From the NCBI RefSeq assembly GCF_006345805.1, contig NC_043007.1, forward strand, positions 76,880,001 through 76,944,000: DNA of 64,000 bases. The letters run 5' to 3'. This DNA comes from Octopus sinensis. Its lineage: Eukaryota. The notes beneath the pieces were generated by a model, which searched no databases, was not told the DNA's origin, and worked only from the letters and a program-made list of their open reading frames with translations. The first letter of the stretch is position 1. Every line of letters starts with the position of its first letter. This document shows positions 1 through 64,000 of the stretch, in pieces. The position numbers and the translations under genes are program-made.

Positions 1-405
1 TCTCACTTTTCACAAGTAACTGTAAACTATTGTTTCGTTGTATTGAATGTAGTGCTTCTCCCTTTTGATACTAATCTGCATGAAATTGCTTCTGGCTCTG
101 TAGTACAAATGTCTCGTTTTCAAAAGTTCTGAATTAAAATCTTCCACCAAACCTTTGTCATAATTTATGTTACTAACACTAAGTTACTTTACTAAATTCT
201 TTGTTATATTTAGAATTAATTGAAAGAAATACAGAGCATCTCAACAGAAATATGATAACAAAAGAATTAAGCATACACACAAACTGGTTATGAGAAAGTT
301 GTTAAATTTTGTAGAGTTCTGTTCGTTTAACTATATTTTTCTAATATCTACATGTAAATTTATATGCATCCCAAGTATAATTCATTTAACTGTTCTTCTT
401 TTTAG

Positions 406-567
406 GATACTGTTGAATATTTAGTGACTGGTAACAAGATGCAAAGATGTAAGATATGTAAACAATTTAAGGTTGCTTCAACATCTGCTTCACCCAAAAT
501 GATCAGTGGACCCCAAGAGACCAGACAACTTGGAGAAATTGATATAGACCTTTCTAAACAAGAACAG
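406..567 (+). CDS. Gene A repeat exon 1 (54 codons, phase 0-0): DTVEYLVTGNKMQRCKICKQFKVASTSASPKMISGPQETRQLGEIDIDLSKQEQ
   Basis: Polypyrimidine tract plus tttag|GAT acceptor and CAG|gtaggt donor; 162 nt open frame; homologous to four downstream exons. Confidence 0.8.
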
Positions 568-739
568 GTAGGTTTATATCATATTTTATCTCTATCCAGA
601 TTAACGTTGTCATCAAGATCTCTTTCTTGTGTATGCATGTATATATATGCACCAAAAACCAAGGAACCATTTTTTAGGTATTCTGGGCCTAAAACAGGGG
701 ACTCGATGGCATCAACCAAATGTGAGATCCCAAAGATTA

Positions 740-2215
740 GAAATATCTTGCATAAAACCCTGTCAAGCTAACAAACCAAATTTCTCTCATAAGGACTGAA
801 GTTCACCCCAACACCACAAAAGTTGAATTTAAATGAGATGCAGAACAATGTCCAGGAATTCTATAGAAAACTTTGAGTCACTGAAGAAGTATTTGATAAA
901 GAAATTAATGATCATTCAATACTTCATAATAAAACCAACTATAATCTGACAAAAGGGAGAAACCAAACTCTGGATAAACTTCATGATTTGGTATCCAATT
1001 TCCCCTATAATTTACTCCCTCATTGGAAATTGAAAACAAATACAAGCTGAGAAGAATGGGAAATCATTAATGATCTCAAGGATGATTATAATATGGTTAT
1101 CAAACAAGCTGATAAAGGGAGTTCTGTAGTCATCATGGACAAGGACAATACATAAACACTACCCTAACCCTCCTTCAAGACAATACCTACTACAAAAAAA
1201 TCAACAGTCAATCTAAAATAATGACAAAGTTTACTACCCTCATCTATCAGTTCCAACAATATTTAATGGAAAAGAAAAATTTGACTGCAAACCCAGCAAC
1301 TTTTATGGACTTCCAAAAATCCACAAGAATGAAGCCATAAATGAAGCATGTAGCAGATATACTTCTTTAGTCATTAATATTCCACATCCAAGAGATCTCA
1401 AAGTGAAGCCAGTTGTGGCTGGTCTGTCCTGTGAGATACACAAACTGAGTAACTTCATTGACATCCTCCTAAAACCTATTCTTCAACATATGCTGAGCCT
1501 CACAAGAGATGACCTGAACTTTTTAAACCATATCCTGAACAAAACCAGCATAAACTCTCCTTTGGTCTCATTCAACATAATAAATCTCTACACCTCAATT
1601 CCTCATCAATACAGAATAGAAGCTATATAATTTTGGATGGAAAAATTCCCAAAGGATCCTGACCTAATTGGAAAAGGATTTATCATTGTGAAACTGAAAT
1701 TCATCCTAACTTCTTTAATTTCAATGAAAACACCCAAAGACAAAAATCTGTAACTGCAATCCAAATCTGATTTAAAAAAATATAAACTGCAACTAAAATC
1801 CTATAATAACACACCAAAAAGAGAAAACCCAGTTTATTCACGGAAAACAGCCAGAGACAACAGATATAAGTTGAAGAGTTTAAGTAACAGGCTTTGTCAG
1901 GGATTCAAAACTCCAAACTACTGTACAATAACACCTTACACCTCATATATATGTGTATGTGTGTACTTTTTAGCAATAGTCTTGAGACAGAGTGCCTACA
2001 AATAAGTTGTAAATATATTTATGGATATAGCCATATATTTAACCTTATTGTGGAATGTTTAAACTATCAAGATCTCTTTTTGTAGAATGATCTGAAGAAG
2101 AACTCAACTAAATTTCACCTGGTTATTACCATTGGTAATATCAGCTGTGTTTATTTTATCTCTTCTATAAACTGTTACGTGTCTCATTTTTTCACAAGTA
2201 ATTGTAAACTAGTCA
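740..2215 (+). mobile_element. Degenerate Penelope-like retroelement fragment
   Basis: GLKFTPTPQ (~790), IKQADKGSSVVIMDKD (~1100), FYGLPKIHK (~1305) and KPVVAG...LVSFNIINLYTSIP (1403-1630) are PLE reverse transcriptase motifs; many stops and frameshifts. Confidence 0.75.
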
Positions 2216-2829
2216 AGTTGTTCATCATCATCCTATCATTCAACCATGGTAGTGGTTGAATATATTCTTAAGTCCACCATTTCATCAATCACAGCAGCTT
2301 CCAAGCTTCACCACTAATTCAGTTCTCAACTAAATTGCAAACTGTTAATTGCTTTAAAGAGGACACCTCCTCAGCTACACTTTGGCCTAAATAGTTTGAT
2401 ATTTGGTTCAGTAGAAAAACAGTTACATCAAAATATCTGCAACCTCAAAGGAGGCAATAAGGCAGATATTCATCTTCAATTAACATAAATTTTTAAATTT
2501 TAAATTAAAAGTATACTTTTCTTTGGCTTAAATGATAGCAAAATGCATGAGGAATTCAGAATTGCTAGTTGCATTGAACAAAACTGAGTAGAAAATGAGT
2601 TATGAGATAAAATGTTACAAAAATTAATGTCAGTAAGTAAGGGAGTAACGCTTAAGCAATAAGAATAAAGAATATATTTCTAAAATGAATGTTTACATTC
2701 TAAGTCGGCGAGCTGGCAGAAGCCTTAGTGCATTGGGTGAACTGCTTAACAGTATTTCGTCTGTCTTTACATTTTGAGTTCAAATCCGACTTTGACGTAC
2801 GGATTCTCTTTTACTCTTTTACTTTTTTC

Positions 2830-3178
2830 AGTCATTTCACTGTGGCCATGCTGGAGCACTGCCTTTAGTTCAGCAAATCGACCCCAGGACTTATACTTTG
2901 TAAGCTTAGTACTTATTCTATTGGTCTCCTTTGCTGAACTGCTAAGTTACAGGAACGTAAACACACCAGCATTGGTTGTCAAATGATGTTGTGAGGACAA
3001 ACACAGACACACAAACATACACACACACACACACACACACATATACGACAGGCGTCTTTCAGTTTTCATCTACCAAATCCACTCACAAGGCTTTGGTCAG
3101 CCCGAGGCTATAGTAGAAGACACTAACCCAAGGTGCCATGCAGTGGGACTGAACCTGGAACCACACAGCCACTCCTAC
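2830..3178 (-). mobile_element. tRNA-derived SINE family A; further copies at ~6165-6550(-), 7700-8100(-), 9475-9850(-), 10265-10670(-), 11590-11850(-), 31400-32060(+), 35090-35475(+), 35533-35700(+), 36340-36790(+), 37845-38240(-), 46370-46770(-), 48740-49075(-), 50852-51220(+), 57105-57490(-), 61447-62030(+)
   Basis: Recurrent ggcgcaggagtggctgtgtggtaag...ggttcagtccc head (Pol III A/B-like boxes), ggcaccttgggcaagtg CORE-like segment, internal (TA/TG)n and cagcatggccgcagtcaaatgactgaaac tail. Resembles described octopus SINEs; subfamily not assigned. Confidence 0.85.
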
Positions 3179-4622
3179 ATTTAATTTATTTTTTTTAACT
3201 AAACACTTTCAAACTTCCGATACTAGTAGAATGTGTCACATAGAACAGGGTTTACTTTTAACGTTTTTGACAAATTTTGTATTTTAGAAGTTATTTCGTC
3301 AGAAGTTACAGAGTGACAATGGACAAATTCGTGTTTGATAAGTGCCAATACAAGAAACTCTCAGCTTTTGATTTACTCTCTAACTTCTGCTGATGATATA
3401 TATACATATTACACATATGTGTAAAAAAAATCTCATCACGCAATCGAACCAATGAAAGACCTCTACCAGTTGCTCGACATGCTAAAAATAGCAGCCAAAG
3501 TATCCCCCTATCTAAATCACATGAATATTAAAACTTATTTTATTATAGTTTACAAATAACCCTACTTATTTAAGTAGAATTTGGCTAATTTACTACCTTA
3601 AATACAGAAAAAAGTGATTAATTAGACAAACTTACAAATTAGCTGAACAGTTTTGAACAAATTTAAAAGATGAGAACTGTAAACGAGTGATAAATTAGAA
3701 GAACTGGCATTCTTTGCTGCAATATTTTAAGTAAAAGGTTTCTTATTCTTTACTAGAAGTAATAGCTTGTCCTATACTTTTACAGGTGTAATAACTTGTC
3801 CTGTACTTTTCCAGGTTTATAATCTTAAGAATATTTCTTTTCATGCTTGCATTTTTCCATGTAATAACATCTGCTTTCTATGCTAGTATAAGTTGGATGG
3901 TTTGATAGGAGTTGACAAGCCAGATGACTTTGCCAAGCCTCGCTGCTTGCTTTAACATAGTTTCTGTGGCTGGATACACTTCTCAGTGTCAGCTTCTTTA
4001 CAGAATGCAATGGGTGCTTTTTATATAGTACCTGCACCAGTGAGGTCACCAAATAACTTGCAAGACAAGTAATCCTCAACTAAGTGGGGGTTAGTGTTGA
4101 GGAGGTGGCTTAGTGCCAGGGGATGAGAGGTTAGAGTATGAATAGAGGTACAGAAATAGATATCTCGCCGTAAAAGAGATACATGGCTATCTCAGATGGA
4201 AAAAGAGAGGGAGGAGAGAGAGAAGATGGCGAAGAAGGTAAGTTGAGGTATATATTCAAGTTACAGGGAAATGCATACAATTGAAATGGTACAGGGAATT
4301 GGATGGGGTGATGTTGCAGGTAAGTTTATGAGAGTGCAAAAGGTGAGTAGGAGATAGAGGGGAAGAGAATGCAGTGAGTGAACATAGGTCGTGGGGGAGT
4401 TGGAAGATAAGTTGTGAGAGAGAGACTCATCAGGGACAGATTGTATGCAGGGGTGTAGACATAAATGACATGCCTTTAGGGCCTCATTTTTACTTAGATG
4501 GACGGATTTTAGTTTATTTTGTAGAATTCTGTTTAATAGCAAAAATAATGCATTTTCTTTAAATAGGCAATTCAATTTTTTTACAACCCAAGTTTAATTT
4601 ATATAAATTGATTTCTTTTTAG

Positions 4623-4766
4623 GATACTGTTAACTACACAGTTGCTGGTAGTAAGATGGAAAGATGTATGATATGTAATAATTTAAAACTTGCTCTAACA
4701 TCTGCTTCACCCGAAGAGATCAGTGAACCCCAAGAAATCAGCAGAGATCTTGCTAAACAAGAACAA
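4623..4766 (+). CDS. Gene A repeat exon 2 (48 codons): DTVNYTVAGSKMERCMICNNLKLALTSASPEEISEPQEISRDLAKQEQ
   Basis: ttttag|GAT acceptor, CAA|gtaggt donor; clear nucleotide homology to exon 406-567 with an in-frame 18-nt difference. Confidence 0.8.
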
Positions 4767-5912
4767 GTAGGTGAAATAAATTAGTCTTTTCAATTTATTT
4801 AACAAAGAGAGCTTTATGTTTTAACCATTTGCAGAGGTCAGTAAATGTATGGTTATTAAATGTACATTTTCAAATTCATTTACAAATTACATATGCAACA
4901 TCTTCATCATTATTTAACACCCATGTGCCATGTTGACATCGGCTGGACATCCACTACTACTCACTTCATACCCTGAGATATCACCTGAACACCACTATTT
5001 ATCCCTTTGGAGATGCTACTGATTCATTCTCACTCTCTCCTGTAAATGTGAGTAGTCCTGTAGTCCCTCTATAAGGACCAGCTCTACCAAGATCCTTTCA
5101 CTCAAACCTGACACTCTCACTGCTGCCAGTGGCACAAACATTAGTGCCCAGTAGATACTGTAAAGTGGTTGGTGTTTGAAAAGGCATCCAGCTGTAGATA
5201 CCATGCAGAAGCAGACATTAGAGCATGATGCTGTCTTTGAACCTATGAGATCCTGTCAGACTGTCCAATCCATGCCAGCATAGAACATTGATGTTAAATG
5301 ATGATGAAGTTATATATATATATATATATTTCAGGAAACATTTTAAACTCCAGGAAAGAAGTAATTAGTCAGTGCCCTCATCAAAGACGTTTCCTGCTAC
5401 AAGCTTGGGCTTCACCACCATTTGTTGAATAAAACTGTGACAGTATCTTTGAATATCACTATGATTGTAACTGATATAAGAGAGATAATACTGTCTATAC
5501 TGTAACACCTCTTGCATGGCCAGTCTAGATATATATCTTTTGTTTATAAACCTAACTGACCATGACATTTTTCTCTTTCCAGTTGTAAAGAGGTTATGTG
5601 TCTTTGACCATTTGAGTCTGATGAGTTGCCTGTATAGCTTTAACAATTAACTTCCTAAAAACATTTTGCTGCTCTAATCTTTTAGAGTGTGCTTCTTTTT
5701 CAGATATATGAACTACTGATGATTCATTACACTCTCTAGTTGCAGAGTGTTTTTCAAAAGGCCACTACATAGTCTGTGTTCTATCACTGTACTTCTGGCT
5801 CTGTGTTTCTACATAATCACAAAAGTTACTCTCTTGTATACTATGGAGTTATATGATCTTGGTTATTCTACAAAATATATATATTTATATATGTGCTTGT
5901 TTCATTTTAAAG

Positions 5913-6044
5913 TATCAAATACGTGGTAGTAATGTAGAAACATGTAATGCGTGCAGAGCCCTTGTGCCTTTTTCAACATTTGCTCAATCTAAAGAGACCG
6001 GTGAACCCCGTGAGATCAACATAGATGTTTCTAAACAAGAACAA
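5913..6044 (+). CDS. Gene A repeat exon 3 (44 codons): YQIRGSNVETCNACRALVPFSTFAQSKETGEPREINIDVSKQEQ
   Basis: ttttaaag|TAT acceptor, CAA|gtaagc donor; CxxC and EINID.SKQEQ conserved. Confidence 0.75.
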
Positions 6045-6750
6045 GTAAGCTTATAATCTTACATATTTTTGTCTTAGTTTGTATGGAGTGACATTATTAT
6101 TAAACATTAAAAGATATAAGGCTCTGGTTGGAAAAGCAGATGCTGTTAAAATTTTTATGTCGTTTACGTATTTTAGTCATTGGACTGTGGCCTTGCTAGG
6201 GCATTGAAGGGTTTAGTCAAACAAATTGAACCCTAGTACAATCTTTTTGTAAATATTAAATATGGTACTTATTTTATCTATCCCTTTTGCTGAACTGCTA
6301 AGTTGCAAACATATAAACAACTCAACACCAGCTGTCAAGTGGTGGTGGTGGGTGGTTGGGGTTGAGAATAAACACACACACACACAAGATGGACTTCCAC
6401 AATTTCTATCTACTAAATTCATTCACAAGGCATTGCTTGTCTTGGTACTATAGAAGAGACATTTACTCAGGAGGTGCCACACAGTGGGACTGAACCCCAA
6501 ATCACATGGTTGCAAAGTGAGCTTCTTAGCTTCTTAATCACACAACCATATTTAATATGTGCAAAGGATAATGCACATCAATTAAAAGTTTTTATTGTTT
6601 ATAATTGTGCAAACCAGTAATATCCTGGGGAAAAATTCATTATTTATCTGATGAAAGAGAGAGAGAGAGGGAGAGAGAAAGAGAGAGAGATTGTTATGGA
6701 TCTATTTTTACCTCAAAGATGAATGTATGTTTATTAAATGTACACTTGCA

Positions 6751-6954
6751 AATTCCAGGCAGTGACCTGAGTAATAATAATACCTTAGGAATGAGAACCC
6801 AGGTTGAAAATTTCCCCAAGACACCTGATGAAAGCTGGAGGGTATACAGCCGAAATGTTGTGTTAACAACAAACAGGATGAGGACAAATATCCATCAATT
6901 GTAAATAATGTAAATAATGTACATAATTCCTCATCTCTTAAATATAGAACTGTA
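6751..6954 (+). mobile_element. Short retroelement (family C): tRNA-head remnant, (AAT)n, body, minimal hammerhead and tail
   Basis: Shares attccag.cagtgacct-(aat)n and ccttaggaa.gagaacccaggtt...ccccaagacac with 58580-59480; its tail matches 57832-58020. Confidence 0.65.
6820..6864 (+). ncRNA. Minimal type I hammerhead ribozyme motif (PLE-type), slightly decayed
   Basis: GACAC-CUGAUGA-AA-GCUG(loop)CAGC-C-GAAA-UGUU-GUGUU; stem I GACAC/GUGUU; palindromic AACGUU decayed to AAUGUU. Confidence 0.55.
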
Positions 6955-6999
6955 CTTGTAAATTTGTCTAAAGCTTGTATGTAATATGTCTTATTTTAG

Positions 7000-7134
7000 G
7001 ATTCTGCTGAATATGTAGTGCCTGATGACACGAAGGAAATATGTGATATATGCAAAAATATGAAGTCTCCTTCAACACCCACTGCACCCACTCAACCCCA
7101 AGAGATCAACATAGACCTTGCTGAACAAGCAGAA
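7000..7134 (+). CDS. Gene A repeat exon 4 (45 codons): DSAEYVVPDDTKEICDICKNMKSPSTPTAPTQPQEINIDLAEQAE
   Basis: attttag|GAT acceptor, GAA|gtaagt donor; CxxC and PQEINIDL conserved. Confidence 0.8.
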
Positions 7135-7197
7135 GTAAGTTTATATTCTAACACAGTTGATCTAACTGTGCTTATAGTGAGTTTATTATTAAGTTAT

Positions 7198-7234
<37 letters not shown>

Positions 7235-7411
7235 AATTTTTTGCATAATAAGATAAAAAACTAAGGCTGTATAGATATTAGAGCATTTATAGATAGAAGG
7301 TCTTACAGCTGTTTCTAGGATATTTATTAATAATATCCCTTCATCGGAGACGGTGTACCTGACACCTTTGGGTCTCAATGACACCATTATCTCTCATGTA
7401 TACTTATACAT

Positions 7412-7445
<34 letters not shown>

Positions 7446-8097
7446 ATATATATACTGTATATATTTATATGTGTGTGTATATAATTTAAATAATGAGGGT
7501 GATAAATTGAATATTAATTCAATTAACATCAATTTAAAACCAGTAGCCTAGCATACAGAAAAATCTGAAAATTCAGAATAATTTTAATACATGCATATAA
7601 TAAGGGATGACCACTAAGTGTATAGTTCTATAAATTATATTGAATTGGAATGATTGTACTGAAGAGTCCATGGACGATGATTACGTATATATGCTCTTTA
7701 CTCTTTTACTTGTTTCAGTCATTTGACTGCGGCCATGCTGGAGCACCGCCTTTAGTCGAGCAAATCGACCCCGGGACTTATTCTTTGTAAGCCCAGTACT
7801 TATCCTATCGGTCTCTTTTTGCCAAACCGCTAAGTGACGGGGACGTAAGTAGACCAGCATCAGTTGTCAAGCAATGCTAGGTACAAACACAGACACACAA
7901 ACACACACACATACATATATATATATACACATATATACAACAGGCTTCTTTCAGTTTCCGTCTACCAAATCCACTCACAAGGCATTGGTCGGCCCGGGGC
8001 TATAGCAGAAGACACTTGCTCAAGATGCCACGCAGTGGGACTGAACCTGGAACCATGTGGTTGGTTAGCAAGCTACTTACCACACAGCCACTCCTGC

Positions 8098-8171
<74 letters not shown>

Positions 8172-8435
8172 GTGTTGTTTAATCCCTGCTCAACTCTGAT
8201 CAAACACACTTGTCTTACTGTTGCTTCCTGTTTCCCCCTTTCTTTTCACACTTTTCTGGTGAGCTGTAGGGCACATGAGCACTGGATACAATAATCTTTA
8301 AAAAATATACATTTGCAACAGAGGCAATATTAATACCAAGAGGTAATATTTATCCCTACTTAAACGTGGATGTTCTATTAGAACAAACTATACTGTGGTA
8401 GATACCATGAGAGAAACACTCATATGGGCTTTTGG

Positions 8436-8832
8436 TGCAAAATGTATACTTGTTTATATCACTAACAGGGGAAATAAATCCCTGCCATTTCCAGCACCAA
8501 GACCACCCGATCATGTTATTTTGACCTTCCTTGATCTTGTCAATGATGGAATAGACATTCGGCTGCTAGAAGTAGCATTGACTCATCTCCCTACCAGTGA
8601 TATATAGAATAACAGTTCTAGGATAGATGCTGGTGTCGCAATTAGCCAGTGAGCTTTTTAAAAAATGTATATCAGTGACAGAAGCACTGTTAATGTATAT
8701 ATCGCTGGCAGTTGAGTGTCCGTCATTGACAAGATCAAAGAAGGTCAAAATTGTATGATCTGGTGGTTTTGGCACTGGAGATGGCAGGGATTTATCTTCC
8801 TTCTGGTGATATAAACAAGAATACATTTTGCA
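8436..8832. repeat. Imperfect inverted repeat (arms ~8436-8616 and 8686-8832), probable old MITE
   Basis: Left arm tgcaaaatgtatacttgtttatatcac...gatcttgtcaatga is the reverse complement of the right arm with scattered mismatches and one indel. Confidence 0.8.
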
Positions 8833-9038
8833 ACAGCAGCCAATATGAGAGTGACTCTCATGGTATCTACCACAGTATAGCTTATTCTAATAGAACATCC
8901 ACATTTAAGTGGGGATTAATTATTGCCTCACAATAATCTCTCTCTCCCAATTTCTACACACACACATACACATGTGTATGTGTATGCATATGTATATGTG
9001 CATGGCTTTACGTGAACTACATATATATTTTATTTTAG

Positions 9039-9167
9039 GGTAGCACTAAATACTTCGTGACTAACGATAACAAGTACATTGATATCAATGCTGCTTCAAC
9101 ATCCAGAGTTGTCAAAGAGGTGTATCAACCCCAAGATATCAAAGTTCACTATGCAGAACCAGAACCG
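9039..9167 (+). CDS. Gene A repeat exon 5 (43 codons, CxxC lost): GSTKYFVTNDNKYIDINAASTSRVVKEVYQPQDIKVHYAEPEP
   Basis: tattttag|GGT acceptor, CCG|gtaggt donor; Y.V and PQDI motifs align with the other repeats. Confidence 0.7.
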
Positions 9168-10671
9168 GTAGGTTCATGATCTAATATATTCATATTCATA
9201 GAAACTTTTTTATTTACTTATTGTTATATATATTAGTTATTTATGGTTTTGTTATTTGGCACCAAGTGAGCTCTGATTGAGTAGAGCTATTATCAAAAGT
9301 TATTCCAACTGTGACCATCACCCATATTTTATTTCAGGTATAATGTATCTATTGTTACACTATTTAATGTTTAATATCTCTGAAGATGGTAGGGTGTTAA
9401 CTTCAGGGAAATTCGCCTGCAGTTTTTATGCAGGGCTATATTGAAGTTCCTTCATTGATCTTTTATCTTCTTTTACTTGTTTCAGTCATTGGACTGTGGT
9501 CATGCTGGGGCACCACCTTGAAAGATTTAGTCAAACAAAGTGACTTCAAGACTTATTTTGTTGATCACTTTTATTAAACCGCTAAGTTACTGGAACATAA
9601 ACAAACCAACACCAATTTTCAAGCAATGGTGAGAAACAAATACAAAGGCACAGACAGAAAGACACACACACACACATACACACACACACACACAATAAGT
9701 GTCTTTCAGTTTCCATCTATCAAATTCCTCTCAAAGCTTTGGTTGGCCAAAGGCTATAGCAGAAGACATTTGCCCTAGGTGTTATGCAGTAGAAGTGACC
9801 TCAAGACCACATAACTGGTAAGCAAACATCTTAATCACACAGCCACACCTGATGAAGTGTCTGTGTGTGTGTGGAACATCTGAGATCTTCATTAAGAAAT
9901 TTTGATGCTTAAATTTCAAGGATTAATTTGTGAGCTATCCTTGAGCCTCACAAAGTAGCTCAGCCTAACAACTGCATTAGTTTGCATTTATCTGTCATAG
10001 CTGCAACAGCCATTATAACCAAAGAGGCTTGTCAAATCCAAGATATCACTGTTCACTATGCAAGTAATCATTGAACATTGACTCCTTTTATATTCAAATT
10101 TTAAAGGGGTTAAAATCTTTTTCCTTCCACTGTGAAAAATAAATAGTATCTTGGTGTCTCTATGGTGTCAGTGTTATAGTGTATGTTTGTGGTAGCCATG
10201 GAATGTCAACATTCATACCCATGATGCACACACACATGCATGTATATATATATATATATATATCTTTTACTTGTTTCAGTCATTTGACTGTGGCCATGCT
10301 GGAGCACTGCCTTTAGTCAAGTAAATCGACCCCAGGACTTATTCTTTGTAAGCCTAGTACTTATTCTATCGGTCTCTTTTGCCAAACTGCTAAGTTACGA
10401 GGACGTAAACACACCAGCATTGGTTGTCAAGCGATGTTGGGAGGACAAACACTGACACACAAACACACACACACACACAACACACACACACACACACACA
10501 TATATACGATGGGCTTCTTTCAGTTTCCGTCTTCCAAATCCACTCACAAGGCTTTGGTTGGCCCGAGGCTATAGTAGAAGACACTTACCCAAGGTGCCAC
10601 GCAATGGGACTGAACCCGGAATCATGTGGTTGGTAAGCAAGCTACTTACCACACAACCACTCCTATGCCTA

Positions 10672-10714
<43 letters not shown>

Positions 10715-10814
10715 TTAGGGAGTATAACTCCAAACTTACAGGGAAAAATTCAATTTAGTATTAAATCAAATTTCACAATATAAATATATAAACACACACA
10801 CACATTGATTTTGC

Positions 10815-11000
10815 CATGATAGATCGCTAGCCACTGCACACATTTTTTTCTCTCCTTGTTTCTTTCTGTGTTCCTTTCTGTGAAAGAGCGTAGGCTCAAA
10901 ATGTTAAAGACTTTTTCAATTCACGAGCATTATACTAAGCCATCTGTTTGTCGTCTACGCCACCTGTCTTCATCTTTTTTTTTTGTGAATTCTCCCTATA
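10815..11000 (+). mobile_element. PLE-like 3' end with a degenerate hammerhead-like motif (10874-10909)
   Basis: CUUU-CUGUGAA-A-GAGC-GUAG-GCUC-AAAAUGUU-AAAG; ends in ctata(ta) like the 48530-48700 element. Confidence 0.4.
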
Positions 11001-11104
11001 GATATATATATGCACATATATAAATGCACACACTCCTACTCAGCTGATATATACTATCTTTTGAGAAATATTGAATTATAAAATGTAAAATCGATATTTT
11101 TCAG

Positions 11105-11410
11105 GCCTGTCATTATTGTTTGGTGGACGACATTGATGATCTCGTAGATGTTAGCAGTTCTTTTCTCACCTTCGAAGAGCCTTGTTGCTGTTGCAGTAAA
11201 CCACATAGTTTCGAAACTGAATTAACTCGGATCCTCGAAGATCATATTGCTCAGCCATGTTGTGCTCATATTGTAACAAGGAACCTAGCAAGCATGTGTG
11301 AAGACAACCTTCTTTCATGCAGTTCTAGTATATCTTCCATGGAGGACTTTGATTTTTTATTTACCAACCATGCAGACAGTTTTGATCTTAAATTTACAAA
11401 TATTAATTGA
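11105..11410 (+). CDS. Gene A terminal exon: ACHYCLVDDIDDLVDVSSSFLTFEEPCCCCSKPH...DLKFTNIN*
   Basis: tttttcag|GCC phase-0 acceptor in frame with ORF 11120-11410; stop followed by AATAAA at 11421. Linkage to the upstream exons is inferred. Confidence 0.6.
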   Translation, partial: ACHYCLVDDIDDLVDVSSSFLTFEEPCCCCSKPHSFETELTRILEDHIAQPCCAHIVTRNLASMCEDNLLSCSSSISSMEDFDFLFTNHADSFDLKFTNIN

Positions 11411-11420
11411 GTATAAAAAT

Positions 11421-11426
11421 AATAAA
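11421..11426 (+). terminator. Candidate polyadenylation signal of gene A
   Basis: AATAAA 11 nt after the stop codon. Confidence 0.45.
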
Positions 11427-11869
11427 AGAAACTATACTTTCTTTTTCTGACTTGTATTTATTTTTTTCCATTTTCTACTTTACTTGGCTGCTTTACCTGT
11501 CTCTTTTCTCCTCCCCCCAGTGCACATCCCAGACTAGAAAGTTACAAACAAACAATGTAACATTATTTTTTTTTTTGTTTCACTCACTGTAGTCATGCTG
11601 GGGCACTACCTTGAAGAGTTTAGTTGAATAAATCGACCCCAGTAATTTTAAGTCTGGTAGTTATTCTATCAATATCATTTTGCTGAATTGCTAAGTTATG
11701 AGAACAGAAAACAAACAACTTCTATTGTTAACTAGAGGTGGGGGACAAACACAACACAATGGCACACACACACACACACACACACGACAGTATGACAGAC
11801 TTCAACAGAATTTCCGTCAACCAAATTCACTCACAAGGGATTACTTGAGTCACAGTTATTCTAGAAGAT

Positions 11870-12540
11870 GGATGTCGTTCTCACTGAACCAATCTTGATG
11901 TTTCTTCACCGGTTTGCTAAATCATGCTTGGAGCAAGAGTGCATCCAAGTGGTTTTTGATGGTTTTTTGTTCTTGAAGATAGTGTTTGTAATTACTAGGT
12001 TGAACTCAGAGCAGAGGGCTAGTAGAAAGTCACTATTTAAATTTCATTTTCCTACTCCATGTTTGCCTATCATACCAGGCCTTCTATCTACATTTCTCCT
12101 TACTCTTGCATTGAGATCTCCAGAAATTATCTGCTTGTCTTTACAAGGAACTTTGCACAGCACCTCTCTCAGCTTATTCAATGTAGGTGTGTAGACACTG
12201 ACAGTTGAGGCATAGACCTTTTTGTGGAGTGATAGTCTCGTTACGATCCTGTCAGTAAGTGGTGTTGAGCCTTCCTCCAGTTGTAGAGTGGTGGAGTTCC
12301 TAATTGCAAGGCCAACACTAGCTTTCCTCCTTATTCCCACTCCAGAAGTATTTGTAGCCGTTATCTACCATTCTGTCATGTCCAAGTAAAAATGTTTCAC
12401 AAAACAAAGTGGTTATGTCGATGTAATATCCATCTAATTCCTTTTCAACTAGAGTAGTCTGATGGTCAGATCTTTCAGATTTGGTTTTATCAAGTAGTGT
12501 TCTAATAGTCCAATCAGCAATAGTCATTATTTTCTTTTGA
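11870..12540 (-). mobile_element. RTE-type LINE AP-endonuclease fragment
   Basis: YKYFWSG, VGLAI, SGDLNARV, IGKHGVGK and LVITNTIFK motifs across frameshifted ORFs 12318-12527 and 12044-12340. Confidence 0.8.
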
Positions 12541-13136
12541 CCTATCCTACATTTAACTAACTGCCGGAGCAGGAGCGAACCAGTATAGACCTTGTTTACT
12601 CAGACAATGTCTGAGTCGGTATACAAATCTTTTTCCTTTGTGACTTCATTTACCATAGAACTACTTGCAAAGTCATGGAATGAAACTAGCTTTTGCAATT
12701 GGCTAGTATCACTCTCAATACAGCTCTAATGTTGTCCTGCAGGCAAGGACAAGCCAAGACATGCTGGCATCAGTGCCATACTGCAGCGGCTGGCCGGATT
12801 ATAGATTTGTTTATCTCTGCCCTTGGGTGATGTCACCGGTCATCATCAAGGAGTGGTCTATCATAGACATATGCACACATTATTGGATGGTCATTGACTC
12901 TTATAAGTTCCTCTGTTCTTTGTCGGGTTTGTTTTTAGTCCCCAGGGTGTCTAAAATCACTCTTCTCACCAAGCAAGCTAGGCAAGGTTGCTGGTTTAGT
13001 CGCTGACGACTCGCCCATGCAACAAGTTATACTGGATTATATGTTACCAGATTCTAGAAGATACTTGCTCAAGTTACCAACATTGCGACTGAACCTGAAA
13101 CCATGTGGTTGCAAAGTGAGCTTCATAACCACAGAC

Positions 13137-13209
<73 letters not shown>

Positions 13210-13353
13210 ATATATATATATACATATATATATAATATATATGTATGTATTATATATACATATATAATATATATATATATTATGTATATATATACATATA
13301 TATATATATATATAGTATGTATATATATACATATATATATATATATATGTATG

Positions 13354-13396
<43 letters not shown>

Positions 13397-13755
13397 ATAT
13401 ACATATATATATGTATGTATATAATATACATATATATATATATATAATATATACATATATATATCTATATATATATATATATGTATTATATATACATATA
13501 TATATATGTATGTATATATATATACATACATGTATATATATATATTATATATAATATATACATATATATTATATATGTATGTATGTATATATATATACAT
13601 ATATATATATATATTATGTATATATATATCATATATATATATATATATGTATATTTATATATATATATATTATATATGTATGTATATATATATACATACA
13701 TGTATATATATATTGTATGTATATATATACATATATGTATATATATATATGTATG

Positions 13756-13801
<46 letters not shown>

Positions 13802-13811
13802 TATATGTATG

Positions 13812-13844
<33 letters not shown>

Positions 13845-13862
13845 GTATGTATATATTTATAC

Positions 13863-13899
<37 letters not shown>

Positions 13900-13922
13900 C
13901 ACACACATATATATATATATTA

Positions 13923-13990
<68 letters not shown>
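13137..13990. repeat. ~850-bp (TA)n-rich microsatellite array with TG/CA interruptions
   Basis: Directly visible; source of the spurious YI-repeat ORFs. Confidence 0.95.
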
Positions 13991-13993
<3 letters not shown>

Positions 13994-14227
13994 GACACAA
14001 GCTTTCTGTGTCCTTATGTGTCATATAGTCAACTGGAAACAGTGTTTCCTGGGACTAAATAGCAATAGCACTCTTCCCTTTCCTGGAACTGTCACAGTAA
14101 GTTGGCAACAAACCATCACCTTATCGTGCTGCTACTGTATAAGTCTCTCTCAGAGATTTAGAAATGTAATATTTCTAATATACATATATATATATATATC
14201 ATAAATGAAAAAAAGGGAAAAATGTAT

Positions 14228-14417
14228 TGTAAATAAACAAACGACATAACGCAAACGCAGTGTACAACCGGACGAGAGACAGACAATTCATTAATGATAA
14301 ATGGTGCGAAATTGAGTAATACTATTTGGTTGATAACCGATGAAGCACCAAGGACATTCTGTATGTCTCCCGTCCGGTTGTACACTCAGTATACGTTATG
14401 TTGCTTGTTTATTTACA
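14228..14417. repeat. Hairpin or small MITE, ~58-bp imperfect arms (14228-14285 and 14360-14417)
   Basis: agtgtacaaccggacgagagac pairs with gtctcccgtccggttgtacact, with flanking extension. Confidence 0.75.
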
Positions 14418-14473
14418 TTTTTCGTTTATTAAGTAATGGAATGCAACGCACCCCAACTTACATTAACAGTGTA

Positions 14474-14511
<38 letters not shown>

Positions 14512-14553
14512 CAATAATAATTCTCTAAATGAGATATAGACAGTGACTGCTCC

Positions 14554-15201
14554 ATAATATAAAGGATATTAGCCAACTGAATATGGCTAGGGACAGGGCA
14601 GGGTGGTGGGGGTGTCACTGTTGCATTTAGCCCCAGGCGAACATCAACGTCACCAGATAGGCCTGACGCCATCACGGCGTCCTCTATCTTGCAAAGGGAG
14701 ATCATTCACCAAGAAGCGGATACCACACACGGACCTAGGTTTCAAGGTGTATTGCCTATTATCAACGTGTGGTAGGCATCGCCTCTCGATGAACGACCAA
14801 CTGTGCAAGATACATATAAGAATTTTCAAGTAAATACATTTACTGATTTCGAAAATCTGTTCGACAGCAATAATAATTCTCTAAATGAGATATAGACAGT
14901 GTTCGAAATCAGTAAATGTATTTACTTGAAAATCCTTATATATATCTTGCACAGTTGGTCGTTCATCGAGAGGCGATGCCTACCACACGTTGATAATAGG
15001 CAATACACCTTGAAACCTAGGTCCGTGTGTGGTATCCGCTTCTTGGTGAATGATCTCCCTTTGCAAGATAGAGGACGCCGTGATGACGTCAGGCCTATCT
15101 GGTGACGTTGATGTTCGCCTGGGGCTAAATGCAACAGTGACACCCCCACCACCCTGCCCTGTCCCTAGCCATATTCAGTTGGCTAATATCCTTTATATTA
15201 T
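14554..15201. repeat. Near-perfect ~300-bp inverted duplication with 48-bp spacer
   Basis: Arms 14554-14853 and 14902-15201 are reverse complements with only a few mismatches; mirrored 76-aa ORFs on both strands. Confidence 0.95.
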
Positions 15202-16539
15202 ATATATATTATATATATATATATATATTGTGTGTGTGTCTACGTATTTATGCTCTAAATTTTACTTCTCTGTTTTGCACATCTTTAAGGATTAGGTGAC
15301 GGGCTATGTAAAACTTTTCCAATATTTTCTGTTAACGCTAATAGGCAAATAAATATACATAATGTCCCCTCCACGTCTGAAACGTGAGAACTTTCCTCTT
15401 CTCAAAGCACGCAAACCTCTCTTTAAAACTTAACAATTGTACTAAATATTATTTGCTGACGCAGACCCTCACAAGTTAGTTAAAATTCTAGTTATTTTTC
15501 TTCTTTCTTTATTGTTTGACGTCTTAGTTTCCATACAAACTCACCTTAATAGGAGTGAAACTATTTAAGCTAAACATGTTCGTTTAAACAACTCACGTCT
15601 CAGTACAGGATCGGCTTTCGTTCTTATTGTCCTTTCTCTTTCTTTCTCTCTGTCTTTGTCATTCAGTCTATCTGTCTGTCTCTCTCGCTCTCTTTTCCTC
15701 CCCCCATCTCTCTCTAGCTTGTCACTTTTTGAAACATCAATCTGGCTTGAATTGCCGTCATCGAATTAATTCATCCCAAAAATATAATGTCTCAGTTATG
15801 TTAATGTACTTTAACCGTTGGTTCGTAAGTAAACTTCTTGTTAAAACAAGGAAGGTATGATTTCGTATTTACTGTCCAATGAATATATAACTTTAATAAT
15901 TTTTTTCTCTTTTCAAACTTAATGGAAGTTAAGTGCAAAGCAGAGTTGACCTTTCCAGGATGTGAACTTCGTTACTCTGAAATAATTCAGCTAAATAGTG
16001 CATCTCTCGCGTTACGACTACTTCAGGTCATTTCCAATATTATGCATGCCGTGCAGTCTCGTCAGCTACATGCTCTGCAAACGGTACTCTGAGACTACCC
16101 CTATCTGTTAATCCTCTGACACTTTCAGTCAGGCTTTTCTCAACCTTGTAAGAACATCCACCTTATTTTCCCTAAGAGCACAAAAATCACTTATAACTTG
16201 GAACAGAATTCAGGTATTCAAGCTCTTTTCTCAATACTACACACCCCTATCTCAAAGCCTAATTTATGCCCCTAAACAAAACATCCATTTATCGGGTCGT
16301 TTATCATTTTAAACTGGATTTTTCATCGGAGCTACAGACCTTTCTTTCACCGTATCTCCCCAGTCTATCTCACCATCTTTCCTCTTTACATAGCAGCGTA
16401 GTCCCGAGCCTTTTAACGACAGAACTAGTAGCGTACCAGCCTTCTATATATTGAGCATAATTCCTATCGACTCAGATTGTCTTAGATCTGAAATCTCATT
16501 CCCTCTCTGAAATACTTATTTCTTTACTACCCACAAGGG

Positions 16540-16700
16540 GCTAAACAGAGAGAAGACAAACAAGGACAGACAAACGGATTAAGTCGATTATATCGACCCC
16601 AGTGCATAACTGGTACTTATTTAATCGACCCCGAAAGGATGAAAGGCAAAGTCGACCTCGGCGGAATTTGAACTCAGAACGTAACGGCTGACGAAATACC
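16540..16700 (-). mobile_element. tRNA-derived SINE family B; further copies at ~2705-2800(+), 24258-24930(+, chain), 30845-31022(+), 42245-42710(-, two), 42730-43120(+, two), 53255-53370(+), 55203-55413(+), 55430-55662(-), 63240-63355(-), 63560-63700(-)
   Basis: Recurrent ggcggcgagctggcagaa.cgttagc...gagttcaaattccgccgaggtcgactttgcctttcatcctttcggggtcgat sequence. Confidence 0.85.
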
Positions 16701-17102
16701 AGCTTGCTTTCTCTGTCTTCTTCAGCCTCTACTTTTTCCATTGTTGTCGCTTCCGGTAGTTTTGCAGTCAACCGCTAATTTTCAGATGATTTATGACCTT
16801 TGCTGCTGTCACCGCTGTTGTCCACCAGAATATCATTTATCTAATACTTAGTCACCTCTTTCACTTTGCTCTCTTTCTCCAGTATCGTGTTGAGGACTGT
16901 CGCCACAATCTTTGATTAGACATCATGTCTTGAAACTGATACTTAACAAACTCTGAGCCACATGAAGCTTTAGATAGACTGATTTCAGATCAACAGTTGC
17001 AAAAGCCCCTGTCATTTGTCTTCGTTCTCTCAGAATCCCCCTACATACATCTGCGGCCTTACCGTCTGTGTGACCTGCTGCAGATCCCGAAAGGCTTACA
17101 CT

Positions 17103-20100
17103 TGTTGTTATATATATATATAATGTATTGAGTATTAAAGGAAGTAGTGAGTACTTAGTATGAAAGATTAAGAAAATGAGAGAGACTGAAACTACGTGTT
17201 AACGATACAAGATACTTTATTCGACTGCCGTTGTTGTACAAGTTAATTGTTTTGGCGGGAAACAAAGTGAAAGTCCTTTTATCAAGGGAGACAATGGGCG
17301 ACGTTGATTGTTCATGTTTGTTGTGATGATTATATAACATCTTCCTTTTTTTTTTATTTATACTTATTTTTTTTTTATTATCATCTGTATCTACAGGGAA
17401 TAATTATTCGTCGTCCACTTTTTGTGGTTTTATTATTTTGTAGTGTTGAATTCTGTAGTTGTGCTGTTTTTGTTTTTTCATGCGTGTTTGTTGACTTTGG
17501 AAATATATTTTCATAATCTAATTCTTCTGTTATGCGAACGTGTTCGTTTGTTTTAAGAATATGTTGTCTATTTCGTTTGACTGTATTACCTTCCTCTGTT
17601 ATTACTAAGTATGACGAGGTTGCTCTAGTTTTTTAATTATTTTGCCCCTTCTAAACCAATTGTTGTTAAACTTAATTCTAACCGTGTCGTGTGGTTTTAA
17701 CTCTGGGAGTTCTGTTGTAATGTTCGATTTCTTCTTTTCGTGAGGCCTGATACCAATTTTGTCGTGTAGTATGTTTGGGAGATTTGTTCGCAATGTTCTA
17801 TTCATTATTTGATTTGCAGGGGATGGTGCACCATTTTGTAATTTAGTCGTGCGTAATGCTAAGAGCGCTAACTGAGGTTCTTCGTCACTTTTGAATGCCT
17901 TTTTTAGCGTCTTTTTTATTGTCTGTATATTTCTCTCAACCATGCCATTCGCTTGATGATAATGCGGGCTTGTCTTCGTGTGATGAAAATGCCAATTTTT
18001 TGCAATTTTTTGAATTCAGCCGAATTGAATTCTGGACCGTTGTCACTTACAACTGTTTGCGGAATTCCGAATTTAGCAAAAGTTTCTTTTAATTTTTTGA
18101 TTACGGTTTTTGACTGGCAATCATTTATTTCGTGTAGATCAAAAAATCTTGTTGTATAGTCAATAATTGTGACATACAAATTTCCAGACAGGTGAAATAC
18201 GTCTGTACCCACTTTGGTCCATGGTGTAGTAGGTATTTCATGATTTATTAGTGGTTCGGCTGCTTGTTGATTTTTGTAGTCAATGCAGTATGAGCATGTG
18301 TTAATCATGTCTTTGATTTGAGCGTTAATGCCGGGCCAGTATATACATTCCTTCGCTCTCTCTATGCATTTTTCGATACCCATGTGTCCGGTATGTATTT
18401 CCTGTAGAGCTTCTCTACGTAATGACTTAGGTACAATTATTCTTGAACCTTTTAGAACGAGACCATTGACGATTGATATTTCATCACGAACAGATACGAA
18501 TGGTTTGATGTTTATTGGTATTTTGTCTTTTGGGGGCCATTCTGTTCTTGTAAATGTGACGAGTGTCTGTAGAGACGGGTCGTCTGCAGTGGCTTCTTTA
18601 TACTCGTTTAATTTAGTGTCGGTTATGGGGTAATTTTTTATTACTGCATGAATGTGCGATTTCATATCTTCGTCTGGTACTTCTGGAGTATTTTGCTCAA
18701 GGTATGCACGTGATAGGGTATCTGCAACAATTGATTCTTTACCAGGTATGTGGTTTAGGTCAAAATCATATCTTTGTAATGTTAGTAGAAATCTTTGGAT
18801 TCTGGGGGGGGGGGGCATTTAGTGATCGATTTTTTGAATATTTGCTTCAACGGTTTATGGTCATTTTCGATTCTGAAATGAGTTCCGTATATAAACTGAT
18901 GAAATTTCTTGCATGCGAAAACTATACTGAGAGCTTCGCTCTCTATCGGACAGTAGTTTTGTTCCGCTTGAGTTGTTGCACGAGATGCAAACGAAACAGG
19001 TAGCCATCTTTCGTTGTGTTTCTGCTCAAGTATCGCTCCGAGCCCATGCTTACTAGCATCTGTAGTTATTTTTATTGGTAGATCTGGATCATAAATTGTA
19101 GCACTGGTTTTCTGGTAATCATTTCTTTTAGCTTTTTTATTGCTTCGATTTGTGGTTTGTCGAATGACCATAACGTGTCACTCTGTAGAAGCTGGCGCAA
19201 TGGTGCTGTGACTTCGGAGTAATTAGATAAAAATTTACATAGGTAATTTGTCATACCTAGGAATCTTTGTAATTCTTTTTTACTTGTTGCAGTGGCATGT
19301 GAATGATTGCTTGTACCTTGGTTGGATCTTGTTTTATCCCTTCGCTGGTTAATATATGCCCAAGGTACTTGATTTGTGATTCATAGAAGATACACTTTGA
19401 TTTATTTAACTTTAATCCGTGCTTTCGGATTCGATCGAAAACTTGTTGTAGTCTATTTGTGTGTTCTTCTAAAGTGTTGGACCAGATTATGATGTCATCC
19501 TGTGAATTTCTTGCTCCTTCTATGCCCTCTATTATTTTTGAAATTTCTTTTTGGAAAACTTCACTGGCGCTGTGAATTCCAAAGGGTAGTCGTGTGAAGC
19601 GATACCTTCCAAAAGGTGTGTTGAACGTTAAAAGATGGGAGCTTTCTTCGTCAACTGGAATTTGCCAGTATCCATTAGATGCATCGAGTTTTGAAAAATA
19701 TTTAGGGTTATGCATTTGTGCAAAAATGTCCTCCGCTGTAGGGAGTTTGAAATGTTGCCTTTTTATGGCTTTGTTTAGATTCTTGGGGTCTAAACAGAGT
19801 CGGAGTTTTCCGTTGGCTTTTTCAACGATGACTAGGGAATTTACCCAGTCTGTAGGTTCACTAACAGGTTTTATGATATCTAATTCTGTCATTCTTTTTA
19901 ATTCTTTGTTGAGTTTTTCTTTTATAGAAAAAGGAACCGATCTTGGTGGATGAATTACAGGAGTTATTTGTGGATCCACTGTGATATGATGTGTTATTGA
20001 CAAAGTGCCGATTTCTCCGAAACAGTCTTCATATTTTTCTAATATGTCGTTTGTGTTCGACGAATTTATTTTTGAAATTCTCTGAATCAGGTTTAGATCT

Positions 20101-21640
20101 TTAGCTGTCTTTGCATCTATAACTGCGTGCGAGTTTGTTTTTGCAACAATGAATTTTATTTGCTTTGATAATTCTTTGTATTTAATGACTGCTGTGCATT
20201 TTCCTAGCACTTTTATAGCTGTGTTATTGTAAGCTGATAATCGAGTTGAGGTTTTTTGCAGTTGTGGTTTTGGAATTATATTTCTATATTCTCTGAATGG
20301 CAGTACGGTTACGTCTGCTCCTGTATCTATTTTGAATGTTACATTCGAGTTGTTCACTTTTAGTTCGACCGTCCAAATGTCTTTTGGAGTCTTGAACTTT
20401 TCGATTTTGTGCACGCGGGAATTATTTGCAGTGATCATTTCGAGTGCATGTGTATCGTCATCTGATTCATCGTCGGTATGTATCTCTACTTTATGTACAA
20501 ATTTTCTTGATTTGCACATTTTTGCATAGTGTCTTTGTTTCTTGCATTTTTCACATGTCTTGTGAAATGCTGGGCATTTATTTCTTTTGTGATTATAACC
20601 ACAATAGTGACAGTTAGTGACGTAGTGTTGACTTGGCGCTTGAAACTTCGCGGGCTTTCTGTCACTTCCGCCTTGTTCGTTTTGATGTCTGGATTGCATA
20701 TGGCGGGTTATTTGGGTTTTGGCGCCTTTTCTGTCGTGTTGACTATATACCCTCGAGATTTCGTTATCTCTTGTTTCGGATGTGGCATTTAGCATCCTTG
20801 ATTGGAGTCGTGTTTGCTCTGCACTCTGACCTGCTTGAATTGTTTTTTGTAGGTCTAAATTTGGTTCTCTCAATAATCTTTCTCTTAATCTCATGTCTCT
20901 GATTCCACATATCAGAATATCTTTGGTGAGACTGTCTGTGAGGTTGCCGAATTCGCACTGTTGTGCCTTTTGGCGCAACTCTACTACGTACTCATCGAAT
21001 TTTTGATGTTCCGCTTGTCCACATGTGAAGAATTTGTGTCTTAGGAAAGTTATGTTTTTCCTGGGTTCACAATGCATCGAATTTTTCGATTACTGTCTGA
21101 AGGTTCATTTCTTCGTCGGGTGAATCGAAATCCAGTGTGGAATGGATATCTCGGCCTTTAGAACCGATGCAAGTTAAAAACATTGAAGTTTTTACTTTGT
21201 CTGGCTTCATGTCACTTTCTGTTGCTATCAAAAAGAGATTGAATTCTTTTTTCCACTTTTTCCATGCTGCGGCTAGATTTTCCTGATTAAAGTCTAGGTC
21301 TTTTGGATGCGGTAAATTTTCCATTTCGTCTTTGAAGTATGATTTCAACTTCTTTTTTTCCTTTGGTTTCTGTATTTTTGGGTTCTTTTAGTATTCTGAC
21401 ACCATGTTGTTGTTATATATATAATGTATTGAGTATTAAAGGAAGTAGTGAGTACTTAGTATGAAAGATTAAGAAAATGAGAGAGACTGAAACTACGTGT
21501 TAACGATACAAGATACTTTATTCGACTGCCGTTGTTGTACAAGTTAATTGTTTTGGCGGGAAACAAAGTGAAAGTCCTTTTATCAAGGGAGACAATGGGC
21601 GACGTTGATTGTTCATGTTTGTTGTGATGATTATATAACA
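17103..21640 (-). mobile_element. Full-length, very young Ty3/Gypsy LTR retrotransposon (Mag-like), 4538 bp
   Basis: LTRs 17103-17339 and 21408-21640 (TG...CA) differ only in (TA)7 vs (TA)5; TSD ACACT at 17098-17102 and 21641-21645; PBS TGGTGTCAGAA (tRNA-Leu-like) at 21394-21404; PPT at 17340-17355. Confidence 0.97.
17381..21324 (-). CDS. Gypsy gag-pol polyprotein (Gag, two Zn knuckles, protease, RT, RNase H, integrase) with six frameshifts
   Basis: CHYCGYNH..CPA..KTCEKCKKQRHYAKMC; FKIDTGADV; LRLCLD, KLDASNGYWQ, LPFG, SQDD; TTDASKHGLGA, IESEAL; HTGHMGIEKC, VGTDVF, VSDNGPEF, MVERNIQT. The PR-RT-RH-INT order is Gypsy type. Confidence 0.93.
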
Positions 21641-24600
21641 ACACTGACCGAACTTAATCTTTGTTGACTTTGGCATAGCAGGTACCACACCGGAAGTTAA
21701 AAAGGACGTTAGTGAGAGATGTACCGGAAGTAAGGAAGGAAATAACATTAGGTGACGAAGCGGGCGATTTGAGCGTTTTCTTTTTACTCGGGCAATGGCT
21801 GAGAACGAACGTGGAAATTCTATCTATTGGCCAACGTGTAGATAGTGTTTCACGGTTATCCACTTATCACCTCCTCTGTCCAAGGCATTAGAATATCTTC
21901 TCCATTTCATCTCTCCCTCTCAAATTTTACTCTCGCTCCCCTTTTTAAATGTATTCTAGTAGCTCACTGGAAGCTCACTTCCAGAAACATTCGACCATCT
22001 GTTACATATCACACTTTGTATAGAAATCCCTGACCTCAATCGCACAAGAAATATTCCTTTTTCTAGAGCTCACTCAACAATTCTACTGTCCTCACTCTTT
22101 AGCTGTACGCTCACAGTACATTGTACCTCGCCAAGCTATATCCCATCCTCACTGACCGTAACAGCCTCCCAGTAGGCTGTTCGCGCCCATACTCATCACA
22201 ACAACGACACCCTTAACAAGTGGTGATCAATTACAATCACATTGATCTTCATTCACATTCCACGTACTGTTAACTCTACAGTGCTTGTATCCTTCATGTA
22301 ACCTTATATTCCACCAACTGCTTTTCTGCGTAGCTAGGTGGGTGATGAAAGGAGGTGAGCGTGAGTGGGTGGTCTGTCCTGAATAGATATAGAGCAGTAT
22401 GTTTGGGTCTGCTGTATAAGCCTGTTCAGATTTTAGGGGTCCGGAGCTGATGGACGGTAAATTTATGGCGTATCACGGGTGGCATACACCGTAGCTACGT
22501 CACTGTTTATACTATTCCTTCTCACCCAGTTATCCACCAACCTGGGAGTCACGAAAGTGGCTATGCAACCCGTACCAACAATGATCCTTCACGCACTCCC
22601 TGCGGCTCTAATTATTCGCGATTTATCACAGTCACAAGTCCACAGGTTTATAACAGACGGATATAATTTATTAGCTCGTTACTGGTGAATAACTGGTATT
22701 TGTTTTAACAACATTAGACAGCATAGCTAGACAGTGGCGAGAGGGTCGGTTCGGCACTTTTGGGCCAGCCCTTTAAGTCTGTATAAGGGGCCGTGGTGGT
22801 GGAAACCTTAAAGGGCGGCTCTAGGAGGCACACACTCAAGCTATGCCGCTGCTTGAATAAGATTTCAACTCTGACGAAACTGAATAGTGCGTAGCATTTT
22901 CGTCCGACGTTCTACTTCCTCACCATTCTAATACAGTACCGGACCAATTATCCAGCACACTTAGAACCGGAAATATCCCGGATTTCTTGATTTTCCGGTT
23001 CTCTGAAGACAGTCTTAAAATTAAAACTTAAAATAAACTACGAAAAGTAAAGAGCTAAATTGTATTAAAAAAAATAATCGAAGGTCTTTCCTGAGCAATA
23101 GGCTCATAAAGCCGGTTTCCTGAATTCTTTAGCACGTATATTCTGGATTCCTAGGAGTCGGATAAAAGGTCCGTGACTGAACTTTTAGTTGTTCTTTTAT
23201 TAACGAAATGTTTGCTGGATTCAGCGATAAAGGAAATACCAGGCACGTAACAGGAGTACAATTAATCAACTATATAATTCTCTTCGAAATCTTTACCATT
23301 GTAGCAACGTAAAATTATTTTACTTAAGAATAAATCTTGATTCTGTCAACTTCCTTTATATCAATCAATTAACAAAAAACCACGTCACTCCATCCCGTCT
23401 TTGTAGTAAATTGGAGGAAAATTACCGTGCAAATAACCGTCTAATACGTGCCTTTTATTGAAATCGTTTGAAGAAGCTTCTTTCATCTCCCGAATGAGTT
23501 AAAATATTCAAAACCTCTCTACCGTACGTTTAAAGGTGCGACAGAAGAATACAACAGAACTTAAGAGTTAAACAATAAAACCACTCACACACATACACAC
23601 ACACACACACACACAAACACGAATACACACAAGACTATGAAAAAATAAATAAAATGCTTTTCCTTTTTATATCATGAAATGGAAAATCGTTTATGAGCGA
23701 AACACATTAATACAACATTAGCGAAGTCCTATACGCTGTACAGACATTTTGATAAAATTAACCAAACATAACACGTTTCACTTCTTAACAATGCGCGGGA
23801 TTTAACTCGGGTCACAAGGAAAATAACCTGACCTGGGGGGGGGGGGGGCATTTAATAGCTATAAACAGGAAAATGCATAAAATGTGAGGTGTGTTCTGAG
23901 AGCTGTTCACACTCTCTTTCGTCAAAAGCACAGCAACAACACGTGTACTGATGCACGTATACATAAACAGATATGTTTACATGTAAGATATATGAAATAT
24001 GTGTGTGTTTGTGTGTGTATACGCATGTACATATTTGTGTATTCATACATTTATGATTATATTTATGCATACATGTATGTACGTATATTCTTTTATGCAT
24101 TTCAGGCCAAAGGTTGTGGCCATGCTGGGGCACTGGAACTAGATATCGAAGCACATATGCTATAAATATTAGCATGTAAATATTGGGTCGAAATAAAACC
24201 TTTTTGGATAGAAAAAATCGAAGGCTGTTGATCAAACGACATGCTATTATTTACAGCTTCGTCAAGGCGGCGAGCCGGCAGAATCGTTAGCACGCCGAGC
24301 GAAATGCGTAGCCGTATTTCGCCTGTCTCTACGTTCTGGGTTCAAATTCCGCCGAGGTCGACTTTGCCTTTCATCCTTTCGGGGTCGATAAATTAAATAC
24401 CAGTTACGCATTGGAGTCGATGTAATCGACTTAATCCGTTTGTCTGTCTTTGTTTGTCCTCTCTGTGTTTAGCCCCTTGTGGGTAGTAAAGAAATAGGTA
24501 TTTTGTCTGTCATCTCGTTTTAGGTTCAAATTCCGCCGAGGTCGACTTTACCTTTCATCCTTTCGGGGTCGATAAAATATCTACCAGTTGAGTACTGGGG

Positions 24601-25238
24601 TCGATGTAATCGACTTACCCCCTCTCCCGAAATTTCAGGCTTTGTGCCTATATTAGAAAGGATTATTTACAGCTTTGTATGTGCTTCGAGATCCAGTTCC
24701 AATTCATATGACGTCAACAGTATCACACATATAGACGGGAGCTGGCAGAATCGTTAGCTCACCAGGCGAAATGTTTAGCGGCATTTCATCCATCTTCATG
24801 TTCTGAGTTCAAATTCGACTTTGCCTTTCATCCTTTCGGAGTCGATAAAATAAGTACCAGCTCAGTATTGGAGTCGATGTAATCGACTTACCCCCTCCCC
24901 CGAAATTTCTGGCCTCGTGCCAAAATTTGAAATCAATATTATAGATACATACACACACAAAATTTTTAATGCAATAAAATATGTGTATATATGACTCTGC
25001 ATTTCGTATTGTGTTCTATATCAAGCAATGTTTTATTAGTTCTTCATTGGGGTTCGAATTCTGCTGAGGGTAACACTCGTTTAGGGGCTTCTTGTTATGG
25101 AGGTTTTGTTGCTTATGTGTGTGTGTATACATATATATGTTTATATACTTATGTGTTTATATATGTTAGTTTGTATGTATGTATGTATGTATGTATGTAT
25201 GTATGTATGTATGTATGTATGTATGTATGTATATATGT

Positions 25239-25796
25239 ATGTATGTGGTGTGTGATGAGAATTTATGGAAAGGTATCTACATAGAAACTCAACAAATTGT
25301 TAAAGATGGAGAAGAGAAGATGTTAAAATTAAAAAAAAAGAATTTTAATACATGCATATGGAAGATAAGATCTTTCACTTATATTCTCAAATAACCGTTA
25401 GACGCATAAGTTTTAGTTTTTTCACAACTAGACTCAACAACACTTTTTTGTTAGGATGCTCATGATCTTCCATAAGGATAAAATATGTATATCCGATTAT
25501 GTTACTTGCTATTTCTTCCATCAAGTCTTCTGTAACAATAATAATAATTTTAGGATGTACTCTTTTTTGCGTTGAGGAGAACAGTGATAGAAATTAATTA
25601 AATTAAATTAAATTAAATTAATTACATAATTATTCTACCATGTATTTTACATGTTAATATTGCTGTTCGAAACGATCGTATGCATGTATTACAATTCTTT
25701 TTTTAAATTTTAATATCTTTTCTTCTCCATCTTTAACAGTTTGTTGAGTTTCTATGGGATACCTTTCCATAAATTCTCATCACACACCATATACAT
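25239..25796. repeat. Inverted repeat, ~118-bp arms (25239-25358 and 25679-25796), MITE-like
   Basis: ggtgtgtgatgagaatttatggaaaggtat... pairs with ...atacctttccataaattctcatcacacacc. Confidence 0.85.
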
Positions 25797-25933
25797 GTAA
25801 TAATTTCATATTCGCAAAACTCTTACGCTAGTAAGCTACCAACGAAATATAAAGAATTTTTGTTAGTAATCGCACCTTTGGAACCCTCCAAAGTAAAGGA
25901 TGCAATAGAACTCAACCTATATATATATATATG

Positions 25934-27115
25934 CAGGTGCAATGGGTAAATTTTCGTCATGTTATATTTTTAATTTCGCGCGTGAGTATTGTTTGGTTTT
26001 GATTTTGTCGACTACACTGTATAGTAGGTTAGTTGGGCACCATTTGTGAGAAAAACAACTCCATGACTCGATTCACTCTGCCAGTAATTTGGAAATGATA
26101 TGCTGTACTGCTTGGCATTCGCGCCGGAAGCTCCAATACGAACATTTCAGAGTGTTTGGGTGTCAATCGGAGGAGAGTGCAGAGGATTCGGAAAGAGTTG
26201 GATGAGTTTAATGGTGATTACGAATGTACGGCAGCTCGCAGAATTCACTCTGGTCATTCTGATAAGAAAGGAACTCCTGGATTTGTTGGTGAGATCCAGG
26301 TCATGATTAACAACGATCCCTCCAAGTTAATCAAGGACATGGGAATGTCTGAGTTTCTTATCAAGCAGGTAGTGCATAAAGACATTCGGTATTCCTCATA
26401 CAAGATGGGAAAAGGCCAGTTTTTATCCTAAGCTTCAAGGACAAGCGAAAGCCCGCGCTACGAAGCTTTTGGACAAACTCAAACACGAGAGACCAGATGG
26501 TGAACACACAGAACAACCGTTGGCTTGCCGTGTCCCCAAAGCATTTACTGAGAGTGATAAAAATCAAACATCCAGTCGACATCCTGGTGTTTGGAGTGAT
26601 CACTAGTGATGACGAGGTTATGCTTCCATTCATCTTCCCACACGGCCTCATACTTAACACAGAGGCCTAGATCAAGTACCTGGAGGAGGTAATGCTGCCT
26701 TGGGTCAAGAGGATGGCTGCTGGAAGACCCTATGTCTGACGACAGGACTTTGTACCATGCCACAAAAGCAGGAGAACCCAGTCATGTCATGGCTGTCTGA
26801 CAATTTCTGCGACCTCTTCACCCCTAACATCTGGCCACCTAACTCCCCAGTCTGCAAACGCCTTGATTATTATGTGTGGGATGCTGTTGAGCGAGAGACG
26901 AACATAACTCCTTGTAACACCAAAGATGAACTGAAGGCAAGGATTATGGCAGCATTCACTAACTTAAACAAGGAGACCATCCAGAAGAGTTGCAAGAGAT
27001 TTTTATGTAATTTCATATTTTTATGTAATTTTTGTAAATATATCTGTTAAAATGTGATGTCAGTGTTATTTTCATTTTTGCGTAATTTAGACGACAATTT
27101 ATTCATCGCACCTTG
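25934..27115 (+). mobile_element. Degenerate Tc1/mariner transposon, maT (DD37D)-like
   Basis: Imperfect TIRs caggtgcaatgggtaaattttcgtc and gacgacaatttattcatcgcaccttg; transposase remnants RRVQRIRKEL, FGVITSD, IWPPNSP...LDYYVWDAVE, with stops and frameshifts. Confidence 0.8.
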
Positions 27116-27359
27116 TACACACACACACACACACACACGCACGCACACATTCATATATATATATGGTGTATACGTGGATATGCTTTTATGCGCATGTAGT
27201 CAACTGCTTATGCGTTTATGCACAATATCACTGTATGCATATATATATATATATACATACATACGCGAACGCACGCACGCAAACACATTACACACATATG
27301 CAGGCGTGACAATCTCTTCATAGAGACAGACATGCTTTAAGGCACTAACGCACACAATC

Positions 27360-27423
<64 letters not shown>

Positions 27424-28055
27424 CCTTACACACACATATACATGCGCAAGCACACATGCATATACTCATGCACATAATAGCACACGCTATTTTTTGTGAA
27501 GGTGTATTGTATGTGAAACAGCTTCAACAATGGAACATAGTTTGGTTAAAACTGATCATTCAAGTTTTCAGTTAGATGTTTATTGGGTGGAAAACTTATG
27601 GAGTTTTTAGGGAGGTTGTGAAAAAGAGAAAGGGAAAAATATAGAAAGCGAGAGAGAGAGAGAGAGGGAGAGGGGTGGAAAGAAAGGGAGAGAGGGCATA
27701 TATACTTATCAGATGCTTTGTATACATGTGTGTGTGTATATGTATGAATATAAGTATATTATTTATGTGTATGTATATAGATTTATGTTTACACACGCGC
27801 ACGCTCATACATTAAAGTATTATAAACACAAAATGTAGTTTACATTATACAGGATATTTTTGTGTACATCTAACCATACAAACAAATACCACACAAAATG
27901 ATACACAAACACACACACACGCATATATATACATATTCATATATATATATATACACACACATATATATATATAAACACATACATACATTTATACATATAT
28001 ATATATAAATACATACATACATTTATACATACATACATATATATATATATAATAT

Positions 28056-28108
<53 letters not shown>

Positions 28109-28131
28109 CCAAACAGGGCAAAACTGACATA

Positions 28132-28450
28132 ATGCACTTCTCTGCAAGGTTGCTGTCTTTTATAAGTTTCTTTCACTTACATTTCAACGTGAATTCTACA
28201 AACGATAAACAGCTTTTCAATGCCGTCCCCAGTGAATGTTTTTTACAGTCGCCTTGTTCTAATTGTCTATATTCTTACTTCACCCACCCATATAATAAGA
28301 ATCAATTTGGTATATGCTATCGAGGAAGATTCTATGGCTACTTCCATTGCAAAAACGGTACAGTTTTCTCCGACGCCTGGAAAGTATGTATCTTCAATAC
28401 GACAGCGTTGAATTCAGGAAATGGTACATTTGGCAGAACAGAGAGACCAG
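28132..28450 (+). CDS. Protease B exon 1: putative signal peptide plus chitin-binding type-2-like domain; phase-1 donor
   Basis: YFTHPYNKNQFGICYRGRFYGYFHCKNGTVFSDAWKVC pattern; CCAG|gtaagt phase 1 matches the phase-1 acceptor at 31076. The 5' boundary is uncertain (ATG 28132 or acceptor at 28213). Confidence 0.6.
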
Positions 28451-28529
28451 GTAAGTATAAATCAGTGAAAATGTGCACTTAAGAATTTGAAACCTCGATC
28501 TTACCAAATGTCAATATTTTTTTTATTAG

Positions 28530-28711
28530 CCGCATCTACTCGTGTGGAGTTCCCGTTATTTTATACTCGATTTTAAATGAAAATCTAGGGTGCGATTATA
28601 TTCAGGAGTGAAGCGAAAACTATGAAGGGTAAAATATTTTGTACCAAAAGTTAACATTAAATTAGGGGTGCGACTTATACACAAGTGCGATTTACTCACG
28701 AGTAAATACGG
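28530..28711. mobile_element. Partial pogo/Tigger-type MITE end
   Basis: Ends cgagtaaatacgg+TA, like the TIR of 36853-37364. Confidence 0.45.
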
Positions 28712-29964
28712 TATATATTTCCCTCTCTGGGTGCCAAATTGAAATTGTGATGCTCATGGCTTCCCCACCCGAGACCATTCAAATCGTTTATAGTAATAAT
28801 TAGAAGCAAATTAGTATTGATATTGCGATTCGATCTCGGAATCACTAAAGATTTAAAATATTACTTATGGAAACTTATGAACACAACTCAACACTCCTGG
28901 ACAGATTAAAAGCAAGGACTTTATATTTACAGCCAATTATATACTTTCTCCAACCGATATTAGGATCAGTGGCGTATTGTATTGAATTTTCGGTACTTTC
29001 TTATTATTATCCCTTATTATCGGGGATCTCTTCTGGTAAATGAACAGTCTCAGTTTAGCAAAAACTGCATCACAGAGACCCGAGACTAGCTTGCCGTCTT
29101 CTCTAGGACCAGAAGATAATTCCTTAGTGGGACGGCCTGCTGACAGTATACAGACGTTCAAGACCGCATTCTAAGTAAGCCTAGAGTAACTGATATGACA
29201 ATTGCTCACAATATACTCTAACTTCTAACAGATGCAGTGTCTCCTCTTTCTGTGTTTTCTGTCGCTACTATAAGGGCCAGTGCTCCTTGGAGTTAGTTGG
29301 TTTCATGCCATCTATACTCAGCTCAGTCCAACCCTTCCAACTCTCTCTCTTTCTCTCTGTCTCTCTCTCCCCTTCTACCACTTCTCTTTCTGTCTCCCTC
29401 TCCATTCTACATCCTCTCTCTACTTTCCTCGTCACTCATATCCTGTCTCATGTTGCTCGCACTAAACACTGCCTCCAGTCTTTCCTTCCTAAAATGCCAT
29501 CCCTTTGGAAATTCCTTTCTGTCCATGTGTTTTTCCCCGTTGAGCAATTAACTTGCGACTGTTCAAGAACAGAATTAACCGTACCAAACTTACCTGTTTC
29601 GGAAGTTTTACAATGGCTTTGGAAACACAACTTTCCTCTAGATTAAAGCAATAAAAACTGGAAACATACCTCAACATTCCTGAATAGAATACAAATCTAT
29701 GAAACGAGACCCGAAACTCAAGTCTCGTTTTTATCTACTTTATATATGTAATGCAACCACAATACATCTGTAGTTATCTTTCAACTTTTACTTGTTTCAG
29801 TCATTGAACTGCGGCCTTGTTGGGGCATCACCTTGAAGAGTTTTGGTCGAACAGATCGACCTCAGAACTTACGTCTTTTTAAGTGTGGTACTTATTTTAT
29901 CGGTATATTTCTGAGACGCTATGTGGGGACATAAATAAATCGACTTATCTCGAGATAGTTTGTA

Positions 29965-30530
29965 TTGGGTTGTCCGGAAAGTTCGTGCCGATTTATAGTA
30001 GCTTACATTTCGACTTACTTTAGAACATGGTTGAGTCCATAAAATAGGATTTGACTACACTTCCATTTAGAGCACAGCTTCAGCTATCTTTTCTTGGAAG
30101 AAGGTTTATGTTCCTATAACCTGTGTTAATTTTGTAACCCTTTAAAATGGAAGGTAAGAAATTTCATTTTCGGCACTTGATGCTTTGGGAACCAGACAAA
30201 AATTGCTGCAGCTCGGCTGGTATGTGTTACCCCACCCTCCATATTCACCAAATGTTGCTCCTTCGGATTTCCACTTATTCAGGTCTCTGCAAAATAGTCT
30301 TAATGGTAAAAATTTCAATTCCTTGGATGACGTAAAAGGATACCTTGATGAATTCATTGCCATGAAACCACCCCAATTCTGGGAAGAGAGTATTTTCAAG
30401 TTAAAGGAAAGATGGAGACGCATTGTGCAACAAAATGGTTCATATTTGGTTGATTAAAAATGTAATGGCAAGTATTTATTGACTTTTTTCTTTCCTTTAA
30501 AAATCGGCACGAACTTTCCGGACAATCCAA
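29965..30530 (+). mobile_element. Internally deleted mariner element
   Basis: ~30-bp TIRs ttgggttgtccggaaagttcgtgccgattt and aaatcggcacgaactttccggacaatccaa with TA TSDs; transposase N-terminus MEGKKFHFRHLML joined to C-terminus PHPPYSPNVAPSDFHLF...WRRIVQQNGSY. Confidence 0.92.
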
Positions 30531-31038
30531 TACAGTGTATTGTCTTTCTAAATTCAAGTGCACACGAACATCATAACTATGACTGTACAGAACTACAAAC
30601 ATTAAACATGTTTTTTTTTTCTTTTACAGTATATCTAATCATACTTTGAATGTTGAATGTTCATACTCAGTAACTACCATTATCCCTTATTTCAGGATGG
30701 AATTTTGTGGTCCCAGTGAAAAAAAAATTCAAATGATAACAAATATTTTTGTGTAACCTGTAACTATAACGATATGTATTTCCAGTTTCCGCCAATATTT
30801 CTCTTTGAAACAATTCACAATTTATCAATATTTCCGTTCGTATAGAGCGGGACGCCGGCAGATACTAGCACGCCGGGCAAAATACTTAGCTGCATTTCGT
30901 CCTTCTTTATGTTCTGAGTTCAGTTTCTGTCGAGGTTGACGTTACCTTTCAACCTTTTGAGGGTTTGTTAAAATAAGTACCAGTTGTACACTGGGGTCGA
31001 CGAAATCGACTTAGCCCCTCCCTCAATACAAAATTTGA

Positions 31039-31239
<201 letters not shown>

Positions 31240-31559
31240 TAGGTTTTTACATTGTAAATGCTAATTGGTGCCGCACAATGGGACTGACCCAAAACTACAC
31301 TGTTACAAAGCGTGCTTCTTAATTACATAGCCATTCCTGCGCCTACAAAATTTGTCCATGGGGAAGATTTGAAATGACTGAAAAATGAAGTCTGTTAATA
31401 AACAGTCGTGGCTGTGTGGTAAGAAGTTTGCTTCCCTACAACATGGTCCCGGGTTCAGTCTCATTGCATGGCACCTTAGATGAATGTCTTCTACAATAGC
31501 CTCGAGCCGACCAAAGCCTTGTGAGTAGATTTCGTAGACGGGAACTGAAAGAAGCTCGT

Positions 31560-31800
31560 CATATACATACATGCATACATACATACATACATACATACAT
31601 ACATACATACATACATACATACATACACACATACACACATACACACATACATGCATACATACATACATACATACACACATACATACATACATACATACAT
31701 ACACACATACATACATACATACATATATTCATTCATACATACATACATACATACATACATACATACATACATACGTACATACATACATACATACATATGT
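31560..31800. repeat. (TACA)n/(TATG)n arrays; others at 25170-25240, 32700-32970, 51385-51510, 59648-59712
   Basis: Directly visible. Confidence 0.95.
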
Positions 31801-32589
31801 GTGTGAGTTTGTTTGTGCGCACAAGCGTGTGTATGTGTGTGTGCAGGTGGCTGTATGTGTGTGTGTGTTTTTGTCCCACTACTGCTTGACAACCGGTGTT
31901 GATGCGTTTAAGTCACTGTAACTTAGCGATTCAGCAAAAGAGACCAACAGATATAGGACCAAGCTTATAAAAATAAGTACTGGGATCGATTCGTTTGACT
32001 AAATTTCCTCAAGGTCGTACCCTAGCATGGCCGCAGTCTAATGACTGAACCAAGTGAAAGACAAACGATAAACCACGAGTTGGATAGCGTGATATATTTA
32101 ATATAAAAGAATATCCAAGTGTTATTTTATACAAGTAACTGGATCGTCGTTATTAGCAACTAGAGTTATCTGTTTTCACTAAAAGTCTAAAAAGTTGTTC
32201 CACATCAGTGGATGTTGCTTTTAATGATTCGGTGACTTGCAATGGCGGTGGTGGTGGTGGTGGTTGTGCGCTAGGATATCTCCTGGCATGGTGTTAGCAC
32301 CTATCGTGAGACCTTTAGCATTTTATCGTTTGAATGGATTATGTTTTTAAAGGCCAGCTTAGATTAAACATTTTATCTCGATCTATTCGTTTATCTAAAC
32401 TCCATGGCATCAACCCATCGTACTGTTTGTCTAACCTATTTAACCAGTGAAAGAGTGAGCGTCGTAGGAGACAGACAAAATTCTTCCTTATTGCTTTTAT
32501 GTTAACATTTTATGAAATCCTTTACACGATCCGTGCTTGCCATTTCTTTTTTCTCACAGAATATTATTCTGTGTGTGTGAGTGTATGTT

Positions 32590-32699
32590 ATTATTCAGTT
32601 TATTTCAAGATTTCTTGCCAATAGAGAAAGAACCGGTTTCTAACCTTGATTTACAGATTTTAACAGGTCTAGTGATGGATTGGATCTGTAGTCTTCATG

Positions 32700-32733
<34 letters not shown>

Positions 32734-34030
32734 TGTATGTATGTATGTATGTATGTATGTATGTATGTATGTATGTATGTATGTATGTATGTATGTATGC
32801 ATGCATGCATGCATGTATGTATGTATGTATGTATGTATGTATGTATGTGTGTGTGTATGTATGTATGTATGTATGTATGTATGTATGTATGTATGTATAT
32901 GTATGTATGTATGCATGTATGCATGTATGCATGTATGTATGTATGTATGTATGTATGTATGTATGTATGTGCAGAGTTGTATGTTTTATGAATGTATTCT
33001 CATGTATAGAGTTACATATCTAGACATGCTCATATGTATTCAACCGATAAACCTCTGGTAAGTTTTACAGATTTTTACAGTTCCAGTGATGGATTGGATC
33101 TGTAGCCTTCGAATTAGCTTTCTCCTTTCTGGTTTTCAGAAGCTTAATTTCCCAGATTGATATTTAGGTAGTGTGTTACATATCCCAGAGCCCCAATAAT
33201 TACAGGTATAAACCTGAACTTCTAATTTGGATAGAGTAACTGTAGATTTCTCAGTAGTTAAGCATAGATGGTCTCTTTTTCACTGATCTTCAGTTTTATG
33301 TTAACATAACGCTGGGCAGCTGATTTCCACAGTTTCTCTTCTCTATCCCAAATCATTATATCAGGTCTGTTGTGCTCACATTTTATTGAAGTTTTCACTG
33401 GTACATTCCATTAGTATTCCTTTCCATTATGAGTGGCTATCGCTTCTACCATATCGTGGGGTTTTATTTCTTTGTCGTCGGAATTATCCTTTCGACGGAT
33501 TTCGTTATAGAGTGTCCTAGCTACAACGTCATGTCTCATCGATAGATAATATCGTGATGACATTTTCGGACAACTGCTTATGACGTGGCTGATATCTTCA
33601 GTGTGAACTCCACAAAGTCTGCATCAGTTGTCACATTTTACGGCTTTTCCTGCATTTCTATCCCTTTTGTGCATCAAGTACTTGGTTGATATTTCCTGTT
33701 CTTGGATTGCAAACGCATACCCTTCAAAGTGGGAGATAGTAATCCAGGCATTGGTCCATGATAAAATGCTTTAATGATCGATGTTACTATTATCTCGGAG
33801 CTTTCTACTAACATAGCCATGCATAGTCGTCTTCTCATACAGGATCATCCTTTCATCTGATGAAATGTTGCGGTAGAGTCGTGCGATTTCTAGGTTATCA
33901 GACGAAAAGTGTTGCTCAAGGGGCTGCCTTCCTAGTTTTGTGTTAGCAGCTTCATGTATGCAAACTTGGTCAAGGGATGCACTTCGACGCTTTGTGGTTA
34001 AAAGATGTTGCCGAAGGGATATAATGCGAC
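32590..34030 (-). mobile_element. 5'-truncated R4/Dong-clade non-LTR retrotransposon fragment, interrupted by a (TATG)n array
   Basis: Minus-strand AIQEQEI, CRLCGVHTEDISHVISSC...RHDVVA (CCHC) and VEISCP...IPVIIGALG (restriction-like endonuclease). Confidence 0.8.
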
Positions 34031-34048
34031 ATTTAATATATGTATGTA

Positions 34049-34083
<35 letters not shown>

Positions 34084-34190
34084 ACAAACACACACACGTG
34101 CAGTCTATTGAACTAAATATAGTAAATATTTCCTGCAGATAAATTACAACGTCGAAGCTGATTGACAGAATTTGAACCCGGACATTAATT

Positions 34191-34224
<34 letters not shown>

Positions 34225-35885
34225 CGCGCGATATATATATATATATATATATCACCACTTCATGAAGAAAAACAATGATAATATTTACAATTATTAAATC
34301 AACTGGTTCATTAAAGAACACACATTTCCTTGCGTTAGTGGTTCGAGAAGGTGTAATCTTTGTCTCTCAGAGAAGTTACAGCCTTTTGCAACTTTAAACA
34401 GAAGATTGGATTTGGTGGAATTTTACAGGTGCTTTCATCATTATGGAAATGACATATCCTAAAAGGTGGTAATATAATAGAAAAAGAAAAAGAAGACTGT
34501 TACTTACCAGCACCAAAGTTTCATTAATAATAGCCACTTTTATTTTCGCGTTTATTTTACTAAAGGCAGGAAAATATAATGCATTTTGCATGAGTACGTA
34601 AAAGCTTTGAGTAAGTCAATTGAACAAGTTGACTCGGCAACATTTCTAGTAAAATCTAAGTACTCCTTAAAAAGTAAAAAAAATAAGCCCCAAAAAATAA
34701 ACAGAAAAACCCCCCACAGAAGGTTAAACTGTGAGTTACAAATTTTTGCATTTGCCGTGTATTATATGTATGATACAAATAGTTTTATGTACATCTAATG
34801 TATTAAATATGTTTATCTAAAATACGACGATTTTTATACTAAACTTGTGATCCTTTACAAAACGTTTTAATGTTTACATTAGTTTATAATTTTGCGACAA
34901 GTAATCACAGATGTCAATGTTTGGTCATAAAAAAACGATTTGCCCCATCCTACAATGATGACGTTTAAGTTGACAATGACAAAATCGAGATAAACTACCA
35001 AGTAACCGAAAATGAAGATATTGTAACTGAGGCTTAGGACAACGAATTTGAGGTGGAACTTCTGTATATATAAAATATGTATATACATATCGGCGCAGGA
35101 GTGGCTGTGTGGTAAGTAGCTTGCTTACAATTACATGGTTCCGGGTTCAGTCCCACTGCGTGGCACCTTGGGCAAGTGTTTTCTACTATAGCCTTGGGCC
35201 GACCAAAGCTTTGTGAGTGGATTTGGTAGACGGAAACTGAAAAGAAGCCCGTCGTATATATATAAGTGTGTGTGTGCGCGTGTCTGTGATGTGTTAGTGC
35301 CCAACATCGCTTGACAACCAATGTTAGCGTGTTTACGTCTCCGTAACTCAGCGGTTCGGCAAAAGACACCGATAGAATAAGTACTAGGCTTACAAAGAAT
35401 AAATCCTGGGATCGATTTGTTCGACTAAAGGCGGTGCTTCAACATGGCCGCAGTCAAATGATTGAAACAAATAAAGAATATATTTGTATGTACTTATAAC
35501 GAATAAACACAGGAAATGAAAATATATATCATAGGCGCAGGAGTGGCTGAGTGGTAAGTAGCTTGCTTACCAACCACATGATTCCAGGTTCAGTCCTACT
35601 GTGTGGCACCTTGGGCAAGTGTTTTCTACTATAGCCTCGGGCCGACCAAAGCCTTGTGAGTGGATTTGATAGTCGGAAACTGAAAGAAAGCCCGTCGTAT
35701 ATATACATATATATGTGTGTGTGTGTGTTTGTGTTTGTCGTCACTCATCTTCGCATAAAGTTGTGTGTGTAAGCTTTTAAATTCAGAACGTGTTGGTCTT
35801 TCGTTTTTCCAATTTGAGTATTATTAAAGTCTCTCTTCCGTGTACCGACTCCTTTGTATATTTTACGAATTTCTTTTCTTTTCAG

Positions 35886-35982
35886 GCAAAATCCCTACCA
35901 TCTTCAGATTGCTCTTGGTGTTACAGAACTCTATAAAGACGCATTCAGTGTACGATTCAGAAAAGTTTCGAAAATTGTAGTG
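35886..35982 (+). CDS. Protease B exon 3: QNPYHLQIALGVTELYKDAFSVRFRKVSKIVV
   Basis: ttttcag|G acceptor, GTG|gtaaat donor, 97 nt, phase 2-0; same length as the paralogous exon in gene C. Confidence 0.88.
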
Positions 35983-36482
35983 GTAAATCATATTTTTCCA
36001 TTCATATTTCAATTTATTAAATTTATATTTGTCACTTTCGGATTTTATCCACTTGCATATTTCCGCGTTCCCGTCAGTCAAGCCAGTATTATTCAGCCGC
36101 CATTAAAAGTGTGACCATCTCGTCTTCTTTCCTATCATACTATGCTCGGGTCTTCTTTATCCTGTACAAATATATCAGTTTTTGAGATGTTTGGATGATT
36201 ATAAGTCGGCCGGCCACGTAGTGTGTGTCGTTCGTTGGCCCAAGTATTTCCTTCGTTTCTTCGAGACACGCTTTTTCATGTAGTCTCCGATTCATTTCAA
36301 GAAATAATTTTACCATTTGAAGTATTGGCTACAAAATCTTTGCCCCCCCCCAATCACATGGTTCCGGGTTCAGTCACACTGCATGGCACATTATGCAAAT
36401 ATCTTCTACTTTAACCTCGAGCCGACCAAAATCTTGCGAATAGATTTGGGAGACGGAAAGTGAAAGAAGCTCATCGCATTTC

Positions 36483-36529
<47 letters not shown>

Positions 36530-36852
36530 GTGCGTGCATGCGTGTGTGAGTATGCATGTGTCTTTGTGTGCGCGTGTGTGTTGTATATCTATGTGTGTGT
36601 GTGTGTCTTTGTGACTGTGTTTGTCCCCCACCTCTGCTTGAAAACCGGTGTTGGTGTGTTTACGTCTACGTAGACTAGCGGTTCAGTCAAAGAGATCGAT
36701 AACATAAATATTAGCCTTGAAAACTTAAAAACTTGTGCCGATTCACTCGATTAAAATTCTTTCGCGTCTAATGGTTGAAACAAGGTAAAACAGAAGATAC
36801 AACGACCACTAGTAGGTCGTAGACGAAATATCGAAACGATTTCCGGGATATA

Positions 36853-37364
36853 CCGTAAATCCTCGAGTATAGTCCGCCCTTAAGTATAATACGCAGGGGA
36901 ATTTCAGGGGGCTGTACCTCTGAAAAACCTAAACCTTGTGTATAATACGCACCCCTTCTCTAACTTAAGTCAAAGAGATCTATATAACGTCCTTGGTTTG
37001 TAAAAATGTATAAGGTAACGTCCTTTATTATTATTGTACATATAACATAATGCAAACGTGTAGCTTTTTTGTGCATTTTATTTGCAGAAAATAAAGAAAT
37101 AACTGTAATAACGTTTAATAAATGTTGCTTACTGCAAGTTATGGATGATTCTTTTATGAGTTCATTGCTTTCAGGCTTAGATTAAGGTATTTTCGCGCCC
37201 GACATCACAAAATGCGTCTGAATAAACATTGCCGGACAGCAAATCGAGACTCGGACATTGCTTAGAAAATAGTTTTCATTTTTAACCTCGTATATAGTAC
37301 GCACTAGGGATTTTGACCTTCAAATTTTGGGAAAAAAATGCGGATTATACTCGAGGATTTACGG
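36853..37364. mobile_element. pogo/Tigger-like MITE (512 bp)
   Basis: TIRs ccgtaaatcctcgagtata and tatactcgaggatttacgg with TA TSDs. Confidence 0.85.
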
Positions 37365-37606
37365 TAATTCAATTGTATTTCCATCAATTCGGTCAATCTT
37401 CAGCTGACCCTTTCAAATTGTTGGTTGACACTAATTTATAACTTACGCCCAGAGCTCATATTTTAGACAAAGGATTTGTGTAACCAATTTTTAATCGATT
37501 CGTCGATCACTGATCCCATAATAACTTGACTTGTCCTTGTTTCCTTCATCCTAAAACTAACTTTTTTTTCAAAATCGATTCAAAAATAACTCTTATATCA
37601 TCCCAG

Positions 37607-37775
37607 TATCCTTTCTACGTTCATGGAGGAAGTTATCCGAACGATATAGCGCTCATGGAACTTACAGCACCAGTTCAACTGTCTGAATACATTAAAACTG
37701 TTTGCCTACCTTCTAAAACGAATTCGTTCACTGGTCGAGACGAATGCTGGGTCACTGGATGGGGCGATACACAAG
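37607..37775 (+). CDS. Protease B exon 4: YPFYVHGGSYPNDIALMEL...VCLP...CWVTGWGDTQG (Asp102)
   Basis: cccag|TAT acceptor, G|gtgagt donor, 169 nt, phase 0-1. Confidence 0.95.
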
Positions 37776-39326
37776 GTGAGTGTTTTCTAGTCTCTGTTGT
37801 TACTTTTTACCAAAGATCGAAGATGGTTCTATCTTTTATCTTTAACTTGTTTCAGTCATTAGATTGCGGCCATGCTGGGGCACCGCTTTAAAAGTTTTTA
37901 GTCGAATGAATCGACCCTAGTACTTACTTGTTTCCGAAAGCGAGCTACTTATCAGCCTCTTTTGTTGAAACGTTAATTTACCGAGATGTAAACACACCAA
38001 CACCGGTTGTCAAGCAGTGGTGGAGGGGGGGGACACTCACACAAACACACACACACACACACACACATACAAACACAAACACACACACGACGGATTTTTT
38101 TCAGTTTCCATCTACCAAATCCACTTTGATCGGCCCGAGCTGTAGTAGAAGACACTTTCCCAAGGTGCCACGCAATGGGACTCAGCCCGGAATCATGAGG
38201 CTGGAAAGCAAGCTTTTACCATACAACCACACCAGCGCCATCAGCAGAACATAATACAAAACATTTGGATTTTTTCTTCAAAATTTCGCCCACAAGTCAT
38301 ACACTCATGTTCATACACGCGCAGACTCCAGAAAAGTCAAATCTTACCCCAGTCTCACTCTACTCTCTTAAAGAAAGGATAATTTGTTTCAGTGTCTTAA
38401 AAAAAATAGCATGGATGGTCACAATTGGAATGCTTTTGATCATAGGTCTTTGGACCAGCTGCCGACTTGTGTTTCAGCAACACCAATGGCAACAAGAAGC
38501 GTGCAACAATACAATGGATACTGGAGCGAGTACAACATGTCTTGGCTGTTGCACTGCAGTTTTATATAACTGTATTGCATGGTGGGATGAGCAGTATGGT
38601 GATCTCTTGCTTGAATGTGACTTGCTATGATTAAAAATAGAGATCTCTGGGGTCGGGCTACGGTCGTTCGAGCGACAAGCTATGTGCCATATGACTTCTC
38701 GATCAAGGTTGAACTGGGACAACTACAACAACAACAACAAGTGATATACAAGTACAAACTGGACAGTGAAGTGCACTCCACAGGATTCCTCATTAAACAT
38801 CAAAGTACAGAGTATGGGAGTGAGAGGGGGTCTTCAGAACACCACCATCACCACCGTCGCTAACAACAACAACACAACAACAACAACAGCAACAACAACA
38901 ACAACGACAACAGCAACAACAACAACAGTAACAACAACAACAATATCGCGAGGATTGAGAAAGAATTCCGTCAAACAGGAAAGTAACAAGGTTGGAGTTA
39001 AAAGGAAAGGAAAAATAAACACTGAAAATTGAAGATATGGTCATATGGTCAAGGAAGAAGAGGAATGAAAGAGATGGGAATTGACATTGAAAGGCATCCT
39101 GGGTAAAATGTTCTGCGGATGAAGGTAAAAAAACAGTTTTGCTATTTCTATGTTGTTATACTGTAACATCTGTTCGGTTGCTTCTTATGACAGGCAAACC
39201 ACCATGACGGACACAACCTACTATATCGCCCTGAAATGTGGAGGGGACAACGCACTAGATATTTTTTTGTCAGCTCGCCATTACACACACACACAGAAGT
39301 GTGTATGTGTGTGTGTGTGTGTGTGT

Positions 39327-39357
<31 letters not shown>

Positions 39358-39446
39358 TGAGAGAGTGAAGAGAGAGAGAGAGGGGGAAAGGGGAGAGAGA
39401 GAAATTAAAAGGGAGAGAGAGAGAGAGAGAGAGAGAGGGGGAAAGG

Positions 39447-39496
<50 letters not shown>

Positions 39497-39710
39497 AGAG
39501 AGAGAGAGAGGGGGGAAGGGGGAGAGAGAGAAATTAAAAGGGAGAGAGAGAGAAAGTGAAAGGGAGAGAGAGACAGAGAGAGACAGAGAAAGAAAAGGGA
39601 AAGGGGGAGAGAGAGAGAGAAATTAAAAGGGGGAGAGAGTGAGAGAGAGAGAGAGAGAAAAGAGACAGAGAGAGAAAGAGAAAGTAAAAGAGAGAGGGAG
39701 AGAGAGACTC
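39327..39710. repeat. (GA)n-rich compound microsatellite
   Basis: Directly visible, with a repeated gagagaaattaaaaggg subunit. Confidence 0.9.
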
Positions 39711-42700
39711 TCGCATACAACGACTGACACGAATTTGTTAAAATTTCTTGGAGGCGATGAATGGAGAAAAATGTCATAGTTTAGGGGGAATTAACACATG
39801 GTTGATAGTATTATAGATATTTATGATAAAGTAACCGGTGTGAATATGTATGTATACTTACATGGAAATTGTTTGATTAATTAATTAATTTGTGCAATCA
39901 AGTGTTTATTAATATTAATGTTTAGTTAACGCTGTGAGACTTGTTGCTATCTCTTGTATTATATATTATAGTCTTCCTGGGGTGTAACAGCAATTTTTTG
40001 CATAAAGGAAACAAATTTTAGTTGAGCAATGCAGACGGACGGACCTCAAACCTTGCTATCTATAGGTCGTGTCCTAGGTAAGACTTTAAACTGCATCCGG
40101 TTGTGGGCCTTGGTACGGGAGTTACTGGGTTTGGAGGAGTGTGGAGCCACCTCTTAGCCGCTATTTTTCCCAGGTCTACTCTGACCCAGAGTCGTAGCAC
40201 CTGTTAGTGCCTCTGCTATGGGTTAACTAGCATGTATATCAACCGCTTCAAACCCGGGCTACGTCTGACCGATAATCAACAGTGACTTGGTCAGCGAATC
40301 CCTTGCGATGGTCGAAAATCGACAGCAAGATGAGCTGCTATGGACCACACTATACCAAAGTGTGTGTGCATGTAACCAGGGGCCACATGTGAACTTGTAC
40401 TGGCTCTAAAACTTCGAACGTGAACTCTATAGCTTACAATAAATGACAACTACGATTACGGCGTCCGCGCTTTCCCCCGCATTTGCTCTCTCGGTGGGGC
40501 ATTCGTCGAATTTGCAAGATGGATGATTAGGTCGCAGGCAGGAGCATTCCTTTGCCTGCTGGAATGTTAGGGCCGACCGTCGGATATGGTCAGCATTTGT
40601 GAAGGACATGGTGAACTCGTTGGTCGGAGCCATCTCATTCCACTCCGGGGTGTATGTCGCTGCACAAACAAACAACTACAAGTAATATATTGAGGGTTAG
40701 TGAAGGGTAAGTGCGACGGTGTTCTAAGGAAGTTACTGGGAGTCGACGGAGACCAACTGAACAGCCTATTTCGGAGCACTTTCACATCGAGAATTATGAA
40801 CAATTTCCAGTAATCACTGACTTGGCAGTGCTATTAGGACATATTGATGGTTCGGAAGAAATTCAATAGGGTTGGTAACGTCATCAGCTGGGCTGGTCAG
40901 AAAGGCGTGCAGGGAGACATTACAATTTTACATGCAATGGGTCTGTGTCCCAACATTGGTGAGTTACGGAGGTATGTTGAACAAATGTCGCCGGTTATCA
41001 ACCCAGGCCCTGGTAACGATTGCTCCACCTCTTTCGGTCTAAAAGAACAGGCATTTTACTTCTGTCTGGTCACCATGGCGAAAGAGATTCCACAGTAAAG
41101 ATAAAAAAGATTGAAGAGAGACAGTTCCCTATTCAACGAAGCCATCATCAGGAATTGAGTTGCTGCTCTTAAGTTAATTTGCTGAAAGGTGAGAATGACG
41201 GGACTTACGCTCAGTATGCGCCTATAGACCAGAGAACAAAGCAGGGTGAATATCGGTATATTCCTGTATTTGCAAAGATTTTTTGAAAATAAACTTTTAG
41301 TGGTTGCCTCCCCACTACTGGGCATCTGTTCTTTTATATACTTTTACTTTCCTTGTCTATTTTTTTTTATCATAATCGATACTTTTTTTGTAATTTGTCC
41401 TTGTAATTCTCGCTTTATCGCCTTTGTATCATATAAACGAAATCATCATTATTGTTGTTGTTGTCAAAGGATAAATAAAAGAAGTAAGGTGGTAAGTTGG
41501 CAGAATTGTTGGGTAACTGACAAAATGTTTTGTAGCCTAATTGAGTCACATCTGTTATATTTTTAGAGTTGCTAAAATCAAATGAAGTACTGAGACCGAA
41601 TTCGAACCACAAAATATGCAGGTCTTTTGTACACAATTTAAACAAGAGGCAAAAGAGAGAACTGTCTGAAATAGTAACTATATATTCTTGAAATCATACA
41701 TTAGTATCCGATATAATGGTTAATAAATACTTAAATCTAGGACCCACGACAGGGTCTAGTCCTTGTTGTGATGTGGTGTAGCGGCTCGTGTGCCTTAATG
41801 ACGCACAGAGTTAAACTAGCAGAGTGCAAGTTCCTGATAGGATCTCCCATATTGGATATCTCAAAGGAAAGCGGCCACGTTAATACGGATCACCTCTTCT
41901 CAGAGGTAAAAATGGGTTTGTTTAGAGCCAACACTCCTACCTAGAAAAAAGGGAAGTTACAGAAGCAGCTATGGCAATTCAAAGTCAAAAGCCTGGGAAA
42001 TGAAGGCATGCCCTCAGAGAAACATATGGTGACACCCGCCTATTGTGAAGGAGCGGCCTAATAGCCCAAAGGCGAGAACACTGTAGGAAAGTCAACGATA
42101 GACTATGCGCTATTGCGAGCGAAAGGTTTAAGTATGTAAATGCAAGGCATTTCTTACAAAAAGAAAAGATGGGATGGTGATAGCTTGTGTATTTTTGGTC
42201 ATATGTCTGTACAATCAAGATTGACCTGGAGCAGAACAACAAACAACACTTGACAAAATAACGATTTTAAATTTTGGCACAACGTCAGCAATTTCGGGGA
42301 GAGGTAAGTCAATAACATCACCTCCCGGGATTCAACTGTTACTTATTTTATCGACGCCGAAAGGATGAAAGTCAAAGTCGACCTCGGCGGAATTTGAACC
42401 CAGGACGTAAAGACGGACGAAATGGTGCTAAGAATTTTGTTTGGCGTGCTAACGGCTCTGTCAGCTCGCTGCCTTAACATGGGACAAACTATTGGTTTCA
42501 AATTTTGGCACAACGCCAGCAATTTCGAGGAGGGGTAAGTCAATTACATTGACCCATGTGTTCAACTGATACTTATTTTATCGCCTCTGAAAGGATAAAA
42601 GTCAAAGTAGACCTCTGCAGAATTTGAAACCAGAATGCAGAGACGGACGAAATGCTGCTATGCATTTTGCTCGGCGTGCTAACGATTCTGCCAGCTCACT

Positions 42701-43157
42701 GCCTTAACAAGTGATATATTTCTCAAATTAAGGCGTCGAGCTGGCAGAAACGTTAGCACGCCGGGCAAAATGTGTGGCCGTATTTCGTCTGCCGTTACGT
42801 TCTGAGTTCAAATTCCGCCGAGGTCGACTTAAATAAGTACCAGTTACGCACTAGGGGTCGATATAATCGACTTAATCCGTTTGTCTGTCCTTGTTTGTCC
42901 TCTCTGTGTTTAGCCCCTTGTTGGTAGTAAAGAAATAGGTATTTCGTCTGATGCTACGTTCTGAGTTCAAATTCCGCCGAGGCCGACTTTGCCTTTCATC
43001 TTTTCGGGGTCGATTAGATAAGTACTAGTTACGCATTGGGGTCGATATAATCGACTTAATCCGTTTGTCTGTCCTTGTTTGTCCCCTCTATGTTTAGCCT
43101 CTTGTGGGCAGTAAAGAAATAAATATTTCTCAAATAAATCTTTTCTTCATTTAACAG

Positions 43158-43291
43158 GCAGAGGAAATCCAAACGTACTGAATAAAGTGCAAGTTCGAAT
43201 TACAGGTTTCCTCGAATGTCAACACAAATGGAGTGCTTATGTGCATAAAAGCCATATATGTGTTGGTGATGGCCATGTTGGTCCATGTCGG
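43158..43291 (+). CDS. Protease B exon 5: RGNPNVLNKVQVRITGFLECQHKWSAYVHKSHICVGDGHVGPCR
   Basis: ttaacag|GC acceptor, CGG|gtaagt donor, 134 nt, phase 1-0. Confidence 0.92.
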
Positions 43292-43464
43292 GTAAGTTTT
43301 TCGTTTTTTCCCCTTTTTTAATGTCTATTTCGACATTTTCCATCCACAACCGTTACTGCTTTACTCTTCCTCTTCCCTCTATATTCCCTCTCTCTCTCAC
43401 ATAATAAGTGTCTCTTTACACTTTGGCATTGAAATATAAATCAGCAAAGAAGATTGATCAACAC

Positions 43465-46340
43465 TGTAAATTATGACACGACACAGGACGCAGCCATTAC
43501 TATGTGTGTTTATTTCGTCAGACATACAAACTCGTGACGGTACACTTTGTGTGCACATCTTAACGTAAAGTCACTCTCATTACATTTCCCTTCTTTGCAA
43601 ACATGGCAAGAGGTATAATTGTAGTCAATATACTCACAAGGTTTAAGTTCTGGAAATATTTGGAACTTCAGTTATATATTCATTATCATTCTGAAAAAGC
43701 AACTTTCTTCAAAGTCTATGAATATATCTTTAAATTTAACTGTACATAAATGAATATTTTTTGCATTAAGAATAATCTCTTTAACTTCTTCAAACATGGA
43801 AAGTATAATGAAATATGTTTTCTAGCAATTTACACAGTTCAACTTGTTATCATTACGGCATGTTGATTTTTCATCCGGATCTTGTAGCTCGATGACAGAT
43901 AGTGTCTGTAGTTTCAGATTCATCTGTTTCACAGTTCATAGTCTCTTCACATTCTCGATTTGGCTGAGTTGTTGAATTCTCAGCAGCTACCGCTGATGAC
44001 GGTGATTTCATCGATACTGTCTTCCATCTGATATCGTTATGTTGTAGGATCTTGGTGCCTCATCAACTGATTTGACTTGACAACTCCATACTTCCATGAC
44101 TGGTTTTCTTGAATCTTGACTTGTTGTCTAGGAATCAAGGGAAGTAACTTTCAACTACCTCTGTTGTAGGCATACTTTTATTGTTCTTGACGTGCTTTCA
44201 GCTCTGTTTCTGGTCTTGTACCTGAGGTTTCAGCAAGGCGTTGGACACAAGTAAGCGAATCTTTCGGTGCCTGGTCTTTAGCATTTCAGCTGGTGGTATT
44301 TCTGTACTCAAGTAGAGCTAAGTAGACATCTCGGCCACTAGCTTCTGTTTTCTTGGGCAGATTTTTTACTGTCTGAACTGTACGCTCAGCTTGCCCATGT
44401 TATTGTGGGTATGCCGGACTTGATGTTGTATGTTTGAAGTTCCATTCAAGACCAAAGTTACAGAACTCGTAAACTACGGTCCGTTACCTGTCATGAGCTC
44501 ATCTGGGACACCGTGTCTGGCAAAGACAGATTTCAATGCTATGATTGTCATTTTACTTGATAAGTCAGACAATTTCAGGGTACTTTGAGAAATAGTCCAC
44601 ACGCACTAGGTGGTCATTATTCTTGTACACAAACAAATCGACTCTAACTTTGGCCCACGGTCGATCAGGAATTTCTTGGTTCTGCAACGGTTGTTTCGGA
44701 TTACTCTTTCTGTTCTCGTTTCACACAGAACATCTTAATACAAATTCTTCAATTTGTATAGTCATTCCTAGCCAGAAGATAACATCTTTGACTCTGAGTA
44801 TGCCCTTTGTCACTTTGAAATGAGCATCATGAACTCTGTTCTACATTTCTGTTTGTAGTGTTGCAGGAATTACAACTTTGTCAGCTTTGAAGATGAGGTC
44901 ATCAACAACAGTCTGTTCATCTAGAATATTCCAGTAGTCTCTCGCACTTGCTGGAACATCATTTCTGTTATCTGGCACAGAATCACTGATTTCAGCTGAG
45001 TGTTGTGAACTCGCTGTACCAACTTCAGTTTCTCACAGGTTTTTCTTCCCAGTATACTTGGGCGGTTTTCCTCCACAATTTGGAAAAGTACTTCATTCGA
45101 AGTGCCACTGATATCACTTAATACTGATAGTTCTATCTGTCCCAGCGAGTATCACTTTTCTACAAAGTATGACACAAGTTTCACTTTTGATTTTGACAAT
45201 TCATTTTTCTTCAAATTCAAACTATCGAACATTGATTTAGAAATAATATTGCCCTGTGTACCTGTATCTAGTTTGACTTACACTGGTTTCTTGTTGATTT
45301 ATAGAATCTCATACCAGTCTTCATCATCTTCATCGGTGGTCATATGTCCAATGAATAATTCTTCAAATTCTTCAGTTTCTTCAGAATTGTCAACAGTGTG
45401 AACATTTTTCTTTTCTCTCTCTAGTGTCTTGTCTGTCATGCCTAGATGGTGTTCTAGTTTTACACATGCTGGCAAAATGATGTTTATCACTTTTTACTGA
45501 TGTCGCAAACTTTTCCTGCAGCTGGACACTTGTCTTTAGCATGTTTGTAACCACACTGTTTACACAGAGGGTATTCTTTTGTTATATCTTGAGGTTCATA
45601 CTTTCATCTTGGACCCTATTGACAATCATGGCATTGATTTCTTTAGATCTGGTTGATTGCTCATCATTAAGAACTTTCAATTGTTGTGCACTGATTTCTG
45701 TACAGTTTTTTTTTTCAAATCAAGATCATTCTTTTCTCCATAACCACATTCTGGGATTGTTACTAATAATTCCACAAACAGTTCTGTCTTTAATGAGCCC
45801 ATCATTCAATGTCCCAAACTCACAAGTTCTAGATTTATTCTTTAAATCTGTCACATATTGATCAATTGTCTCACCTAGTTTCTGAGATCGTATGAAAAAT
45901 GCGTGTCTCTCTCAATCGTCAGAGGTTCACAGTATTCCTGAAACTTTTGCTTCACTTTGTCATAATTCTTGCTATCCATTTCCTCACTCCACTCAAAAGA
46001 GTTACGTACACTTGAACTGCAGCCTCTCCCGCCACGAGTAGTAAAATAACATACTTTACATTCTGTGATTTAGTTGCGATTCCGCTAGCCGTAAGGTAAA
46101 GTTCAAACCTTTGTGTCCACCGTTTCCAGTTCTCGGCTACATTGCTTTCGAGATTAAGCTCATTCGGGCTTCTTATCTGATCCATTCGGGCGATTATTCA
46201 GTCCCTCTTCTAACATCATGTTAAATTATGACACGACACAAGGCGCAGCTAAATACTATGTGTGTTTATTTCGTCAAACATACGAACTCTTGACGTCATA
46301 CTTTGTGTGCACACCTTAATGTAAAGCTACTCTCATTAAG
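43465..46340 (-). mobile_element. Old, internally deleted Gypsy element (gag, protease and integrase remnants; no RT or RNase H seen)
   Basis: ~120-bp diverged LTRs 43465-43584 and 46219-46340; TSD AACAC/AATAC; degenerate PBS TGATGTTAGAAG; PPT; WKRWTQRFELYL gag, DTGTQGNII protease, FARHGVPDELMTGNGP integrase. Confidence 0.85.
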
Positions 46341-46609
46341 AATACCACCACATATCTGATATTGATGGTCTTTGTTTCAGTCATTGGACTGCAGCCATGC
46401 TGGGGCACTGCCTTGAAAGATTTAGTCGAAAAAATTAACCCCATAAGTACTTGTGAAGTATGATACTCATTCTATCGGCCTCTCTTGCAGAACCCGTAAG
46501 TTATGGGGGCGTAAACAAACCAACACCGACCAAGTGCTGGTTGTGGGAGCAAACACAGACACATACACACACAATATATAAATATATATATATATACATA
46601 ATACATACA

Positions 46610-46645
<36 letters not shown>

Positions 46646-46869
46646 TATGTAATGTGTGTGTGTGTGTATGTGTGTATGTATGCATGTGTGTGTGGGATAT
46701 ATATATATACAGAACGGGTTTCCTCACAGTTTCCGTCTACCAAATTTACTCACAAGGCATTGGTCGACTGTAGAAGATTGAATCCAAAATAACATTATTG
46801 CAAACCGAGCTTATATATTTTTGTAATTAGTTTATCCATTTTATTAATATTTCGCTCTCTTTCTCATTT

Positions 46870-46946
<77 letters not shown>

Positions 46947-46949
<3 letters not shown>

Positions 46950-48002
46950 TAAGCTATCTCTTTACCTTTTATTTCTTAAATTCTTTCTAACACATCCCTT
47001 CACCCACCCACCCACGCTCACCCAGTACGTCTTGTTTGTATATTTCTCTCCCTCCATCTTTATAAAAGCTATTTTGTTTGTACCCAGTCAAGAAACACTG
47101 ATTTCATCGACTACATTCCATCCACCCCTACCAAATTCGTGAAATCATGTCTGTTAAATAATTTCTTCCTTTGTCTTTTTCAATCAACACTGATTTTCCA
47201 ATTCGTCTTTTTCCCATCATAACTTCTTTTTCTCTTCCCCTCTCTCTACTTCCTCTCTTTTCATTTCTATTATTATAAAAAGTAAAAAAAAAAAAAAGAA
47301 AAAGGAAAAAATTGCTGTCTGTCTTTTCATATTTGATATTGGAGCTGATGTCGCTTCAGTGTGTATACTGTTAATATTGACAAAAACTTTTTATATACCA
47401 ATATTTTATATTCAAAGAACGTAACTTTACACAAACACACACACACACACACACACACACAACACACACACACACACACACACACCACACCACACACACA
47501 CACACACACACACTAATAAGCTATCTCTTTACCTTTTATTTCTTAAATTCTTTCTAACACATCCCTTCACCCACCCACCCACGCTCACCCAGTACGTCTT
47601 GTTTGTATATTTCTCTCCCTCCATCTTTATAAAAGCTATTTTGTTTGTACCCAGTCAAGAAACACTGATTTCATCGACTACATTCCATCCACCCCTACCA
47701 AATTCGTGAAATCATGTCTGTTAAATAATTTCTTCCTTTGTCTTTTTCAATCAACACTGATTTTCCAATTCGTCTTTTTCCCATCATAACTTCTTTTTCT
47801 CTTCCCCTCTCTCTACTTCTTCTCTTTTCATTTCTATTATTTATAAAAAGTAAAAAAAAAAAAAAAGAAAAAGGAAAAAATTGCTGTCTGTCTTTTCATA
47901 TTTGATATTGGAGCTGATGTCGCTTCAGTGTTGTATACTGTTAATATTGACAAAAACTTTTTATATACCAAATATTTTATATTCAAAGAACGTAACTTTA
48001 CA

Positions 48003-48050
<48 letters not shown>
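46947..48050. repeat. 567-bp tandem duplication bounded by (CA)n tracts
   Basis: Units start at 46947 and 47514 (taataagctatctc...). Confidence 0.95.
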
Positions 48051-48051
<1 letters not shown>

Positions 48052-48446
48052 GTAAGCACTCCTCACATGACACAAAGAACACATACATTCATGCATACAC
48101 TCATACCCACACCCTGACACAAAGACGCATACACATACGCCCACTCACACACACGCGCGCACTGAAATAATGAAACGCATTCAATTTCCCCCTCTTTATT
48201 ATATATATCTAACAAAAATATTCTCTCATATAATAAATAGAGATAACTCTATTTTATCTATGTTGAAAGAATTTCCTTGTCGCACCAACGGCAGTGATCA
48301 AAAGACATTCCAACCATAAACATACTATCTTTTGTGAAATATGTCGAGAACTGTATTACGCAAAGTAGCCTTCCCTCCTCAGTAACTCTTCGCCATACTT
48401 GCCTGTTTGAGAGTTTATATAAACGTATGCGCATGTGTGCGGTTTC

Positions 48447-48528
<82 letters not shown>

Positions 48529-48621
48529 ATCCAAACAAGAAAACACAGAAAAAAACACAGCAACGCGAGGACGTGGAACAATTAAAGTATTATTTGACGC
48601 TCAGGAAAGAAGGGAAGGAGG

Positions 48622-48656
48622 GTTTAACGTTTCGAGCGGAGCTCTTCGTCGGAAAC
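48622..48656 (-). ncRNA. Minimal hammerhead-like motif with U4C core variant in a PLE-like end (~48530-48700)
   Basis: Minus strand GUUU-CCGACGA-A-GAGC-UCC-GCUC-GAAACGUU-AAAC; stems I and II fully paired. Confidence 0.5.
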
Positions 48657-49097
48657 AAAGGAGAAGGAAAGATCCCGAGAAGGGAAGACAGAGGAAAAAA
48701 ATAGTTTTTTTTTTTTCATTCTTTTACATGTTACAGTCAGATAACGGCCAAGCTGGGACACCCGCCTTGAGTTTTTAGTCGAACGTAGCTGGGGGAGGAT
48801 AGGGGGGTCCAGCCCAGGCGGTACCTTTAAAGGGGTGGCGCTTTTTATCCAGTTGTAGGCTATTGCTGTAGACAATATGCGTTTTTTTTGTGGGGTTTGG
48901 AGGGCGGCACACACTCTAGCTACGCTAGTGAATTGACCCCAGTACTTTCTTTTCTTAATCCTGGTACTCATTCTATCGATCTTTTGCCGAACCGCTATGT
49001 TATGGGGACGCAAACACACCTACACATATTGTCAAGCGGTAGGTGGGGGAACAAACAAAAGTACACACAAACACCCACATATACATACATACATACA

Positions 49098-49133
<36 letters not shown>

Positions 49134-49533
49134 TATATTATATATATATATATATATAATATATATCGCCTGAAGAAATGAATCCATGAAGATGATTTAC
49201 CCGGTGTTCACGGATACTGCTGTAATAATCCCAGGAAAACGGACTGTGATCTTAAGAGACGTGCGATTTGTGGAAACGTGCGTAGCGATGCATTAAATGT
49301 TTAAAAATTCCATCCAAGTATTATTGCTATTATTACTATATTTATCCTACAATATATCGGTACAGCTCGATGCACCTCGAAAAACTGATTCGCCATTCAG
49401 CATAATTACATTGAATAATAGAATAATGTTAGCCTTCTCTATCAGGACTTCTTGTGAATAAACAACATCAATAATAACAATATCACCATCATCAGCAACA
49501 ATAATCTTATTGAAATTGTGTTTTATTTTGAAG

Positions 49534-49698
49534 GGTGACTCTGGTGGACCGCTGGTATGTTTGAAACGTGGCAGATTTCTATTGGCTGGCGTAGCATCTT
49601 TTAGTAATGAACTATGTGGCGTTCCTGGCTTTCCGGCAGTTTATACCAAAGTCTCCGAATTTCTGGAATGGATCAATTATGTCTCCATGAATGCCTAA
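49534..49698 (+). CDS. Protease B exon 6: GDSGGPLVC...GVASFSNELCGVPGFPAVYTKVSEFLEWINYVSMNA* (Ser195)
   Basis: ttttgaag|GGT phase-0 acceptor; stop at 49698; AATAAA at ~49747. Confidence 0.95.
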   Translation, partial: GDSGGPLVCLKRGRFLLAGVASFSNELCGVPGFPAVYTKVSEFLEWINYVSMNA

Positions 49699-49954
49699 TT
49701 CAGGACATTATTTTGTTTTTTATATATATATGTATGTATAAACGGAAATAAAAATCTTAAATTTCAAATAAAATAAGAATTCCAATTTCTTTTTATAAAA
49801 GAGTCAACTCGATTTTCCCTCCTTTTCGGTTTAAGAACACATAAATGTTTTTTAAATATAAATAAAAAAGCTCACAGAAAACATCATTCGAAAATCTCAT
49901 CCTGCACATGAACAACATACCAGTGTTCATAGATATATACCAGTGTTCATATAT

Positions 49955-50128
49955 ACACTACGTATATGGGAAATTCTGTTTGTGGGTATGTTTGCGGAGT
50001 TGTTAAATAACATCATTTTATCGATTTTTATGAAACTTGACACGTGAGTAGAACTCATGTCTGAAAACCTCATGGTATACTCAGATTGTTGAAAAAAATT
50101 CAATAACAGGGCCCCTGGAAGGGATCCT

Positions 50129-50177
<49 letters not shown>

Positions 50178-50826
50178 ATATTATTTCATTTTAAAAACCA
50201 AGGGAATAACTCATTCATTTTTCCTAAATTATTTGGTAAAAATGAAATTGAGTATGTTTATTTCTTAGCATTTGAACTGTTAGAGTTATTTTCACAATTT
50301 TTCCCTTATACAAGTAAATAGTATTTTCCTAAACAGTAGATCCACTTATTTCGGTTAGTGACTTATTCGCGAATATACCAATACTAGCGCCCCTGAGGGT
50401 AATATTCTCTGGGAACGCACAAAAGCCCTTTTCAGAGTTATTTACTTTGAATTATTATTATCTCGTATCTGATTAGGCTGTTATTACGTAACATGCTTCA
50501 CGATTTTAGTACATATACCTTATTAGTATTTCCTCCTATGTTCGATATACTCTGGGAACGCATTAAAGCCCTTTTCAAGGCTACTTTATTTAAATTCTTA
50601 CTATCGGGTAACTAATTTCATGTTATTACATAACTGACTTCACAATTTAGGTATTCATAACTAATTGTGAATTCCTAAAGACAAGATCCTGTGTAAGACA
50701 GTTTGTTATTCTCTGTAAATGCACAAAAAGCCGTTTTAAGGGCTACATAATTTGTATTGTCACTTTTGGATTAGCGAAACAATTATGAGAACGGAACTAG
50801 GTGACGTACCGGGCATGTCAGCTAGT
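49955..50826 (+). mobile_element. Probable Helentron-associated non-autonomous element with internal subrepeats
   Basis: HINE-like 5' part (tttgtgggtatgtttgcggag...cgatttttatgaaacttg) and 3' end (gacgtaccgggcatgtcagctagt); three ctctg...cgca...aagcc.tttt subrepeats. Confidence 0.45.
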
Positions 50827-51225
50827 ATATGTGTATATATATACATATAATAGGCGCAGGAGTGGCTCTGTAGTAAAAGGCATGCTTCCGGGTTCAGTCC
50901 CACAGCGTAGCACCTTAGGCGAGTGTCTCCTACTATTGGCACGAACCGACCAAAGTCTTGTAAGTGGATTTGGTAGACGGAAACTGAAAGAATCCCGTCG
51001 TGTACGTTTGTGTGTGTATTTGTGTGTCTATGTGTGTCCCCCCAACATCTCTTGACAACCGATGTTGGTGTGTTTTTGTCCCCGTAACTTAGCGATGTCG
51101 GCAAAAGAGACCGATAGAATAAATACTAGGCTTACAAAGAATAAGTCCTGGGTCGAATTGTTCGACTAAAGAACGTGCTCCTGCATGGCCGCAGTCAAAT
51201 GACTGAAACAAGTAAAAGAATAAAA

Positions 51226-51262
<37 letters not shown>

Positions 51263-51702
51263 CATATAATGTAAAATGATGTGCCTTGCCCAAAAGCACA
51301 ACATGCGGCCCAGGAATCGAACCTATGAATTTAATATTGTATGTATTACAGCAAAACCAATAGGCCATGTGCTTACAGATACACACATGTATGTATGTAT
51401 GTATGTATGTATGTATGTATGTATGTATGTATGTATGTATGTATGTATGTATGTATGTATGTATGTATGTATGTATGTGTGTATGTATGTATGTATGTAT
51501 GTATGTATGTATCTATCTATCTATGCATATACACGCACACATTCATATATTACGTATGTGTATATATGTATAAATATGTAAAGGTGCTTATATGTATTAA
51601 TTTATATACACACAAATACATATGAATGTATGCGTGCATGGATGTGTGTGTATGTGTGCATATACATGTACACACACATACATACATACATACATACATA
51701 CA

Positions 51703-51736
<34 letters not shown>

Positions 51737-63566: not shown

Positions 63567-64000
63567 GGGGAATGTAGTCGATTCAACTCTACATCAATGA
63601 ATGGCTGGTAATTAGTATCGATAAATGGCAAAGTCGACTTCGTTGGGGAATTTAAACTCGAACATGAAGGGACATAACTACATAAGTCAAGGTTCAGAAC
63701 TAACGTTTCTGCTTTTGTATCGCCATATATTGATATGTAATAATGTATTTCGAATTAAATGTATAAATGTTTGAGATAAGTTATTATTAAGAAGATTATA
63801 ATATTTCAGACAACTAACCTTATCGTTATATGTGAACATTTTTTCTTCATTTACACTAAGTTTCTGACGGTTTGCCTTCCGATAATTCTCGAGGGTTTAT
63901 TTTTGGAATATGTGCGTAATATCGTAAAATGAGTTCAATATATGAATTCTTTGTTATCTAAGCTAAGACTAATAACCTTCTTATCCATTTGTCCACTGGT

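What the first reader, a model, noticed from the sequence alone, without database searches (positions are those of the whole stretch)
406..11426. Unrecognised gene built from tandem, symmetric phase 0-0 CxxC exons
Five homologous exons have canonical GT-AG sites and lengths of 54, 48, 44, 45 and 43 codons, so every length change preserves frame, which argues they are real coding exons. Consensus is roughly D.V.Y.V.....CxxC...(S/T/P-rich)...PQEI.IDL.KQEQ. Amino-acid divergence between copies is high. Four carry CxxC and the terminal exon starts with CHYC. I do not recognise the family. Inference: pairs of CxxC could form C4 zinc sites, and symmetric exons allow cassette or combinatorial splicing, so this may be a lineage-specific modular protein. 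The 5' end lies before the window.
Basis: partly seen in the sequence, partly recalled or inferred. Interest (0 to 1): 0.72.

Follow-up and report, generated by a model that had tools for sequence, protein, structure and literature searches.

The report
Octopus BTB gene's tandem CxxC-repeat exons
These exons are real and form the 3' end of an already annotated but unstudied Octopus sinensis gene, a BTB-BACK protein whose tail is a chain of duplicated 43-54-residue repeats, most carrying a conserved cysteine pair, that has no detectable relatives outside the genus Octopus in the libraries searched.

Summary
Window 406-11410 (+) carries five phase 0-0 exons with AG/GT boundaries (54, 48, 44, 45 and 43 codons) and a 101-codon terminal exon beginning A-CHYC. 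E1-E4 are clearly homologous and each has one CxxC. E5 is only a marginal, cysteine-less family member.

The gene is not unannotated. The exons match RefSeq LOC118765495 of Octopus sinensis ("uncharacterized protein", 14 predicted isoforms, 1394-1656 aa) at 100%. The full protein has an N-terminal KLHL-type BTB+BACK module, about 750 residues with no recognised domain, 11-12 CxxC repeats (one per exon), and a cysteine-rich C-terminus. It has no Kelch propeller.

Orthologues turned up only in O. bimaculoides, O. vulgaris and one unidentified sequencing run (most likely another octopod). The repeat matches no Pfam family and no PDB sequence.

The zinc-site idea is untested. Among CxxC-bearing repeats the two cysteines and one glutamine are the only invariant columns, yet AlphaFold2 gives no confident fold (pLDDT 29-34). 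The repeats otherwise evolve at about the neutral rate.

My best reading is a CUL3-adaptor-like scaffold with a disordered, multivalent tail of splice-adjustable length. The gene identity is near certain; the mechanism is weakly supported.

The parts
406..567 (+). Repeat exon E1 (R7 of the array in O. sinensis isoform X1), 54 codons, phase 0-0, CKIC at 448-459. Skipped in RefSeq isoforms X7-X12 and X14. The internal TTTAAG|GTT at 466-474 is the junction of the hybrid repeat in X10.
4623..4766 (+). Repeat exon E2 (R8), 48 codons, phase 0-0, CMIC at 4665-4676. About 100 nt of upstream intron are still alignable with E1's.
5913..6044 (+). Repeat exon E3 (R9), 44 codons from the canonical AG (RefSeq: 46 codons from 5907). 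CNAC at 5943-5954. Weak aaAG acceptor. Its 5' part is frameshifted relative to O. bimaculoides. Skipped in isoform X4 and in the O. vulgaris model.
7000..7134 (+). Repeat exon E4 (R10), 45 codons, phase 0-0, CDIC at 7042-7053. It has a 9-nt in-frame indel relative to O. vulgaris.
9039..9167 (+). Exon E5 (R11), 43 codons, phase 0-0. A degenerate last repeat without CxxC. Identical in O. vulgaris and 86% identical in O. bimaculoides.
10000..10062 (+). Relic partial copy of E5 (57% identity over 21 codons). It is out of phase with the flanking AG/GT, so it is a pseudo-exon.
   Evidence: sequence read
11105..11410 (+). Terminal coding exon, 101 codons plus TGA. Cysteine-rich tail: CHYC at 11108-11119, then PCCCC, PCCAH and C..C. 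Identical in O. vulgaris and 87% identical in O. bimaculoides.
11421..11426 (+). AATAAA polyadenylation-signal consensus, starting 11 nt after the stop codon.

Best explanation
Identity (shown, about 0.97). The window holds the last six coding exons of Octopus sinensis LOC118765495. The encoded protein is about 1650 residues. It has an N-terminal KLHL-type BTB+BACK module, about 750 residues without a recognised domain, and an array of 11-12 repeats of 43-54 residues, each repeat encoded by its own phase 0-0 exon. It ends in a conserved cysteine-rich tail. The array grew by tandem duplication of an exon together with its proximal intron.

Mechanism (inferred, about 0.3). The BTB-BACK head dimerises and may dock to a cullin-3-type ligase. 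The repeat array takes the place of the Kelch propeller as a flexible, multivalent partner-binding tail. Each repeat offers a CxxC half-site that can bind a metal, most likely zinc, only by pairing with a second CxxC from another repeat or from the other chain of the dimer. Each repeat also offers an S/T-P-rich stretch and an acidic EIDIDLAKQEQ motif. Because every repeat exon is symmetric, skipping changes the number of repeats (6 to 11 in the full-length RefSeq models; 8 in the truncated X13, which lacks the tail) without breaking the frame. This tunes valency and length.
For: All window exons are 100% identical to XP_036363630-44. Pfam finds BTB at 7e-20 and BACK at 3e-16. The closest solved structures are KEAP1, KLHL3, KLHL11 and KBTBD2 BTB-BACK modules, at 5e-18 to 5e-16. 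In the syntenic O. vulgaris locus all 12 full repeats are separate AG/GT phase 0-0 exons. The 20 nt flanking each exon are as conserved among paralogues (0.62-0.66) as the exons themselves (0.60-0.65), against a background of about 0.30. The reading frame is kept through a 9-nt indel in E4, and through an inferred roughly 7-nt deletion in E3 that is compensated by a shifted acceptor. In 28 CxxC-bearing repeats from three species the only invariant columns are the two Cys and one Gln. The Cys codons vary synonymously (TGT/TGC) and the two middle residues vary. Both Cys are lost together in R2 and E5. The isoforms differ by whole repeats. E5 and E6 show 0 changes in 435 nt against O. vulgaris, where introns differ by 0.84%.
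Against: AlphaFold2 gives no confident structure for the spliced 335 residues (mean pLDDT 29) or for a di-repeat with a 25-row repeat alignment (pLDDT 34, only low-confidence beta-hairpins). E1-E4 differ from O. vulgaris by 7 substitutions, all non-synonymous, plus an indel, so most repeat residues evolve at about the neutral rate. Paralogue dN/dS is 0.3-1.4 and noisy. One repeat has only two metal ligands and no conserved His. The number of CxxC motifs differs between species and isoforms, so intramolecular pairing cannot always be complete. The Glu of the cullin-3 contact motif phi-x-E aligns with His90. The isoforms are Gnomon predictions and no reads were seen.
Confidence: 0.55

Rival explanations
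1. The repeat array is a largely unconstrained, disordered spacer between the BTB-BACK head and the conserved C-terminal tail. The CxxC pair and the exon-end motifs persist through recent duplication, gene conversion or splicing-signal constraints, not through metal binding. Only frame and length matter.
For: No confident fold. Seven non-synonymous and no synonymous changes in E1-E4 against O. vulgaris, at or above the intron rate. The repeats are the least conserved region against O. bimaculoides: 81% identity, versus 87% for the middle region and 97% for BTB-BACK. R2 and E5 do without cysteines. The best-conserved stretches sit at the exon ends (DTV.Y, DLAKQEQ), where exonic splicing signals lie.
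Against: The old, divergent repeats R1, E3 and E4 share only 28-44% identity with other O. sinensis repeats, yet keep both Cys, with synonymous codon changes and variable middle residues. The central repeats are not homogenised with E2-E5, and 1:1 orthology with O. bimaculoides holds for R1-R4 and E2-E5. Gene conversion therefore cannot explain the retention.
Confidence: 0.3
2. The cysteines serve lipidation or redox chemistry rather than zinc. CxxC and the PCCCC string would be palmitoylation or thiol-switch sites that tether or regulate a membrane-associated scaffold. The N-terminus MGTRFSQ fits the N-myristoylation consensus.
For: Cysteine strings in the terminal exon (PCCCC, PCCAH) and the MG...S N-terminus followed by basic residues can be read directly from the sequences. 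The motif interpretation comes from my own knowledge, not from a tool.
Against: No transmembrane region or lipidation evidence was tested. CxxC in a beta-hairpin context, as in the low-confidence model, is more typical of zinc knuckles.
Confidence: 0.08
3. The exons are transposon-derived or pseudo-exonic sequence wrongly joined by gene predictors, and are not translated.
For: The introns are full of SINE copies and retroelement debris. All isoform evidence is computational.
Against: No copies of the unit lie elsewhere in the window, and none occur outside this gene in 1.84 billion representative proteins. There is no Pfam transposon hit. All 12 full repeat exons in O. vulgaris are in frame with canonical sites, and all indels preserve the frame or are compensated. 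Annotations from three different sources (RefSeq for O. sinensis, UniProt for O. bimaculoides, GenBank for O. vulgaris) use the same boundaries.
Confidence: 0.03

Closest known systems
KLHL / KBTBD family (BTB-BACK-Kelch substrate adaptors of cullin-3 ligases, e.g. KEAP1, KLHL3, KLHL11, KBTBD2)
   Same: The N-terminal BTB and BACK domains match Pfam above its gathering scores. They align over about 240 residues with the solved BTB-BACK modules of these proteins. O. vulgaris annotators even named the protein 'actin-binding IPP' (KLHL27).
   Different: There are no Kelch repeats at all. The propeller is replaced by about 750 residues without a domain, an 11-12-unit CxxC repeat array and a cysteine-rich tail. 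The Glu of the phi-x-E cullin contact aligns with His.
Tandem exon-duplication arrays of disordered repeats with differential exon skipping (titin PEVK exons are the textbook case; own knowledge)
   Same: One short repeat per symmetric exon. The duplicated unit includes proximal intron sequence. Predicted isoforms differ in the number of repeats included. No stable fold is predicted.
   Different: There is no sequence relation. These repeats carry an invariant cysteine pair, and the array sits in a BTB-BACK protein restricted to the genus Octopus.
Rad50 zinc hook and similar inter-chain CxxC half-sites (own knowledge)
   Same: A lone CxxC supplies only two of the four zinc ligands, so a site must be completed by a second CxxC from another segment or chain. 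The BTB head would provide a dimer.
   Different: There is no homology and no coiled coil around the motif. The motif is repeated 9-10 times per chain. Metal binding has not been shown.
ZF-CXXC domain (PF02008) and classical C4 zinc fingers or zinc ribbons
   Same: They contain CxxC motifs.
   Different: Those domains hold 4-8 ligands within about 30-50 residues. Here each repeat has only two Cys and no conserved His, and there are no Pfam or PDB sequence hits.

Membership tests
KLHL/KBTBD-type BTB-BACK proteins | BTB/POZ domain (PF00651) | tested here: met
   Residues 46-150 of the full-length protein, E = 7e-20, 71.6 bits against a cut-off of 20.5. This region lies upstream of the window.
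KLHL/KBTBD-type BTB-BACK proteins | BACK domain with 3-box (PF07707) directly after the BTB domain | tested here: met
   Residues 170-254, E = 3e-16. It aligns with KEAP1, KLHL3 and KLHL11 through residues 272-282.
KLHL/KBTBD-type BTB-BACK proteins | C-terminal Kelch beta-propeller | tested here: not met
   No Kelch family among the Pfam hits at E <= 0.1 for the 1610-aa protein. The C-terminal 335 residues have no Pfam family near significance (weakest listed hit E = 0.17) and no PDB sequence hit at E <= 1.
Cullin-3 substrate adaptors (functional class) | phi-x-E contact motif in the BTB domain and physical binding to CUL3 | tested here: inconclusive
   The motif (M-S-E in KLHL3, L-R-E in KEAP1) aligns with I88-N89-H90: the hydrophobic residue is kept and Glu is replaced by His. 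Binding itself cannot be tested with these tools.
ZF-CXXC (PF02008) | Two CGxCxxC clusters, eight zinc ligands in about 50 residues | tested here: not met
   No Pfam hit. There are two Cys per repeat.
Self-contained C4 zinc finger / zinc ribbon | Four Cys/His ligands within one compact, foldable unit | tested here: not met
   Only C15 and C18 are conserved in a repeat, with no conserved His. The di-repeat model has pLDDT 34.
Inter-chain CxxC zinc hook (Rad50-like) | CxxC at the apex of an antiparallel coiled coil; zinc shared between two chains | tested here: not met
   No coiled coil is seen around the motif: the models show a short helix or a beta-hairpin there, both at low confidence. Metal sharing cannot be tested here.
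Tandem exon-duplication repeat arrays with cassette splicing | One repeat per exon, symmetric phase, and homology extending into the flanking introns | tested here: met
Tandem exon-duplication repeat arrays with cassette splicing | Transcripts that include different subsets of the repeats | tested here: inconclusive
   The 14 RefSeq isoforms differ by whole repeats. They are predictions, no reads were available here, and template switching between conserved exon ends could mimic skipping.

The most novel reading that the evidence does not exclude
The array could be a splice-tunable 'metal zipper'. CxxC half-sites on the two chains of a BTB dimer (or on neighbouring repeats) would pair through zinc, turning a disordered tail into a rod or a cross-linked mesh. 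Its length and valency would be set by which cassette exons are included. This would be a lineage-specific replacement of the Kelch propeller in a cullin-3-type adaptor, born within octopods by exon duplication.
Probability: 0.12. Interest if true: 0.6.

Novelty: new variant of a known kind. Interest (0 to 1): 0.35.

Why it matters
If the mechanism holds, this would be a clear, datable example of a new protein module built from a single exon by tandem duplication inside an old scaffold family, with the repeat count adjustable by splicing. It would also add a cephalopod-specific member to the cullin-3 adaptor repertoire. As it stands it is a correctly spotted, already annotated, uncharacterised gene. 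The practical value is a cleaner annotation: the E3 boundary, a thirteenth truncated copy, hybrid-repeat isoforms that need checking, and the likely mis-predicted 3' end of the O. vulgaris model. It also defines a repeat family that is not yet in Pfam.

Tried and rejected
- **Pfam on the tail:** The spliced 335-aa peptide and the terminal exon gave nothing significant (best E = 0.17, a Cypovirus domain, which I take as chance).
- **PDB sequence search of the tail:** No hit at E <= 1.
- **AlphaFold2:** I ran it on the spliced tail with 3 orthologues and on a di-repeat with 25 repeat pairs. Both gave pLDDT around 30, so a fold search would be meaningless and I did not run one.
- **Representative-library search:** The only second hit was P0002 (E = 1e-4, 28% identity), a repetitive protein that matched only short stretches of the query (best stretch 60-111). 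I rejected it as a probable low-complexity match.
- **Wider homologue searches:** A three-orthologue profile and the first 622 residues found only Octopus sequences plus one fragment from a Logan assembly. The word-seeded method may miss distant squid orthologues.
- **Exact look-up of isoform X1:** It returned no contig. The O. vulgaris orthologue did and served as the genomic comparison.
- **Paralogue dN/dS:** Values were 0.3-1.4 on about 27 synonymous sites per pair, too noisy to use.
- **Literature:** There were no papers for the locus or protein accessions, and nothing specific for octopus BTB or exon duplication.
- **Rejected hypotheses:** Transposon or dispersed-repeat origin, ZF-CXXC, and a self-contained C4 finger.
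- **Left unexplained:** I could not account for RefSeq's extra 'LK' at the start of E3 by any canonical splice site. I also could not explain the 'R5b' hybrid repeat from the O. vulgaris sequence.


Full report
**1. Observation**

| Exon | Window coordinates | Codons | Boundaries / notes |
|---|---|---|---|
| E1 | 406-567 | 54 | ttttag \| gtaggt |
| E2 | 4623-4766 | 48 | ttttag \| gtaggt |
| E3 | 5913-6044 | 44 | ttaaag \| gtaagc |
| E4 | 7000-7134 | 45 | ttttag \| gtaagt |
| E5 | 9039-9167 | 43 | ttttag \| gtaggt |
| Terminal (E6) | 11105-11410 | 101 + TGA | begins A-CHYC |

- AATAAA follows at 11421-11426.
- All five repeat exons are phase 0-0. They are open only in frame 0 among the sense frames.
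- E1-E4 carry CKIC, CMIC, CNAC and CDIC.
- E1-E4 are mutually significant by tblastn inside the window, at E = 3e-15 to 4e-3. An HMM built solely from other repeats of the gene finds them at 2e-30 to 1e-10.
- E5 is not significant on its own (E about 0.3-0.45). It belongs to the series by position, phase, length and a few motifs (Y.V, STS, QPQ[ED]I).
- A 21-codon out-of-phase relic of E5 lies at 10000-10062.
- No other copy exists in the 64 kb on either strand.

**2. What the gene is**

- The spliced 335-residue peptide was searched against 1.84 billion representative proteins. It hit one cluster at 2e-260 and nothing else credible.
- That cluster is Octopus sinensis LOC118765495, "uncharacterized protein", isoforms X1-X14, XP_036363630-44, 1394-1656 aa.
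- All window exons occur in it at 100% identity. The window is therefore O. sinensis DNA, and the gene is annotated but unstudied. No paper mentions the locus.
- Pfam finds BTB (residues 46-150, 7e-20) and BACK (170-254, 3e-16), and no Kelch or other domain.
- The closest solved structures are the BTB-BACK modules of KEAP1, KLHL3, KLHL11 and KBTBD2, at 5e-18 to 5e-16.
- In those alignments the cullin-3 contact motif phi-x-E corresponds to I88-N89-H90. The hydrophobic residue is kept, but Glu is replaced by His.
- After about 750 residues with no domain comes the repeat array, then the cysteine-rich tail encoded by the terminal exon. That tail contains CHYC, PCCCC, PCCAH and C..C.

**3. The array and its origin**

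- The orthologous O. vulgaris locus (L002, OX597824.1) contains the whole 57-kb gene. Window 1-7232 aligns to it at 98.6% and window 8128-11785 at 97.2%.
- A repeat HMM finds 13 copies there, all on the coding strand.
- Twelve copies are full repeats, each a separate exon with AG/GT and a length divisible by three. One (L002 36112-36231) is a 5'-truncated copy not used in the O. vulgaris model.
- The window holds the last five of these.
- O. bimaculoides (A0A0L8GHP2, 1714 aa) has 12 repeats in its model. O. sinensis X1 has 11.
- R1-R4 and E2-E5 have clear 1:1 orthologues between O. sinensis and O. bimaculoides. The central 54-residue repeats (R5-R7/E1) are 78-83% identical to one another and less cleanly paired. 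The array therefore predates the split of these species, and its middle has turned over more recently.
- The 20 nt on either side of the exons are as similar among paralogues (0.62-0.66) as the exons themselves (0.60-0.65), against about 0.30 further out. Motifs such as gttatcaag recur about 45 nt downstream.
- E1 and E2 still share about 100 nt of upstream intron.
- The duplicated unit was thus an exon plus its proximal intron.

**4. Constraint**

- Frame preservation is strong evidence for translation. All 12 full repeat exons are in frame. E4 differs between O. sinensis and O. vulgaris by a 9-nt indel.
- E3 shows a compensated shift. Its O. bimaculoides orthologue reads KSIKYVVAGSNVETC. In the window the SIKYVV reading is in another frame and runs into a stop. 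I infer a deletion of about 7 nt, rescued by a shifted acceptor.
- Among 28 CxxC-bearing repeats of three species, the only invariant columns are the two Cys and one Gln. The Cys codons vary TGT/TGC, and the intervening residues vary (KI, MI, NA, DI, NE, KV, and others in O. bimaculoides such as RI, KL and DT).
- R2 and E5 have lost both Cys together.
- Otherwise the repeats are poorly constrained.
  - Against O. vulgaris, E1-E4 show 7 substitutions in 564 nt, all non-synonymous.
  - E5 plus the terminal exon show 0 in 435 nt.
  - Introns differ by 0.84%.
- Against O. bimaculoides, identity is 97% in BTB-BACK, 87% in the middle, 81% in the repeats and 87% in the tail.
- Paralogue dN/dS is uninformative.

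**5. Splicing**

Decomposing the 14 RefSeq proteins into repeat units shows that they differ almost only by whole repeats.

| Isoform(s) | Difference from the full array |
|---|---|
| X4 | lacks E3 |
| X5 | lacks R3 |
| X6 | lacks R2 |
| X7 | lacks E1 |
| X8-X10 | lack R6 and E1 |
| X11, X12 | lack R6, E1, E2 and E3 |
| X14 | lacks R3 through E1 |
| X13 | ends after E2 |

- E3 has the only AAG acceptor in the series, all others being TAG. That fits E3 being the optional exon, both in X4 and in the O. vulgaris model.
- The exon ends are nearly identical between repeats (…AAACAAGAACAG | GATACTGTT…). Template switching by reverse transcriptase could therefore create the same in-frame deletions.
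- The hybrid repeat in X10 joins R5 to E1 at TTTAAG|GTT (window 466-474). The 'R5b' repeat in X2, X9 and X12 is another hybrid. Both are either intra-exonic splice events or such artefacts.
- RefSeq's two extra residues (LK) at the start of E3 require a non-AG acceptor in both species. This remains unexplained.

**6. Structure and the zinc idea**

- AlphaFold2 on the spliced tail (3-row alignment) gives mean pLDDT 29. On a di-repeat with 25 repeat pairs it gives 34.
- The di-repeat model places each CxxC at the end of a beta-hairpin (TVEYLV / NKMQRC), but with no confidence.
- There is no Pfam zinc-finger family among the hits and no PDB sequence match.
- One repeat offers only two ligands, so any tetrahedral site must be shared between repeats or between the chains of a BTB dimer.
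- The evidence for metal binding is thus only the invariance and coupled loss of the Cys pair in a presumably cytosolic or nuclear protein. No signal peptide is evident; this localisation is inference.

**7. Mechanism and rivals**

- I commit to the following reading: a BTB-BACK (cullin-3-adaptor-like) dimeric scaffold whose propeller has been replaced by a disordered, multivalent tail. Its repeats carry a CxxC half-site, an S/T-P-rich stretch and an acidic EIDIDLAKQEQ motif, and their number can be changed by exon skipping.
- The gene identity is about 0.97. The mechanism is about 0.3.
- The main rival, at about 0.3, is that the array is mainly a spacer with little residue-level function.
- Lipidation or redox roles for the cysteines (about 0.08) and an annotation artefact (about 0.03) are less likely.

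**8. Comparison and novelty**

- By its head the protein belongs with the KLHL/KBTBD BTB-BACK proteins, but it fails their Kelch criterion.
- By gene architecture it resembles tandem exon arrays such as titin PEVK (own knowledge).
- The CxxC half-site logic resembles the Rad50 zinc hook (own knowledge), without homology or a coiled coil.
- It is not a ZF-CXXC domain or a classical C4 finger.
- The repeat and the tail have no detectable relatives outside the genus Octopus in the libraries searched. The word-seeded searches could, however, miss distant decapodiform orthologues.
- I rate it a new variant of a known kind, of moderate interest (0.35). The main corrections are that the gene is already annotated, that it has a recognisable BTB-BACK head, and that the zinc proposal remains untested.

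Noticed in passing
window 2806-3163, 7683-8108, 9459-9850, 10259-10676, about 11580-11850: There are at least five copies of a SINE-like element of about 350-400 nt inside the introns and just past the gene. The same family recurs in the O. vulgaris locus (L002 about 5996-6406, 11252-11661, 45776-46133, 52484-52874, 53306-53697). Many copies are flanked by (AT)n or (CA)n microsatellites.
   Followed up: partly
window 17916-21077, minus strand: Two adjacent long ORFs (606 and 300 aa) encode aspartyl protease, reverse transcriptase (RVT_1, 2e-26) and integrase (Integrase_H2C2 1e-15, rve 7e-8). This is the pol region of an LTR retrotransposon downstream of the gene.
   Followed up: partly
window about 700-1750 (intron between E1 and E2): Stop-riddled ORF debris (e.g. 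...ADKGSSVVIMDKDN...) looks like a decayed retroelement. It was not tested against any library.
   Followed up: no
L002 36112-36231 (O. vulgaris, upstream of the window's equivalent): This is a thirteenth, 5'-truncated repeat copy (CKICKNFQVASTSAPPKMISELQETIEPREIDIDLAKQEQ) with an intact donor. Its sequence equals the C-terminal half of the odd 'R5b' repeat in O. sinensis isoforms X2, X9 and X12. No canonical junction explains the hybrid in O. vulgaris.
   Followed up: partly
L002 54113-54415 versus protein P0017: The O. vulgaris genome encodes the full terminal exon, 100% identical to O. sinensis. The deposited O. vulgaris protein ('actin-binding IPP') leaves it midway for a different 10-residue end (YRVEDCRHNL). 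That model also skips E3 and the 40-residue exon before R1. These are likely annotation errors.
   Followed up: partly
full-length protein (P0015) residues 1-12, outside the window: The N-terminus MGTRFSQGRRKP fits the N-myristoylation consensus (Gly2, Ser6) and is followed by a basic patch. Together with PCCCC in the terminal exon, this hints at membrane association.
   Followed up: no
window 13139-13993; 39327-39707; 42265-42709; 54833-55150: Long simple repeats: (AT)n of about 855 nt, which explains the GC dip to 27% and the overlapping ORFs on both strands at 13.5-14.2 kb; (GA)n of about 380 nt, which explains the GC/AT-skew peak at 38-40 kb; a 230-nt unit repeated 1.9 times; and (ATT)n.
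   Followed up: partly
L001 (Logan SRR11869391 contig, 3457 nt): This contig comes from an unidentified sequencing run and carries the large middle exon of the same gene at 80% protein identity. The gene therefore exists in at least one further taxon, presumably an octopod.
   Followed up: no
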